This document shows positions 1 through 47,636 of a DNA stretch of 47,636 nucleotides, one piece after another. The notes under the pieces were generated by a model. The model was given only the letters and a program-made list of their open reading frames with translations, had not been told where the DNA came from and did not search any database. The DNA comes from an uncultured Gammaproteobacteria bacterium (GTDB lineage: Bacteria; Patescibacteriota; Microgenomatia; Daviesbacterales; UBA10151), in NCBI GenBank assembly GCA_964523515.1, contig CAZFZP010000001.1, positions 10,079 through 57,714 of the forward strand, given 5' to 3'. Numbering within the stretch: the stretch's first letter is position 1; the number at the start of each line of letters is the position of its first letter. The position numbers were made by a program, and so were the translations under genes.

Positions 1-862
1 TCTCCAAAACTCCACCTTTTTTATAAGCTATGACTGGTTTACCCAAAGCCTGAGCCTCCAAAGGAGTTAGCCCAAAATCCTCTTCCCCACAAACTAAAAG
101 AGCCCTACATCCAGCTAAAAGTTTTACTAACAAATTTTCATCAACTAAACCCAACAGCTGAACGCTAGGACCCGCTAAGCGATATAAATTATCATACTCA
201 GGTCCCACTCCCACAACCTGCAAAGGAATATTTAACTGATTAGCTGCTTTGACTGCCAAATCCACCCTTTTATATTTATTAAGTCTGGTGACTACCAACA
301 AATAACCTCCATCAAAAGGCTCAACATCTTTTAGCTTCTCAATATCCACCGGAGGATAAATCACCGTTGAGTCAACTCCATAAATATCTTTAATTTTTTG
401 CTGAGCGTTTTTTGACCCTGCTATCCAATCGTCCACCCTTTTTGCTGAGACAAGATCATACCTTTTAAACCATTCCCCTCCAAGTATTTTTTTATTCCCC
501 CATAAAAACCGGGGTGGGGTATGACAGTAACAGATATGTCTAGTCTGTGGTTTAGTGATAATTGATTTGGCAAAACGGGTGGTGGAAGAGATCACTACAT
601 CAAACTCTGAAAAGTCAAACTGCTCAAAAGCGATTGGATAAAGCGGTAGTAAAAACTTATAAAGCATCCTCCATCCTGGGACTTTCTGAAGAAATGATGT
701 CTTAATATCTTTTTTAGCAAAATATTCAGTTAATAATGGATTCTGCTTGTTATACAGTGAGGTAAAAATTGCAGCCTCAGGAAAAATCTGAGTTAGATGA
801 TAAAAAGTCCGCTCTGCCCCACCCCATTGAACCAGATCATCATGAACTAAGGCTATGCGCAT
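1..862 (-). CDS. Glycosyltransferase family 4 (GT-B, group 1), C-terminus cut by window edge
   Basis: Absent from the ORF track because it runs off the window. Hand translation of the minus strand from ATG 862..860 stays open to base 2: MRIALVHDDLVQWGGAERTFYHL... It has a typical GT4 N-terminus and a C-terminal E-x7-E region, GEEDFGLTPLEAQALGKPVIAY. The start overlaps the stop of the upstream gene (853..855) by 10 nt. Confidence 0.75.
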   Translation of the reverse strand, partial: MRIALVHDDLVQWGGAERTFYHLTQIFPEAAIFTSLYNKQNPLLTEYFAKKDIKTSFLQKVPGWRMLYKFLLPLYPIAFEQFDFSEFDVVISSTTRFAKSIITKPQTRHICYCHTPPRFLWGNKKILGGEWFKRYDLVSAKRVDDWIAGSKNAQQKIKDIYGVDSTVIYPPVDIEKLKDVEPFDGGYLLVVTRLNKYKRVDLAVKAANQLNIPLQVVGVGPEYDNLYRLAGPSVQLLGLVDENLLVKLLAGCRALLVCGEEDFGLTPLEAQALGKPVIAYKKGGVLE

Positions 863-1962
863 TGTTTATAAACCTCTAAAGTTTGTTGTGCTAAATTTTC
901 CCAGCTAAATTTTTTATAGTGTTTTAGGCCTCGATCAGTTAACACTTTTCTTAATCGACTGTTTTCTATAACCTGCAATAACTTTCCCCTCATCTCAATT
1001 TCATCTTTAGGATCAAAATAAAAGACGGCGTCCTCACCAACCTCTTTTATCACAGGAATGTTCGAAGCAACTACCGGACAACCAAAAGCCATAGCTTCTA
1101 AAAGCGGAATTCCAAAGCCTTCCTCAAGTGATGGGAAGACAAAAGCCAGGGCATTTTTATATAAGGTTGCCATCTGCTCGTCGGTGATAAACCCAGTAAA
1201 TACCACCCCCTGTATTGCATCATCTTGAACCAATTTTTGGACTCTTCTCCAGAAATAATTTTCCTTTCCTGATAACACCAACTGCAGCTCAGGATGAGTC
1301 AGCCTAAGCTGTCTAAACACAGTTATTAATTTTTCTAAATTTTTATGAGGATGGGCGTTGCCCACATAAAATAAATAACTTCCAGTTACCAACACTGCTG
1401 AATTATTTTTAGCAACCAGCTTAATTAATTCATCTTCCACTGCTTCATGGGTTGCTTTTATTTTCTCTGAATTTATACTCCATTCTTTAATTAGTTGATT
1501 TTTTATAGAGATGGTGGGGGTAATTATTTTTTGGGATTTATTTACAGCAAAATTAAAGACTTTTTTATACCCATACTTTTTAATTTTTTGAACTAACTCT
1601 CTTTTGGTCGATGTTTCCTGATCAGTAAAATGTTGATGAATCAGATCGTGGATCGTAACTACAAATTTCCCAGAATATAACAAAGGAACGTTAAAATGAG
1701 GATAATGTACTACGTCCAGGTTTAGTTTGGATAATATTCCCGGTAATTCCCATTGCTCCTTAAGTCCATACCAGCCAAAATTAGCTTTAATTTTGCTGAA
1801 GTTTTTTGGTAATTTTATATGTATATTTTTTTCCTGAAGTAAAACAAAGTAGCTGTTGTGCTTATCTAATTTACCAAGATGGGAGATTAAATTCCTTAAA
1901 TATCTACCAATTCCCGACTCATCGTACATCCTAGCGTCAATGCCAATTCTCATAGCGCTCAT
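853..1962 (-). CDS. Glycosyltransferase family 4
   Basis: 369 aa. GT4 E-x7-E signature: PSLEEGFGIPLLEAMAFGCPVVASN. C-terminal KKFSWE motif is shared with the GT4s at 9903..11072 and 11056..12093. Confidence 0.85.
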   Translation of the reverse strand: MSAMRIGIDARMYDESGIGRYLRNLISHLGKLDKHNSYFVLLQEKNIHIKLPKNFSKIKANFGWYGLKEQWELPGILSKLNLDVVHYPHFNVPLLYSGKFVVTIHDLIHQHFTDQETSTKRELVQKIKKYGYKKVFNFAVNKSQKIITPTISIKNQLIKEWSINSEKIKATHEAVEDELIKLVAKNNSAVLVTGSYLFYVGNAHPHKNLEKLITVFRQLRLTHPELQLVLSGKENYFWRRVQKLVQDDAIQGVVFTGFITDEQMATLYKNALAFVFPSLEEGFGIPLLEAMAFGCPVVASNIPVIKEVGEDAVFYFDPKDEIEMRGKLLQVIENSRLRKVLTDRGLKHYKKFSWENLAQQTLEVYKQCA

Positions 1963-1963
1963 T

Positions 1964-2833
1964 TTATACAGTTAGCTTCCGTCTTGCCAACCACCATCTT
2001 AAATCTATTCCCAAATAGACCAGCCAATTTATAAAGAACGGGTACTTCTTTTCTAAATGTTTTTTATAAAAAGTCTTCATAGTTTCATAGAAATAATTCA
2101 GTGATCTCTTCTTGGTTTCTAAATCAGCAGCAGATTGTTCCTGTGTTTGTTTTTTTAAACCCGATGATATTCCTTTAAAATGTACCACCTGAACATTCGG
2201 TAAGTAAACAATCTTCAAGCCTGCTTTTTTAATTCTGAAGCACAGATCAATATCTTCGGCAAACATAAAATAATCCTCATCAAATACTCCCACCTTTTCT
2301 AAAACCTCTTTGCTAGTAAAGAAGAAAGCTCCAGTGATGGCATCAACCTCATGGGGCTGGTTTATCTTAATTTTACTAAGATGATACAAGGAATCGTCAC
2401 CTAGAAAGTACAGCAGTGAGGCCCAAGGAGTCGGAAAACCTCTGTGTGCAGTCATATCTACCCTACCATCCTCAAAAATAATTTTAGGTGTTACGGCACC
2501 AACATCACCGTGATCCTCCATATACCGCAAACATTCCTTGATGGCACCTTCTTTAACTACCATGTCCGGGTTTAAAATTAATATATATTTGCTTTTTACA
2601 TTCCTAATTACTTGATTGTGGGCTCTACCAAATCCTACATTTTCTTTATTTAAAATATACTTTATATTTGGAAATTTTAATTGAGCTTGTTTTATAGAAT
2701 CGTCAGTTGAGGAGTTATCGACTACTGTAATATCCATCTTCATTTCATTCGACACCAGCATTAATGATTCCAATGTCCCCAGAAGATAATCTCCGGCATT
2801 ATAATTAACAATAGAAACAGTAAGCTGACTCAT
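1964..2833 (-). CDS. Glycosyltransferase family 2 (GT-A)
   Basis: 289 aa. N-terminal SIVNYN, then VVDNSSTDDS, LNPD, and the acceptor-side motif FAEDIDLCFR. Confidence 0.85.
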   Translation of the reverse strand: MSQLTVSIVNYNAGDYLLGTLESLMLVSNEMKMDITVVDNSSTDDSIKQAQLKFPNIKYILNKENVGFGRAHNQVIRNVKSKYILILNPDMVVKEGAIKECLRYMEDHGDVGAVTPKIIFEDGRVDMTAHRGFPTPWASLLYFLGDDSLYHLSKIKINQPHEVDAITGAFFFTSKEVLEKVGVFDEDYFMFAEDIDLCFRIKKAGLKIVYLPNVQVVHFKGISSGLKKQTQEQSAADLETKKRSLNYFYETMKTFYKKHLEKKYPFFINWLVYLGIDLRWWLARRKLTV

Positions 2834-4017
2834 TTTCTCGCCACCTCTTTGTATAAACTATCTAACTTGGCAACAATTGGGTCCCAATCATATTTTTTTC
2901 TCACCATCTCTTTGGCATTTTTAGCTAACTCCTTTTGCCTCCTTGGATCTTTGAGGAGCTTAACTGTCTCTTTTATAATCTCCTCTGGATCATCACAAAT
3001 AATCACCTCTTTACCGTTCGTTGCCTCTGTCCCACCAATGCCAATAGAGGTAGTAATCACTGGTAACGATGAAGCAAACGCTTCAAAGTTTTTGTACCTG
3101 GTGCCACCACTACCATAAATCGGTGCCACTAAAACTGTTGCTTCCTGATACACTGATCTGACATCTTTAACCTCTTCCACTCTGATATCCTCACTTTTTA
3201 GGTGAGTAAAAAATCTTTCAGCCTCCTTACCAATAATCCATAATTTAGCGCTCTTTACCTCCTGCTTTATCTTGGGCCAAATTCTTCTTATTAAAACATC
3301 AACTGCTTCTCTGTTTTGTAGCCAGGTAAAGTTACCCAAATATAAAATTACTGGTTGCTTTGATTTATCAGCCACTTTTTGAGAAAAGAAATCAGTATCT
3401 ACTCCATTTGGAACAATATCAACATTTAAAGAAGGCAGTTCTTTCAACATAATTTTAGTATCTTCCTCTGACATAGCCACAACTTTGTTAGCCTTTTTCC
3501 AGTACTCCAACTCCCAATATTTCGTTTTAGCAACGTCATAATAAAGCAGCGGTTTTAACGGTAACATCGAGGAGCTTTGAGCAAAATGACGATAAACCAA
3601 AAACTCGATCGTTTGCTCAACTAATAATATTGGTAACTCAGTTTTGGGAATATGGGGCATGACATAAAAAGTTTCGGCATGAATTAAATCAAATTTTTGA
3701 CTTTCCAATTTTTGTTTTATTGCTGCTTTTTCACCAGAAGCCCAATTCCTAATTACTAAAAAGGGGTGCCAGCTAAAACCAGTTCTCAATATATTTTTTA
3801 GAGTCCAGGGTGTTTTTGATCTTTTGAAAACCTGCACCTCTTCACAAAATTTTTCCAGCTCCGGAACATTTACCCGTTCCGATTCATCTTTGATTAAAGA
3901 AAACAGGGTAATTTTGTGTCCGAGTTTGGCCATCCGTTTAATTAAATTATAAGAACGGGTTTGACCACCCGTTACCAATGGGTAAGGCAGATACGGAGTC
4001 AACATTAAAATTTTCAT
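2830..4017 (-). CDS. Glycosyltransferase family 4
   Basis: 395 aa. N-terminus MKILMLTPYLPYPLVTGGQTRSYNL is typical of GT4 N-domains. The C-terminal half has the nucleotide-sugar-binding region (GSGGTRYKNFEAFASSLPVITT). 4-nt overlaps with the downstream gene. Confidence 0.8.
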   Translation of the reverse strand: MKILMLTPYLPYPLVTGGQTRSYNLIKRMAKLGHKITLFSLIKDESERVNVPELEKFCEEVQVFKRSKTPWTLKNILRTGFSWHPFLVIRNWASGEKAAIKQKLESQKFDLIHAETFYVMPHIPKTELPILLVEQTIEFLVYRHFAQSSSMLPLKPLLYYDVAKTKYWELEYWKKANKVVAMSEEDTKIMLKELPSLNVDIVPNGVDTDFFSQKVADKSKQPVILYLGNFTWLQNREAVDVLIRRIWPKIKQEVKSAKLWIIGKEAERFFTHLKSEDIRVEEVKDVRSVYQEATVLVAPIYGSGGTRYKNFEAFASSLPVITTSIGIGGTEATNGKEVIICDDPEEIIKETVKLLKDPRRQKELAKNAKEMVRKKYDWDPIVAKLDSLYKEVARK

Positions 4018-4023
4018 ATATCC

Positions 4024-5463
4024 CTACAGGCTTAATTTAGTCACATCAATGATCACATATTTTTCAGTTTTTTCCACCACCTTATATTTTTTGATAATCT
4101 TATTTGTTTGATCATCGAAATTAACTGAAACATAATGAGTAATACCATAATTTTTAACTAAATCTTCAATTGGGTAAGCCAAAAATGCCCATCCAGGACG
4201 GTTAACATAATACAAAAAAGAGGTATCTCCGTTGTATGGAGCCACCACTTTGGCATTCTTAGGCAAAATATCATCAGCTCTGTGACCCGCCTCAACTATA
4301 ATGCCATTATTTATTTGATATAAACCCTTAACCTCATTCCATGGTAAATATATAGTTAACACCAATAAAAACAGCGCCACAGGAATAGTTATATATCTAG
4401 GAATAAACTGCGGAATGGTAGTAAATAGAAGCATAAATCCTCTAACTGTAAACAATATCAGCACAGGAGCTATTAAGTATTGGTAGTAATCATGTTGAAC
4501 GTTACCGGTTGCAAAAACCACTAAATATAGTAAGGAAGATAGTAGTAGTAAGTGCAGTGTCCATCCCTCACCTTGCTTGGGCTTAAGTAATCCACCTAAA
4601 GCTAAAAGTATTACCCCCCCAACTCCCAAGATCTCTCTTCCAAACCTTTCACCAACAATCCATTTAAAAAATGCTGGACGGAAACGGATCCCATTGCCAT
4701 TCAATAACCAATTAGATGCTGGTATTCCTTCCGGGTGCTGTAGTATCCAAAGTCTCCATAAAATAAATGGTGTAAAACTAAGCAATATATAATACAAATA
4801 GCATTTAGGTATTGGCCACCACCGTCCCTCTTTTATCCTAAAACTATAGATATGAGGCATTAAATAAAATATGGCAAACGGCTTTGTTAAAAACGCTAAG
4901 GCCGTAAAAATAACAGCGGTCAACAGTCTATTCTTGGTATTATTTTCAATCCACAACCCAACTGCGTAAAACATCCCTAAACAGTAAAATACTAGCGATG
5001 GTTCCGGTAAAACTACCCGTGAATAAAAAACAGCATAAGGTAATGTGGCAAAAAGTGCTGCCGATAATATACCAGCCACCTCCCCCCAATATTTTTTTCC
5101 AATCAAATAAATAAATATTAATGATCCTATTGAAAAAAAGACTGATACTAAGCGGGGTATTCTCTCATGAGTATCTCCGGTGATTAGATAAACAAAGTAG
5201 ACTATGGAATTGTAAATAGGGAACTCCACAAACCGATACCTGCCTGGATTTGGAACAGGGTCTTGTGCCACACCGGACATATCATCATATTTTGGTATAA
5301 ATGGGTTAAAACCTTCCTTTAAAAAACTCCTGGATACCGCGGCAGTATCCGCCTGACGCCAAGCATGCCAATCAGCAATTGGATTATCAATTTTATACAA
5401 TCTAGCATAGAACGCTACCGCGACAATTATCAGCAGTAATAAATAGATCGTCAGTTTTTTCAT
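4024..5463 (-). CDS. GT-C fold glycosyltransferase, ArnT/PMT-like (GT39/GT83-type)
   Basis: 479 aa with about 11-12 hydrophobic segments. After TM1 there is a loop motif, DNPIADWHAWRQADTAAVSRSF, of the kind I recall from proteins annotated as family 39 / 4-amino-arabinose-transferase-like. C-terminal soluble domain of about 90 aa. Confidence 0.7.
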   Translation of the reverse strand: MKKLTIYLLLLIIVAVAFYARLYKIDNPIADWHAWRQADTAAVSRSFLKEGFNPFIPKYDDMSGVAQDPVPNPGRYRFVEFPIYNSIVYFVYLITGDTHERIPRLVSVFFSIGSLIFIYLIGKKYWGEVAGILSAALFATLPYAVFYSRVVLPEPSLVFYCLGMFYAVGLWIENNTKNRLLTAVIFTALAFLTKPFAIFYLMPHIYSFRIKEGRWWPIPKCYLYYILLSFTPFILWRLWILQHPEGIPASNWLLNGNGIRFRPAFFKWIVGERFGREILGVGGVILLALGGLLKPKQGEGWTLHLLLLSSLLYLVVFATGNVQHDYYQYLIAPVLILFTVRGFMLLFTTIPQFIPRYITIPVALFLLVLTIYLPWNEVKGLYQINNGIIVEAGHRADDILPKNAKVVAPYNGDTSFLYYVNRPGWAFLAYPIEDLVKNYGITHYVSVNFDDQTNKIIKKYKVVEKTEKYVIIDVTKLSL

Positions 5464-6905
5464 GCCGTGTGATTAAAATCCTTCTTTTGCGTAGCTAGAG
5501 CTATACCAATGATTATCCAAAATAAAACAGCCACCTTGGAGGCCTCAAAAGCATCAATGAACATAGCGTTAAGTATAAAGGCTAAGATCATAGCAATGAC
5601 TCCAACTTTAAAGAATCTTATCAAACGCCCTACTGAATTGATATTAGTTCTAATCGTTCTTATTATCTCGATTAATAATAATATAAAAGCCACTGTACCT
5701 AATAATCCCACCTCACCCAAAGACCTTAAAACATCATTGTCCGTTGCCAGTCCAAGCGATGCATAACCAGTACCAATTAACGGGTTCTTGGTAAAGGCTC
5801 TGATTGCAGCCGGCCATTCATAGTTAACTCTAATTCCCAGTGATCGGTATACTCCAAGCTGTGTGGTGTCAGTTGGTTCTCCGGGAGCAATATCAGAGGC
5901 AATATATTCATCCTGGGTAGCAGACTTTGTAGCCTCTTGTACCTCCCTGTTTTTTGTTGGTACTGGAGTTGCCAGTTGAAGAGTTGGGATATTGAATTGG
6001 GAGTTATTCTTAGTATTATTTTCTGGAACATACCGGTCTCCTCCTTTTTGAATATTGATGGTGATAGTAGAGATAAATCTATCACGGAGCTGAGAGGGAT
6101 AAATCAGGGTTAAAGACGCTATGATCAGCATTAACAAGATAATAATCCTCTTCTTAATTAACCACAGCCCTACAATCGCTCCCATCAACGTTGCCACAAA
6201 TGCTTGTCTGGCTGCAGTTAGAACTAAAATATAAAATGACAATATAGATAAGAATACTAATAAGACTTTCCAATATTTATTGACAACAAAAAATAAAGGG
6301 ACCGCAGCAACTAGCACTAATGATAAAAATATTGCTAAGTCATAGTGCCCAGCAAATGTCGAGTTAACTCTAGCTCCAGGAGTTAAATAAAGAATTAGCC
6401 CCTTAGAAAACTCTGAATTTCCCGTCGATATGACCGGCCAACCTAAGTACTGTTGTCCCAAAGCATAAATATTTACCAAAAAAACAACAACAGCTAGAGT
6501 AATTAATGATATTTTTACCTGATGCAAGTTTTTAATTGCAGTTACGGCGATCGGCAACAATATCATAAACTCAATTCTCCTTAAATAATGTAGTAATCCC
6601 AGGTGAGGCAGGGTTGTATGAGTTAGGAATATGCCCGAGAATAATGATAAAGCGCCTATGCCCCAAAACAAAAATAAAAGCCTATTAATTCTGCTTTGCA
6701 AAATAACTTTTAATGTCTGAGATAAAAGTAAATATCCAATCCAAACAAAAGTTATGGCTGCAATGAGAAAATCTTCTAATCTAATCGCTACAAATGTATT
6801 TGCTACATTAAAAAGTGGTAATTTTGGGTAGAGTGGAATAAACACCAACATCACTAAAACTAATATAAATAGTGTTCTCTCAAAGATTAATTGCCACTTT
6901 TGCAT
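5460..6905 (-). CDS. Wzy_C-domain membrane protein (O-antigen ligase / polymerase / PglL-like O-oligosaccharyltransferase family)
   Basis: 481 aa and polytopic. It has a large hydrophilic loop (about residues 285-370, GGDRYVPENNTKNN...EWPAAIRAF) between TM blocks. It also has a conserved-looking TAARQAFVATLMG segment, as in WaaL/Wzy_C proteins. Confidence 0.6.
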   Translation of the reverse strand: MQKWQLIFERTLFILVLVMLVFIPLYPKLPLFNVANTFVAIRLEDFLIAAITFVWIGYLLLSQTLKVILQSRINRLLFLFWGIGALSLFSGIFLTHTTLPHLGLLHYLRRIEFMILLPIAVTAIKNLHQVKISLITLAVVVFLVNIYALGQQYLGWPVISTGNSEFSKGLILYLTPGARVNSTFAGHYDLAIFLSLVLVAAVPLFFVVNKYWKVLLVFLSILSFYILVLTAARQAFVATLMGAIVGLWLIKKRIIILLMLIIASLTLIYPSQLRDRFISTITINIQKGGDRYVPENNTKNNSQFNIPTLQLATPVPTKNREVQEATKSATQDEYIASDIAPGEPTDTTQLGVYRSLGIRVNYEWPAAIRAFTKNPLIGTGYASLGLATDNDVLRSLGEVGLLGTVAFILLLIEIIRTIRTNINSVGRLIRFFKVGVIAMILAFILNAMFIDAFEASKVAVLFWIIIGIALATQKKDFNHTA

Positions 6906-7764
6906 AAGTCCTCCCTATCTCTAATTTTCCCATAATCGTAAATATTAATGCTCGTAGGATAATAAAAAAATAAAACAGTTGTTTCATCAGTTTTGCCGTT
7001 AATTGACCATAATATTTTTGATAAATATAAAGTACGCCCTGAAACTCACCTAGCCACTGCTTAAACTGTGGTTTTTCACTACTGGCTCCACCAACATGGA
7101 TTACCTCTGCTTGATTTGTCCAACCAACCTTAAAATTATTTTGTTTTACTCTCATACAATATTCAACATCTTCACCATACATAAAAATGTTTTCATCTAA
7201 AACCCCTACCTTTTTAATAACCTCATCTTTAATTAGCATCACCGAGCCGGATACCCAACCAACCTCTTTCCCATCCTGGTAGTAACTATCTGATCTGGCT
7301 TGATAGGACCAACCTGGAAATAAAATATCTAAATTAGCCAACCAGAGAAAAGTATTAAATGGTTTTGGTAGCTCTCCTGAGTTGGGTTGAAAAGCTTTAT
7401 TAGGATTTAGCAATTTACAGGAGATGACTCCATATTCAGTATGAGTATCAGCAAATAAAATTAAGTTGTCTAGAGAGTTAGGTAAAATCTTTGTGTCTGA
7501 GTTTAATAATAAATAATACTCTGCCGAAATTGATTTTAAGGCCTTATTATTACCCGCTGAAAACCCCAAATTTTCTTTATTCTCCAGTATTTTTACAGTT
7601 TTAAACCGTTGTTTTATCTCGCTAACGGTTTGATCAGTAGAAGCATTGTCAACTACTACAATTTCATAAGATTTTTTGGGAGGATTACTGATGATCGAAC
7701 TGATACAATTTAAGGTGATCTCTTTGGTATTAAAACTTAAAATAATAATTGCTAACTTAGGCAC
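6880..7764 (-). CDS. Glycosyltransferase family 2
   Basis: 294 aa. Motifs: IIILSFN, VVDNASTDQT, LLNSD, and MYGEDVEYCMR. Confidence 0.85.
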   Translation of the reverse strand: MPKLAIIILSFNTKEITLNCISSIISNPPKKSYEIVVVDNASTDQTVSEIKQRFKTVKILENKENLGFSAGNNKALKSISAEYYLLLNSDTKILPNSLDNLILFADTHTEYGVISCKLLNPNKAFQPNSGELPKPFNTFLWLANLDILFPGWSYQARSDSYYQDGKEVGWVSGSVMLIKDEVIKKVGVLDENIFMYGEDVEYCMRVKQNNFKVGWTNQAEVIHVGGASSEKPQFKQWLGEFQGVLYIYQKYYGQLTAKLMKQLFYFFIILRALIFTIMGKLEIGRTYAKVAINL

Positions 7765-8338
7765 TAAGGACCTCCTTGCCGGTTTTCCATAATAAATAAA
7801 TTGCAGTAGTTATCCCAGCCCAAACCACTAGTCTGATGGCTAAATTAGAAGGGTAGTACCTGAGGGTTACTTTGGTATCATAAGTATTCCCTCCCACCTC
7901 AAACTCGATTGCTCCTCTAAACCTTGGTTTTCCCTCAGTGGTGAAAGGCTCCAAGCCATTAACAAACAATGAGTCTCTCAAGGGATAGACAAACTCCTCT
8001 AAATAGGTTGATTGAGTCTGATCCTTAATCGCCGTAAAAGCAAACTCTGGTGGATAATTCAATCTTAACGGCGGAAAAGGAAATAATGTATTTTGCTGAT
8101 ACTGGTCCTTGTAGTAATTTGTTGAGAAATCTCGGTAGTTATCAGAGAAATATCCTGCAACATTTTTAACCTGGATAGTATCTCCTTCCAGAGTTGATGT
8201 TTGTGAAACAGGCAGAGATGGAAAGTCCTTAATTTCTGCGGGCCCCGGTAACACCATGTAAAGCAAAAACAGAACTGAGAAGATAAAAAACAACAGTTTT
8301 ACCATAATTTCGTTTACAAAATTACAAGATCTCGCCAA
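7757..8338 (-). CDS. Hypothetical bitopic membrane protein (TM at both ends, about 130-aa extracytoplasmic middle)
   Basis: 193 aa. N-terminal hydrophobic helix LLFFIFSVLFLLYMVL and C-terminal helix LVVWAGITTAIYLLW. The middle is rich in Y, F, P and N. I recognise no motif. It overlaps its downstream neighbour by 8 nt, so it sits inside the operon. Confidence 0.5.
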   Translation of the reverse strand: MARSCNFVNEIMVKLLFFIFSVLFLLYMVLPGPAEIKDFPSLPVSQTSTLEGDTIQVKNVAGYFSDNYRDFSTNYYKDQYQQNTLFPFPPLRLNYPPEFAFTAIKDQTQSTYLEEFVYPLRDSLFVNGLEPFTTEGKPRFRGAIEFEVGGNTYDTKVTLRYYPSNLAIRLVVWAGITTAIYLLWKTGKEVLSA

Positions 8339-8353
8339 AAGCGAGTAGACTTA

Positions 8354-8992
8354 TTACTGAAATAGTCTGACACGTCCGAGCTTATATTTTGGATCTTTTA
8401 ATTTTCTTTCACCTATCTCTTTAGCTGGAACCCCACCTACAATTGTAAAATTAGGGACATCCTTGGTAACCACCGCGCCCGCTGCTATTACGGCTCCATA
8501 CCCAATCCTGACACCAGGTAAAATTATTGCCCTGGGGCCAATAAATACATAATTTTCTATAGATACTGGTGCGTTTGTAGCAGAGAAAAATTCTGAATTA
8601 ACATCATGTTCAGAGTTATAAATCATTACATCTGAGGCAATATCAACAGAATCTCCTATTGTTAACTTGTCTCTACCATCTAAAAAAACATTTTGGCCAA
8701 CTACCGATCCCTCACCGATACTAACTCCATTAGGATAAAAAAATTGAGCTCCCATGTGGATATGGGAACCCCTGCCAATTTTTACTCCAGCTAATATATA
8801 AACTAACCACCTAATAGAATGCAGCGGGATCCAGCCTGCAACTCTAACTATTAAGAGCTCCAGATCCAATACATAACTCCAAAATCTGAATACTGTTTTT
8901 TTAGCAACTTGGGTTAGGCTTAAACTTCTACCGTTCCTATCTTTTATTACTATACCAGCAGAACCAATTCCAATATGCTCTAAAAACAACAT
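8354..8992 (-). CDS. Left-handed beta-helix (hexapeptide repeat) O-acetyltransferase, WbbJ/WcaF-like
   Basis: 212 aa. N-terminal helix plus [19 protein letters not shown], followed by repeated [LIV]G-x4 hexapeptides ([42 protein letters not shown]). Ends with [12 protein letters not shown]. Confidence 0.8.
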
Positions 8993-9033
8993 CTTAGGTA
9001 AATCTTACAGTCTTTCAGGATCAATTAGCAAGT

Positions 9034-9906
9034 TTAAGTATCAAACATCCGTAGAATCTCTTCATCTGTTAGTTTAGATTCCTTTTTCTCAACCTCTCTT
9101 TTCTTTTGAACCTCAGCCCATTTTTTATAAGCTGACAAAAATACGCTCCAATATTTAGGGTTAATTAATAACATCTTAGCTAAAGCCATTTTATGTTCTG
9201 AAAATAGCTTCTCCGAGGTGATATTTTTCCAGATAAATAATAGTTGGTTTCTTTGGGCAATTCTAGAAAATTTAGCCATAGAAATATTCTCCTCAATGAC
9301 TCCTTTCTCTAAAGGTAACACTACTTTGCATTCTTTAACCCACAAATTTTTATAGCCTCTTTTAGTTGCTCTATAGCCCAAATCAGTATCTTCCTCATAA
9401 TAAGGATCAAAGAATTGATCCATACCTCCTAATTTATCAAATATATTTTTCCTAAATATTCCACTACCCCCTCTGGCCCAAAGAGTCTGATGAGTTTCAG
9501 GTTCTCCCTCTTTCATATAATGCCAAAAGAAACCTTTGTTAAAATTAGCCCAAGACCAATTGCCTCCAGTATTACAACCAACACTAAATAGCAAAGGATC
9601 TTTAAAATAAGGCAAGGCTTTAATGAGGCAATCCGTATCTGGAACAGCATCTGGGTTTAATAGAAATACCAAATCTCCGGCAGCCTTACTTACCCCACTG
9701 TTAACATTTGAGGAAAACCCACCGTTTTTATCTCTTTTAATCAATCTGACCCCGGGAAAACTGTTAATTACTGTAATGCTTTGATCAACTGAGGCATCAT
9801 CTGATACTAAAAACTCATCCACACCCTCAACTTTTAAGATCTTTGGCAGATACCTCTTAAGTTTCTCTGCCCCATTCCAGTTAATGACCACCACCGATGT
9901 TTTCAT
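9034..9906 (-). CDS. Glycosyltransferase family 2
   Basis: 290 aa. Motifs: VVVINWNG, VSDDASVDQS, LLNPD, and YEEDTDLGYR. Confidence 0.8.
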   Translation of the reverse strand: MKTSVVVINWNGAEKLKRYLPKILKVEGVDEFLVSDDASVDQSITVINSFPGVRLIKRDKNGGFSSNVNSGVSKAAGDLVFLLNPDAVPDTDCLIKALPYFKDPLLFSVGCNTGGNWSWANFNKGFFWHYMKEGEPETHQTLWARGGSGIFRKNIFDKLGGMDQFFDPYYEEDTDLGYRATKRGYKNLWVKECKVVLPLEKGVIEENISMAKFSRIAQRNQLLFIWKNITSEKLFSEHKMALAKMLLINPKYWSVFLSAYKKWAEVQKKREVEKKESKLTDEEILRMFDT

Positions 9907-11072
9907 TGCCTAAACAATCTCCTTTTTGGACTTTCCCTCATCACCTGGGGGTCAATCGTGCTTTGTAAAACCTCCTGAACTATTTTTGCCATTTTTTTCC
10001 AAGAAAATTTTTTCACTTGCTCAAACCCCTTTACAATCATTTTCTCTCTTAATTTATTATCTGTCATCACCGTTCTAATAGCCTGTTCAATTTGAGTCGC
10101 TGAGTTGGGATCAATTAAAAGTCCAGCGTCTCCTGCCACCTCTGGTAAGGATGAAACATTGGAGACAATTACTGGAGTGCCAGTTGCCATAGCTTCCAAC
10201 ACTGGAATACCAAACCCCTCATATAATGAAGGTAGAATAAAACTAACTGATCCAGCAAACAGATAAGGAATATCATCCAGTGGAGCAAATCCCGTGAAGA
10301 TAATTCTGTCCTCTATTCCCAATTCCTTAGGTCTATTTAGAGTCTCTTCCGATTTCCAAGATCGTCTTCCCTTATCACCCTTAGCTTTACCAATAATTAC
10401 TAACTTAAGCTCTTCTATTCTAGCCACTGCCTCAATTAACCTTATTAAATTTTTCCTGGGTTGAACTGTTCCCAAAAAAACAATATATTTGCCGGTAATT
10501 TCATACTTTCGTTTTACAGCTTCAATTTTAGCCTGATCGTCAATGATTCTATAAGTTTGGTTGTCATATCCAGGACATGCTACGGTAATTTTATGTGGGT
10601 CAACATTTAATAACTTTATTAAATCAATCTTAGAAGATTTGGAGATGGTGACAATCTGGTCTGCTTTTTCTACTGACTCTTTTGTCCAATTAGTTAATTT
10701 ATAAAGATCACCTTTGGTAAACATCTGAGGGAAATATAAATAAGCCAGATCAAAGATAGTGATTACTCTTTTAGTTACCACAGGAGCAAATTTGGGGCCA
10801 TAATGGGTTGGTGAAAACACTAAATCTGGTTTTTGCTTGTATAGAAAAAAGGGTAGGGCTATTCTGGTCCAAAGCTGTCGGGGCCTTAAAATCTTATATC
10901 CAAATCCATCTCTTTCCTCAGGTAAATCTGCTTGTGGTTGACTAGGTAATACTACAGTGTAATTATTCTCCTTATCCAATTTCTCTAAATTTCTTATTAG
11001 CTCAAACCCAACTTGGGACGAACCAACCCGTTGTAAAGAGTTAGCCTCATATCCATCAATAACGATTTTCAT
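9903..11072 (-). CDS. Glycosyltransferase family 4
   Basis: 389 aa. Signature [32 protein letters not shown]. Tandem paralog of the next gene. Confidence 0.85.
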
Positions 11073-12093
11073 TAATTAGCTCCTTGTATATTCCGACAGT
11101 TTCGCTAGCACATTTTTCCCAACTAAACTTCTTTGCCTGTATAAATCCCTGTTTAATCATAGACTTACACCTATCATCATCCTCAATTACTGCTTGTACA
11201 GCTTTGGTAATCTCTGTGACATCTGTTGGGTTAATTAATAATGCTGCCTCTCCCCCAACTTCCGGAAGTGATGATGAGTTGGAAGTAATAACCGGAGTAC
11301 CTGTTGCCATAGCTTCTAATACCGGCAAACCAAATCCTTCATAAAGAGATGGGTAAAGCAAAACATCTGCTGCTGAGTAAAGTAAAGGCATCTCTTCATC
11401 CTCAACACCTGTTAAATTATGACCGGTGATCACCAGGTTATATCCTACTGACGCCTCTTTAACCCTCTCTAAATTCCGTCTGGAGCCAACTCCCCCGATA
11501 GCTAAAATAAATTTATCTGGTAAGCCATGCTTCTTTTTAAACTCTGCCACATCCTCGTCTAATTGTGGCCGAAACTCCTCTCTCACTCCTTCATAAATTA
11601 CTCTAATTTTTTCTTTAGGAATATTACTGACTTCTATGAGATCATTTTTGGTGGATTCAGAAACCGCTATTACTATATCAATCTCTCTTTCAACTAATTT
11701 TAGCCTACTTTTGTGCACTTTGATTATTTTAGAGTGAGACCACTCCGGGAATTTAAGCGGTACCAGATCATGATAGGTAGTCACTTTCTTAGCTTTAGTT
11801 TTAGGCTGGATCCAATCAGATGAGTGATAAATATCTACCTTACCAATAAACCTCTCGATCGGAACTACTCTGAGATGATTAAATAACTTCTCAAATAATA
11901 TTGGTGGGAAAGGGAATGGTTTAACATGGGGCAGAGGTCCATCATAGGGAACCCTCAGTGATGAGTAAAAATATGTCATTTGTAACGACTTTTGAAGTGC
12001 CAGTTTTTGGGATAAATTTTTAGTATAGGTTGCTACTCCGCCCCGATGAGCTAGCTGTGAAATATCCAACCCGACCTTGATTTTATTTGCCAT
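11056..12093 (-). CDS. Glycosyltransferase family 4
   Basis: 345 aa. Signature [32 protein letters not shown]. 17-nt overlap with the downstream paralog. Confidence 0.85.
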
Positions 12094-13504
12094 CTTTGTC
12101 TTTTAATCTCATAAACTCGGTAGTACCTATACTATCAACAACTTCATAGTTTTGAGTTATGTAACTATCTAATTTTATAGCAAAATCTTTAATATCCCAA
12201 CCCTCAATTACCACAGTTCTATCGGCAACTATCAATTTAGGCTTATCTTCCTGAAGTACCTCAAGAAACAGCTCTTCCGTCTCCATTAAAAACCAGGGGA
12301 ACTGAAAGACAAATATTTTACCAACAGGAATAGTTTCAGTCATTTGATAAAGATGCGGAACCAGTCCAAATAAATATATCTCCTCTTTCGGATCTGAATA
12401 CTCTTTAATTTTATCTGCTATGGCGTATGTACCCTTATCAAAAAAGAAGACCTTATCAGATAGATGCCCTTTATAAAAAATTGGTAGCCATAGCCCAATC
12501 ATTAATAGGTAACCTAGGATCAATAATCGCAAATTTGTCCGCTGCCACAGTTCACTAAAAACTAAAACAGTTATTATGACAATAAAAGGTAGCGATGGTT
12601 GGAAATGCACCATGTCAAACCTGGCAATATCTCCGGTAAAGCTGCCTAGCAAGAATACCAACAGAACCATGGCCAATTTTTTATTCGGAATTAAGAAGGT
12701 CAACAAAGATGGGCTATACACACCAATCACTCGAACTATTCCACTGAAAAATGGTGCTTTTCCTCCGAAACTTGCAAAGGTAGTTAGGTTAAAAGTAATA
12801 GTCCAAAACCACATCTCTTTAATCACCCCAATTGATAAATAATATGCTGTGGCCAACAACGGTATTGGTAAAATTCCTGACAAAAAATAAACTAGCGATT
12901 TTTTATCACGTAGATAAATTATCACTAACAAAAAAATAATTCCCGCTAGGGGAATAATTACCTGTTTAAATAAAATGCCCAAACTCAAAAAAAATCCTGC
13001 TAAAAACAACGACCGGTAAGATTTTTTTTGGGATATTGAAAGATAAGTAAAATAAAATGCCGGTAGTAAAAATAAAGGCAGAAAATTATCTATCCATAGA
13101 GTCCAGCCTTCTAGAAAAGGCTGCCATATTAAATATAGTAAGTTTCCCAATAAAGCTTTTTTATAGCTACTAGTTATCTTAGAAACCACCAAAAATATCA
13201 GCAGGTGGGTTGCTAGAACAATCCCAATTAACCACCATCTGGCCACAATTTCATTGGTCATTCCTAAGTTATCGAGATTTATTGGCAAAAACATTAACCC
13301 TGGGAAATGTTGGTCAAAAATTTGTTTATAAGGCGCTAGACCTTGGTTTGTTAAATATGGATAGATAAAAAGCTCCGGATAAGGAAAAAATAATAACTTG
13401 GTTAGAATCCAAGAATGAATAACTCCGATTATTAATAATCCATACAACCCAAAATTATTTTTTAACATAATGATATACAAACCCAACTCCTCTAAAGTCT
13501 TCAA
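12083..13504 (-). CDS. Polytopic membrane protein, probable GT-C (ArnT/PMT_2/DUF2029-like)
   Basis: 473 aa with at least 10 hydrophobic segments. The first-loop motif GLAPYKQIFDQHFPGLMF resembles the G-x-PY-x-D-F-[DE]-x-[KH]-PPL loop of ArnT-like GT-C enzymes. C-terminal soluble domain of about 110 aa. The true start may be the internal MLKNNF (about 13468). Confidence 0.5.
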   Translation of the reverse strand: MKTLEELGLYIIMLKNNFGLYGLLIIGVIHSWILTKLLFFPYPELFIYPYLTNQGLAPYKQIFDQHFPGLMFLPINLDNLGMTNEIVARWWLIGIVLATHLLIFLVVSKITSSYKKALLGNLLYLIWQPFLEGWTLWIDNFLPLFLLPAFYFTYLSISQKKSYRSLFLAGFFLSLGILFKQVIIPLAGIIFLLVIIYLRDKKSLVYFLSGILPIPLLATAYYLSIGVIKEMWFWTITFNLTTFASFGGKAPFFSGIVRVIGVYSPSLLTFLIPNKKLAMVLLVFLLGSFTGDIARFDMVHFQPSLPFIVIITVLVFSELWQRTNLRLLILGYLLMIGLWLPIFYKGHLSDKVFFFDKGTYAIADKIKEYSDPKEEIYLFGLVPHLYQMTETIPVGKIFVFQFPWFLMETEELFLEVLQEDKPKLIVADRTVVIEGWDIKDFAIKLDSYITQNYEVVDSIGTTEFMRLKDKDGK

Positions 13505-14864
13505 TGTCTTTTACCTGATAACCATTTTTTTCCAACCAGTGTTGGGTTAATCGATTTGGATCAGATAAATCTTGTAGATACTCTAAAAGATATACCTCCT
13601 TAAACTTGACACTATTAAGACTTTTGTCAATCTCACTGTAACTATAAGGCAAATCAGAACCCATATGGAGTGCCGATTTATCATTCATATACCATTCATA
13701 GGGAGGAAAAGGTTCTGGCCAAACTGACAATACTTTTATTTGATCATTATTTAATCTAGATTGAAGAAAATTACTTACGCCTCTCCAATCTTCCCTCTGA
13801 AATCTAGAATTAAAGATATAAAAAATATTCCCAATTAGAGACACCCAAATAACCACTAACAAAAGTAGATATCTAAATCTAGCGGATTGATAAATCCCCC
13901 CTGCTAATATCAAATAAAACGCCGGGATAATAAAAAGCAGTCTAAATGGTTGAAAAAGGGGTGTTTTAACTGAAACTACTAATGACAGTATTATGGGGAT
14001 TATAAACCAAAAAGATAGAATCTTCTCATCATCTTTTAAAATTAATATACCCTTGATCAATAAATATCCAAATATTATCAAAACCAAACCAGCAACTACT
14101 ATATACAAGGTCTGGTTCTCAAAATCTATTCTACCGATAGAGAATTTAAAAATAGTTAAGGGAACTGCTTTATACAGATCTAGTGTTAAAACCTCCCTCC
14201 AGTGTGGCAGATAAGAATCCACATTGACCCCACCTTGTAACTGTTTGATGAGTTGTGGTAACCAAGGAATATATAAAAGTATTATTATCAGAAATTGGGT
14301 TAACAACTTAATAAGCGATTCTTTTTTTTGTAAAAAAAGGTATGTTAGTAGGGCGATTATTAAAAATAATCCCATGTAGTGTGTATAAATTAGAGTCGCC
14401 GTTGCGAGGATAAACCCCAGTTTATACATCATCTTAAATCCATTTCTTAGTTGTAAAACCAAAAAATATACAGAAAGAAGACTTAAAAAGACAGCCAGAG
14501 AATACATCCTTATTTCCTGCGAGTAATAAATATGATAAGGCGCAATGGCCATCAGTAAACTAGAGGTAATTGCAACCCATCTATTAAAAATTAATAACGC
14601 CAGTTTATATGTTAAATAAACGGTTAAGACTCCAAAGACCACCGATAAACTTCTCAACCAAATTTCTGTCTGAGAAATTTGCATCCAAAAGTGATAAATA
14701 ACATAAGACAGTGGTGGGTGAAAATCAGCTGTTCTTTCGAAAAAAATAGAATATAAGGATTTTTGGGAAAGCAATACTTGAGTTGCTTCATCTAACCACA
14801 GACTTTGGTTGATATTTACTAACCTAAAGATTATTGCTACAACCAAGATAATACCAATTATCAT
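13455..14864 (-). CDS. GT-C fold glycosyltransferase, PMT_2/GT39-like
   Basis: 469 aa. Carries motifs I associate with PMT_2-type proteins: SLWLDEATQ after TM1, then FHPPLSY and RSLSVVFG. About 11 TM segments plus a C-terminal soluble domain. Confidence 0.7.
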   Translation of the reverse strand: MIIGIILVVAIIFRLVNINQSLWLDEATQVLLSQKSLYSIFFERTADFHPPLSYVIYHFWMQISQTEIWLRSLSVVFGVLTVYLTYKLALLIFNRWVAITSSLLMAIAPYHIYYSQEIRMYSLAVFLSLLSVYFLVLQLRNGFKMMYKLGFILATATLIYTHYMGLFLIIALLTYLFLQKKESLIKLLTQFLIIILLYIPWLPQLIKQLQGGVNVDSYLPHWREVLTLDLYKAVPLTIFKFSIGRIDFENQTLYIVVAGLVLIIFGYLLIKGILILKDDEKILSFWFIIPIILSLVVSVKTPLFQPFRLLFIIPAFYLILAGGIYQSARFRYLLLLVVIWVSLIGNIFYIFNSRFQREDWRGVSNFLQSRLNNDQIKVLSVWPEPFPPYEWYMNDKSALHMGSDLPYSYSEIDKSLNSVKFKEVYLLEYLQDLSDPNRLTQHWLEKNGYQVKDIEDFRGVGFVYHYVKK

Positions 14865-15622
14865 TTAGTCTCCAACTTTAGTAATTTAATTTCCGTGACC
14901 AGTGAAAAATACATTAACCCAAATATTAAAAATAAACCCTCAGTTCCATCTATAAACCCTTGGTGCTTAATAAATCTGACTAAAAATATTTTGAGGGGAC
15001 TCCAGATTAATCTAAAAATCGATCCTTTTATTCCCTCGTGGTGTAAGTTACTGGCTTCAATAGTAGAATAACGTTTTTGCCTCTGCCAGAAATCAGAGTA
15101 GTTGTCATACCCAAAATGCTGTAGAGCCAAATTTGGATCTGCGGGAAGATCTACAACCAGACCCCTCACTATTGGATATATGTGGATTCTTTTTGGCCAT
15201 GCAACTAAATCTTTTTGAAAAAATCTAATCTGCCGGTCCGGCCAAAAATTAGTGTGTCTGATCCATTTTCCAAAAAAAATGTTTTTTCTGGGAATATTAA
15301 CTGCCACTGTTGTGTTTGTAACATTATTGATGAGTTTTTTTAACCATACTACCAAACTTTTGGAGACCACCTCATCTGGATCTAATATCATTACCCAGCT
15401 TCCGTTGGCTTTTGAGATAGCATAAGACCTAATTAGCTCAACATAGGGCACTTTTTCATGATTGTAAACTTTAGCTTGAAATTCTTTAGCAACATCCTCA
15501 ACACCATCACTTGACCCCAAATCAACTATAACTATCTCTGAAGCAAAATCTTTAACACTATCTAAACTTCTTTTTAACTTCTTTGATTCATTAAAAGTGA
15601 CATATACAACCGAGACTCTCAT
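14861..15622 (-). CDS. Glycosyltransferase family 2 (short, soluble, WaaE/KdtX-like type)
   Basis: 253 aa. Motifs: VSVVYVTFNE, IVIVDLGSSDG, and ILDPDE. Confidence 0.75.
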   Translation of the reverse strand: MRVSVVYVTFNESKKLKRSLDSVKDFASEIVIVDLGSSDGVEDVAKEFQAKVYNHEKVPYVELIRSYAISKANGSWVMILDPDEVVSKSLVVWLKKLINNVTNTTVAVNIPRKNIFFGKWIRHTNFWPDRQIRFFQKDLVAWPKRIHIYPIVRGLVVDLPADPNLALQHFGYDNYSDFWQRQKRYSTIEASNLHHEGIKGSIFRLIWSPLKIFLVRFIKHQGFIDGTEGLFLIFGLMYFSLVTEIKLLKLETK

Positions 15623-16560
15623 TGTTGTTTTAACTCAAGAAATATTTTTTCATATCTTATGGCAATAGTTTCCCAATCAAATTTTTCAGCCTGCTCTCGA
15701 GGTAGTTTGGCCCAATCAGACTTTAAAGCCTCCCGGATGGAAGCAGCAAAATGGTCTGGATCCTCAGTATTAGTCAGTATACCACCCATACCTACTATCT
15801 CTCTTCTGGAATCATCATTTGGAGCCACTACCGCTAAATTAGAAGCCATTGCCTCTAAATATACTATTCCAAACGCCTCTCTCTCCCAGGAGGGTAGCGT
15901 AAACAAATCGCAACTGCGGTATATATTAGGCATATCTTGGTAGCGAGCCTTCAATAACTTGAATCTCTTACCTAACTTTTTTCTTCCTAATTCCTCAATA
16001 GAATTTTTGAGTTCACCTGTGCCTATTAATAATAATGAAACATTTAGGAGTCGAGAGACAGCTTCAATGGTTCTTTCATGGTGTTTATACCAACTCATAG
16101 CCCCAACTGATAGGATAATAGGTTTGGGTAAATCTAAGGGAACTTTTTCCCCAACTGGGTTAAATTTTTGTAAATCTACACCATTTGTTATTTTTACCAC
16201 CCTTACCCCAAAACTCCACCTCTTAGCCCAACTGTCCATCTTCTTGGTTAAGGCAACAAAAATATCCGGCCTGGTGATTAAATTCCACAAATCATCTCTA
16301 CCTATCCCACTGTGTCCCGAGATCAAAACTTTATAACTTTTAAATAATCGTCCGATGGAAACTATTAAACTTTGTAGCCTTCCATTAATCGGAATAACTA
16401 CATCATATTTATCTTTCATCCACTGTAAAGAATCTGCCTGATCACCCGATAAGACAGTTACATTATGAGACTTGGATAATCTACTAACTAGCTCATTAAC
16501 AAATACCTCAGCTCCTCGAGCTATCTGATTTTGATATCTACTGAGAATTAATATTTTCAT
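15619..16560 (-). CDS. Glycosyltransferase family 4 (short)
   Basis: 313 aa. N-terminus MKILILS...GAEVF, and C-terminal PSWEREAFGIVYLEAMASNLAVVAPND. Confidence 0.75.
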   Translation of the reverse strand: MKILILSRYQNQIARGAEVFVNELVSRLSKSHNVTVLSGDQADSLQWMKDKYDVVIPINGRLQSLIVSIGRLFKSYKVLISGHSGIGRDDLWNLITRPDIFVALTKKMDSWAKRWSFGVRVVKITNGVDLQKFNPVGEKVPLDLPKPIILSVGAMSWYKHHERTIEAVSRLLNVSLLLIGTGELKNSIEELGRKKLGKRFKLLKARYQDMPNIYRSCDLFTLPSWEREAFGIVYLEAMASNLAVVAPNDDSRREIVGMGGILTNTEDPDHFAASIREALKSDWAKLPREQAEKFDWETIAIRYEKIFLELKQQ

Positions 16561-16570
16561 TTTCTTTATT

Positions 16571-17281
16571 TTAATCTAAAAAGCGGTATTTAATTAAAGT
16601 CCAGACTGCCTTAATACCATCATGCCAATGTAGTTTTTTTCCCTGGATGTGAGTTCTAGGCTTGACCTTAATGGGAATCTCCAGTATTTGGAAGCCTTTC
16701 TTTAATATCTTAGCAGTTATCTCCGGCTCTATCTCAAATCGGCTGGATACAAGCCTCAAGTGCGATAATACCTCTTTTGAAACCATCTTGTAGCAAGTTT
16801 CCATATCACTCAACCGAACTCCATATAATAAATTAGTTAAGCCCGTAAGAATCTTATTCCCCATCCAGTGAGCAGGGAGAATGGTTCTCTCTTTCCCCCA
16901 AATCCTTAAGGGGTATTTGGCAAATCTATTGCCATAGACCACCAAAGCAGTGCCGTCTAATATTGGCTTGACAAGCCGCAATAAATCTTGAGGGTTATAT
17001 TCCAAGTCAGCATCCTGAATTGCTATAATGTCCCCCTTCGCTCTTTTGAATCCTTCACGTATTGCAGCACCTTTGCCACGATTATGTTTAAAAATCACTA
17101 TTTTTAAATCCTTAATCTGAAAATTTTTTAATAACTTTTTAGTAGAATCCGTCGAACCATCATCGACAACTATTATCTCTTTCATAATCATCTTCGGAAA
17201 CTGAAGTGATAATAATTTATTCAAAACAGTGAGAATAGTCTTCTCCTCATTAAAAACTGGAACGATAATGGAAATTTTCAT
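16571..17281 (-). CDS. GT2, DPM1/GtrB-like candidate polyprenol-phosphate sugar synthase
   Basis: 236 aa. Motifs: ISIIVPVFNEEKTI, VVDDGSTDST, NRGKGAAIREGF, IQDADLEYNPQD, SDMETCYKMV, and C-terminal GKKLHWHDGIKAVWTLIKYR. This motif set matches the short polyprenyl-phosphate glycosyltransferase subfamily as I recall it. Confidence 0.6.
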   Translation of the reverse strand: MKISIIVPVFNEEKTILTVLNKLLSLQFPKMIMKEIIVVDDGSTDSTKKLLKNFQIKDLKIVIFKHNRGKGAAIREGFKRAKGDIIAIQDADLEYNPQDLLRLVKPILDGTALVVYGNRFAKYPLRIWGKERTILPAHWMGNKILTGLTNLLYGVRLSDMETCYKMVSKEVLSHLRLVSSRFEIEPEITAKILKKGFQILEIPIKVKPRTHIQGKKLHWHDGIKAVWTLIKYRFLD

Positions 17282-17284
17282 GGT

Positions 17285-18010
17285 TTATTTTTTAGCAATA
17301 ACCAAGATTGATGTTCCTAATGGAGGTTCTATTAACTCCTCCAGAGGTAAAACTAAAGGTGCAATTAAATTAAAAATACCGATCTTATTTTTTCCAACAA
17401 TTTTATTTTTTAAAACTCTGCCCGCTAAAAACCAGCCGATCCCACCCAAAAAGTTTACGACTCGGATTCTCACTATTTTTAATCCGCTAGAATTCAAAGA
17501 TCGCTGTAAAGATTCTTTTGTATAACGCCGGAAGTGGCCAATCGATTTGTCAATTTCGCCATATAGATCAGGATGAAACGGGACTAATAAAATTAAATGT
17601 CCGCCCGTCTTTAATAGTTTATAAATATTTATTAACGATTGGTTATCGTTTTTTATATGCTCTAAAACGTTTAGACAAACTACTGTATCAAAATGTCTAT
17701 TATTAAAAAAATACTTGGCCATCTCAATATCTCCATATCCCACCTTAACGTTTTTAACTTTTTTGGCTTGTTTTAAATTTTGTTTATCTATATCGGTACC
17801 AACAACTTTTCCATATCTAGTCAAGTCTTTGCTAAAAGTACCAATCCCACAACCAACTTCTAATATATCTCCCATTAAGAATTTTTTAAACTGTTTCAGT
17901 GTCCAGCGATTATACCAAACAGCCTGGCTCATACTCTCTAAAGTTTTATGCCCGTTATCATCCTTCATTGTTTTTGAGCAACTAGTACCAAGTGAGGTCC
18001 CCACATCCAA
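17285..18010 (-). CDS. Class I SAM-dependent methyltransferase
   Basis: Motif I ILEVGCGIGTFS, and post-I/II VVCLNVLEHI. The more likely start is ATG 17968..17966 (MKDDNGHK...), which forms an ATGA overlap with the upstream stop at 17965..17967. Confidence 0.8.
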   Translation of the reverse strand: MDVGTSLGTSCSKTMKDDNGHKTLESMSQAVWYNRWTLKQFKKFLMGDILEVGCGIGTFSKDLTRYGKVVGTDIDKQNLKQAKKVKNVKVGYGDIEMAKYFFNNRHFDTVVCLNVLEHIKNDNQSLINIYKLLKTGGHLILLVPFHPDLYGEIDKSIGHFRRYTKESLQRSLNSSGLKIVRIRVVNFLGGIGWFLAGRVLKNKIVGKNKIGIFNLIAPLVLPLEELIEPPLGTSILVIAKK

Positions 18011-18762
18011 AAAGGGTATACACCAAGCTCCCCTAGTTTTCTAAATATCCTCTGAAGTATTTTAGCATTAGACAACTCCTCATTCCAACAACTATCGGCA
18101 CAGATTATAGAGAAGCCATTATATTCTAAATAATTAGTCAGAGAACCGATATACGGTTCTACCACTGTATCCCAATCACTAATATATATCTTTTTGTTTG
18201 CCAAAGGAGTTACCTGCCTCCAACCTAAGGATCTTAACCTCACAACATATAATAGAATATCTTCTAAAAGACCTCTGATAAGTTTAAGTAGACGTGATGT
18301 GTTTCTCACAGGAGACACTCTATTTGGAGATCCATAGTTTGGAGAGATTAGAACTAAATATCCTCCCTGTCTAAGAACTCTTCTTGCTTCTAATAGCACC
18401 TTCGTCGGATTATCAAGATGCTCAAGGACGAACGCAGCATATAAAAGATCAAAAGATTCACTTTCAAAAGGGAGTGTTTCTAAGTCCCCCTGGTAAAATT
18501 TCAAATCAGGGTATCGCTCCCTAGCTATCTTAATCGCTTTATCACTTAAATCTATTCCGCACCCTGATTGTTTTTTATTAGTTACAAGATTTAATCTAGT
18601 TCCTTCTCCACATCCTAAATCTAATATGTTTTTAGCTTTTGAGGTTAATTCCCTTAAGATTTTCATGCCGGGATGAGCTAGATCAAAACTACCTTGATGA
18701 GATTGTTGGTAATAGCTTTCTTTAGACCAGACTTCTTTCGCTAACCATTCCTTGTGTTTCAT
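17965..18762 (-). CDS. Class I SAM-dependent methyltransferase
   Basis: 265 aa. Motifs: ILDLGCGEGTRL, DLSDKAIKIARE, and LYAAFVLEHLDNP. Confidence 0.8.
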   Translation of the reverse strand: MKHKEWLAKEVWSKESYYQQSHQGSFDLAHPGMKILRELTSKAKNILDLGCGEGTRLNLVTNKKQSGCGIDLSDKAIKIARERYPDLKFYQGDLETLPFESESFDLLYAAFVLEHLDNPTKVLLEARRVLRQGGYLVLISPNYGSPNRVSPVRNTSRLLKLIRGLLEDILLYVVRLRSLGWRQVTPLANKKIYISDWDTVVEPYIGSLTNYLEYNGFSIICADSCWNEELSNAKILQRIFRKLGELGVYPFWMWGPHLVLVAQKQ

Positions 18763-19556
18763 CTTACAATTCGTCTCTTTAACTTCTTAATCAATGTTTC
18801 AAAAAAAGCCCGTAGAATATATGCCATCGATCTGTTCTCCCAAGGGTCTTTCACAATACTCGGATGCTTTAAATACAAAACTTCAGGATAATCAAAATTT
18901 GATGGGAAAGGAATCCCAAGCTCATATTTGAACTTTGCTCTTAATTTAAGTTTATGTGACCTACTCAAAAATGTAAGATGGAGATGAGGAGCCTCCAGTA
19001 AAACAACTCTGTCCAATGTTTGTACTGGGTTGCCTGACTTATCATAAAATCCTTCTGAGCCGTATGGTTGTTCGATATGTAATCCTGGAATCTTCCTATT
19101 TATGGCTTTGATCTGTAAATTACCCTCTCTACCCAGGAGTTTATATCTACCTGCTATTTCTTCCTGGTAGTGATAAATATCTCCAATGACATTATAAAAA
19201 GGGACAGCAATTGCATTTAGTTTTGTTCCTTCTCTATTGATTAAGTCCTCCACTCGTCGTACTGAATCATACCACCACACTTCATCCCCATCTAAAATTA
19301 TAATCCAGTCACAGTGTGATCGATCTAACATCTCTTGACGAAGACTACTGAATTGATATTTATCTACAGGTCCACATGTTTTAATAGATACTTTTTTTTT
19401 ATAAACTTTTTTTATCTCTTTTAAAATATGGGGAGTTCTGTCTGTTGATCCAGTATCATAAATTATAATTTTATCAACATAATCAATAACCGACATAACT
19501 GCATACCAAATAAAGCCCTCCTCATTGTGTACAATTGTGTGAGCCCAAATCTTCAT
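18759..19556 (-). CDS. GT2-like glycosyltransferase (short soluble type)
   Basis: 265 aa. Motifs: TIVHNEEGFIWYAV, IIIYDTGSTDRT, and IIILDGDEVWW (DxD). It contains an A9 tract (plus-strand T9 at 19392..19400). Confidence 0.7.
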   Translation of the reverse strand: MKIWAHTIVHNEEGFIWYAVMSVIDYVDKIIIYDTGSTDRTPHILKEIKKVYKKKVSIKTCGPVDKYQFSSLRQEMLDRSHCDWIIILDGDEVWWYDSVRRVEDLINREGTKLNAIAVPFYNVIGDIYHYQEEIAGRYKLLGREGNLQIKAINRKIPGLHIEQPYGSEGFYDKSGNPVQTLDRVVLLEAPHLHLTFLSRSHKLKLRAKFKYELGIPFPSNFDYPEVLYLKHPSIVKDPWENRSMAYILRAFFETLIKKLKRRIVR

Positions 19557-20827
19557 TTTCTAATCCTTCGGAATAAGTAAAACCCAGGAACTAATAAATT
19601 GAATAAGGATCCAATAAGAACTGCTAGTGCAGTACCTACTGCTTGGTATTGACTAATTAAATAGAATCCTACTGTTAACATGATTATGATATGACCAAAT
19701 GAAAGAAAAGTAAAGAATTTAGAGTCTGAAAAATAATACAAAATCGCATTATGAATAGGAATTGAGATTAAAAAAATAAGCATAGCCAACAGTAATATCA
19801 CAAAAATTGGAGCAGCAGCAATATATTCCTCTCCGTAGGTAAGCTGGATGATAAATGATGCAAATGGAATCAATAACAATGCAACAACCGAAGGGATTAT
19901 CACTAGTATTTGAGTCTTTTTGTAGTAACTTATCATTGAGCCTAAGGAGGAAAAATTTGAATACTTAGGAGAGAAGACTAGTCCGAGTGCAGATGCTAGT
20001 TGTGGAATGACGACTAGAAGCTGTGCCGCTGCCACATAAAATCCAAGTTGTTGTGTGTTAAGAATTCGTGCGCTAAGAAAGATATCGACTCTTGATGATA
20101 GAGCCGTAATTGCTATAAAGACCGCAGCCCATTTACTATAGTTGAAAAATTGGCTAATGGATTCGCTAGGTACCTTAACTGTTAGGATTTTGATAATTGG
20201 CATAAAACCTAGAGCTATAACAAACCCAAGAATAGGAAAAATTAAATAAGCTATCAGACTATTTAATATAGTTAACGATTGAGATGAAACTAGCAACCCA
20301 ATTAATATAAGTCTACCTAGGTTTAAGGAAATATTTAAGCCCCCCCAAGAAAGGAATCTTGATTTTGCTTGTAGATAAGAAGTTACATAAGAAAATAGAA
20401 GTGCTCCTATGACACCTAGACTTGCCAACCTTAATGGAAAAACTAAATCTGATTTATTAAATAATGTATTAGCTATTATGTCAGAGAGAAGATATCCAAT
20501 GACTGCTACTGTCAGAGATACTATAATTTTAGTGACTAAGCCTATTTTTAGAACTTCTCGCTCACTGTCGCTTCTTGCCTGTAATGAAGCGGCGAATTTC
20601 ACTATCGATGTATTAACTCCTAAATCTGCTATATCTGACATTAGTGTCAGAACAGTTATAGTCGTAATAAACAACCCAAAATTAACTGGACCTAAATATC
20701 TAGCTAAGACTGCAAAAAAAATAAAACCTAAAATCCCATTAATCATTGTAGCAATGACAGTAATCGAAGTTTGCCGGAAAGTTACAGTTTTTAGAAATTT
20801 AGAGAATTTTGGGAGATGTCTAACCAT
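19553..20827 (-). CDS. wzx: Wzx-type oligosaccharide flippase (MOP/polysaccharide biosynthesis protein family)
   Basis: 424 aa with about 12 hydrophobic segments. N-terminal pattern (ITVIATMINGILGFIFFAVLARYLGPVNFGLF) is typical of Wzx/RfbX-type proteins. Confidence 0.75.
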   Translation of the reverse strand: MVRHLPKFSKFLKTVTFRQTSITVIATMINGILGFIFFAVLARYLGPVNFGLFITTITVLTLMSDIADLGVNTSIVKFAASLQARSDSEREVLKIGLVTKIIVSLTVAVIGYLLSDIIANTLFNKSDLVFPLRLASLGVIGALLFSYVTSYLQAKSRFLSWGGLNISLNLGRLILIGLLVSSQSLTILNSLIAYLIFPILGFVIALGFMPIIKILTVKVPSESISQFFNYSKWAAVFIAITALSSRVDIFLSARILNTQQLGFYVAAAQLLVVIPQLASALGLVFSPKYSNFSSLGSMISYYKKTQILVIIPSVVALLLIPFASFIIQLTYGEEYIAAAPIFVILLLAMLIFLISIPIHNAILYYFSDSKFFTFLSFGHIIIMLTVGFYLISQYQAVGTALAVLIGSLFNLLVPGFYLFRRIRK

Positions 20828-20848
20828 CGATTTAATAATGGTATCAAT

Positions 20849-21040
20849 TTATGAGTATATAAAATAGCTGGCTTGTAGAGAAAATAATAGAAAATAAATC
20901 GTAAAACCCACCTCAATGGTTTTATCAGTTGATCCAGTGTCCCAGACCAACAACTGATCAACGAACAGAGCAATTGACATTAAAGCATACCAAACAAAAT
21001 TCTCCTCATTGTGGACAACAGTGTTAGAAACTATTCTCAT
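20849..21040 (-). pseudogene. Truncated 5' remnant of a GT2 gene paralogous to 18759..19556
   Basis: The 63-aa ORF MRIVSNTVVHNEENFVWYALMSIALFVDQLLVWDTGSTDKT... aligns without gaps to residues 1-42 of the 265-aa GT2 (MKIWAHTIVHNEEGFIWYAVMSVIDYVDKIIIYDTGSTDRT). By hand count 23 of 42 residues are identical. It then diverges and stops, and no frame continues the homology. The DxD half of the enzyme is absent. Confidence 0.55.
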
Positions 21041-21363
21041 TTGGACTTTTGATCGTTTTCTTTTTCAGTAATTAATTGAAATACTGTCAATACTAGACAT
21101 AAAAATACATAAACCCCAACCGCTCCCGCCACCTCAACACTAAAAATGGAGATTACCATGCTAATAAACAGCAATATAAAGCCGATTATTAATGGTGTTT
21201 GATGACGAAGACGGTGAAATCGATTAAATATTATCCATATAACAAAGATGGCGATATAGATAACAGTCAACATGCTCATACTGTAGTATAGTTCCTCTAC
21301 CAAAGAGACTAATTTATCAATGATAATACTTAACATATCCCCTCCTAAGAATAAGGAATCCAA
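21037..21363 (-). CDS. Small hypothetical membrane protein (about 3 TM)
   Basis: 108-aa ORF with three hydrophobic segments and a charged C-terminus (EKENDQKSK). The annotated start overlaps the 1163-aa gene by 47 nt. Internal starts at about 21336 or 21279 are possible. The stop forms an ATGA overlap with the GT2 remnant's start (21037..21040). Confidence 0.45.
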   Translation of the reverse strand: MDSLFLGGDMLSIIIDKLVSLVEELYYSMSMLTVIYIAIFVIWIIFNRFHRLRHQTPLIIGFILLFISMVISIFSVEVAGAVGVYVFLCLVLTVFQLITEKENDQKSK

Positions 21364-24300
21364 TAGATAATATAATAGCTATAACTGATAATAATTTTCC
21401 CAGACTAAACACACCTTCTGACTCATACTCTAAAAACATTTCGTAGTCACCTTGTTTATCAATATACCAAGCGTTTGCATAGCCATTAATCAACGTATGA
21501 TCGCTTGCGTCAACTTTGACCCCCCCTATACTACCAGTTAGTTTTCCCCAAATACTGATAACATTTCTTTCTTGGTAGTAAGCATGCCAAAGAGGATTGA
21601 AGGTGGTAGATAATACCAAGAAATAAGGATCGGTAGCATTTTTTACACTAACACTGTATCTTGCTGAACTAATTTTGTTAAAACTAACTTGTGGTGGTGT
21701 TGACGTTGCTAAATTTGTCCCCACCTCTCTCAATATTACCGGATTAGAAAAGACCTTTTCTATCTTTAGATTGCGAATCCTCGAAGTAGAGTCTCTTAAA
21801 AATTTCCTGTTAAAAGAATTATCTTCACAATATCTGCGATATGCTCTTTGTACCACAGCCTTACAATCCCCATAAGGCAAGATCTTAAAAACAATATTGT
21901 GTTCCTTAGCAGATAATGTTGGATTAAAATAGGCCGAATACTTTTTCCACCCAAAGTCATAATCGCTTCGACCTAGAGCTATTCCAAATTTAGGAATCTT
22001 TTCCCCTTTTTTGTCTATTTCATCCACATCCGTGTGTATCAACATCACTGGGACATTACCTTTCTCCGCTAAATATTCAAATGAAATCTGGTAAGTATAG
22101 TTACTATCTAGTTTAGATACCGGGATCGTTTTTACTAAGGGCTTTTTATCTTGCGAGGATAAAACCAACTCCTCCGGCAACTGTTCAGCGACTAGATTAA
22201 TGAGGTTAGGTTTAAGGAAACTAACTTCATGTGTCCCTTTTTTAAAATCATAAACTCCCAATGAAATATTATTTCCCTGAGATGAATAATTCGCTTGACT
22301 GGATAAATAGGTCTTTCCATCAACATCAAATTCGAGAATTGTTACATCCCGGTAATATTTTTCCCACCTATCTTTCGAAATTAGAATCTCATATTTTGAA
22401 TCACGAGGAGTATAAAAACGATGGATAACTTCTTTGTCAGTTAGAAAAACTGATTTAACCCTTAGGTCAACAAATAATTTATCATGTTCAGAGATTAACT
22501 GTTGTATTACATCTTTAGAGACACTATTTTTTCTTAAATCCTCCAAGGCTTTTTTTTGTCCAATTAACTTATATACTATATCTTTATCTTTGGAACCACT
22601 GCTTATTAGCTCTTGTGAGACAGATTGAAAAAGAGATTTATATTCATTAACTGCTGTTAAATCCTGCGGATCATGACTCATCTCAACAACTCTTTTTCCA
22701 AGCAAGTTAACCTTAAAATACAGCTGCACACTTTGAGCCTGAAGTTGCGCCTCTATCTCTTCTTTCAGTCTGACCAAGGCATAAAAAGGGGTACCTCGAT
22801 AAACGTTGACAAAGGGAAGGTCTTCAATCGAATTTAGTGCCTCCATATTTAGATTTTCTACTCGCAAACCTTTTATTATAATCTTATTTGATAAATCCAT
22901 ATACTTATCGTGATCAGGACTTTTGGTTGTGGTAATAAAAATATCTTTTGTTTTGGGCATAGAAGAGGGTAACATGCTAATACCGTTGCCCTCAGGATCA
23001 TACAGATATGTTGGTGAGGTACTGGCAAAAATCTTAGGGTAAAAATTATCTGGCTTAATTTCAAAAATCTTCAACTTACCAAACTCAGCTGCCAGCGTAA
23101 AATGATCCTTCAGATTAGATTCAATACTGCTAAGTATTGTCGCAGGTGACTCTGTAGCCCGAGCTATATAATCGATATCATCTCTGACCATCAGATACTT
23201 TACGTTTAACATTTGAGCTAGAACCCAAAACTGGTCTGGATATCTGGCAAACAGTTCATTAATACTAGCGACCATTTCTGGAAGAAACACCTGGCCAGTG
23301 TTAAAGGATATCATGGGTTGGTTAAAAAGCGTGTTCGACAACTCAACGCCAGAAAATCCATACTCCCAGTTATACGTCATTCCTTCACCGTTAATTGGAA
23401 ATACCAAAACCCTAAATAAATTATTTTGGCTATCTAACCAATTTTGTGCGTCCTCGTAATATTTGGGTACTTTTACGTATTGACCAATATTCATATCCTC
23501 CGCTGGTTTACCACCACCAGTAAATACCAATCCGGTAACAATTGGGAACATATAAATTGGGAATATTATAATGAGGATAATTGTAATCAGAACTCTGTAA
23601 AATTTTACTCTGGCTTTTAAAAAACCAGCTACTAGATCTATCCCAAAACCAACGGGAATAGCCATTACAATCGGGAGCAATAGACCCACTTTTTCGTAAG
23701 AGTTTCTAAATACCTGCAGAGGGGTGAAAACCTGCATCAAAACTAGAGACAACTCCCCAAAGGGTGGAAGGGTACCTTTCATAAAAAACATTGTTATTAG
23801 CGATAAGACAATAAAATATACAAATAAAACATCTTTTTTAAATCGAAATAAACTAACCATAAAAGCAGTAATAAAGAAGAAGCTTAAAACTGTAAATACC
23901 GGAGTGTAATAGATCCAACCCCAAACACTACCATCACTAACGTAAAACCTGACTGGAAACAACCTAAAAACACTGAGGACTGATCCTAGATTATCACTTA
24001 TTATTTTAAATGTTTCAACGTTTCCAAATGAATCAAAGTATTTGAGACTGGTAGTAGAAGCTGCTGGAGTCAGATATGACATAAAAAGGGGTAACAACCA
24101 CCAGAGATGCACTACAAAAAAAATGATTCCAAACAATATAAAATATAGAAAAGGGTAAAAGTTAAGTTTTTCTATTCTGGATTTTAAAACATACACCAGG
24201 CTTAACAATCCAATTATTAAGAAAAATGTTTCAAATAAGGCTAGCGTAACAAAGGCATAACTAAATAAAACCGATATTAGACTTAAAATTAATAAATGTC

Positions 24301-24808
24301 CCAGGCTTCTTTTACGTAAGCCACTATCATATATCAAGATAGCCAAAGGAATAAATCCATAAAAAAACAACATTGGGTATTGCATTCTATGCAACACCGC
24401 AACATGCACAATCGGGTTTAAAATATAGAAAAGTGTTGCAGATACTCTGACCAAATAATTGTTACCCGGGATTAAAGATGTAAGCTTATGAATTGAAAGT
24501 GCTCCACAAACAAATATTAGCCAATACAAAGAAGCTTGGAGAATAAAAGCTGGAACACCTAAATTGGTAAAGAAAGTTAAGGTAATATAGAGAGGGTAGC
24601 TAGCATAACCTATCGCACTACTTGTGCCCAATGGAACATCCGACCAACTACTCTGAATATCATCTAGGAGCCTCGAGGGATTATAAAAAGGAAGCCCTGA
24701 TTCGCCTGAACCAAGTATTAACCCCTTATGAAACCAGATAACAACCAAAAGAGTTACTAGTGCCACCAAAGTTACTCTCTCTTGGAACATGTGTATTTTC
24801 CTAAACAC
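21317..24808 (-). CDS. Giant (1163 aa) membrane protein: N-terminal polytopic GT-C-like module (YfhO/AftD-like), about 700-aa extracytoplasmic region, and C-terminal TM anchor
   Basis: The first 430 aa or so contain about 13 hydrophobic segments, with an acidic loop after TM1 (GSGESGLPFYNPSRLLDD). A long hydrophilic region follows. It ends in a single helix, LLSVIAIILSIGFLILRR. This architecture resembles the YfhO and AftD/DUF3367 families as I recall them. The coding call is certain. The family assignment is tentative. Confidence 0.55.
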   Translation of the reverse strand: MFRKIHMFQERVTLVALVTLLVVIWFHKGLILGSGESGLPFYNPSRLLDDIQSSWSDVPLGTSSAIGYASYPLYITLTFFTNLGVPAFILQASLYWLIFVCGALSIHKLTSLIPGNNYLVRVSATLFYILNPIVHVAVLHRMQYPMLFFYGFIPLAILIYDSGLRKRSLGHLLILSLISVLFSYAFVTLALFETFFLIIGLLSLVYVLKSRIEKLNFYPFLYFILFGIIFFVVHLWWLLPLFMSYLTPAASTTSLKYFDSFGNVETFKIISDNLGSVLSVFRLFPVRFYVSDGSVWGWIYYTPVFTVLSFFFITAFMVSLFRFKKDVLFVYFIVLSLITMFFMKGTLPPFGELSLVLMQVFTPLQVFRNSYEKVGLLLPIVMAIPVGFGIDLVAGFLKARVKFYRVLITIILIIIFPIYMFPIVTGLVFTGGGKPAEDMNIGQYVKVPKYYEDAQNWLDSQNNLFRVLVFPINGEGMTYNWEYGFSGVELSNTLFNQPMISFNTGQVFLPEMVASINELFARYPDQFWVLAQMLNVKYLMVRDDIDYIARATESPATILSSIESNLKDHFTLAAEFGKLKIFEIKPDNFYPKIFASTSPTYLYDPEGNGISMLPSSMPKTKDIFITTTKSPDHDKYMDLSNKIIIKGLRVENLNMEALNSIEDLPFVNVYRGTPFYALVRLKEEIEAQLQAQSVQLYFKVNLLGKRVVEMSHDPQDLTAVNEYKSLFQSVSQELISSGSKDKDIVYKLIGQKKALEDLRKNSVSKDVIQQLISEHDKLFVDLRVKSVFLTDKEVIHRFYTPRDSKYEILISKDRWEKYYRDVTILEFDVDGKTYLSSQANYSSQGNNISLGVYDFKKGTHEVSFLKPNLINLVAEQLPEELVLSSQDKKPLVKTIPVSKLDSNYTYQISFEYLAEKGNVPVMLIHTDVDEIDKKGEKIPKFGIALGRSDYDFGWKKYSAYFNPTLSAKEHNIVFKILPYGDCKAVVQRAYRRYCEDNSFNRKFLRDSTSRIRNLKIEKVFSNPVILREVGTNLATSTPPQVSFNKISSARYSVSVKNATDPYFLVLSTTFNPLWHAYYQERNVISIWGKLTGSIGGVKVDASDHTLINGYANAWYIDKQGDYEMFLEYESEGVFSLGKLLSVIAIILSIGFLILRRGYVKYYH

Positions 24809-25898
24809 TATAGCTAATTACCTCCTTTTTTAATGATTCATCCCTCAGAAGAAGCGGGGTAATTTTGTTTTGGGCTTTTTTAAGGTAACGGTAGAAATCA
24901 AAGATAGATCCCTTAAAAAAAATTTTCCCAAATAAGTATTTATCCGAAACTCTTCTCACCTTAGTTTGAATTATACTTCTTTTCTCCAGAGTTTCTGGCA
25001 AATGCTTAAAACTCCAATATAGCACTTGAATCCAACCCACCATGGCTTTAGAATCTCCTTTTAAAAGCAATACCAGCGCACGCAGTGAATAAATTATCAA
25101 AAATTGAGGCAGATAAACAATTAGTGAATTTAAACTATAATTCTTAATAAAAACATTCAGCATTCGACCATAGAAAAATTCCCATTTAGTATTCTGCCTG
25201 CCCTCTTTCAAGGACCAGTGATATATCTTTGCGTTAGGAACTAGCACTATTCTAAATCCTGCTAACCAAACCCGCCAATTCATATCAAGATCATAAATTA
25301 ACGCATCAATATCCTCATCAAACATCCCAGCTATCGTAAATACCTCCTTGCGTACCACCAAACCTTCAAAACCATTAAAAGTCTCGACTGGTTTTTGATA
25401 TTTTATACCATCCTTCTTGCCAAGATCTAGAGATACTATCCAACCTGTCTCACGCATCAGATAATGTCTGTACACCTGAATTAGGTTGTGTTGATGAAAA
25501 TCATAAAATTTAGCAATAACTCCACCTACCGATCTATCCGACTTTAAAAGATATCTTACTAACTCTTTCAGCCAGTTAGGGTCAAGTGTCATGTCACAGG
25601 CGACAAATGCAACTAGATCTCCTTTACTTGTTTTGATTCCTAAATTTAGAGATTTTGTCGAACCAAGCCTGTTGGTGTTTTCGATGATTATCCACCTTTT
25701 ATCCTTACTAACTATTTTTCTAGTGATCTGTACACCGTTATCTCCGCAAGGGTCAAAAACAATAATTACTTCATAATTGGAATACCTAGTCTTCTGAAGG
25801 CTTTTTATAAGATTACCAATTAGATACTCTGACCTAAAGGCAGGAATAATAATACTCACCAGAGGATCCTTTATTTTCATAACATTAATATAAAACAA
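24801..25898 (-). CDS. Glycosyltransferase family 2 with C-terminal membrane segments
   Basis: 365 aa. Motifs: VSIIIPAF, IIVFDPCGDNG, and MFDEDIDALIYDLDMNWRVWLAGFRIVLVPNAKIYHW, followed by a hydrophobic stretch (LIVYLPQFLIIYSLRALVLLL). Paralog of 28141..29175. Confidence 0.8.
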   Translation of the reverse strand: MFYINVMKIKDPLVSIIIPAFRSEYLIGNLIKSLQKTRYSNYEVIIVFDPCGDNGVQITRKIVSKDKRWIIIENTNRLGSTKSLNLGIKTSKGDLVAFVACDMTLDPNWLKELVRYLLKSDRSVGGVIAKFYDFHQHNLIQVYRHYLMRETGWIVSLDLGKKDGIKYQKPVETFNGFEGLVVRKEVFTIAGMFDEDIDALIYDLDMNWRVWLAGFRIVLVPNAKIYHWSLKEGRQNTKWEFFYGRMLNVFIKNYSLNSLIVYLPQFLIIYSLRALVLLLKGDSKAMVGWIQVLYWSFKHLPETLEKRSIIQTKVRRVSDKYLFGKIFFKGSIFDFYRYLKKAQNKITPLLLRDESLKKEVISYSV

Positions 25899-25913
25899 AG
25901 AGCTCTATATAAT

Positions 25914-27098
25914 CTACTGATTTGTAAAAACATCTATTATTGTCTTTATTTCTTTTTTAGTTAAATCAGGATTATTACCAACATAAAGACCTTGATTATG
26001 AATTAATTTAGCATTTGGAGTACTTGAGATATTTTGAAAATGAGGCAGGTATTTATTAAAAAAAGGTTGCACAGTCATATCACCACCTACGATTGGGCGA
26101 ATTTCAATTTTTCCTTGACAGTTCTTTATTAATTTTTCAAGTCCGCTTTTAGAACGGCAAATCACCGGGAAAGCAAAATTAGAGATAATATCTAGCTGAG
26201 CAAACCGGAGAGGGTAATATAGATCAGTTAATTTATATACTTCGTCTGCAATCATTTGAAAATTCCTTTTCCTTTTTTCTATTATTTCATCCAAATATTT
26301 AAGCTGAGTATTTCCTAAAAATGCAGTTATTTCAGTTGGGCGTAGATTATATCCCAGATCATAAAATGTATACATTGCATAAAACGACGAATCTACCCGA
26401 TAATTTTTTCTGATAACAGATTGCTCATCTAATCCTATGTTTCTATCCCAACCATGTGCCCGAACCAATCTTAGCATGATAGCTAGTTGATCACTGTCCG
26501 TACAGACTGCTCCCCCTTCTATGGTTGACAGGTGGTGACCGACATAAAATGAAAATGTACTAGCTAAGCCAAAATTGCCAAGTTTTTTACCTTTATAAAC
26601 AGATCCCAGTCCCTCACAGTTGTCTTCGATTAAAATTATTTTTCTTTTTTTACATATTTTCACAATTTCATCAATATCATCACAAAATCCCAGAAGGTTA
26701 GTTAAAAAGAATAATTTAAGCGGATACTTTTCCAGAATATCAGTAAATTTCCGACTGGAAACATTTAATGTATCTAGTTCCACATCCACCGGTACAACAT
26801 TTAGCCCTAACTCAATTAGAGGCATCAGATTAGTTGCCCAAGTAAGAGCCGAAAAGGCTGAGTGATCGCCCTTTTGAATTTGTCCTAAATTTAGTAAAGC
26901 TTGGATAAGGCCCAAATTAGCAGAGCTACCGCTATTAAAAAATATGCAATGTTTCCTATTTTGATATTTAGCAAATCTCTCTTCAAATTTTTTACACTCT
27001 ACCCCAAAACTTAACTGCTTCGCCGAAGTAATAAATTTACTAAGGTTTCTTTTTGTTTCCATCTCTTTATAAAATGTTGTCTTAATTAATTTAATCAT
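25914..27098 (-). CDS. colD: DegT/ColD-family PLP/PMP enzyme with active-site Lys replaced by His: candidate GDP-4-keto-6-deoxy-D-mannose 3-dehydratase (ColD-like)
   Basis: 394 aa. Motifs: FNSGSSANL, IEDNCEGLG, and FSFYVGHHLSTIEGG. Where the true aminotransferase in this window (42627..43736) has FSFYPTKNMTTGEGG, this protein has His (residue 188 by my count, codon CAC at 26535..26537). This is the hallmark of ColD/E1 3-dehydratases. It lies 4 bp downstream of gmd. Confidence 0.7.
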   Translation of the reverse strand: MIKLIKTTFYKEMETKRNLSKFITSAKQLSFGVECKKFEERFAKYQNRKHCIFFNSGSSANLGLIQALLNLGQIQKGDHSAFSALTWATNLMPLIELGLNVVPVDVELDTLNVSSRKFTDILEKYPLKLFFLTNLLGFCDDIDEIVKICKKRKIILIEDNCEGLGSVYKGKKLGNFGLASTFSFYVGHHLSTIEGGAVCTDSDQLAIMLRLVRAHGWDRNIGLDEQSVIRKNYRVDSSFYAMYTFYDLGYNLRPTEITAFLGNTQLKYLDEIIEKRKRNFQMIADEVYKLTDLYYPLRFAQLDIISNFAFPVICRSKSGLEKLIKNCQGKIEIRPIVGGDMTVQPFFNKYLPHFQNISSTPNAKLIHNQGLYVGNNPDLTKKEIKTIIDVFTNQ

Positions 27099-27102
27099 TG
27101 TA

Positions 27103-28119
27103 TTATTTTATCTGTTTATTTACTCCGGATTGTTTAAGGTCAGAGTTGAGCATAATCCTAACTAACTCTTTGAATTTTACTCTTGGTTCCCAACCTAATA
27201 TCTCTTTGGCTTTTTTGGCATCACCCATTAGTACATCAACCTCTGTTGGACGAAAATATCTAGGATCAATTTTAACGTAGCGCTTCCAGTTAAGACCCAC
27301 CAAACTAAAAGCCAATTCGACAAACTCACGAACTGTATGCGTCTCACCGGTAGCAATTACAAAATCATCTGGTTTGTTTTGTTGAAGCATCATCCAAGCA
27401 GCTTGCATATATTCTTTAGCAAAACCCCAATCCCTTTTCGAATCCAAATTTCCCAAATAGAGTTTATCTTGTTTCCCAGACATTATATTTGCGATTGCCT
27501 TAGTGACTTTTCTTGTTACAAAGGTTTCTCCCCGACGAGGTGATTCATGATTGAATAATATGCCTGACACAGCAAAGATGTTATAACTTTCGCGATAATT
27601 TACTGTCATATGGTGGCCCATTAATTTGGCTATTCCATAAGGACTCCGTGGATTAAATGCAGTTTGTTCATTTTGGGGTGCAGGTGAGCTACCAAACATC
27701 TCACTACTTGAGGCCTGGTAATATTTTGTTTTCAAGTCTAATATTCTAATCGCTTCAAGTACCCGTAAGGCACCCAACCCAACTGAGTTAACGGTGTATT
27801 CAGGAATATCAAAACTAACTCTTACATGACTTTGAGCAGCTAAATTATATATCTCATCTGGATGAACCTTTTCCAAAAGTGTGATGATTGATCCTGTGTC
27901 AGTTATATCACCAAAATGCAACAAAAGTTTCGCACGAGACTCATGAGGATCTTTGAATAAATGTTCAATCCTATTTGTATTGAATGTACTTGCTCGGCGG
28001 ATGACGCCATGAACTTCGTATCCCTCACGAAGAAGTAGCTCTGCTAAATAAGAGCCATCTTGTCCAGTTATTCCAGTTATTAAAGCAACTTTTTTTTTAT
28101 TTTTCTTAAGTTTATTCAT
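27103..28119 (-). CDS. gmd: GDP-mannose 4,6-dehydratase
   Basis: 338 aa, near-colinear with E. coli Gmd as I remember it. Matching segments: [108 protein letters not shown], and [11 protein letters not shown]. Confidence 0.93.
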
Positions 28120-28140
28120 GATACAACTTTACAATACTAA

Positions 28141-29175
28141 CTAATAACCTGCTTTCATTAGGTTGGCAGTAGTTTTAGCTCCTTGAAAATATAATCTATA
28201 GAGATATACCAGATTAGTGGAGATCATGATTTTACTAAAAATATCACAATCTCTAGCTCTTCGATATTTTTGCACTTTTTCTCTTTCTACAAGTGTATCA
28301 GATAGGTGAACAACGCTCCATCCTAATCCCATTAAAACTCCAGCAATCCCCATTAAGCTATTTCTGGTTAATAAAATATTTAAAGCGCCTACCATACTAA
28401 ATAGTATTGAAGTGGGAAGAAACTTTAATGTATTAGAAATTTCATAATTTTTTATCATCATTCGATACGAGTTTTTGGAAAGATGAAAATAAAGTTTATG
28501 ATTTGGATTATGAACTTTAAGATAATGATAGACCTTGGCATTAGGAGCTAGCATAATCCTAAATCCTGCGATCCATACCCGCCAGGAAAAATCCAGATCG
28601 TCACAATAGTGGAAAAGATTTTCGTCAAATCCTCCGATTACCTTAGTTACACTTTTTCTTACTGCAAGTGATGCTCCCAATGAAATGATCTCCATTGGAA
28701 ATTTATATTTTTTACTATCCTTCTCTCCTCTTCCAATGGTCACACCGAATCCAGTAAACGGAATTAGTTTCATACCAGCTTGTTGGATAGTTTTCCTATT
28801 TTTTATATCGAACATTTTACATTGGGCAGCACCAATACTATTATCAGATAAAAAAACTTCTGATAAACCTACTATCCATTTCTTATCCACCTCTGTGTCA
28901 TTATCCAAAAAAACCAAAATATCTCCTGTAGATTTTTTAATCGCTTTATTCCTACTTTTGACTAACCCAATATTTTGATTATTTCTAATGAAAATTAAAT
29001 CTTGTGCATTTTTATACTTATTGATTATTTGCAAACTTCCATCAGTCGAGCCATCATCAACTATAATCACCTCAAATTTTGGATAAATTGTTTTAAAGAC
29101 AGAAGATAGACATTTTTCTAGATATCGTTCGCCATTATATGTCGCGATAATTATTGAAAACTTAAGTTTTTTCAT
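28141..29175 (-). CDS. Glycosyltransferase family 2 with C-terminal membrane segments
   Basis: 344 aa. Motifs: FSIIIATYNG, IIVDDGSTDGS, LDNDT, and FDENLFHYCDDLDFSWRVWIAGFRIMLAPNAKVYHY. Paralog of 24801..25898. Confidence 0.8.
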   Translation of the reverse strand: MKKLKFSIIIATYNGERYLEKCLSSVFKTIYPKFEVIIVDDGSTDGSLQIINKYKNAQDLIFIRNNQNIGLVKSRNKAIKKSTGDILVFLDNDTEVDKKWIVGLSEVFLSDNSIGAAQCKMFDIKNRKTIQQAGMKLIPFTGFGVTIGRGEKDSKKYKFPMEIISLGASLAVRKSVTKVIGGFDENLFHYCDDLDFSWRVWIAGFRIMLAPNAKVYHYLKVHNPNHKLYFHLSKNSYRMMIKNYEISNTLKFLPTSILFSMVGALNILLTRNSLMGIAGVLMGLGWSVVHLSDTLVEREKVQKYRRARDCDIFSKIMISTNLVYLYRLYFQGAKTTANLMKAGY

Positions 29176-30853
29176 TGATATCTCTCCAGGCTATTAATAA
29201 AAGAGCTGCTGGATAAAAAACCCTTACAAATGGTGTAGATAAATACGATACTAGAAACAACGCAGGATTTAAAAATTTGGGAGAAATATCTTTTAGCAAA
29301 CCTGGCTTATAGATTAATCTAAATCCATGTCCCTGGACACTATACCCCATTGATTGAAAATCAGCAGGTTTCCAACCAGAAAGATGAACATCATACTTTC
29401 CCGCTTTACGGTGGTTAAATTGAAAGAAGCCATTGATAGTAGCCAAAATCACTCTTTTTTTTGCCAATTTTTCAAGTTTTGTAATTAATTTTAAGGCATC
29501 ACTTTTACTTAAATGTTCTATTGTTTGAGAACATAAAACCACATCGAATTTTTCCTTTGCAAATAATTTCTTAGTAATATCACCTTTAATAAAATTTTTA
29601 AAAACTGGTATTTTACCCACTAATGTTCGGCAATTGGACGCAACTTGCAGATCTTTATTATTAATATCTACTCCTGTAACAAAATACTCACCTCGGTAGT
29701 TAACCCAGCTCATCAAATGCCCATCTCCACATCCTACATCAAGTACTGTAGATCCAGTTGGAATTAATTTTTTTATTTCAGCTGGATATGTCCAAGGTAA
29801 AGTATACTGGATTTTTTTTATCGTGAACTTGTCTAATACTACCGCTTTGATCTTACCAATCAAATCAGTTTTGGAAAACAACGAAATAATCTCTTTATCA
29901 TATTTTACACCAATATCCTGCCTAATCCTTTGTCTAGCTGTGATTAGTCTAGGAAAACTTTTAATTACCCAAATAACAGACATTGGTCTGGTCAACGCCA
30001 AGAAAAGTTTTTGATTAATCAGCATATCCCAAACAAATGTAAATAAATAGATGATCAAAGTTATTGGTAAAGATTTTAAAAGCAGTACCAGCGGGTAATT
30101 TCTAATCATAGTAGACAGACGATTTTTATTAAAATGCCACCTAACTTTAACCTTTACCATCACTGAAGAATCTGTAACAGCTCTTTTGTGAAAACAAACC
30201 GCATCTTTAATTCTCATTATCTTAAATCCCATTTGCCTAAATCTTAAAGAGTGATCCATGTCCTCATACCCGATTCCATACTCAGGATCATACAACCCAA
30301 CTTTTAGCAAAACTGATTTTTTTATCAAACAAGCAGCACCCGTAGCAGATAAGATCTCCTCATCTTTGTTGTACTGACCTATATCTGTAGTTTGATAACC
30401 TAAGGTTACTGGATTTCCATAAATATCTATACTCTCACCAGCACTATCAATTATTTTGTGATCCAAAGCCCATAACAACTTTCCTTGGGCTATTGCTAGT
30501 TTCGGATATTTACTAAACGCTGCCAATAATTTATGTAAGTACTTATCCTTAAGCTCAATATCGTTATTAAAAAGCGCAATATATTCTCCCCGAGATTGTT
30601 GAAAAGCTAAGTTCACTCCTTGCGAATACATATTTATAGGATTTTTTATAATCTTAAATCTGTGGTCATCTCCAAAAATCCTACCTGCAACTTTTACACT
30701 ATCGTCCGTTGAAGCGTTGTCTACTAGTAGAAATTCGAAGTTAGAATAGTCAACTTTTTTAAAATTTTGTAAACATTCTTGTAGAGTGTTCAATTTGGCA
30801 CCATTATAATTAGAGACAATGATTGATATTAACGGATACTTTTTAGTTTTCAA
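29162..30853 (-). CDS. Fusion protein: N-terminal GT2, central TM segments, C-terminal class I SAM methyltransferase
   Basis: 563 aa. The GT2 part has ISIIVSNYNG, LVDNASTDDS, FNND, and GYEDMDHSLRFRQMGFKI. The hydrophobic segment is YPLVLLLKSLPITLIIYLFTFVW. The methyltransferase part has VLDVGCGDGHLMS, GVDINNKDL, and VVLCSQTIEHL. Confidence 0.75.
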   Translation of the reverse strand: MKTKKYPLISIIVSNYNGAKLNTLQECLQNFKKVDYSNFEFLLVDNASTDDSVKVAGRIFGDDHRFKIIKNPINMYSQGVNLAFQQSRGEYIALFNNDIELKDKYLHKLLAAFSKYPKLAIAQGKLLWALDHKIIDSAGESIDIYGNPVTLGYQTTDIGQYNKDEEILSATGAACLIKKSVLLKVGLYDPEYGIGYEDMDHSLRFRQMGFKIMRIKDAVCFHKRAVTDSSVMVKVKVRWHFNKNRLSTMIRNYPLVLLLKSLPITLIIYLFTFVWDMLINQKLFLALTRPMSVIWVIKSFPRLITARQRIRQDIGVKYDKEIISLFSKTDLIGKIKAVVLDKFTIKKIQYTLPWTYPAEIKKLIPTGSTVLDVGCGDGHLMSWVNYRGEYFVTGVDINNKDLQVASNCRTLVGKIPVFKNFIKGDITKKLFAKEKFDVVLCSQTIEHLSKSDALKLITKLEKLAKKRVILATINGFFQFNHRKAGKYDVHLSGWKPADFQSMGYSVQGHGFRLIYKPGLLKDISPKFLNPALFLVSYLSTPFVRVFYPAALLLIAWRDINEKT

Positions 30854-31773
30854 TTTAGATCCTTATTCGTTTTTAGGATGTTACCATATCTCCTAGGAGA
30901 TGTAACTCCTTCCATATATCCTCTACAAAACTGCATAAAACCTGTAAAATTTTTTTCCTTAAAACAAATAACCGCAAAGTATATTAAATAGACCGGAGAA
31001 AAAAATAAAAAAATATAGAAATTCTTTCCGAAATCCCTCATAAAAATAACCCTGTTGCGCCCTATCCAAAAACTACGACTTATTAATCTAACGCGCTCGT
31101 CCTTTTTTAAAGGTGAGATGTTGTGATATGCAATGGCATTTGGGCTGTACAAAGTGACAAAACCATTTTTTTTAGCTCTGAAACAAAAGTCAGTGTCCTC
31201 GTAGGTAGCAAAATAGCGATTATCAAATCTTGTGACCTTTTTTAAGACAGCTCGTTTAACTAGTATTGCTGCGGGAGCTACCTGAACTTCCTCAATCTTT
31301 TCATATTGCCCCACATCCCTACCTCCCCTAAATAAAATCTGTCCTGTCCAAAGATTGATATTAGTTCCAGCTGCCCAAATTCTTTTCCGGTCTCTATTGT
31401 AGTATATTTTCGGTGTCGTGATTCCAACAGCCTTATTCGACTTTACAGCTGCCACTAAATTTTCCAACATTTTTTTATCAGCAACCATATCATGATCAAA
31501 AAATAATAAGTAATCGCTCCTTTTACTAGATTGGTCTATGCCAATATTTCTACCTCCTGTTACACCAAGATTGTAATTTAATGTCATAAATTTCACCTGG
31601 GGAAAATCTTTTGTTATTTTCTTGGTTGTATTATCAGTTGAGGCGTTATTTACAACTATTATCTCCAAAGGCTTTAAACTTTGCTGATAAATAGATTTGA
31701 TACAAGCCTGTAGAGTGTTCCAGCTATTGTATGTAGGAATAATTACTGATACAAGCCGGCCCGAGGAACTCAT
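30850..31773 (-). CDS. Glycosyltransferase family 2
   Basis: 307 aa. Motifs: VSVIIPTYNS, VVNNASTDNT, FFDHD, and YEDTDFCFRAKKNGF. Confidence 0.85.
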   Translation of the reverse strand: MSSSGRLVSVIIPTYNSWNTLQACIKSIYQQSLKPLEIIVVNNASTDNTTKKITKDFPQVKFMTLNYNLGVTGGRNIGIDQSSKRSDYLLFFDHDMVADKKMLENLVAAVKSNKAVGITTPKIYYNRDRKRIWAAGTNINLWTGQILFRGGRDVGQYEKIEEVQVAPAAILVKRAVLKKVTRFDNRYFATYEDTDFCFRAKKNGFVTLYSPNAIAYHNISPLKKDERVRLISRSFWIGRNRVIFMRDFGKNFYIFLFFSPVYLIYFAVICFKEKNFTGFMQFCRGYMEGVTSPRRYGNILKTNKDLN

Positions 31774-33608
31774 TCTTCATTCAGTAGCAATTTTTGTTTT
31801 ATTTTTTCTGTTACATTTAGCAAAGACTGTTGCTCCATCCTAATTCCATAAAGATTTACAATAGACTTGGGATTCTCCTTAATGTATTTAACAAGATCCG
31901 GGTAATTTTCATAATACAAACCTGTACCCATATGCGGATCCCAGCCATACTTTAAACTTGTTCTAAACAGAAATCCAAAATACAGTGTTTCAAATAAAGT
32001 TTCTTTATCAAGTTGATTTTCTGCAGATTCAAACCATAAGATAGGTGGGTTAGATTTTGAAAACTCAATTTTATTAGGTACAATTTCTGTAAATTGCTGC
32101 CATATATTATTAGCCAAAAATCGGTTATGAGTTAAGGCCTTATTGTCAAAAAATGCTTTAGTATTAACCGCATGACTGAAGATCATCAACAGTACCAGAC
32201 AAAGAGTGGTAACCCGCAGCAATTTACTCTGAAAATGATAGCCCAAAGTTAATATTCCTGCTAAAAACAACGGAACGCTGGGACCAGTTGTAATTAAATA
32301 ACGGTGGTAAGTCCCCAAAACGGGTCCACCATTCATAAACAAAGGGAGTAATAAAAAGGAGAATGACCAAAGCAGAGTAATTAAAAATAAATCTTTTATG
32401 TGAGTGGATAAGCCTTTTGTAAGAACTAAAAATGTACAGATGATCATAAAATATCCACCAAATAAAGTAAGTGCCAAATTTATCCATGATGTAAAATTTA
32501 ATGGTCCTTGTTTTAAGACAAGGTAAACAACTATAGTCCATAACAAACCGAAAGAAAAAAGGGACAAAAATTTGGGTGTCAGATGAGTAGCAACATCCTT
32601 TCTTTTAGAAAAAACACCCGTTATCACCCAAGTAATCCCGCCAAATATAAACAGACTGGGAATTATTACGGAACGAAATTGACTGCTCCCCAAAAATGAA
32701 AAAGATTTAGGAAAGTTTAAATTAGACCAAGTCATATCAGGTAATAGAACGACGCCTAGATTAGTGGTCGGAGAAAGCAAAAAATCGAATTTAGATAGGT
32801 TAATCTGATACCAAAATGCTTCCAACCCAACGCCAATGATGTATTTTTGTGAATAATCTGACTCCATTTGGCCAAGTAAAAATTTATCAACCAGAATGAA
32901 AATAGCGAAACCTACAAACCAGAAAATTAAATTTCTGAGGCTATTCTTGGATCTTAAAGTAATTAGCTTATAAAGACTCCAGGCCAAAATTACGATTACA
33001 AACCCACTAGTCCTCATAGTTGCATACCAAATCCCCAGACAAGCTAGAAAAAAAGACACTGACCAGGTCTTAATTTTAAAATTTGTGGGTAAATCAAGCC
33101 CAATATAGATACTTAAAGTTATAAAAATTAGACCAATATAGGCATACATATTAAAGACCCAGTGGGTTGCTTCAACACCAGCAAAAGAAACCGCTAACAG
33201 TAGTGAGCAAATAAGTGCAACAAATCCATTTCTGCACAGTTTATTGATAAGTAAATACCAAACAATCACTGAAATAAATTTTAGGAGGACTGCAATTGAG
33301 TAATAAGCGAAGGCATTTAACCCAAACAGGTCTTTAATAATATCAAATGTTAAGGTTGCTCCACCTAAGCTAGTGCGCATATTTCTCCAAAAATCCTCGT
33401 TAAACATAGCGTTGCCATATGCCTTAATATACGCCCATGCATACTGCCAAGTATCACCTTGAAGCTCCAATGAAAACACACCCCAATATATATATAAAAT
33501 GAGGGCTAGGTTTAAAAACATGACAAGACAAATAAATTTAAAATTCAAGGATAATAACTTCAGCATATTATCTATTCTTATTTTCTCTATTTTGCACAAG
33601 CATAGCAA
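31770..33608 (-). CDS. Polytopic membrane protein of unknown family, GT-C-like architecture (member 1 of a 3-paralog set)
   Basis: 612 aa with at least 12 hydrophobic segments plus a C-terminal soluble domain of about 130 aa. The motif ELQGDTWQYAW follows TM1. The likely true start is the internal MLKLLSL (about 33566), just after the upstream stop. Confidence 0.5.
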   Translation of the reverse strand: MLCLCKIEKIRIDNMLKLLSLNFKFICLVMFLNLALILYIYWGVFSLELQGDTWQYAWAYIKAYGNAMFNEDFWRNMRTSLGGATLTFDIIKDLFGLNAFAYYSIAVLLKFISVIVWYLLINKLCRNGFVALICSLLLAVSFAGVEATHWVFNMYAYIGLIFITLSIYIGLDLPTNFKIKTWSVSFFLACLGIWYATMRTSGFVIVILAWSLYKLITLRSKNSLRNLIFWFVGFAIFILVDKFLLGQMESDYSQKYIIGVGLEAFWYQINLSKFDFLLSPTTNLGVVLLPDMTWSNLNFPKSFSFLGSSQFRSVIIPSLFIFGGITWVITGVFSKRKDVATHLTPKFLSLFSFGLLWTIVVYLVLKQGPLNFTSWINLALTLFGGYFMIICTFLVLTKGLSTHIKDLFLITLLWSFSFLLLPLFMNGGPVLGTYHRYLITTGPSVPLFLAGILTLGYHFQSKLLRVTTLCLVLLMIFSHAVNTKAFFDNKALTHNRFLANNIWQQFTEIVPNKIEFSKSNPPILWFESAENQLDKETLFETLYFGFLFRTSLKYGWDPHMGTGLYYENYPDLVKYIKENPKSIVNLYGIRMEQQSLLNVTEKIKQKLLLNEE

Positions 33609-34149
33609 TATGAGAAAATGGATACCAGAAAGGGGCTTTCACAGATTTTATGGAATATATATACTCCATCTTCTCAAATAAATTAGCCCATTCCTCACTA
33701 TCTCTAAAGGTTAGTGGTGTTTCTAAACCATGATAATGAAGATTGTTTAAAATTATATCAAATACTTTACCAAAAAAAGTTGGTTCAACTTCAAAAATTA
33801 ATAGTTGTCTAGATACTCTAAGACCTTCTTTGATAATATTTATTTGGTAGGATTTACTTGTATGGTGCAAGACATCATTTAATATAGCCTTATCAAAGGA
33901 TTTATCTTTAAAGGGCAGTTTACCTTGTCTTGGAATCTTATGAAACGGCAGATCAACTGTTAAATAGTTTACAATGTCACATCCAATGATAGTAGATCTA
34001 AAGCTTTTTTTAATCATGATACTGGTTATCCCAGTACCACAACCAATATCTAATATGTTGTCTCTCTTTTTAATCCAACCCTTAAAGGATTTAATAATCA
34101 GTTTGCTGCGAAATGGAGAAGTAAATTGAGCAACCTGTAAGATATTCAT
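33568..34149 (-). CDS. Class I SAM-dependent methyltransferase
   Basis: 193 aa. Motifs: ILDIGCGTGITS, GCDIVN, and KAILNDVLHH. Confidence 0.75.
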   Translation of the reverse strand: MNILQVAQFTSPFRSKLIIKSFKGWIKKRDNILDIGCGTGITSIMIKKSFRSTIIGCDIVNYLTVDLPFHKIPRQGKLPFKDKSFDKAILNDVLHHTSKSYQINIIKEGLRVSRQLLIFEVEPTFFGKVFDIILNNLHYHGLETPLTFRDSEEWANLFEKMEYIYSIKSVKAPFWYPFSHIAMLVQNRENKNR

Positions 34150-34154
34150 ACTTT

Positions 34155-35030
34155 TTATAGATGCACATTTTGAGACAGAATTTTCTTTAATTCTAATTTA
34201 GAAACTAACTGAACCTCACTAATATAGTCTTCATGTTTTTTCTCACCCGGTAACGACCCCATAACTTCAATCTTAGTTTTAGCATCCCCAAACAACTCTA
34301 TGAAAGCTTGTGCCAAATCTTTAAGTAAATATTTTTTAGTAAATTTAATAGGATAATATATCTCCATAGGGTTAACAACTTTTTTTAAGGCAACCTCTAC
34401 TACATACTCGGCAGCATCTTGGGGTGTAACAAAATATCTAGTCATATCCGGATCAGTTATTTTTATTGCGTTGTTTTGTATTAGCTGTCTTTTCCAAACA
34501 TCAGTCACAGACCCTCTAGAACCCAACAGATTCGGGCAACGGATAATTAAATATTGGTTGTGATATAACTCATTACTTTCTCGAACTAAGTACTCTCCCA
34601 CTAATTTGGTAGCACCATAACAATTTATTACTCCAATAGCTTTATCTGATGAAACATGAATAAATCGCTTGATTAACGAACTATTATCTAGCAGATTTAA
34701 CAGACCGGTTACATTTATTCTGTGAGCTTCTCGAGGGTTTTGTTCTGCTAAAGAAACATGTTTGATCGCTGCAGTATGAAACACTACGTCAACCTCCTGC
34801 ATTAAACGGGATATTAGATGAGTATCAGTAATATCACCCAGTTTAAATTTAACTGGGGAAAAACCTACCTCTACTTCAGCTTCTTTGATTAAATTCTCAT
34901 CGCGACTAATAGAAATTATATTTTTAGCACCCTTTGCCGATAATATTTTTATAATATTTCTACCAAAAGTTCCGCTACCACCGGTAATTAAAAATCGCGT
35001 CTGTTTAATATTGAGAGTTTTTTTTACCAT
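34155..35030 (-). CDS. PseB/FlaA1/CapD-like (Polysacc_synt_2) UDP-GlcNAc 4,6-dehydratase, short form
   Basis: 291 aa, colinear with H. pylori FlaA1/PseB as I recall it. Matching segments: FLITGGSGTFG, SRDE, GDITD, HTAAIKHVSLAEQNPREAHRINVTG, SSDKAIGVINCYGATK, LGSRGSV, ITDPDMTRYFVT, and LPGEKKHE. An A8 run begins at codon 3. Confidence 0.8.
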   Translation of the reverse strand: MVKKTLNIKQTRFLITGGSGTFGRNIIKILSAKGAKNIISISRDENLIKEAEVEVGFSPVKFKLGDITDTHLISRLMQEVDVVFHTAAIKHVSLAEQNPREAHRINVTGLLNLLDNSSLIKRFIHVSSDKAIGVINCYGATKLVGEYLVRESNELYHNQYLIIRCPNLLGSRGSVTDVWKRQLIQNNAIKITDPDMTRYFVTPQDAAEYVVEVALKKVVNPMEIYYPIKFTKKYLLKDLAQAFIELFGDAKTKIEVMGSLPGEKKHEDYISEVQLVSKLELKKILSQNVHL

Positions 35031-35047
35031 TGCTTAAAACTTGAAAC

Positions 35048-35076
35048 ATACTAAATTAAAGTAGGATTTTTGTAAA
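35048..35076 (-). promoter_or_regulatory. Candidate internal sigma70-type promoter in the largest gap of the minus-strand array
   Basis: The minus strand reads TTTACA (plus-strand coordinates 35071..35076), then a 17-nt spacer, then TAGTAT (35048..35053). This sits about 18 nt upstream of the ATG at 35030. In AT-rich DNA the match is weak and could be chance. Confidence 0.2.
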
Positions 35077-35101
35077 GACTCATGTAGATCAATTATTTAC
35101 C

Positions 35102-37054
35102 TTAATTTTGTATTTCATCTAATGTTTGTTGAGTAATATCAATCACGTCCTTATTTTCCAATCTGAAAGCATAAAATGAGCTAATTGGATAAAAAGTCAT
35201 TACTCCATTTTTTCCATATAGAGTGAAGTTTGGATCTTTGCGATCCAACACACAATAACTTGGGAGTATAAATCCTTTCTGTCCTCCTTTAGTTTGGTAA
35301 GCTCTGCTAAGTTGTTCTTTCCGAATAATAAGGGCTGCGCATTTACTATGGAGCTCTCTATCTGGCATATAAATCCAATATGTAAAGCCATTGACAAATC
35401 CCTGTTCATAAAATTCTCCATTTTTAGGGTCTGTGGATGTATCAATAAAGAATGCAGCTGGCTTATCAAAATCATATCCTAATTTACTCAATAACTCTCG
35501 TGCTTGCTGCAACATTATATTATTTTCAGAAAAACTTCTTCCGTGTTTAAGCTTGCCACCGTAGTAATCTTTTATAAGTTCCCTATTCATTTGGAAATAA
35601 CTTAGATAAAAAGCAAAGATCATAACTATCCCAATCACGGTATATTTTTTGTTATCCAGGAATAGTAACTTCCAAAAAACTTTACTTAAAATACTAGCCA
35701 ATGCTAAGTAAATTCCCAATGAGGGAATCATTAAGTAACGGTGTATGGTCGAAAAACTAGTTGATTTATCGGTTAAAATCACAGTTGCAATGATAAAGAT
35801 TAAAGAAAAAGTTGGCCCAATCCATAAGGCAAACAGGTGAGGATCCTTTTTTTGTTCCTCAAGCCATTCCAAAAAAGCTACAAAAGACAGAGTTAAGATA
35901 TATACCCCAATCATGATATTAAAAATTTCAGAAGGATGAATATTAGGCCTTAAGACATGATTTATAACTTGAGGATGTAAAAAAGGCAGGTAAGAAATAA
36001 AAATAAATGGAAATACGGGAATAAATACCCTTTTGAAGAACCTTTTGGGCCTTTTGGACAAGACGGCAGAAAACAAGCTTGTCAAAGCAATAAAAACAAC
36101 ACTGGGTACAATCAATATATATGTAATATAGCTGCCGTAATTACCATATTTGAAATTAACAAATAACTTACTTGTAACTGATGTAGGGAAAGAGGGCGTA
36201 CCTAATCCAATTATTGGCAATGCAGCTTTAATCCAATCCCCTTTTATTAGTGGTTCAATTATTGGCATACTTTCTAATGGATAAAATGATACCAGCTGGC
36301 GGTTCATAAATAAGATAATAAGCAGCACAGGCAAATAAATTACTGTTAGTCTAAACAAAGATAAGCGAAACTGATGGATAGATTTATGAGTAGCAAGAAT
36401 AAATGTCTCAATTAACATAGGAACTAGCAGTATTGGATAAGCTCGTATCGGGGAAAAAAACATTGACCCTAAAAAAGGAATTGGCAGTAAAAATGCCCAT
36501 TTTAAATCCAATTTATTAGATTTTACCGAAAGATAGTAGATGACTAAAAACATATTGATCATTAATAACGCCCAATAATCACCGGCTAGAATTACCCATT
36601 CCAAAGAGGCTGTAGCAGTAGCACTAATGGCAAATAAAATTGTTGTAAAAAGCGATAGAATTTTATCTTTAAATATTACTAAAACCATAGGAAAAATCGA
36701 AAATGTCGCCAAAGTCTTAATAAGAATATTGGTTAGTTGAAAAGCTGAAATATTACCTCCCCATAATCGTTCTAAGAAATAAATATGATACATTTCATGC
36801 AGAAACCCATAGCCACCACCTCTCAGGTTATCAGTAATATTTATTAGGTGATTAGTAGTCAAAGTTTTTGACCAAAGCAGTACCTTCCAATCATCACCGT
36901 GCAAACCCATGCCTAATAATATTTCTAAAGTACTGTAATTAAGAATAAACAAAAATATGAAAAACACAGATGAAAAGATTAATATATTTTGGTAATTACT
37001 ACCCAATAATAAATATTGTTTCTTAATCCACGTTTTTGACATGTAATTTATCAC
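35102..37054 (-). CDS. Polytopic membrane protein of unknown family, GT-C-like architecture (member 2 of the paralog set)
   Basis: 650 aa with about 13 hydrophobic segments plus a C-terminal soluble domain of about 170 aa. The motif GLHGDDWKVLLW follows TM1. The segment KTLATFSIFP is shared with 43761..45308. Its start overlaps the stop of the upstream DPM1-like GT2 by 4 nt. Confidence 0.5.
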   Translation of the reverse strand: MINYMSKTWIKKQYLLLGSNYQNILIFSSVFFIFLFILNYSTLEILLGMGLHGDDWKVLLWSKTLTTNHLINITDNLRGGGYGFLHEMYHIYFLERLWGGNISAFQLTNILIKTLATFSIFPMVLVIFKDKILSLFTTILFAISATATASLEWVILAGDYWALLMINMFLVIYYLSVKSNKLDLKWAFLLPIPFLGSMFFSPIRAYPILLVPMLIETFILATHKSIHQFRLSLFRLTVIYLPVLLIILFMNRQLVSFYPLESMPIIEPLIKGDWIKAALPIIGLGTPSFPTSVTSKLFVNFKYGNYGSYITYILIVPSVVFIALTSLFSAVLSKRPKRFFKRVFIPVFPFIFISYLPFLHPQVINHVLRPNIHPSEIFNIMIGVYILTLSFVAFLEWLEEQKKDPHLFALWIGPTFSLIFIIATVILTDKSTSFSTIHRYLMIPSLGIYLALASILSKVFWKLLFLDNKKYTVIGIVMIFAFYLSYFQMNRELIKDYYGGKLKHGRSFSENNIMLQQARELLSKLGYDFDKPAAFFIDTSTDPKNGEFYEQGFVNGFTYWIYMPDRELHSKCAALIIRKEQLSRAYQTKGGQKGFILPSYCVLDRKDPNFTLYGKNGVMTFYPISSFYAFRLENKDVIDITQQTLDEIQN

Positions 37055-37773
37055 TCAGATTTCTTAAATATCATTTCCAACCACATCTGGTATCTAAGTA
37101 AAAGAAGCTGCTGTACTCCTTTAATAGCCCGCTTAACTATCCCGCTACGGGCAGCTCGTAACTCCGATACTTCAATAGGTATTTCGGTAATGCTTAATCC
37201 TTTTTGGTGGGCGCGAATGATTAACTCCGTATCAAAGATTTCACTTCCATAGTGACATTTTTTTATAATGGGAACTGTACTGATTTTTTTTATTACCTTA
37301 ATACCATGAGTGTCGCTAACTGGACAATCAAAAAGAATTCTAGTTAATATGTGAAATATATTCCCGCCAATTTTTCTGATTAATGATCTACGATCTTGGC
37401 TCAGAGAGTTCATCTTCGATGCAACAACAATTGAATGTTTATCAAGTACTGCTATGGCATCATTGAGAAATTTTAAATCAATCCAATCGACCGAAAAATT
37501 TACTATTATTTTTTTAGTAGATTTTAGGTATCCATACCTCAATGCTGCACCATAACTGGGTCTTTCAAGATGAAAATATTTTATCTTTTTATTTGACTGA
37601 GATAATTGCTGTCCTATTCTCGCTGATTCATCAGAACTACCATTTTCTATAATAAGAATTTCAAAATTAGAAGTAAGCGTAGCAAGTTGTTTTTGTAATT
37701 TTAAGATTACTTTTTGAAGTATCTCTGCCTCATTGTAAACAGGTATGACAATCGAGATTGGATGCTGAATCAT
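37051..37773 (-). CDS. GT2, DPM1/GtrB/ArnC-like candidate polyprenol-phosphate sugar synthase
   Basis: 240 aa. Motifs: ISIVIPVYNEAEIL, IIENGSSDES, PSYGAALRYG, RSLIRKIGGNIFHILTRILF..VSDTHGIKV, FDTELIIRA, and ITEIPIEV. Confidence 0.65.
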   Translation of the reverse strand: MIQHPISIVIPVYNEAEILQKVILKLQKQLATLTSNFEILIIENGSSDESARIGQQLSQSNKKIKYFHLERPSYGAALRYGYLKSTKKIIVNFSVDWIDLKFLNDAIAVLDKHSIVVASKMNSLSQDRRSLIRKIGGNIFHILTRILFDCPVSDTHGIKVIKKISTVPIIKKCHYGSEIFDTELIIRAHQKGLSITEIPIEVSELRAARSGIVKRAIKGVQQLLLLRYQMWLEMIFKKSE

Positions 37774-37783
37774 TTTAAAACAA

Positions 37784-38737
37784 CTATTTATCTATTTGAT
37801 TAAACCACTCAACCGTTTTTTGGATTCCCTCTTTTAAAAAAACCTGTGGGGTATATCCTAAAGTCTCACTAGCCTTACTAATATTGGGCTGAAATCTATC
37901 TATATCTCCAAGCCTTCTAGGTACACTACTAATACCTGATATACTTTGAGTCGTTTTTAAAACAATATCAGCTAACTGTTTAATTGTGGTGATCTCAGTG
38001 GTACCTATGTTAAATATTTCCCCCAAGGCTAATGGTGTTGTTGCCGCTTTTACATTGGCTTCTACTACATCGTCTACATATGTAAAACATCGCTCTTGAT
38101 CTCCCGTTCCTTCTATTGTTAGTGGTTGATTACGAAGTGCTTTATCGATAAATATTGGTATAACTCCTCCTGTAGTACTGAAATTCTGCCGAGGTCCATA
38201 TACATTATAGTATCTTAACATTACTGCCTTAATGCCAAACAGGTTACTCCAAAGATCAATATATCTCTCTGCTGCCATCTTACTGATACCGTATGGTGAA
38301 ACTGGCTCTAAGGGATGGCTTTCGTCTTGTGGTTGATATTTTGGCTGACCATAAACTGAACCTGTTGATGAATGAATCAGGGTACTTGTAAGACAATAGT
38401 CTCTTTGTGATTGAAGGATATTAATTACTCCGACGCAGGTAGTCCTTAAATCTTGAATTGGATCCTGAAGAGAGGTTAATAGGTTACCTGATGCCAAATG
38501 AAAAATTATATTTGGTTGTATGTTCTTAATTAACTTTCTTATAAGGATACTATCCTCGACTGCTCCTTTAATAAACTCAAAGTTATTATTATTTTTTGCT
38601 AATTTGAGATTTTTTAGACTTCCTTTTGATAAATTATCAAGACCATAAACATAATATTTTTCCAACAGTAACCGATCCACTAAACTACTACCGATAAAAC
38701 CTGCTGCTCCAGTTACAAAAGCTACTTTATTTTTCAT
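37784..38737 (-). CDS. Extended SDR, NAD-dependent nucleotide-sugar epimerase/dehydratase (GalE-like)
   Basis: 317 aa. Motifs: VAFVTGAAGFIGSSLV, SSTGSVYG, and YGISK (YxxxK). Confidence 0.8.
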   Translation of the reverse strand: MKNKVAFVTGAAGFIGSSLVDRLLLEKYYVYGLDNLSKGSLKNLKLAKNNNNFEFIKGAVEDSILIRKLIKNIQPNIIFHLASGNLLTSLQDPIQDLRTTCVGVINILQSQRDYCLTSTLIHSSTGSVYGQPKYQPQDESHPLEPVSPYGISKMAAERYIDLWSNLFGIKAVMLRYYNVYGPRQNFSTTGGVIPIFIDKALRNQPLTIEGTGDQERCFTYVDDVVEANVKAATTPLALGEIFNIGTTEITTIKQLADIVLKTTQSISGISSVPRRLGDIDRFQPNISKASETLGYTPQVFLKEGIQKTVEWFNQIDK

Positions 38738-39995
38738 ATTCTTTTAACGACTCTACAATTAATGGCTCCGGGATGGGAATAATAAACTTACCACCTTGAT
38801 CTTTAAACCAACTTTCTTTTTCCATAATATTTTGAGCATAGTTCCAAGCAGTGATAACTATGTAGTCAACTGATTTTGATTTTAAAGTTTCGGGAGGAAC
38901 AATTGGAATATGAGTACCGGGTGTATATTTACCTTGTTTGGAAGGAGCACTATCAGTAATATAATCAATTATCCCAGGGCCAATATTACAGTATTGAAGT
39001 AATGTCGTTGCTTTAGCTGAAGCTCCGTACGCTGCAATTCTCTTGCCCTGTTTTTTTAAATCCTTCAACATCTTAGTTAGTTGTTTTTTCACCATTGGGG
39101 GACGGGTAGCAAATTTTTTATACGTTGAAAGTTTGTGTAAACCCAGTTTCTTTTCATTGTCTAAAAACATCCCTACCTTTTTTTTGATCTTATGCGACGA
39201 TTTTTTATGAGCTGCAAACACCATAATTCCCCCTCCATGAGTATCGGTATGTATTACATCAATCATTTTCATACCGTGCATATTTAATAAATATGATAGT
39301 GGAGCTACCGCATGATAGCAGATGTGTTCATGATAAGTATTGTCAAACTCGTTGTGAGAAAGAAGATCAACTAGGTACTGGACCTCAAATACAAAAATCC
39401 CTTTTTCATCGAGTAATTCTTTAACACCCAAGAATATATCGTGCAAAATATCTGTATGAGCCAGAGTATTGTTTGAGGTAATAATCCCCGCTTTACCATA
39501 TTTTTTGATAATCTTGGACACTAAATCTTTATTAAAAAATTCTGCGATAGTTTCGACCTCCTGCTTATTTGCAATCTTCGCTATATTTTTAGCTGGATCT
39601 ATCCCTAGTATTCTTGACCCAAATTTTTTGAAAGGCTTCAGTAGTACTCCATCATTACTTCCAATATCAACCACCAACTGCCTCGATTGGTCTGGGTATC
39701 GCTTAAAAACCTCTGTAGCATACTCCTCAAAATGCCTAACTAACATGGGAGAGGTCGAAGAAAAATATGCATAATCGTTATAAATATAACTTCTATCAAC
39801 AATATGCAAAAGCTGTGCCAGATGGCAGTTGTGACAAAAATAAACCTCTAGCGGAGCCTTAAACTCCTCTTTCTTTAATTCATGTTTATTAAGATATGAA
39901 TTAGCTAGAGCTGCCTTACCCAAAGACAGATATCTTGTTAATTTTTTCTCTTGGCAGATCAAACATTTGTTACTTTTTCTTACCGGGTTATTCAT
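38727..39995 (-). CDS. NDP-hexose C-methyltransferase (TylC3-type: zinc-ribbon N-domain, SAM domain, C-methyltransferase C-domain)
   Basis: 422 aa. N-terminal Cys4 (CLICQEKK...FCHNCHLAQL), SAM motif VVDIGSNDGVLL, and C-domain AAYGASAKATTLLQYCNIG...ITDSAPSKQGKYTPGTHIPIVPPE. Confidence 0.75.
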   Translation of the reverse strand: MNNPVRKSNKCLICQEKKLTRYLSLGKAALANSYLNKHELKKEEFKAPLEVYFCHNCHLAQLLHIVDRSYIYNDYAYFSSTSPMLVRHFEEYATEVFKRYPDQSRQLVVDIGSNDGVLLKPFKKFGSRILGIDPAKNIAKIANKQEVETIAEFFNKDLVSKIIKKYGKAGIITSNNTLAHTDILHDIFLGVKELLDEKGIFVFEVQYLVDLLSHNEFDNTYHEHICYHAVAPLSYLLNMHGMKMIDVIHTDTHGGGIMVFAAHKKSSHKIKKKVGMFLDNEKKLGLHKLSTYKKFATRPPMVKKQLTKMLKDLKKQGKRIAAYGASAKATTLLQYCNIGPGIIDYITDSAPSKQGKYTPGTHIPIVPPETLKSKSVDYIVITAWNYAQNIMEKESWFKDQGGKFIIPIPEPLIVESLKEYEK

Positions 39996-39996
39996 C

Positions 39997-40926
39997 TTAT
40001 GCGATATTATATTGCTTTATATATTTCATATAGTCCTCAATTCCGCTCTTAAGATTGGTTTTCGGAAACCAACCTATGGCTTTTTTTATTTTTTTCCGAT
40101 CCATTGTACCTCGTTTAGGTCGATCCTGAATATCTTTTATTTCATACTCAAATTTAAAGTGAGCTTTTAAAAATTTTACAAAGTGCACCAATTTTTTAGC
40201 TTTTCCTCCACTTATATGATACGTCTCAGAGTTTGGTGCTTTTTGCAGTACATCCGCAATTCCCGACACCAAGTCTTTAACATAAGTAAAATCTAGGTCA
40301 ATGGAGCTGTTTACCCAAAATTTTTCTCCTTTTAGAATCTTATTAATTATCGAGTTCGAAGCCCTACTATTCATATCCCCAAATCCATAAACATTAGTCG
40401 TTCTAATTACATTCCAATTATTTAACTCTGACTTTACAAGAAATTCACCACAAGCCTTGGTTACACCATACGGGGTCTTAGGAACCAACGAATCCATTTC
40501 AGTTATAACATCATCGCAATCTCCATATGCAGCAATTGATGACATGTAAATAAATTTTTTTACTGTTGTTTCTTTAACTGCTTTTATAACTCTATATGTT
40601 AAACCAATGTCTTCGGTTAGTTGTTTAAGAGAAAAGTCAAAATCATCTGCTTTTTCAAGAGGAGTTCCGGCCAAATGTATAACACAATCAAATTTTCCTT
40701 TTTTTAGTATTTTATTACCGACATCCTCGAATTTTCTTTTGTGAATCTTAGCACCCTTTAGAAGTTGCTCCTTTTTGAATTTAGTAATTATTTTTTTAGT
40801 CTTAATGTCCCAGTTTGAGTAATGAACTCCAGGGTCTATTACTACTACTTCAAACTTTCTTGATAATAACTCATGGGTAAGCCATGAACCAACAAATCCC
40901 GCACCTCCAATAACTAAAACCTTCAT
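39997..40926 (-). CDS. Extended SDR, NAD-dependent nucleotide-sugar epimerase/dehydratase/reductase
   Basis: 309 aa. Motifs: VLVIGGAGFVGSWL, SSIAAYG, and YGVTK (YxxxK). It is the first gene after the divergent intergenic region. Confidence 0.75.
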   Translation of the reverse strand: MKVLVIGGAGFVGSWLTHELLSRKFEVVVIDPGVHYSNWDIKTKKIITKFKKEQLLKGAKIHKRKFEDVGNKILKKGKFDCVIHLAGTPLEKADDFDFSLKQLTEDIGLTYRVIKAVKETTVKKFIYMSSIAAYGDCDDVITEMDSLVPKTPYGVTKACGEFLVKSELNNWNVIRTTNVYGFGDMNSRASNSIINKILKGEKFWVNSSIDLDFTYVKDLVSGIADVLQKAPNSETYHISGGKAKKLVHFVKFLKAHFKFEYEIKDIQDRPKRGTMDRKKIKKAIGWFPKTNLKSGIEDYMKYIKQYNIA

Positions 40927-41125
40927 TTATAAAATCCTTCTAGTAATAAATTAAAATGTCTCACTAATTTTGACATTCTACAGCAACTTGAACAGTCTAA
41001 CAATAAGACAGTCTAATCACATCATGTAAATTACTCTGTCACATGATTATAGATCAATGATTACATAAAATGTATTCAAGAAATCAATAGAAATAAAATA
41101 GTTTAAATGATAGTATTAGCTGACG
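40927..41125. promoter_or_regulatory. Divergent intergenic control region (only non-coding stretch over 100 bp)
   Basis: 199 bp between divergently oriented genes. Plus-strand candidate promoter: TTGAAC (40988..40993), 18-nt spacer, TCTAAT (41012..41017). Minus-strand TATAAT at 41046..41051. Direct repeat ACAGTCTAA at 40992..41000 and 41008..41016. Also short repeats TCACAT(C)ATG and ATGATTA. Confidence 0.35.
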
Positions 41126-42079
41126 ATGAAGGCCGCAATTATCGGAATAGGTAACATGGGTAAAAATCATGTCCGGGTTTACTCAGAAATTTCTTCCATT
41201 ACTCTAGTTGCCCTTTCAGACTTAAACGAAACATTAGGCACTCAACTTGCTGAAAAACACCATACCAAATTTTATAGAGATTACGAAGAGATGTTGGAAA
41301 AAGAAGAGATAGATCTTGTCTCTGTTTGTGTACCAACATCATTACATTTTAAAGTGGCTTCTTATTGTCTAAAAAAGAAAGTTCACACTCTTTTGGAAAA
41401 ACCTATTACCTCTAATATTAATGATGCCCAAAAATTAATTAATCTAGCAAAAAGGAATAAGGTTAAGCTACTAGTTGGGCATATTGAAAGATATAACCCC
41501 GCCTTAAGACAAGTTAAAGAAATTGTTGATAGTGGAATATTAGGTAGAATAATTGCCATTACATCTAGAAGGGTGGGTGGATTTCCGCCACAAATTAAAG
41601 ATGTGGATGTGGCCGTTGACCTAGCTATCCATGATATCGATATCTCTAACTATTTATTGGGGGAATTGCCTACTAATATTAGTGTTAATAAACAGCTAAA
41701 TCATACCCGTCGCCGTCCAGATTCTGTGGAATTTTTTTTGAAATACAAAAGAGCATCGAGCTATATTCAAGCCAACTGGATCAGTCCAGTCAAAATTCGA
41801 AAACTTAATATTACAGGCAGTGAAGGATACCTGGAAATGGATTATATAAGTCAAAAAATTGAGATTTATAAAAGCAACTACAGCAAATTTAAAGAGGAAT
41901 CTTCTAATTTTTCGGACTATGTATTGCTTTTTTCTGAGCCAGATATTACGAATGTGTCTGTAAAGAAAAAAGAACCTCTCAAAGAGGAGATTCTGTTCTT
42001 TATAGATTGCATTAAAAATAATATCGATCTAGATTCATTATTTGCTTTAAAGGCATTAGAAATAAGTTTAAAAAAATGA
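41126..42079 (+). CDS. Gfo/Idh/MocA-family NAD-dependent sugar-nucleotide 3-dehydrogenase (WlbA/WbpB-like)
   Basis: 317 aa. Motifs: MKAAIIGIGNMGKNH, LEKPIT (EKP motif), and GHIERYNP. It is first in a gene order identical to wlbA-wlbB-wlbC. Confidence 0.75.
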   Translation: MKAAIIGIGNMGKNHVRVYSEISSITLVALSDLNETLGTQLAEKHHTKFYRDYEEMLEKEEIDLVSVCVPTSLHFKVASYCLKKKVHTLLEKPITSNINDAQKLINLAKRNKVKLLVGHIERYNPALRQVKEIVDSGILGRIIAITSRRVGGFPPQIKDVDVAVDLAIHDIDISNYLLGELPTNISVNKQLNHTRRRPDSVEFFLKYKRASSYIQANWISPVKIRKLNITGSEGYLEMDYISQKIEIYKSNYSKFKEESSNFSDYVLLFSEPDITNVSVKKKEPLKEEILFFIDCIKNNIDLDSLFALKALEISLKK

Positions 42080-42630
42080 TTCATCCATCAGCCGAAATTG
42101 CATCTTCAGCCAAAATAGGTAAACGAACTAAGATTTGGCATCATGCTCAGATTAGAGAAAACGTTCTAATTGGATCTGATTGTATAATCTCAAAGGGGGT
42201 TTACATCGATAAAGATTCTCAAATAGGTAACACAGTCAAAATCCAAAACTATACAAGTGTTTATCATCAAACTGTTATAGAAGATGGTGTTTTTATAGGG
42301 CCATATGTCTGCGTGACAAATGATAAATTTCCACGCTCTACTACAAACGAGGGGAAACTAAAAACTGACGGTGATTGGAAGTCACATATTACTATAATTA
42401 AGCAAGGCGCTTCTATTGGGGCAGGCTCAATTTTACTACCAGGCTTAACCATTGGGGAATTTTCTCTTGTCGGGGCAGGCTCTTTAGTGACAAGGGACGT
42501 ACCCTCTCATGCACTTATTTATGGATCACCTGCGAGAATAGTTGGTTTTGTATGTCGGTGTGGCAATCACATCTCACGAGGACAGCAAAAACCCAAAATT
42601 TTGTGGTGCATAGAATGTCTCAAAAAATGA
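42076..42630 (+). CDS. Hexapeptide N-acetyltransferase, WlbB/WbpD-like (3-amino-sugar N-acetyltransferase)
   Basis: 184 aa. Segments IHPSAEI...IGKRTKIWHHAQI, IGNTVKIQNYTSVY, EDGVFIGPYVCVTNDKFPRS, and GAGSLVTRDVPSHALIYGSPARIVG are colinear with WlbB as I recall it. The C-terminal tail has CRCG...WCIEC. 4-nt overlaps on both sides. Confidence 0.8.
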   Translation: MIHPSAEIASSAKIGKRTKIWHHAQIRENVLIGSDCIISKGVYIDKDSQIGNTVKIQNYTSVYHQTVIEDGVFIGPYVCVTNDKFPRSTTNEGKLKTDGDWKSHITIIKQGASIGAGSILLPGLTIGEFSLVGAGSLVTRDVPSHALIYGSPARIVGFVCRCGNHISRGQQKPKILWCIECLKK

Positions 42631-43736
42631 CTCACCCCATCCCAATTGCTAAACCTATCATTACCCAAAAAGAGATTAATGAAGTAGTTAAAGTATTAAG
42701 ATCTGGACACCTCTCACAAGGAAAATGGGTCGAAGAGTTTGAGAAAGACTTTGCTAAATTTATTGGCAGCAAATTTGCTATCGCAACCAGTAGTGGCACC
42801 GCAGCACTTTATTTGGCCCTATTGTCTCTGGGAATAAAAGCACACGATGAGGTTGTCACTACCTCTTTTTCCTTTATTGCCTCATCAAACGCCATAATAT
42901 ATCTGGGAGCAAAACCTGTCTTTGTAGATATTAATCCCCATACTTATAATATCGATACAGATTTAATTGAAAAATATATTACTCCTCGTACTAGAGCTAT
43001 ACTTCCAGTCCATCTTTACGGACTACCAGCAGATATGATTAAAGTTCGGAAGATTGCAAAACGTTATAACCTGATTGTCATTGAGGATGCCTGCCAAGCA
43101 CATGGTGCTTCAATAAAGTCTAAAAAAGTCGGTACTTTTGGGGATGCTGGTTGTTTCTCTTTTTATCCAACTAAAAATATGACTACTGGAGAGGGTGGAG
43201 TGATCACAACAAATAGCGCAAAGTTAGCTAAAAAAATTAAATTACTAAGAGAACATGGAATGAGGAAACGTTACCATCATGAGATATTAGGATTCAATTT
43301 TCGGATGACCAATATTAGCGCAGCCTTAGGAATAGAACAACTCAAAAAGCTACCAGAATATAATCTGCAAAGAGTCAAAAATGCGGCTTTTCTTACATCT
43401 AGGTTATCCCCTATAAAACAACTACTCACCCCTTCAATTCCTAACGGATTTAATCATGTTTTTCATCAGTATACTATTCAAATCAGGCAGGGAAAGATTG
43501 TCCGGGAAAAACTGATGCAATTCTTAAGTCAAAATGGAGTATCTACAGTGATTTATTATCCGATCCCTATCCACAAGCAAAAATTTATGAAACAACAATA
43601 CAAAAATCTTAATCTTGTACAAACTCAAGCCATTTCCCAACAAGTGCTATCACTTCCTGTTCATCCCAATTTAAGTTACAAAGAATTACAAAAAATTACT
43701 GATTTAATTAACCTTTTTTATAAAAATCAAGTGTAA
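42627..43736 (+). CDS. DegT/DnrJ/EryC1-family PLP aminotransferase (WlbC/WbpE-like)
   Basis: The track ORF starts at 42552. I prefer ATG 42627 (MTHPIPIAKPIIT...), which forms an ATGA overlap with the upstream stop. ATG 42615 is also possible. Motifs: ATSSGTAAL, IEDACQAHG, and FSFYPTKNMTTGEGG, with the catalytic Lys present (AAA at 43173..43175). Confidence 0.8.
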   Translation: MTHPIPIAKPIITQKEINEVVKVLRSGHLSQGKWVEEFEKDFAKFIGSKFAIATSSGTAALYLALLSLGIKAHDEVVTTSFSFIASSNAIIYLGAKPVFVDINPHTYNIDTDLIEKYITPRTRAILPVHLYGLPADMIKVRKIAKRYNLIVIEDACQAHGASIKSKKVGTFGDAGCFSFYPTKNMTTGEGGVITTNSAKLAKKIKLLREHGMRKRYHHEILGFNFRMTNISAALGIEQLKKLPEYNLQRVKNAAFLTSRLSPIKQLLTPSIPNGFNHVFHQYTIQIRQGKIVREKLMQFLSQNGVSTVIYYPIPIHKQKFMKQQYKNLNLVQTQAISQQVLSLPVHPNLSYKELQKITDLINLFYKNQV

Positions 43737-43760
43737 GTGTTTAGCGAGATAATATACCGA

Positions 43761-45308
43761 TTATTGACTAAGTAAAAGTCGCACCTCATCTGTTATATCA
43801 GAGATTCTTTTATCTCTAATACGGTAAGCATAGACTCCTTGTATTAAATCTTCTTTCGACCATCTCTCGGACTTTTTTAAATCAAGATCTTTTTTTAAAA
43901 TTTTCAGGTCATCGTATACAACCGGGTAAAACTGTTTGTCCCAGGTCTTAGAGAGCACCATAATTTTAAACCCCAAGCCAAAGATCACAGAGTGTGCAAC
44001 CCTAGCATCATCTACATCTAAATAAATGGCAACTGGTGCTTTTATCGGAGAGGTAAATCTGTTAACAATCTGTTGCTCAGTTAATTTTATAAACTCACTC
44101 GATCTTCCATTTTCCAACCAATATCTATAGATCGCTTTGGTTGAGGAAAGGTGGATCAGAATCAATAAAACTAACACAACGTACACCAATACTCGAGGTA
44201 AAGAATTATTCTTAATGACCAAAAAAAGAATTACAGTCAGATAAAACAATAGAGTCACAAAGTTAACCCACAGATACCGATGCGAAGAGTCGATTAACAG
44301 TATTGGGTTGTAGTACCACATTTCCAACATAAAGATTAAAAAGTTGCATCCAAATATTGCACTCCATAAATAGCTGTTATTTCCTTTGACCAGTTTTAAG
44401 ATCGTTACTAATATAGATAATAAAATTATGGAGCCAATGAGTTTTATACTAAATAATCCTAAGATCGAACCATCTGGTACTACTAAGACACCTAGCCAAT
44501 GTAAATAAGTTCCAATGGCACCCGGGATATCAGATATAACAACTGATAGGAACTTATTGAATGACCACTCCCCATATGAGTATACGCCAAAAGGCCCGCC
44601 AAAAAGACCAGCTCCCCATAGACTGACTACTATTAGCAAAAATCCTACAAACTTTACAAAAATCTGCCTCACTTTTTGATAATCTTTGCGATAAATTAGC
44701 AAGATTATAAAATCCATCACCGGGATGGCGAAAACTAATGGAAACATCCTGACTGATCCACTGATTAAAGATAGTGTTATAAAAAGTAGATGTAACCACA
44801 GATCTTTAGTTTTGAATCGTTGATAGAAGTTAATTTGAAAATAGGTACTAATAATATAAAAAGCGGAGGCTAGATAAATATTCATGTAGTGTGCCCAATC
44901 CGTATTTTGAATACCGGTATAACTAACTAAGAAAAAGAGGGCTATCAAGAAGCTTAGGAGCTTAACCTGGGAGTTTGTTTGTTTAATCATCGTTCTCCCT
45001 ATCTCCTGGCAAAATAAGTAGATCGAGAAGGTCGCAAACATCCTGAACAGGAATGAAACTATGTAATATGGCATATAGTCTGTCCCGAATATTTTATAAA
45101 GATTACCGACAATGAAAAAAGATGATCCCCATGGAGCTAAGTATTTTAAAATACCCGGCAGAGGCGAAAAGTATGGGTATTGATCCCGGCCATTTTCACT
45201 AATGAATTCATAAATATCTATCCATTCATCGCCATAAATAGCCAGCAAGAAACTAGCATGATGAGTGAAAATACCTACTAAAAATAGTATTAGAAATATT
45301 AAAATCAC
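43761..45308 (-). CDS. Polytopic membrane protein of unknown family, GT-C-like architecture (member 3 of the paralog set)
   Basis: 515 aa with about 12 hydrophobic segments plus a C-terminal soluble domain of about 130 aa. The motif AIYGDEWIDIYEF follows TM1, and RMFATFSIYLF is present. Confidence 0.5.
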   Translation of the reverse strand: MILIFLILFLVGIFTHHASFLLAIYGDEWIDIYEFISENGRDQYPYFSPLPGILKYLAPWGSSFFIVGNLYKIFGTDYMPYYIVSFLFRMFATFSIYLFCQEIGRTMIKQTNSQVKLLSFLIALFFLVSYTGIQNTDWAHYMNIYLASAFYIISTYFQINFYQRFKTKDLWLHLLFITLSLISGSVRMFPLVFAIPVMDFIILLIYRKDYQKVRQIFVKFVGFLLIVVSLWGAGLFGGPFGVYSYGEWSFNKFLSVVISDIPGAIGTYLHWLGVLVVPDGSILGLFSIKLIGSIILLSILVTILKLVKGNNSYLWSAIFGCNFLIFMLEMWYYNPILLIDSSHRYLWVNFVTLLFYLTVILFLVIKNNSLPRVLVYVVLVLLILIHLSSTKAIYRYWLENGRSSEFIKLTEQQIVNRFTSPIKAPVAIYLDVDDARVAHSVIFGLGFKIMVLSKTWDKQFYPVVYDDLKILKKDLDLKKSERWSKEDLIQGVYAYRIRDKRISDITDEVRLLLSQ

Positions 45309-46495
45309 CTGTTAATGAATTTAAGTAAAGATTTAGCCCGGACCTCCCAAGACCAATTTGTCTCAAGCATTTTTAATCCTTCTTTAGTTATCTTACTACT
45401 TATCTTATGATTATTAAGAAGTAGTAAAACTTGATTAGCAAAGGCTTTAATATCGCCAACTCTTACCTTAGTCATCCCTTTTGGGTAATATGAGTTGTAG
45501 GCTTTAAGATCAAATCCAACCACTGGTACTCCAAAAGCCATAGCCTCGAGTGAGGCCATACCACCACTATCAAAAAAGGCTGAATGTAATACTATCTTAC
45601 TTTGAGAAAATATTTTGTATTTTTCCGATCCATCAAACACATATCCAAAGAGTTTTACATTGTTTTCTAATTTTTCACTTTTAATTTTTAACTTTACACT
45701 TTCCATTAACGGCCCATCTCCTATCATTGCCAGCTTTGCATCCGGTTTTGAGTCAACAACTATCCTCCAAATACTAACCAGTTCCACGACTCCTTTCTGC
45801 GGATGAAATCTACCTTGAAAAACCCCATCATATAATTTTTTAGTAGAGGAGTGTTTCTGTCTATAAGAGTTAATCTTCTTAAGATCAATGGCTCCTAGCA
45901 TCACCATAACTTTAGCTCTTTGATTTAATATTTTAAACTGAGATCTCTCGTTTTCGTTATTCACCAAGATCAAATCTGCATACTTTGTGACGAGGGGTTT
46001 AACAGGAAATTGCACTAACCAATATAAGAAGGCGCTTAGGTAATGCTTGTTATCTCTACGACCTTCTGTAAATCCGTTTAAGGGGTTTGGAGCTGTTTGA
46101 TACCAGGCAGCTACCCATTTTATCTTAGGAAACCTTATTTTCAAAATTAATGCCGGGATGCTATCTTGCCAGAATTCTGAGGCAGAATAAATTATCGTTT
46201 TCGGGGAGTTTTCCAAGTTCAATCTTAAAGACTGATGTATTCCAATCCACACTCTAATAAAATAATTAATAAAAAAACCAAGCTTAGCTGCTTTGCGTGC
46301 AGACCATAAAATAAAATTTACTTTTTTTAGTCCTTCTCTTTTAGCGATAGCTAGCCCTTCCTCCCAAAGATAAACGTTTACCGAGAATTTTTCTGCTAAC
46401 TTTTTAGAAATTTCTATCCAAATTCTATCACCTCCAGATAATCCGTGTCCATAGGTTGCCATGCTGATTATGTGAAATCGAAGTTTATTTTTCAC
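45305..46495 (-). CDS. Glycosyltransferase family 4
   Basis: 396 aa. N-terminal segment SMATYGHGLSGGDRIW, and C-terminal SAFFDSGGMASLEAMAFGVPVVGFD. Confidence 0.75.
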   Translation of the reverse strand: MKNKLRFHIISMATYGHGLSGGDRIWIEISKKLAEKFSVNVYLWEEGLAIAKREGLKKVNFILWSARKAAKLGFFINYFIRVWIGIHQSLRLNLENSPKTIIYSASEFWQDSIPALILKIRFPKIKWVAAWYQTAPNPLNGFTEGRRDNKHYLSAFLYWLVQFPVKPLVTKYADLILVNNENERSQFKILNQRAKVMVMLGAIDLKKINSYRQKHSSTKKLYDGVFQGRFHPQKGVVELVSIWRIVVDSKPDAKLAMIGDGPLMESVKLKIKSEKLENNVKLFGYVFDGSEKYKIFSQSKIVLHSAFFDSGGMASLEAMAFGVPVVGFDLKAYNSYYPKGMTKVRVGDIKAFANQVLLLLNNHKISSKITKEGLKMLETNWSWEVRAKSLLKFINR

Positions 46496-47145
46496 TGGCG
46501 GGATTTTTTAAGAAATTTTGCCGGATTACCTACAAAAACTGACTCGTCAGGAACATCCTTCAAGACAACACTTCCCATACCAACAATGCTATATCTTCCT
46601 AGTTTAATACGCTCCCTGAGTGTGCTGTTTGATCCGATAAAACAAGATCTGCTGATGCGAACATACCCACCAACTGCAACTTTACTAGCTAAAAATGTGA
46701 AATCTCCGATCTTAGTGTCATGTCCAACGACCACACCAGGGTGTAGGGTAACGTGGTTACCAATATGTACATTAGTTCGCAACACCACCCCTGGTAAAAC
46801 AACTACACCCTTACCTAACTTTACTGTTCGAGAGATACTGGCAGTTGGATGAATTATTGTTACGAACTTTCGTAGTGATATTCCTGATCTTTTAAGAATA
46901 TCTTCGTTTGTAAAGAAGTTTATTACTGAATAAACGCCGTTTACAAAATAACAATCTGTATATCTATAAGCATCCTTGATTGTCCCCAAAACCTTAACAT
47001 CCATAATTTTACTGCCTTTTAGCTTCCGGTCATCATCAAGAATGCCAATTAATTGATATGTCTCTCTCAGCTCATTGATATCGGCGATCATATCGACAAT
47101 ATCCCTCGAGTTACCACCTGCTCCCAGGATAATTATTTTTTTCAT
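46492..47145 (-). CDS. PglD/NeuD-family sugar acetyltransferase (N-terminal Rossmann-like domain plus hexapeptide beta-helix)
   Basis: 217 aa. N-terminus MKKIIILGAGGNSRDIVDMI, then IIHPTASIS..VKLGKGVVVLPGVVL, and C-terminal VFVGNPAKFL. Confidence 0.75.
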   Translation of the reverse strand: MKKIIILGAGGNSRDIVDMIADINELRETYQLIGILDDDRKLKGSKIMDVKVLGTIKDAYRYTDCYFVNGVYSVINFFTNEDILKRSGISLRKFVTIIHPTASISRTVKLGKGVVVLPGVVLRTNVHIGNHVTLHPGVVVGHDTKIGDFTFLASKVAVGGYVRISRSCFIGSNSTLRERIKLGRYSIVGMGSVVLKDVPDESVFVGNPAKFLKKSRQ

Positions 47146-47151
47146 TTTCAG

Positions 47152-47160
47152 ATTATACCA
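47152..47160 (-). promoter_or_regulatory. Extended -10-like element (TGGTATAAT) 6 nt upstream of the NeuD/PglD-like gene's ATG
   Basis: The minus strand reads ...CTCATGGTATAATCTGAAAATG. No convincing -35. It could be chance in AT-rich DNA. Confidence 0.2.
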
Positions 47161-47179
47161 TGAGGCTAATTGAATCTTT

Positions 47180-47617
47180 CTAGACCGGCAGAAGGGTTGG
47201 TGCCAAATTATAATTTAATGACTGAATCAGTCGATCTAGCGTTAGTGTTGAAACCGAAGAAATCCATCGATCAACTGACTGAAAATATCTAGGTAGATTA
47301 TTAATATGTAACTCAATGCGATCACGATACCACCGCTCAGAGTGCCTGCCAGAAAGTGGACGACTGGTGTAAGTTTTCGCCCATTGAAGATAATCATCTG
47401 GTTGATAAAGTCTATTAGACTTTGGAAACCGTTTACCAAATTCATCAGCAATTCTGAGAACCACTCCTTCAGCTGGTGAGGTCTTCAGCACCTCATAAAT
47501 GTCCTTATCAGGAGGGGTGATTAATACGTCAGATCCTGGCATCACAACCAATAGATCGTCGCGGATACCAATTTTTTTTAGTAAGGCATGACCAACAAGT
47601 TCATTAAAATATAACAT
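47180..47617 (-). CDS. Hypothetical protein (no recognised motif)
   Basis: 145-aa ORF. A strong Shine-Dalgarno lies upstream on the minus strand (AGGGAGGGAG, plus-strand coordinates about 47627..47636) with a 9-nt spacer to the ATG at 47617. By eye it is richer in G+C than the rest of the window. Confidence 0.5.
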   Translation of the reverse strand: MLYFNELVGHALLKKIGIRDDLLVVMPGSDVLITPPDKDIYEVLKTSPAEGVVLRIADEFGKRFPKSNRLYQPDDYLQWAKTYTSRPLSGRHSERWYRDRIELHINNLPRYFQSVDRWISSVSTLTLDRLIQSLNYNLAPTLLPV

Positions 47618-47636
47618 ATGAGTAATCTCCCTCCCT

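Follow-up and report, generated by a model that had tools for sequence, protein, structure and literature searches.

A divergent AftD-family protein, probably a GT-C membrane glycosyltransferase, in the glycan island of a CPR bacterium

On its minus strand the window, by which we mean the whole 47,636-nucleotide stretch of DNA that was analysed, carries an uninterrupted open reading frame (ORF) of 1163 codons (21317..24808) with a GTG start at 24808, the product of which is referred to here as the AftD-like protein. An alternative start, an ATG at 24790, gives a protein of 1157 aa; public gene calls are on record for both forms, and all residue numbers below refer to the shorter one. An earlier sequence-only reading of this DNA, from which the strand was absent, had described the gene as by far the largest in the window, in agreement with a length of 650 aa for the second largest ORF. 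The 8-nt overlap it reported with the neighboring GT2 gene (stop codon at 24801-24803) is present with the GTG start, but becomes a 10-nt spacer if the ATG is used. Full-length conservation in more than 150 cluster representatives shows that the ORF is not due to chance. The gene belongs to a CPR bacterium whose genome of ~0.82 Mb (95.6% complete) devotes ~6% of its length to one glycan island of more than 47 kb.

Within this island the AftD-like gene is surrounded by other genes of glycan assembly. Just upstream is the GT2 gene (24801..25898, minus strand), whose product has one hydrophobic C-terminal segment and which is a conserved neighbor in closer relatives. Downstream are a gene for a 99-aa mini membrane protein with ~3 TM segments (21037..21336, minus strand), a Wzx/MOP-family flippase gene that is conserved in this position (19553..20827, minus strand) and, 4 kb from the AftD-like gene and not adjacent to it, a gene for a 236-aa GT2 resembling DPMS, AglJ, ArnC and GtrB (16571..17281, minus strand). 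A candidate ligase or polymerase of the Wzy_C type is encoded at 5460-6905, and a Bac_transf initiating phosphoglycosyltransferase lies 209 nt past the left end of the window.

By hydropathy, hydrophobic segments occupy residues 1-420 of the AftD-like protein, with one more at the C-terminus. The AlphaFold model (pLDDT 81.6, pTM 0.75) has 12 long N-terminal helices, 11 of which are predicted to span the membrane, their exact assignment being tentative. The polytopic N-terminal module of the sequence-only reading was therefore upheld, with a lower count than the ~13 TM segments given for it. Hydropathy, the model helices, the K/R distribution and collinearity with AftD 58-569 together delimit a membrane GT-C module at residues 1-418 (23537..24790, minus strand), which includes a long outside loop, EL4, at ~241-320. 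Between this module and the C-terminal helix lie ~705 residues (419-1123). Since both short tails, like the short inner loops, are rich in K/R, this large region is predicted to lie outside the cell, as had been proposed, and the layout of AftD is identical. The region begins with the extracytoplasmic alpha/beta domain of the GT-C super-domain (residues 419-650; 22841..23536, minus strand), seen in the model and reached as far as ~580 by the Pfam match and the AftD alignment described below. It is followed in the model by a five-helix bundle (helices at 670-775; 22454..22840, minus strand) with conserved E677, K699, R700, E703 and Y717, and then by two tandem jelly-roll beta-sandwiches resembling carbohydrate-binding modules (CBMs) (residues 780-1123; 21422..22453, minus strand; domain model pLDDT 83), which the models place at 788-970 and 1002-1122. 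Foldseek matched this beta-rich region to the soluble part of AftD, to GH101 accessory domains, to tandem CBM22 and to CBM4, so the CBM-like domains that had been suspected are present and their sugar binding is putative. The single C-terminal TM helix, also anticipated, is an anchor (residues 1124-1157; 21320..21421, minus strand) that is evident from hydropathy and the model, corresponds to AftD TM12 and carries a K/R-rich cytoplasmic tail; the protein ends ~8 residues past this helix and has no TM13-16.

For the AftD-like protein the analysis established membership in the AftD family by profile and, besides this, the fold, the arrangement of domains, a conserved order of genes and a set of conserved motifs. 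It reaches the curated gathering score of the Pfam profile HMM GT-C_AftD (PF11847, formerly DUF3367) with 44.6 bits against a cut-off of 26 (E 6.8e-12), the match spanning profile positions 24-542 of 661; a whole-genome Pfam search gave the same result, and homologues of the protein carry the PF11847 assignment in precomputed form. When a profile of 25 family members was compared with PDB sequences, the best match was again AftD (6w98, 6wbx; E 0.023), with an alignment that is collinear over ~520 residues. Identity to AftD is ~11% and the sequence similarity is marginal, but the closest structure to the model by Foldseek is mycobacterial AftD (6w98_A, E 5e-17, TMq 0.47), followed by STT3, DPY19, AftA, ArnT and PglB, all of which are GT-C enzymes. 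Thus the GT-C fold and the likeness to AftD (DUF3367) raised in the sequence-only reading were both borne out. The likeness to YfhO (PF09586), raised alongside it, was not: although the polytopic N-terminal module, the large outside domain and the C-terminal TM helix are shared with this GT-C enzyme, which glycosylates teichoic acid in Firmicutes, the YfhO profile HMM gave no match to the 1163-aa protein at E <= 1, and the protein was assigned to AftD instead. At E <= 1e-30 the family comprises ~2,900 cluster representatives. We consider it probable that the protein is a divergent AftD-family GT-C membrane glycosyltransferase, representing a branch widespread in Patescibacteria (CPR), that moves a polyprenyl-phosphate-linked sugar to a surface glycan.

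Comparison of ~15 related Woesebacteria, Daviesbacteria and Patescibacteria loci indicated that the AftD-like gene has three regular companions: a small membrane-protein gene that overlaps it, a gene resembling Wzx and a gene for a DPMS/AglJ-like GT2. Ten or more of these loci show the order AftD-like gene, small TM ORF, (paralogous GT-C), Wzx, GT2, methyltransferase(s), DPMS-like GT2, GT1 and GT2, and in ten or more loci an orthologue of the DPMS-like GT2 (51-56% identical) is encoded no more than 10 kb from the AftD-like gene. Compared over its full length, this GT2 is matched best by polyprenyl-phosphate monosaccharide synthases throughout, those in the PDB being led by DPMS (5mlz), ArnC and GtrB, and those in NCBIfam by AglJ (4e-35), PgfS, ArnC and PpgS, all under the equivalog cut-offs. 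It is thus a candidate polyprenyl-phosphate-sugar synthase supplying the lipid-linked donor, although its product might go to the two PMT_2-type GT-C proteins of the cluster instead. Three-component GT-C glycosylation systems are an established precedent, in which a cytoplasmic GT2 makes a polyprenyl-phosphate-sugar that is flipped across the membrane and a CBM-carrying GT-C enzyme adds the sugar to a glycan outside (PMC11127046). The CPR locus shares this overall logic with the GtrA/GtrB/Gtr* and CsbB-GtcA-YfhO systems and with the system of polyprenyl-phosphoribose synthase, MATE flippase and GT136, in that genes for a GT2 of the GtrB/ArnC/DPMS type (its activity being putative) and for a MOP-family transporter are kept in the vicinity of the AftD-like gene. 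It differs from them in that the GT-C enzyme is of the AftD family rather than Gtr*, YfhO or GT136, and in that the genes are non-adjacent and embedded in the >47-kb glycan island with several other GT-C-like proteins. In addition, the cluster encodes no GtrA- or SMR-type flippase; its only transporter candidate is the MOP/Wzx-type protein, and the sole GtrA domain of the genome lies inside a 414-aa ORF on contig 7.

Most likely, then, the AftD-like enzyme takes sugar from a polyprenyl-phosphate carrier and adds it, on the outer side of the membrane, to a surface glycan, and we infer its donor, acceptor, catalytic residues and the subunit role of the mini-protein as follows. The cytoplasmic DPMS/AglJ-like GT2 (16571-17281) would put a sugar on polyprenyl phosphate, and the lipid-linked sugar would flip to the outer leaflet, where the AftD-like enzyme would bind it in a pocket between the membrane module and the outside alpha/beta domain, with E30, R362, E366, K367, E483 and D538 as candidate residues. 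The sugar would then be passed to a cell-surface glycan, which the surrounding Wzx-type cluster would assemble on a lipid carrier and the two CBM-like beta-sandwiches would hold, while the mini membrane protein encoded by the overlapping gene would probably act as a subunit.

The gene neighborhood also bears on the proposal, made in the sequence-only reading, that the enzyme may install or polymerise the deoxyhexose-containing part of the glycan, understood here as the 3,6-dideoxyhexose (colitose-type) made by the adjacent gmd and colD products, which we regard as improbable. In the window the AftD-like gene is indeed directly downstream of gmd, colD and the GT2 gene, and a colD orthologue (64% identity) fills the matching slot of one related locus (L009). 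However, gmd orthologues were absent from the 10 kb around the gene in every related locus, so that gmd is confined to the window and colD to the window and one other locus, and in the closest syntenic locus (L002), which keeps the AftD-like gene (52% identity), the two GT2 genes adjoin with no cassette between them. These absences indicate that the slot taken by gmd and colD, which has one of two GT2 paralogues on either side, varies in content; the AftD-like gene is kept with the slot filled or empty, and the deoxyhexose link is left unsupported. Furthermore, GT-C enzymes take lipid-phosphate-linked donors and not GDP-sugars (PMC11127046), which would more naturally be used by the flanking GT2 genes.

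Conservation was assessed in 157 family members with a median identity of 28%, in which the acid at position 30, R362, E366, K367, W475, G481, the acid at 483 and D538 are all ~99% conserved. The acidic first-loop motif of the sequence-only reading, GESGLPFYNPSRLLDD, is present, with G-E-S-G-L-P-F at 24686-24706 (minus strand); this stretch contains E30, G32 and P34 and was compared with AftD in a MAFFT alignment. Position 30 is acidic in 155/155 ungapped members, which makes E30 a candidate catalytic acid. The second motif, R362-N-x-x-E366-K367 (23690..23707, minus strand), sits where the third-last N-terminal helix ends on the outer side, each of its three numbered residues being ~99% conserved, and the third, W475 ... 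G481-x-E483 (23342..23368, minus strand), was located by alignment and conservation in the soluble GT-C domain.

The surroundings of W475 are relevant to a reading that we judge about as improbable as the dideoxyhexose proposal, namely that the protein is an OST-like enzyme transferring a finished glycan en bloc from polyprenyl diphosphate to a protein (S-layer protein or pilin) or another acceptor. The OST motif is WWDYG, which the local N-W-E-Y-G resembles; STT3 subunits are the second-best structural class (7oci_F, E 5.8e-6), and the cluster has a Wzx-like flippase and a phosphoglycosyltransferase. Nevertheless, AftD matches far better (5e-17), and neither of the signs of membership in STT3/PglB/AglB was found, since the STT3 Pfam profile gave no match and WWDYG is not conserved in the 157 members, where only W475 of the W-E-Y-G is kept, position 476 being E, D, P or K and position 478 G or P. 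Moreover, a Wzy_C-type ligase or polymerase candidate (5460-6905) is already present in the cluster.

Membership in the AftD family does not extend to all of the residues on which AftD depends. The essential residues given in the AftD paper are K39, D41, E251, K361 and D474, and this set is not kept, as two of the five are replaced in the AftD-like protein: K39 by G32 and D41 by P34 (first-loop D-T-K-L-D-L in AftD versus E-S-G-L-P-F here), G and P being the majority residues at these positions in 132/157 and 122/157 members. An acid is kept four residues before P34, at E30, which is aligned with AftD D37; as the alignment rests on ~11% identity, E30 could still be the functional counterpart of D41. 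A basic residue is shared at or next to K361, R362 being one position off in a rough correspondence, and AftD D474/E475 correspond approximately to V482/E483, so that the acid is kept at the second position only. A counterpart of E251 was sought and none was identified in the AftD-like protein, the region being of low confidence.

At the level of domains, AftD (arabinofuranosyltransferase D of Mycobacteriales; 6W98, 6WBX, 6WBY; PF11847) has both termini in the cytoplasm and 11 TM helices followed by a periplasmic domain and TM12 (AftD paper). The CPR protein, for which it is the best match by Pfam, profile-to-PDB search and Foldseek, shares the GT-C fold with the 11-TM N-terminal module, the soluble alpha/beta domain, the large extracytoplasmic region with CBM-like beta-sandwiches, the membrane re-entry by one helix and the cytoplasmic termini. 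In contrast, AftD has three CBM-like domains and a beta-sandwich where the CPR protein has two CBM-like domains, and the AftD paper lists no equivalent of the extra five-helix bundle at 670-775. The four-helix bundle TM13-16, which binds acyl carrier protein in AftD (AftD paper), is missing from the CPR protein, which therefore lacks this ACP site, and in the CPR locus an overlapping gene encodes a mini membrane protein as a separate polypeptide. The two also differ in genomic setting, with no DprE1-type gene (ALO, PF04030) detected in the 95.6%-complete CPR genome of ~0.8 Mb.

These differences make it very unlikely that the protein is a true functional orthologue of AftD, meaning an arabinofuranosyl- or other pentofuranosyltransferase with a donor of the decaprenyl-phospho-arabinofuranose type, whose pathway consists of a UbiA-type synthase, DprE1 and DprE2. 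The match is to a Pfam family named for AftD, an FAD oxidoreductase gene is found in one related cluster (L003), and the genome has a single UbiA-family gene. However, the UbiA gene is located on a different contig, next to a WecA-like gene, a DprE1-type gene was not detected, identity is 11%, the K39/D41 motif is altered and the conserved candidate for the donor synthase belongs to the hexose-phosphate-lipid type. The equally unlikely suggestion of an inactive scaffold or glycan-binding ruler that organises the assembly machinery fits the loss of two AftD-essential residues and the large CBM-like and helical outside domains, but the near-invariance of the acid at 30, R362, E366, K367, the acid at 483 and D538 at GT-C sites, at a median identity of 28% in 157 members, points to a preserved active site.

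An AftD-family transferase remains the preferred reading, and it would matter because CPR bacteria (Patescibacteria) have very small genomes and need contact with host cells, while the building of their surface is little understood. Publicly named relatives of the AftD-like protein are only "hypothetical protein", and a literature search found no paper on AftD-like proteins in CPR. Should they prove to be functional AftD-type transferases, with the first-loop motif altered and a mini-subunit attached, this would extend a family that is known chiefly from the cell wall of mycobacteria, and AftD-like transferases would provide a handle on CPR envelope glycans. This would be an extension rather than a new principle, since the logic of lipid-linked donor, GT-C enzyme and CBM is already known.

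The mini-protein gene starts within the AftD-like gene, overlapping its final 20 nt, and its start is preceded by AGGAGG. Of 13 related loci that were inspected, 12 have a comparable small hydrophobic ORF, the L002 counterpart being 28% identical, and searches of the mini-protein against Pfam (including GtrA) and the PDB gave no match. Tentatively, the two proteins may form an obligate two-subunit GT-C enzyme typical of CPR, in which the mini-protein would be a split counterpart of AftD TM13-16 and a regulatory or donor-handling module, possibly helping delivery or flipping of the lipid-linked sugar. The profile of the mini-protein scores best on the linker after TM12 of a tandem fusion protein of 1957 aa encoded in a different CPR genome (11.6 bits, for a hand-picked target), a score that none of 500 shuffles reached (shuffle maximum 10.2).

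The gene at 21317..24808 on the minus strand is an uninterrupted reading frame of 1163 codons from a GTG start and, as had been stated from the sequence alone, is the largest of the window, the second-largest ORF having 650 codons. Public gene calls contain two forms of its product, one of 1163 aa and one of 1157 aa that begins at an ATG at 24790; residues are numbered here on the shorter form. Start signals precede both codons (GGAGG 12 nt before the GTG and AGGA 8 nt before the ATG), and the reported 8-nt overlap with the upstream GT2 gene (stop at 24801-24803) holds for the GTG start only and is lost with the ATG start. The first-loop sequence GESGLPFYNPSRLLDD was found in the protein, and hydropathy analysis placed hydrophobic segments across residues 1-420 with a single further one at 1124-1150, both as described previously.

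Of the two families that had been suggested, AftD (DUF3367) and YfhO, only the first was recovered. Pfam assigned the protein to GT-C_AftD (PF11847, formerly DUF3367) with an E value of 6.8e-12 and 44.6 bits (curated cut-off 26) over profile positions 24-542 of 661, whereas YfhO gave no Pfam match at E <= 1; no NCBIfam model matched the protein. A profile of 25 homologues searched against the PDB had Mycobacteroides abscessus AftD (6w98, 6wbx) as its best match, which was weak (E 0.023) and collinear, pairing residues 58-584 with residues 58-569 of AftD. Since the single sequence gave only chance-level matches to LRRK2, AftD was reached among PDB sequences only through the family profile. When the AlphaFold2 model built from the same homologues (mean pLDDT 81.6, pTM 0.75) was compared with the PDB by Foldseek, three AftD entries came out on top (E 5e-17 to 3e-16, probability 1.00, TMq 0.44-0.47), followed by STT3, DPY19, AftA, ArnT and PglB, all of which are GT-C enzymes. 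The GT-C fold similarity on which the AftD suggestion turned was thus detected, and Pfam, the family profile and the model all support that assignment.

In the model, a membrane module (residues 1-418), made of 12 long helices with an extended loop at ~241-320, is followed by an alpha/beta domain (residues 419-650), into which both the Pfam match and the AftD alignment reach, a five-helix bundle (residues 670-775), a beta-rich region (residues 788-970 and 1002-1122) and a single C-terminal helix (residues 1124-1156). Both tails are basic on average across the family (K+R 2.4 vs D+E 0.2 at the N terminus, and 3.5 vs 0.4 at the C terminus), as are the short loops 161-163 and 205-211 of the large protein, and the positive-inside pattern is clear in the family. 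Because this topology puts both termini inside and there is one C-terminal helix, residues 419-1123 are predicted to lie outside the cell, which bears out the extracytoplasmic placement of the large domain, and the number of N-terminal spans must be odd. We read the modelled spans as 11, of which seven precede the long outside loop; AftD has the same arrangement. How the 12 helices reduce to 11 spans is uncertain: either 112-134 does not span or 164-204 counts as one span. The N-module is therefore polytopic as proposed, and the earlier count of about 13 TM segments was probably a slight overcount. Finally, residues 780-1123 were modelled on their own from 14 sequences (pLDDT 83.0), and Foldseek matched this model to the soluble part of AftD (6e-5), PorU, GH101 accessory beta-sandwich domains, tandem CBM22 (1e-3), CBM4 and MAM domains. 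The region is, as modelled, two CBM-type jelly-roll domains, and the CBM22 and CBM4 matches agree with the carbohydrate-binding beta-sandwiches suspected in the outside region.

In AftD, 11 TM helices at the N terminus lead into a periplasmic domain, after which come TM12 and TM13-16; both termini are cytoplasmic, and K39, D41, E251, K361 and D474 are required (bioRxiv 10.1101/2019.12.22.885152). In contrast, the large protein lacks TM13-16 (the ACP-binding bundle), has two CBM-like domains rather than three, and contains a helical bundle with conserved E677, K699, R700 and E703 that is undescribed in the AftD paper. To compare residues, the AftD N-terminal chain (SPDTKLDLAINP; chain numbering offset by 3 from native) was aligned with the family using MAFFT. 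D37-T-K39-L-D41-L of AftD aligns with E30-S-G32-L-P34-F, such that the essential K39 and D41 are replaced by Gly and Pro while an acid is retained four residues earlier. R362 is one position away from AftD K361, and E483 aligns with AftD E475; E251 could not be paired with a residue of the large protein, because model confidence is low at 245-252. Conservation was assessed among 157 full-length members, whose identity to the large protein has a median of 28%. Position 30 is E/D in all 155 ungapped sequences and position 483 is E/D in 157 of 157; R362, E366, K367, W475, G481, D538, Y122, N125 and R135 are ~99% conserved, and the first-loop Gly and Pro at positions 32 and 34 occur in 132 and 122 of the 157 members, respectively. 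Near-invariance at such a low median identity favours a functional active site whose first-loop motif is unlike that of AftD. The large protein represents an uncharacterised and divergent branch of a known family. Its logic is a known one; its first-loop motif is specific to the family, and its mini-partner is conserved.

GT-C enzymes draw sugars from lipid-phosphate carriers at the membrane's outer face, and three-component systems of a GT2 synthase, a flippase and a GT-C enzyme with a CBM are established (PMC11127046). The upstream GT2 (24801-25898) was rejected as a GtrB/ArnC-type donor synthase, its best matches being ordinary GT2 enzymes of the chondroitin/heparosan synthase type, with ArnC at just 1e-4. 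By sequence, the better candidate is a 236-aa DPMS-like GT2 (16571-17281), which shares 51-56% identity with its counterparts, including at loci where identity between the AftD-like proteins is down to 28%. Its best full-length matches, DPMS 5mlz, ArnC and GtrB in the PDB and AglJ (4e-35), PgfS, ArnC and PpgS among NCBIfam models, are all polyprenyl-phosphate monosaccharide synthases, every NCBIfam score being below the equivalog cut-off. The best-supported reading is a four-step scheme, in which the DPMS-like GT2 would charge polyprenyl phosphate with a sugar, the charged lipid would be flipped (local candidates for the transporter being the MOP protein or the mini-protein encoded next to the large gene), the AftD-like enzyme would move the sugar to a lipid-linked or wall-linked glycan of the island, and the polymer would be held by the helical bundle together with the pair of CBM-like domains. 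That the sugar is arabinofuranose, the AftD-like protein being a true arabinofuranosyltransferase, is unlikely: the source genome (816,657 bp in 79 contigs, 95.6% complete) yielded no DprE1-type gene, and its sole UbiA-family gene lies next to a WecA-like gene on a different contig. The latter pair is at L027:4792-6770 (G000:C3), where the neighbour is a WecA/MraY-type GT4 gene. An OST-like enzyme is a weak alternative: the N-W-E-Y-G stretch behind it was rejected as a family feature, only the Trp being conserved among the 157 members.

The entire window forms a single glycan island with its genes in one direction, containing many GT2 and GT4 genes, five methyltransferase domains, two PMT_2-type GT-C proteins, a Wzy_C-like protein, a Wzx/MOP protein and four more polytopic proteins without a Pfam or NCBIfam family. 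The last (31770-33608, 612 aa; 35102-37054, 650 aa; 43761-45308, 515 aa; and 12083-13504, 473 aa; all on the minus strand) have homologues in related glycan islands and may be further unannotated GT-C-like enzymes. An initiating Bac_transf phosphoglycosyltransferase gene (G000:C1:9265-9870, E 6e-60) lies on the same strand 209 nt left of the window start, indicating that the island has a starter enzyme and runs past the window. A BLAST comparison of the window's proteins with 20 related loci gave a recurring order of (GT2 like 28141), (GT2 like 24801, or methyltransferases), the AftD-like gene, a small hydrophobic ORF, (an 880-940-aa paralogous GT-C) and Wzx, followed by a GT2, methyltransferase(s), the DPMS-like GT2, GT1, GT2, PMT_2 and the 473-aa membrane protein. 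No orthologue of the ~900-aa paralogous GT-C that follows the AftD-like gene in relatives was found in the source genome. Nevertheless, a 772-aa ORF ~9 kb beyond the window resembles it weakly (31% identity over 90 residues, E 1.4e-8) in a C-terminal beta-sandwich and anchor module common to both (G000:C1:67094-67393, ~9.4 kb right of the window end), and the island probably runs on past the right end as well.

The sequence-only reading had linked the large protein to the deoxyhexose part of the glycan through the neighbouring gmd and colD-like genes. The gmd gene matches TIGR01472 at 530 bits, and the ColD-like gene has ColD as its best PDB match at E 2e-58. No gmd orthologue was present in the 20 related loci, however, and among them only L009 had a ColD-like orthologue, placed as in the window between a pair of paralogous GT2 genes. 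This slot (within 24801-29175, minus strand) holds gmd/colD in the window, colD and an SDR gene in L009 and two other genes in L010, and is empty in L002; it is a variable sugar cassette that behaves as if swappable. The AftD-like gene is retained whatever the slot contains, and the deoxyhexose link is not supported, the gmd/colD pair not being a conserved partner.

The small ORF after the large gene (21037-21336) codes for a 99-aa protein with roughly three TM segments. Its first 20 nt overlap the end of the AftD-like gene, and an AGGAGG directly precedes its start. An identical 20-nt overlap occurs in L002, where the counterpart is 28% identical, and, of 13 loci examined, 12 have a small hydrophobic ORF (79-182 aa) at this position. 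Alignment of 11 of these ORFs revealed a common C-terminal pattern with only one column at >= 90% conservation. The mini-protein has no Pfam family or solved-structure match, and it belongs neither to GtrA nor to the SMR family. In a related CPR genome (G142), two complete AftD-like modules are joined in tandem in a single 1957-aa ORF (L029:201-6074, G142:C2), whose first-loop motif GGDSILDL is nearer to the DTKLDL of AftD and whose Pfam score of 99.6 bits is far stronger than that of the large protein. The mini-protein profile scored highest on the linker after TM12 of the first module (residues 1072-1119); against this hand-picked linker alone it gave 11.6 bits, by a small margin over the shuffle maximum of 10.2 (none of 500 linker shuffles reached 11.6). 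This sequence resemblance is only a hint; if true, the mini-protein would be a physically attached module where AftD has TM13-16. Next to the mini-protein gene, joined by an ATGA junction, is a 63-codon ORF (20849-21040, minus strand) that resembles a GT2 N terminus (HNEE ... DTGSTD) and then stops. Relatives carry the 880-940-aa paralogous GT-C gene between the mini-ORF and wzx, sometimes with a ~500-aa gene on the opposite strand, and a deletion or rearrangement has probably occurred at 20849-21040.

Among the papers searched, none linked AftD-type enzymes or arabinofuranosyltransferases with the candidate phyla radiation, and "DUF3367" appeared in a single unrelated one. PF11847 matched 18 genomes in an even sample of 301 from the phylum at E <= 0.001, nine of them above the cut-off, indicating that the Pfam model picks up the family patchily. 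With the family's own profile, 10,942 cluster representatives were recovered at E <= 0.001, of which 2,888 remained at E <= 1e-30; over 150 are full-length relatives, and "hypothetical protein" was the sole public name seen for relatives. Records of related loci are titled Candidatus Woesebacteria, Candidatus Daviesbacteria or Patescibacteria group bacterium, and nine others (L009, L010, L012, L015, L017, L019, L023, L025 and L026) are titled "uncultured Gammaproteobacteria bacterium". Since the contigs so titled have gene order and 24-52% protein identity in common with the Woesebacteria, Daviesbacteria and Patescibacteria records, these titles look like placeholders or mislabels.

Follow-up and report, generated by a model that had tools for sequence, protein, structure and literature searches.

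3,6-Dideoxyhexoses such as colitose are known mainly as determinants of Gram-negative O-antigens. ColD of E. coli (388 aa), an enzyme of a Gram-negative host with an LPS O-antigen, is a DegT-fold 3-dehydratase without an Fe-S motif, and its gene is linked to gmd. E1 (AscC/DdhC/RfbH; PDB 3BCX, 3BB8) and SpnQ have the same fold, also carry His in the place of Lys, and deoxygenate a 4-keto-6-deoxy sugar at C3 in a PMP-dependent reaction. At 437 aa, E1 is the longer protein; it binds a [2Fe-2S] cluster through C193, C251, C253 and C261 and depends on the reductase E3. A third enzyme of this fold, GDP-perosamine synthase (PerA/RfbE; PDB 3BN1, 3DR4), retains the Schiff-base Lys, typical of such aminotransferases in an S-F-x-x-x-K motif, and acts on GDP-4-keto-6-deoxy-D-mannose; its gene also adjoins gmd in E. 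coli O157. The epimerase/reductases of these pathways are ColC (WbdJ/ColB, GDP-L-colitose synthase) and Fcl (GDP-L-fucose synthase).

The stretch of 47,636 nucleotides analysed here (the window) belongs to Candidatus Daviesbacteria (Microgenomates, CPR/Patescibacteria), an uncultured groundwater bacterium. Read directly from the sequence, a gmd gene and a DegT-family gene 4 nt downstream of it on the same strand lie where an earlier note on this DNA had placed them (Table 1). Neither is a chance open reading frame, since the Gmd and DegT profile scores exceed their cut-offs (415 bits for the equivalog model TIGR01472; for PF01041 on the DegT protein 198.6 bits against a cut-off of 19.8) and the DegT protein has thousands of full-length homologues. 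Gmd is 53-56% identical to the Gmd proteins of E. coli O157/O111 and displays the signature motifs SSSEMFG, YGIAK and NHESPRRG, the catalytic S/T-E and YxxxK included; this model score and these motifs bear out the earlier identification of a true Gmd. No terminator-like site lies in the spacer between the two genes, which are presumably co-transcribed, and manB/manC were not found among the window ORFs scanned. We consider it likely that the two genes form a gmd-colD operon within a cell-surface glycan locus of ~60 kb, in which the product of Gmd undergoes ColD-type deoxygenation, and the pair very probably makes the activated 3,6-dideoxy sugar that precedes colitose, as judged from sequence comparison. 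The GT2 glycosyltransferase that follows belongs to a loose cluster (c5) containing six GT2s of the window, members of which adjoin the ColD-like gene or lie close to it in several related loci (e.g. L017, L027, L033), and it is a tentative candidate for the transferase of the deoxysugar.

Table 1. Coordinates of the gene pair, its active-site motif and other features of the window discussed in the text.
Feature	Position	Strand	Length	Remarks
Gmd	27103..28119	(-)	338 aa	TIGR01472 529.7 bits; PF16363 460.7 bits
Predicted ColD-type PMP-dependent 3-dehydratase, DegT fold	25914..27098	(-)	394 aa	ColD best by sequence and structure
Intergenic spacer (taca)	27099..27102	(-)	4 nt	Between gmd TAA (27105-27103) and ATG of the ColD-like gene (27098)
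Active-site motif FSFYVGHHLSTIEGG	26511..26555	(-)		His188 codon 26535..26537, in the place of the Schiff-base Lys
GT2 glycosyltransferase	24801..25898	(-)		15 nt downstream of the ColD-like gene; PF00535 83.6 bits
Lys-type DegT aminotransferase (internal comparator)	42552..43736	(+)		Motif FSFYPTKNMTTGEGG; PF01041 438.5 bits
GalE-like SDR, not a ColC/Fcl orthologue	37784..38737	(-)		Best PDB match 4zrm
Divergent SDR, partner of a 3-C-methyltransferase, not a ColC/Fcl orthologue	39997..40926	(-)		Without Cys/His pair

The assignment of the DegT protein to the ColD type rests on searches, alignments and phylogeny. First, in a PDB sequence search the ColD entries 2gms, 3b8x, 2r0t and 3gr9 came out on top (E 2e-58, 201 bits), followed at lower scores by E1 (155 bits) and perosamine synthase (96 bits), and Foldseek with the AF2 model (pLDDT 85, pTM 0.87) returned ColD entries at all of ranks 1-11 (TM 0.77-0.84). 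Secondly, His188 sits on His188 of ColD, a position fixed by the PDB entries of the H188K and H188N mutants, and thus in the column of the Schiff-base Lys, both by HMMER against ColD crystal sequences and in an independent MAFFT alignment. The Lys-to-His replacement claimed in the earlier note is thereby upheld, and no other Lys aligns at the Schiff-base position in either alignment. The same column of the MAFFT alignment holds H in 34/34 family members examined and K in 10/10 aminotransferases, and the Lys motif that had been quoted for comparison was located in the Lys-type aminotransferase of the window. Of 120 homologues, 114 show the HH-containing pattern F[ST]x[FYW]xxHH…[ED]GG. Finally, in a simple NJ tree (200 bootstraps; references comprising one ColD and two E1-type sequences, Yersinia E1 and an orthologue from the related locus L023), the family and E. 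coli ColD form a clade with 99.5% bootstrap support, E1 comes next, and the Lys-type aminotransferases stand apart, the split between His-type dehydratases and Lys-type aminotransferases receiving 95.5%. The comparator aminotransferase of the window groups with PerA-type enzymes, and GDP-perosamine synthase, 25% identical to the ColD-like protein, falls outside the dehydratase clade, so that the clustering with PerA/RfbE-type aminotransferases that would have spoken for a different function is not observed.

Overall identity separates the two dehydratase types little (about 32% to characterised ColD, 31% to E1), and the residue pattern is that of ColD. Among the family-invariant residues 17 are common to ColD only and 5 to E1 only, with a further 11 “dehydratase signature” residues common to the family, ColD and E1. 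Both ColD and the protein described here possess the EDNCE segment with the equivalent of Asp159, R331/E329, and AHGWxRN, a segment that is among the 17 and sits at the Fe-S ligand region of E1. The ligand columns C251/C253/C261 of E1 read R/L/I in the family and R/L/M in ColD, while the C193 column is Cys in the family as it also is in ColD; the E1 motif C-X57-C-X-C-X7-C is absent from the ColD-like protein. The Fe-S check proposed earlier accordingly agrees with the alignments and the tree in favoring a ColD-type 3-dehydratase. There are differences from ColD as well: Ser187, which precedes the catalytic His, is Gly, and the family has seven extra near-invariant cysteines. Four cysteines (C35, C139, C149, C161) are invariant in the family, and it is conceivable that they make up a metal or redox site.

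From these residues and from the gene linkage we infer the following chemistry. Gmd would convert GDP-D-mannose to GDP-4-keto-6-deoxy-D-mannose, which the PMP-dependent and Fe-S-independent ColD-type enzyme would bind as a PMP-sugar C4 ketimine. His188 would take the C4' proton and the 3-OH would leave, and the enamine then freed would be hydrolysed to GDP-4-keto-3,6-dideoxy-D-mannose and ammonia, with re-amination of PLP to PMP by L-glutamate. A ColC-like epimerase/reductase of the GDP-fucose-synthase type would, in many relatives, finish GDP-L-colitose.

The family is very large and tightly conserved, with thousands of homologues at 99-100% length coverage, and is found across Levybacteria, Daviesbacteria, Woesebacteria and Saccharibacteria. 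Among 33 related Patescibacteria loci, 15 have a gene of the Fcl/ColC-like SDR cluster within 8 kb of the ColD-like gene; by a strict motif count, which overlooks some members, 12 of these SDRs carry both catalytic motifs and 9 adjoin the ColD-like gene. The ColC-like SDRs standing beside the ColD-like gene keep the Cys109/His179 epimerase pair and are 31-51% identical to ColC and Fcl of E. coli. This linkage supports a GDP-colitose-type pathway for the Patescibacteria family, as a prediction from sequence and gene order. Genes for Gmd, the ColD-like protein and a ColC-like protein occur together in L031 and L032. However, only 4 of the 33 loci have gmd within 8 kb, with a divergent Gmd-like gene in L012, so that GDP specificity of the family as a whole rests mainly on the Fcl-like partner. 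In a reverse search from a Daviesbacteria ColC-like protein, one match, P0233, comes from another organism, where a different His-type DegT gene overlaps the start of the P0233 gene.

The locus itself differs from that of ColD in having no colC. The remark in the earlier note that no ColC is obvious near the pair extends well beyond it, as neither a ColC/Fcl orthologue nor, by tblastn, a remnant was found in ~68 kb around the ColD-like gene, comprising the window, 8.9 kb past its right end (L040, a locus spanning 10 kb upstream of the gene at 45305..46495) and 11.2 kb past its left end (L041); with E. coli ColC as query there was no match in the window at E 1e-5. The left flank, with genes for RecO, GlyRS, RsmH and a PBP, runs out of the glycan locus.

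The two SDRs of the window had been put forward as possible ColC proteins, and this part of the earlier note needs refining. Both are poor candidates since neither has the Cys/His pair of Fcl/ColC and one of them belongs to a separate C-methyl-sugar module. The GalE-like SDR scores 200 bits against its best PDB match, a UDP-glucose 4-epimerase, and only 63.5 bits with the Fcl model; it reads TGSVY and GGVIP where Fcl/ColC have SxCxY and SHxIP, and it has no dehydratase acid/base motif. The divergent SDR, likewise without that motif, is kept directly upstream of the 3-C-methyltransferase in L045, L046 and L047, where gmd and the ColD-like gene are absent within 10 kb, and the truncated contig L057 retains the pairing. 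We also considered that the ColD product could feed this methyltransferase (38727..39995, MtmC/TcaB9-like) to give a branched 3,6-dideoxy sugar. The idea found no support: close relatives of the methyltransferase lack both gmd and a ColD-like gene in their neighbourhood, and the partner of more distant relatives is a UXS-like SDR.

As the locus has no ColC gene, the last step on the 4-keto product would fall to a ColC encoded at another place in the genome or to an enzyme that is not orthologous to ColC. The absence of a ColC-type 5-epimerase/4-reductase also makes a D-series or other non-colitose sugar conceivable: reduction of GDP-4-keto-3,6-dideoxy-D-mannose with no epimerisation could here give a D-series, GDP-linked tyvelose-type sugar, or the compound could instead be transaminated to a sugar of the 3-deoxyperosamine type. 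That the locus yields a 3,6-dideoxyhexose or derivative other than colitose and, as a separate matter, that the invariant-cysteine site marks a third mechanistic class of 3-dehydratase are two proposals that, judged together, we regard as rather doubtful.

It could also be hypothesized that the chemistry is of the ColD type and that the clade normally acts on a different nucleotide sugar, in which case the product would not be GDP-4-keto-3,6-dideoxymannose. The modest identity to ColD and the minority of related loci with gmd nearby would fit such a view, as would a non-Gmd SDR that directly precedes the ColD-like gene in L006, L010 and L014, lies 1-3 kb upstream of it in L002 and L020, and has CDP-glucose 4,6-dehydratase as its best model (151 bits, below cut-off). 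In the window, however, no hexose 4,6-dehydratase other than Gmd is encoded beside the gene, and the partner met most often in relatives is a member of the GDP-fucose synthase / GDP-mannose 3,5-epimerase group, whose enzymes all act on GDP-sugars. Arg219 and Arg331, which we take to be the phosphate-binding arginines of ColD, are moreover invariant in the family. We therefore give a different substrate only a small chance, and favor GDP-4-keto-6-deoxy-D-mannose.

Database names point in another direction, namely to an enzyme of the E1/SpnQ type with a [2Fe-2S] cluster, an external reductase and a CDP- or dTDP-4-keto-6-deoxyhexose as substrate. In JGI, members of the family carry the name “CDP-4-dehydro-6-deoxyglucose reductase, E1”, and the best NCBIfam model for the ColD-like protein is RfbH (NF011936), no ColD-specific NCBIfam model having matched it. 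In some related loci, genes for a glucose-1-phosphate cytidylyltransferase and for a protein resembling CDP-glucose 4,6-dehydratase lie at a distance of 5-6 kb, and the family has the four invariant cysteines named above. Yet the RfbH score (212.5 bits) is far under the cut-off of 423, the three ligand columns follow the ColD pattern, and the tree places the protein with ColD. L023 separately contains a true E1 orthologue with a CxC...C motif, encoded beside its ColD-like gene; this orthologue reaches 499 bits to E1, compared with 155 for the ColD-like protein of the window. As for neighbours, gmd adjoins the gene here and GDP-specific Fcl-like genes do so elsewhere, and in the 33 loci none of the annotated clusters of neighbouring genes is of the E3 or ferredoxin-reductase-like type. 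An E1-type enzyme is thus highly improbable.

We attach equally little weight to a role as sugar 4-aminotransferase or another non-dehydratase function despite the His, or to transamination of the 4-keto product into a 3-deoxyperosamine-type sugar: 3-dehydratases are closely related to aminotransferases, SpnQ is able to transaminate (PMC8987622), PDB 3dr7 is a GDP-perosamine synthase with GDP-3-deoxyperosamine bound, and the locus combines Lys-type aminotransferases and N-acetyltransferases with the absence of ColC, but the catalytic Lys is lacking, all family members examined have the His (with the HH motif as counted above), the aminotransferases of the locus are grouped in modules of their own with 3-dehydrogenase-type oxidoreductases, and the usual partner in relatives is a reductase/epimerase instead of an aminotransferase.

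The ColD-type enzyme preferred here is a divergent newcomer to a known kind of enzyme, from a lineage for which sugars of this sort have not been described. CPR cells are tiny and thought to live attached to a host; to our knowledge their surface glycans are essentially uncharacterised, and we know of no CPR bacterium that makes LPS. Our literature search returned no paper tying colitose or dideoxyhexoses to CPR. The earlier note had called such a sugar notable in this locus; the host is a CPR bacterium, and there the enzyme family, with its thousands of homologues, is very common and not exceptional. Its abundance and its frequent pairing with ColC-like genes predict that colitose-type 3,6-dideoxyhexoses would be common surface sugars of CPR.

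Public annotation of this ColD-type family is routinely mislabelled: the NCBI label is the generic “DegT aminotransferase”, a name given even to E. coli ColD itself, and a rule based on His versus Lys and the Fe-S motif would fix thousands of database entries.

The DegT-family protein encoded beside gmd (198.6 bits to PF01041) resembles ColD most closely, and the residue at its Schiff-base position is a His. Among all PDB sequences it matched E. coli ColD best (four entries; 2gms at 201 bits, E 2e-58), followed by E1 (155 bits), a putative NDP-sugar 3-dehydratase (111 bits) and perosamine synthase (96 bits). His188 of ColD was located within its 'SHH' via the mutant PDB entries H188K, H188N and S187N/H188K, and the first His of 'GHH' in our protein aligns with it. 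That His, likewise residue 188, is the first in FSFYVGHHLSTIEGG (26511..26555, minus strand); the comparator motif, from the DegT protein at 42552..43736(+), reads FSFYPTKNMTTGEGG. In an independent MAFFT alignment the column held H in 34/34 examined members of the family (the close Patescibacteria homologues) and in E. coli ColD, and K in 10/10 Lys-type aminotransferases, so that both alignments agree with the Lys-to-His replacement proposed in the earlier note. An AlphaFold2 model (pLDDT 85, pTM 0.87) retrieved ColD chains at Foldseek ranks 1-11 (TM 0.77-0.84, 32% identity), a result to be read as a rank order with little discrimination, since all DegT enzymes are similar in fold score.

One alternative is E1/RfbH, to which the protein is 30.9% identical, compared with 31.7% for ColD and 24.7% for PerA. 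The reference sequences came from annotated E. coli genomes (O111 for ColD and ColC, O157 for PerA and Fcl), and Yersinia E1 from the PDB alignment. Among 143 positions conserved in at least 97% of 120 family members, 17 were common to ColD only (including W87, N134, N160, E162, A214-H215-x-W217-x-R219-N220 and E332) and 5 to E1 only. A [2Fe-2S] cluster is bound by E1 and SpnQ, but not by ColD (PMC8987622). The site of its ligands in E1 is occupied in the family by the AHGWxRN segment: the C251/C253/C261 columns read R/L/I (R/L/M in ColD), and only the C193 column is Cys, as it is in ColD. With 212 bits, the RfbH equivalog model stayed under its cut-off of 423. Moreover, in the comparison locus L023 a genuine orthologue of E1 (499 bits against 3bcx, with the CxC...C Fe-S cysteine motif) lies near a ColD-like gene, and the two are thus distinct lineages in these organisms; in this one Patescibacteria locus, sugar 3-dehydratases of two mechanistic types are close neighbours. 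An aminotransferase of the Per type is disfavored by the neighbour-joining tree (200 bootstraps), which joined the family to E. coli ColD with 99.5% support and both to E1 with 95.5%, leaving every Lys-type enzyme outside.

The gene linkage is directly observed: both ORFs lie exactly where the earlier note had placed them, and the minus strand reads TAA, 'taca', ATG, a 4-nt spacer with no terminator-like site found in it; we infer co-transcription of the pair. By its sequence the upstream ORF is a Gmd, as had been claimed: it exceeds the curated TIGR01472 cut-off (529.7 against 415 bits), shares 53-56% identity with E. coli Gmd, and has SSSEMFG, YGIAK and NHESPRRG. For the ColD-type enzyme we infer both substrate and chemistry, the latter as given for ColD in PMC8987622, where PMP regeneration uses glutamate. 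Gmd would supply GDP-4-keto-6-deoxy-D-mannose, on which a PMP ketimine would form; His188 would take the C4' proton as the 3-OH departs, and hydrolysis would yield GDP-4-keto-3,6-dideoxy-D-mannose and ammonia, with PMP restored by glutamate. We regard this route as quite probable. The kind of enzyme is already known, and the family is a divergent new clade that reveals no new mechanism.

As the earlier note had suspected from the surroundings of the pair, no ColC/Fcl orthologue was found in the window, nor within 8.9 kb past its right end (L040) or 11.2 kb past its left end (L041), the latter flank running out of the glycan locus. Five ColC/Fcl-type tblastn queries matched only the SDR at 37784..38737 (25-29% identity), and E. 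coli ColC matched nothing in the window. The two SDRs that had been put forward as ColC-type candidates do not hold up: the first is GalE-like, with TGSVY/GGVIP where ColC has SSCMY/SHMIP, and the second (39997..40926, SDR309) is without the ColC Cys/His residues and partners a sugar 3-C-methyltransferase. Neither has the dehydratase acid/base motif. The ColD product could be processed by a ColC elsewhere in the genome, by a non-orthologous reductase or by transamination.

SDR309 lies directly upstream of the methyltransferase, and this pairing is kept in L045, L046 and L047, metagenomic relatives that lack both gmd and ColD-like genes within 10 kb, and in the short contig L057 as far as it reaches. 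Most simply, then, the pair would belong to a separate branched-sugar module, and, judging by the coupled block around it, a C-methyl (branched-chain) sugar may be made here without a dedicated canonical 4,6-dehydratase. In more distant relatives the methyltransferase is partnered by a UXS-like SDR (SSEIYG, YDESKR).

We recovered 33 loci with ColD-like genes, one genome per species, and clustered their ORFs; flippase, GT2 and GT4 genes in all 33 mark them as glycan loci. Only L008, L016, L031 and L032 have a gmd (54% identity or more) within 8 kb of the ColD-like gene; in L012 the gene directly downstream is a divergent Gmd-like one. The most frequent specific partner, in 15/33 loci, is an SDR cluster whose top family model is GDP-L-fucose synthase and whose top PDB matches are GDP-fucose synthases and GDP-mannose 3,5-epimerases. 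These SDRs are 31-51% identical to E. coli ColC/Fcl and retain the epimerase pair Cys109/His179, in the motifs SxCxY[PA] and SHVIP, exactly like ColC. A strict motif count found ColC-like SDRs in 12 loci, adjoining the ColD-like gene in 9, which is an undercount because members such as L029 read SSACVYA. Full sets occur in L031 (gmd-x-colD-colC) and L032 (colC-colD-gmd). The reverse search from a ColC-like protein led to a widely sampled homologue whose start is overlapped by a different His-type DegT gene (L059; YIAHIVTTG, 28% identity to the protein in the window), which may represent an additional 3-dehydratase clade. Taken together, these linkages speak for a GDP-sugar as the substrate of the family, and many relatives would make GDP-colitose or a close analogue.

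More than 7,000 relatives were found at E <= 1e-20, a total that certainly takes in other DegT proteins; the best 120 are 64-69% identical over their full length. NCBI names the relatives 'DegT... aminotransferase [Patescibacteria group bacterium]' and JGI 'E1', and no ColD-specific NCBIfam model matched in the profile searches made, which points to systematic mis-annotation of ColD-type enzymes. Even the bona fide O111 ColD (L043, 12474..13640) is labelled just 'DegT/DnrJ/EryC1/StrS family aminotransferase' by RefSeq/PGAP, and its ColC 'NAD-dependent epimerase/dehydratase family protein'. Named sources of the 33 loci are Levybacteria, Daviesbacteria, Woesebacteria and Saccharibacteria; several other MAGs have record labels such as 'uncultured Gammaproteobacteria' or Limnocylindrales. 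Immediately left of the window, the contig carries genes identical to proteins of Candidatus Daviesbacteria MAGs (RIFCSP series). The host range is mildly surprising, and no paper in the library searched connects colitose or dideoxyhexoses to CPR bacteria. All eight Cys of the protein (C35, C51, C139, C149, C161, C199, C314, C327) are at least 97% conserved in the 120 homologues, and four of them (C35, C139, C149, C161) stay unchanged even in the L032 protein, at 52% identity; C161 alone is common to E. coli ColD. These cysteines may serve in structure, in redox or in a metal site.

Coordinates of genes and gene groups in the window and in two comparison loci
Feature	Position	Strand	Remarks
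gmd	27103..28119	-	338 aa
ColD-like gene	25914..27098	-	394 aa
GT2	24801..25898		between ColD-like and AftD-like genes
AftD-like GT-C membrane protein	21317..24808	-	1163 aa; two genes downstream of ColD-like gene
Sugar 3-C-methyltransferase	38727..39995	-	422 aa; MtmC 313 bits, TcaB9 232 bits
Translationally coupled block	37051..40926	-	SDR (309 aa), 3-C-methyltransferase (MtmC/TcaB9-like), GalE-like SDR (317 aa), GT2
Plus-strand genes	41126..43736	+	UDP-GlcNAc 3-dehydrogenase-like oxidoreductase (292 bits, cut-off 450), hexapeptide acetyltransferase, Lys-type DegT aminotransferase
GT2-methyltransferase fusion	29162..30853	-	563 aa; N-terminal GT2, C-terminal class I SAM methyltransferase domain
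Three stand-alone methyltransferases	33568..34149, 17285..18010, 17965..18762
Further large ORFs	4024..5463, 13455..14864, 12083..13504, 31770..33608, 35102..37054, 43761..45308		two PMT_2-type GT-C; four (473-650 aa) without Pfam match
L023 pair	5581..6810 and 8001..9176		E1 orthologue and ColD-like gene, 1.2 kb apart
L059 pair	4680..6008 and 6001..6972		His-type DegT (442 aa) overlapping start of ColC-like SDR; CPR-like glycan locus

Elsewhere in the locus, polytopic glycosyltransferase-like proteins are abundant, and the GT2-methyltransferase fusion together with three stand-alone methyltransferases suggests that the glycans are methylated. The sole sizeable plus-strand genes form a module of the WbpB/WbpD/WbpE type for 3-acetamido sugar synthesis, and a second oxidoreductase/aminotransferase/formyltransferase set lies just past the right end. 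The minus strand holds 38/45 ORFs of at least 120 aa in the whole window, GC content is 32-38%, and GC skew is negative in each 2-kb bin; this strand bias and uniform skew fit one long array of glycan genes, all in the same orientation, on a single replichore.

Follow-up and report, generated by a model that had tools for sequence, protein, structure and literature searches.

The window, a 47,636-nucleotide stretch of DNA from an uncultured groundwater bacterium (Candidatus Daviesbacteria), encodes proteins A, B and C inside a 47-kb surface-sugar gene cluster. All three ORFs lie on the minus strand with coordinates matching those of the earlier note, and their translations bear out its description of three membrane proteins that carry GD[T/D/E]W directly after the first hydrophobic helix (Table 1). 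Protein A likely starts at the ATG at 33566 (598 aa), as in the 92%-identical homolog P0001, and protein B at the ATG at 37042 (646 aa), as in homolog P0044. Protein C lacks ~80 residues of the middle part, seen as a gap in the alignment; we take the absent segment to be the end of a long outside loop plus two TM helices, leaving about 11 TM helices. Recognized GT-C enzymes, a Wzx-type flippase and a Wzy_C protein are also encoded in the window. No dedicated GtrA-type flippase is found within the window, and one GtrA domain is present on another contig.

Table 1. Proteins A, B and C, adjacent glycosyltransferase genes and conserved motifs (positions in the window)
Feature	Coordinates	Strand	Remarks
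307-aa GT2	30850..31773	-	start overlaps stop of A by 4 nt
Protein A, GT-C-fold membrane protein, 13 TM (predicted)	31770..33608	-	612 aa from TTG
A HRYL (aa 435-438)	32295..32306	-	conserved; outside loop before TM12
A MRTSG (aa 198-202)	33003..33017	-	R199 in outside TM5-TM6 turn; proposed donor-phosphate ligand
A THWV (aa 148-151)	33156..33167	-	conserved Trp (W150), outside turn TM3-TM4
A KFISVIVWY (aa 110-118), TM2 motif	33255..33281	-	conserved basic K110; weaker version of second motif
A GDTW (aa 51-54), loop-1 acidic motif	33447..33458	-	D52, proposed catalytic Asp
Protein B, B-type subfamily paralog	35102..37054	-	650 aa from GTG
B HRYL (aa 438-441)	35732..35743	-	
B IRAYP (aa 203-207)	36434..36448	-	R199 equivalent
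B KTLATFSIF (aa 113-121), TM2 motif	36692..36718	-	
B GDDW (aa 53-56), loop-1 acidic motif	36887..36898	-	
240-aa GT2, directly upstream of B	37051..37773	-	Pfam Glycos_transf_2
Protein C, C-type subfamily paralog	43761..45308	-	515 aa
C HRYL (aa 343-346)	44271..44282	-	
C VRMFP (aa 186-190)	44739..44753	-	R199 equivalent; R187 invariant in A3 alignment
C RMFATFSIY (aa 89-97), TM2 motif	45018..45044	-	
C GDEW (aa 26-29), loop-1 acidic motif	45222..45233	-	
GT4 glycosyltransferase	45305..46495	-	Pfam Glycos_transf_1; stop overlaps start of C by 4 nt

The paralogy proposed for the three proteins is real but distant. BLASTP aligns A with B (E = 6e-6) and A with C (E = 1e-7) such that the GDxW motifs line up, and the direct comparison of B with C is not significant. 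A family profile searched against the window's own genome gave strong matches to all three, at E = 1.8e-237, 1.1e-146 (B), and 1.9e-84 plus 2.8e-64. Pairwise identity among A, B and C is 15–19%, and the alignments mark them as true, if remote, homologs. The suggestion that the clade has expanded within this locus is misleading, because identity is so low and because the proteins belong to separate deep clades with their own orthologs and conserved neighbors elsewhere (21 representatives of the B-type clade and 14 of the C-type, each with support of 1.0). They are old, recurrently co-occurring subfamilies and not the outcome of a recent local duplication.

Counted in representative clusters, the family numbers 330 at E ≤ 1e-30, rising to 743 at E ≤ 1e-10. 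Neither Pfam nor NCBIfam has a match to A, B or C, no Pfam domain was found in 43 homologs of A, and the named homologs are 'hypothetical protein' entries of Daviesbacteria and Woesebacteria. The family is sizeable and so far unannotated, with no Pfam or NCBIfam model.

Conservation was assessed across representatives of clusters formed at 50% identity, 156 diverse relatives in all; the columns of their broad alignment average 23% identity. The loop-1 consensus is GDD[W/Y/F]. The first Asp (D52 of A, invariant in the A1 alignment) is kept in 148/152, i.e. 95% of the 156 members; the Gly is present in 135, an Asp follows the first Asp in 131 and an aromatic residue (W, Y or F) completes the motif in 147. 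The second acidic position is variable: protein A has T there, protein C has E, and some relatives have A or V. The motif is under strong selection. The second motif noticed in B and C, with its weaker counterpart in A, belongs to the pattern [RK]xxA[AST]xSx[YF] in TM2, where the basic position (110 of A) is R or K in 154/156. Several near-invariant positions went unmentioned in the earlier note: W150 (at least 90% in the A1 alignment, 83% among the 156 members), Y157, R199 (100%), G285, P290, G384 and the R436–Y437 pair (92 and 99%, respectively), which is part of the 'HRYL' motif of A, B and C.

Short motifs commonly recur by chance in low-complexity membrane proteins, and the lack of BLASTP significance between B and C might be taken to mean that GDxW is a functionally meaningless resemblance among unrelated hydrophobic proteins. 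The chance that this is correct is negligible: A ties B and C together through significant alignments, a single profile matches each of the three at E ≤ 1e-64, and the Asp persists across diverse relatives against the low background identity. The chance-similarity reading is refuted by these alignments, genome profile matches and Asp conservation.

The placement of the GDxW loop outside the cell was tested by loop composition in 122 members. Loops predicted to lie inside contain 27.8 K+R per 100 aa and those predicted to lie outside 6.9, and the alternation holds loop by loop (25–30 in every inside loop versus 0.2–11 in every outside loop). This positive-inside pattern therefore places the N-terminus inside and loop 1 outside, and GDxW, R199, the HRY motif and the C-terminal domain are predicted to be extracellular. 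In relatives fused to a GT2 domain, the linker before TM1 is rich in K/R. The predicted architecture comprises a cytoplasmic N-terminus, 13 TM helices (about 11 in C), an outside loop 1 with short juxtamembrane helices and an outside C-terminal domain of ~120 aa, which in A has an alpha/beta fold. In the AF2 model of A (pLDDT 86.4, pTM 0.86), D52 begins the first loop-1 helix, H51-64.

Foldseek comparison of the A model with the PDB gave GT-C proteins (STT3, PglB, AglB, DPY19, ArnT) for 18 of the 20 best matches, each with a probability of 1.00, and PMTs rank lower down. With the C model (pLDDT 86.0, pTM 0.88), STT3, PglB or ArnT structures fill each of the best 15 places, at E = 1.8e-5 to 1e-3 and with TMq reaching 0.53; AftA, AftB and AftD come next. 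Agreement of both models with solved GT-C structures is modest, with TM-scores of 0.31–0.53 and Foldseek E-values of only 1e-5 to 1e-3. STT3, PglB and AglB, the best matches of both models, share with the family a 13-TM GT-C_A architecture and a C-terminal outside domain, but they have no sequence similarity to it, their WWDYG-type motif is not seen in the family, their C-terminal domain is far larger than that of the family (about 120 aa) and TM-scores reach only 0.35–0.53. Neither these matches, which are almost exclusively GT-C, nor the profile links to PMT_2 and TPR-fused, TMTC-like proteins described below map the proteins to a family other than glycosyltransferases.

Sequence-profile searches found no direct match of the family to any solved GT-C, hhalign found nothing when the family profile was compared with the two PMT_2 proteins that the window itself encodes, and the PMT_2 model has no match in A, B, C or ten diverse family members. 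The connection runs through more distant relatives. L008 matches the family profile at E = 8.5e-23 over profile positions 1–394, with GDDW aligned on SDDY, and passes the Pfam PMT_2 threshold (33.4 bits versus a cut-off of 26.1). Distant relatives with C-terminal TPR fusions (L014, L015, L026 and L032) match at E = 1e-11 to 1e-16; PMT_2 also matches L014 below threshold, and TMTC_DUF1736 matches L015 weakly. GDDW aligns on the [S/W]DD[Y/I] of PMT_2/TMTC-like proteins with top posterior confidence, R199 stands where these proteins have the 'SKE/KET' motif, and E146 and W150 of A correspond to the E..W motif of TMTC-like proteins (aligned with HPLxxEAVAWI). The DD motif of TMTC corresponds to the active sites of ArnT (D55/E56), Pmt1 (D77/E78) and EmbB (D281/D282), and the Lys of 'SKE/KET' binds the Dol-P-Man phosphate (PMC7801869).

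An acidic residue in the first outside loop had been put forward as a GT-C catalytic signature, and the alignment of GDxW on the published loop-1 DD active-site motif agrees with this. By the same alignment, GDxW is the family's version of the known DD/DE motif of TMTC, PMT, ArnT and Emb enzymes, and D52 is proposed, also from its position in the loop, to occupy the place of the catalytic Asp. The phrase 'uncharacterised GT-C clade' accordingly holds for the clade, which lacks a Pfam or NCBIfam model, and not for the motif, which is already known (loop-1 DD/DE, PMC7801869). The outcome is a useful annotation and not a new kind of system. The family resembles PMT_2 (Pfam PF13231, the bacterial ArnT/PMT-like group of GT-C clan CL0111) in being polytopic: in both, the N-terminus lies inside, TM1 is followed at once by an acidic motif, and conserved outside motifs come after TM3 and after TM5. 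The family differs in having Arg (R199) in place of 'SKE', and R/K110, HRY and a C-terminal alpha/beta domain are features of its own. TMTC1-4 and the bacterial TMTC-like O-mannosyltransferases (a GT-C module plus C-terminal TPR) share the loop-1 DD followed by an aromatic or aliphatic residue, and the E..W motif after TM3, whereas A, B and C have a different C-terminal domain without TPR, and the TMTCs are described with 11 TM helices versus the 13 inferred for the family.

We consider it very probable that A, B and C, three old paralogs, belong to an unannotated family of GT-C-fold, membrane-embedded glycosyltransferases, a divergent branch beside the PMT_2/TMTC-like group. Homology, conservation, fold class, topology statistics, fusions and synteny form the evidence base; donor type, residue roles, acceptor and sugar we infer. 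Cytoplasmic enzymes of the locus would make unusual nucleotide sugars, a GT2 (for example the ArnC/GtrB-like enzyme encoded next to B) would charge polyprenyl phosphate with the sugar, the lipid-linked sugar would be flipped to the outer face, and there the GT-C enzyme would move it from the lipid to the acceptor. The GDxW Asp may act as the catalytic base or an acceptor-activating residue, and outside basic and aromatic residues (R199, R436–Y437, and R/K110 in TM2) may hold the donor phosphate. A GT-C-like fold could instead serve another job: the proteins might polymerize or ligate glycans, flip lipid-linked sugars, or bind polyprenyl-phosphate glycans as a scaffold without catalysis. Catalysis by A, B and C is so far a prediction, sequence similarity to proven enzymes is remote, and the signature residues (R199 instead of Lys, R/K110, HRY) are family-specific. 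We regard such a role as improbable: catalysis is favored by the loop-1 Asp, which is nearly invariant and aligns to the active-site motif of GT-C enzymes, a Wzx-type flippase and a Wzy_C protein are already present in the locus, and no transporter or Wzy/WaaL structure has a Foldseek probability comparable to the GT-C matches.

The same enzymes might act on protein, as PMT/TMTC-like O-glycosyltransferases whose targets would be Ser/Thr residues in secreted, pilus or S-layer proteins and not a glycan polymer. This reading falls within the glycosyltransferase assignment, differing in the acceptor alone, and we hold it to be possible but rather unlikely. The nearest named sequence relatives (PMT_2 and TPR-fused, TMTC-like proteins) and the best structural matches (STT3, PglB, DPY19, PMT) are in its favor, although Foldseek ranking within GT-C classes is weak evidence on acceptor type. 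However, A, B and C have no MIR or TPR acceptor-binding domain, some close relatives bear C-terminal galactose-binding-like F5/8-type-C sugar-binding domains instead, and the paralogs sit among glycan-building GT2/GT4 and nucleotide-sugar genes, with the Wzx flippase and Wzy_C in the locus.

Within the glycosyltransferase assignment, the gene neighbors differ among the paralogs. The 240-aa GT2 beside B has a near-full-length PDB match to ArnC (aa 5–202, E = 4e-8), shorter, N-terminal matches to GtrB, and NCBIfam matches to ArnC, dolichyl-phosphate hexose transferase and PpgS that all fall below cut-off; it is a candidate ArnC/GtrB/DPM1-like polyprenyl-phosphate sugar synthase, and hence donor maker, although the C-terminal TM helices of ArnC and GtrB are absent. 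In L039/L040, too, the B-type homolog has a small GT2 nearby. Synthase (GT2) and GT-C transferase pairs include ArnC–ArnT, GtrB–GtrC, CsbB–YfhO and GacI–GacL. As in ArnT/ArnC-type pairs, the 240-aa GT2 and B are adjacent, and the structural matches of A and C include ArnT; in contrast, ArnT has no sequence-level match to the family, no GtrA or ArnE/F-type flippase is adjacent here, and A pairs with a generic GT2 and C with a GT4. The 307-aa GT2 next to A is the best match of the GT2 domains that family members from other organisms carry as N-terminal fusions (P0111, P0137, P0148 and P0186; E = 1e-46 to 1e-54, full length). Both this GT2 and the orthologous fused domains are generic and rhamnosyltransferase-like, not clearly polyprenyl-phosphate sugar synthases. 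The GT4 is a conserved partner of C-type members, and the GT4-then-C order recurs in L041 beside a divergent GFO_IDH_MocA/Hexapep/DegT operon. Each paralog type keeps its own sugar-pathway neighbors in other genomes, and therefore each probably handles a different sugar or a different step in the surface glycan or glycoprotein built by the 47-kb locus.

The membrane proteins A, B and C of the window are encoded on the minus strand where the earlier note had placed them, and they carry the motifs it had quoted. In each, a GD[D/T/E]W tetrapeptide (GDxW) lies a few residues (5–10) past the first hydrophobic helix, TM1. Residue numbers refer to the long open reading frames and, for conserved positions, to that of A, rather than to the downstream starts, which are likely ATG 33566 for A (598 aa, matching the 92%-identical homolog P0001) and ATG 37042 for B (646 aa, matching the homolog P0044). 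The second motif that had been noticed in B and C is present in both, is weaker in A, and turns out to be family-wide: position 110 is R or K in 154 of 156 diverse members, within a TM2 motif [RK]xxA[AST]xSx[YF].

Coordinates and motifs of A, B, C and of features discussed with them (window positions unless a locus is named; the small GT2 proteins span 236–253 aa)
Feature	Coordinates	Strand	Length (aa)	Loop-1 motif	Remarks
A	31770..33608	-	612	GDTW (51-54)	second motif KFISVIVWY (weaker)
B	35102..37054	-	650	GDDW (53-56)	second motif KTLATFSIF
C	43761..45308	-	515	GDEW (26-29)	second motif RMFATFSIY
GT2 gene at A	30850..31773				overlaps end of A by 4 nt
Small GT2 at PMT_2 gene	14861..15622	-	253
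Small GT2	16571..17281	-
Small GT2 at B	37051..37773	-	240
PMT_2 gene	13455..14864
Polytopic protein	12083..13504	-	473
L007 (genome G274)	L007:505-3291	-		QDDS	F5/8-type-C, Pfam E 5e-15
L034 (genome G274)	L034:301-2442	-		QDEW	F5/8-type-C, Pfam E 5e-11
L005 (window's genome)	G000:C1:85044-88697				two tandem polytopic proteins
L036 (window's genome)	G000:C7:17958-18344	+			GtrA_DPMS_TM, 78.7 bits

Pairwise BLASTP links A to B (E=6e-6 across ~450 residues) and A to C (E=1e-7, GDxW aligned with GDxW), and gives no significant direct match between B and C. In a 19-sequence alignment of homologs, D52, R199, G384 and Y437 are invariant and G51, W54, W150, Y157, P290 and R436 are kept at ≥90%. A profile built from this alignment and run against 1.84 billion representative proteins matched 330 representatives at E≤1e-30 and 743 at E≤1e-10. 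Across 156 diverse members, whose broad alignment averages 23% identity per column, TM1 is followed by the consensus L-x-L-x-G-D-D-[W/Y/F]: the first Asp is present in 148 of 152 members, the Gly occurs in 135, a second Asp in 131 and the aromatic residue in 147; R199, Y437 and R436 are conserved at 100, 99 and 92%. The first Asp persists where the second acidic residue is gone, as in members with PGDAY or SDVDW. This sequence evidence confirms that the GDxW motif is shared by more than chance.

Neither Pfam nor NCBIfam gave a meaningful match to A, B or C, only noise at E>0.01 (SLATT_3, Tetraspanin and CrgA), and no model of either collection matched five diverse stand-alone family members. 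Homologs that bear a name are each a "hypothetical protein" of Candidatus Daviesbacteria or Woesebacteria, and a search of the literature on GT-C enzymes in CPR/Patescibacteria turned up no publication that deals with it. The AlphaFold2 model of A (pLDDT 86.4, pTM 0.86) has 13 helices of membrane length, a first loop with short helices, and an alpha/beta domain at its C-terminus; that of C (pLDDT 86.0, pTM 0.88) has about 11 membrane-length helices, and in both models the alpha/beta domain is small, comprising the C-terminal ~120 aa. Foldseek against the PDB returned GT-C enzymes (STT3, PglB, AglB, DPY19 and ArnT) in 18 of the top 20 places for A, at probability 1.00, with PMT structures lower-ranked and partial (~270 aligned columns). 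For C the top 15 were all STT3, PglB or ArnT (E 1.8e-5 to 1e-3, TMq 0.36–0.53), followed by AftA, AftB and AftD. For both predicted models the TM-scores are modest, and so speak to fold class and not to close kinship.

The connection to named GT-C families at the sequence level runs through more distant relatives. Run on 301 genomes of the phylum, the family profile additionally matched such proteins at E 1e-11 to 1e-23, including L008, which exceeds the Pfam PMT_2 (PF13231) threshold (33.4 bits vs 26.1), and L014, L015, L026 and L032, which have C-terminal TPR repeats and whose architecture is TMTC-like; L014 also has a PMT_2 match below threshold and L015 a weak TMTC_DUF1736 match. The hmmsearch alignment of L008 extends over family-profile positions 5–394 (73.9 bits). 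In these alignments GDDW pairs with [S/W]DD[Y/I] of the distant relatives at top posterior confidence, and the family sequence GVEATHW is aligned with HPLxxEAVAW of the PMT_2/TMTC-like proteins. Eisenhaber et al. (PMC7801869) treat the DD motif as the active site, align it with the active sites ArnT D55/E56, Pmt1 D77/E78 and EmbB D281/D282, and assign the Lys of a KET motif to the donor phosphate. The invariant R199 occupies the place of this Lys.

The named families differ from A, B and C themselves. A, B and C give no match to the PF13231 model even at E≤10, and the five diverse stand-alone members give none; the PMT_2-positive L008 is an intermediate relative. TMTC proteins have TPR repeats after the membrane module, whereas Pfam finds none in A, B or C, which have the ~120-aa alpha/beta domain in that place. 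The PMT (GT39) combination of a PF02366 membrane domain and a lumenal MIR domain is likewise unlike A, B and C, in which Pfam matched neither. Among PDB sequences, hmmsearch with a 123-sequence family profile matched no solved GT-C enzyme and phmmer with B found no GT-C match; the best sequence match, of the C-terminal domain to TagU, is non-significant (E=0.08). A forced hmmalign of one of the two PMT_2 proteins of the window (13455..14864) gave an apparent alignment of its R and RY with those of the family, which was discarded as evidence because hhalign of the family profile found no match to either protein as a single sequence.

Three independent lines, the predicted fold, the sequence bridge and the topology described below, support placing the A/B/C family in the GT-C class, and support the uncharacterised GT-C clade proposed in the earlier note. 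No mapping to a non-glycosyltransferase family emerged; the relatives reached are PMT_2 and TMTC-like proteins. The motif, which the note did not recognise from a named family, is the known acidic motif of GT-C loop 1. The family is a new, unmodelled member of the class and no new kind of system, useful for annotating CPR surface glycosylation and unsurprising to a specialist.

For topology, helix boundaries from the A model were applied to 122 full-length members. Each predicted inside loop has 25–30 K+R per 100 residues, compared with 0.2–11 for each outside loop and 6.0 for the GDxW loop itself; overall densities are 27.8 inside and 6.9 outside. This alternation puts the N-terminus inside and the GDxW loop, W150, R199, the HRY motif and the C-terminal domain outside, in keeping with the earlier suggestion that the acidic motif lies in the first outside loop. 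The conserved polar residues are all predicted to fall on one face of the membrane, as expected of an outward-facing active site.

Gene fusions bear on the same point. Five relatives of ~880–900 aa (P0111, P0137, P0148, P0186 and P0127) begin with a GT2 domain that is joined to the GT-C-like module; four of these five domains resemble most, along their whole length, the window GT2 that overlaps A (E 1e-46 to 1e-54), of which they are orthologs. The modules are joined by a hydrophobic, Pro-containing segment and an amphipathic 'YW.G.FSG' helix. A hydrophobic segment between GT2 and the DD motif could be read as flipping the module, with DD inside; this reading was rejected, as the linker directly before TM1 is strongly K/R-rich (e.g. 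KCKNKDKKEKTK). The stand-alone GT2 has a K/R-rich tail at its C-terminal end, which indicates, short of proof, that the C-terminus of the GT2 module is cytoplasmic. The linker fits a cytoplasmic GT2 with the DD motif outside. At the other end of the protein, two closer relatives, L007 and L034, from a genome of the same taxonomic family as that of the window, have C-terminal F5/8-type-C (galactose-binding-like) domains, which fit a C-terminus exposed to extracellular glycans.

A synthase adjacent to its transferase is the usual gene pairing of the ArnC–ArnT and GtrB–GtrC type. B may follow it: the 240-aa GT2 directly before B has near-full-length PDB matches to ArnC and shorter, N-terminal ones to GtrB, but its NCBIfam matches are all far below cut-off. 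A and C differ in being partnered by a generic GT2 and a GT4, respectively. Two of the three small GT2 genes of the window lie immediately upstream of GT-C-type genes, one before a PMT_2 gene and one before B, which suggests repeated synthase–transferase pairs along the locus. Directly downstream of that PMT_2 gene, and overlapping it, is a gene for a 473-aa polytopic membrane protein with no match to Pfam or to the A/B/C family; it may be another unrecognised GT-C-like protein.

From established GT-C chemistry (PMC7801869) and general knowledge of ArnT, PMT and PglB, a mechanism can be proposed. Neighbouring genes would make nucleotide sugars, a cytoplasmic GT2 would load these on polyprenyl phosphate, the lipid-linked sugar would be flipped to the outer face, and the GT-C enzyme would pass the sugar on to an extracellular acceptor. 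The loop-1 Asp, proposed as the active-site residue from its alignment and loop position, would act as catalytic base, and R199, R436–Y437 and R/K110 would bind phosphate. A lipid-phosphate-linked donor on the outer face would be consistent with the ArnC/GtrB-like GT2 coupled to B and with the Arg and Tyr residues conserved on the outside. As acceptor, a glycan or lipid-linked glycan is considered more likely in view of synteny and the sugar-binding fusions; O-glycosylation of proteins, as by PMT or TMTC, is a serious alternative.

The recurrent GT2 fusions and the tight one-to-one gene coupling also prompt a bolder and rather improbable proposal, that the proteins form self-contained glycosylation machines working on both sides of the membrane, in which a cytoplasmic GT2 charges polyprenyl phosphate and the attached GT-C module uses the product outside, possibly moving the lipid-linked sugar across the membrane itself. 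Such a minimal pathway of glycosylation would suit reduced CPR genomes. The window lacks a dedicated small flippase and, although GT-C genes are numerous in it, any GtrA_DPMS_TM domain; the only such domain found in the 0.8-Mb genome (L036) is on another contig, inside a 414-aa open frame, which may point to a fusion with a second domain, possibly a GT2.

These results offer a function for a sizeable family so far labelled "hypothetical", which comprises at least 330 clusters (50% identity) and occurs chiefly in CPR bacteria of the Microgenomates type. Since the tiny and mostly uncultured CPR cells depend on surface contact with hosts, surface glycans are probably central to their biology. The signature (GDD[W/Y/F] after TM1, [RK]xxA[AST]xSx[YF] in TM2, E..W, R199 and HRY) provides mutagenesis targets and a seed for a family model, and the GT2 and F5/8-type-C fusions provide handles on donor and acceptor.

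The suggestion that the family had expanded within this locus did not hold. In a tree of 156 members, B falls in a clade of 21 representatives (support 1.0, median 626 aa), C in one of 14 (support 1.0, median 514 aa) and A in the remainder, and patristic distances among the three are ~4.6. Each subfamily has its own neighbour set, conserved in other genomes: a methyltransferase and a CapD-like dehydratase before A, and a GT2-methyltransferase and further GT2s after it; a small GT2 and a methyltransferase before B; and a GT4 before C, beside a divergent oxidoreductase/acetyltransferase/aminotransferase operon. On the evidence of tree and synteny a recent local expansion was rejected: the three are subfamilies of old origin and distinct function that tend to occur together. 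At the E≤1e-30 level, family members occur in 17 of 301 sampled genomes of the class, concentrated in two taxonomic families (7 of 19 genomes of f1, plus the window's genome, and 5 of 18 of f5). Genomes have up to five copies, mostly 10–20 kb or less apart and sometimes directly adjacent, and other loci also have two or three paralogs. The window further contains two PMT_2 proteins, an AftD-like GT-C, a Wzx-type flippase and a Wzy_C protein. With A, B and C this makes at least six GT-C-type enzymes in one 47-kb locus of a 0.8-Mb genome, an unusually heavy investment in outer-face glycosylation.

Two further loci were noted. L039, a metagenome contig bearing the locus of a B-type homolog, has three family members (610, 601 and 589 aa) inside 8 kb beside two small GT2 genes and two methyltransferases, and their loop-1 motifs differ (SPDD, SDVDW and PGDAY). 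About 30 kb past the end of the window, L005 encodes two tandem polytopic proteins, the first of 550 aa with 'NWDEVS' after TM1 and a weak family-profile match (E=1.9e-4), the second of at least 432 aa; their motif and pattern of hydrophobicity resemble those of PMT_2/ArnT-type GT-C proteins.
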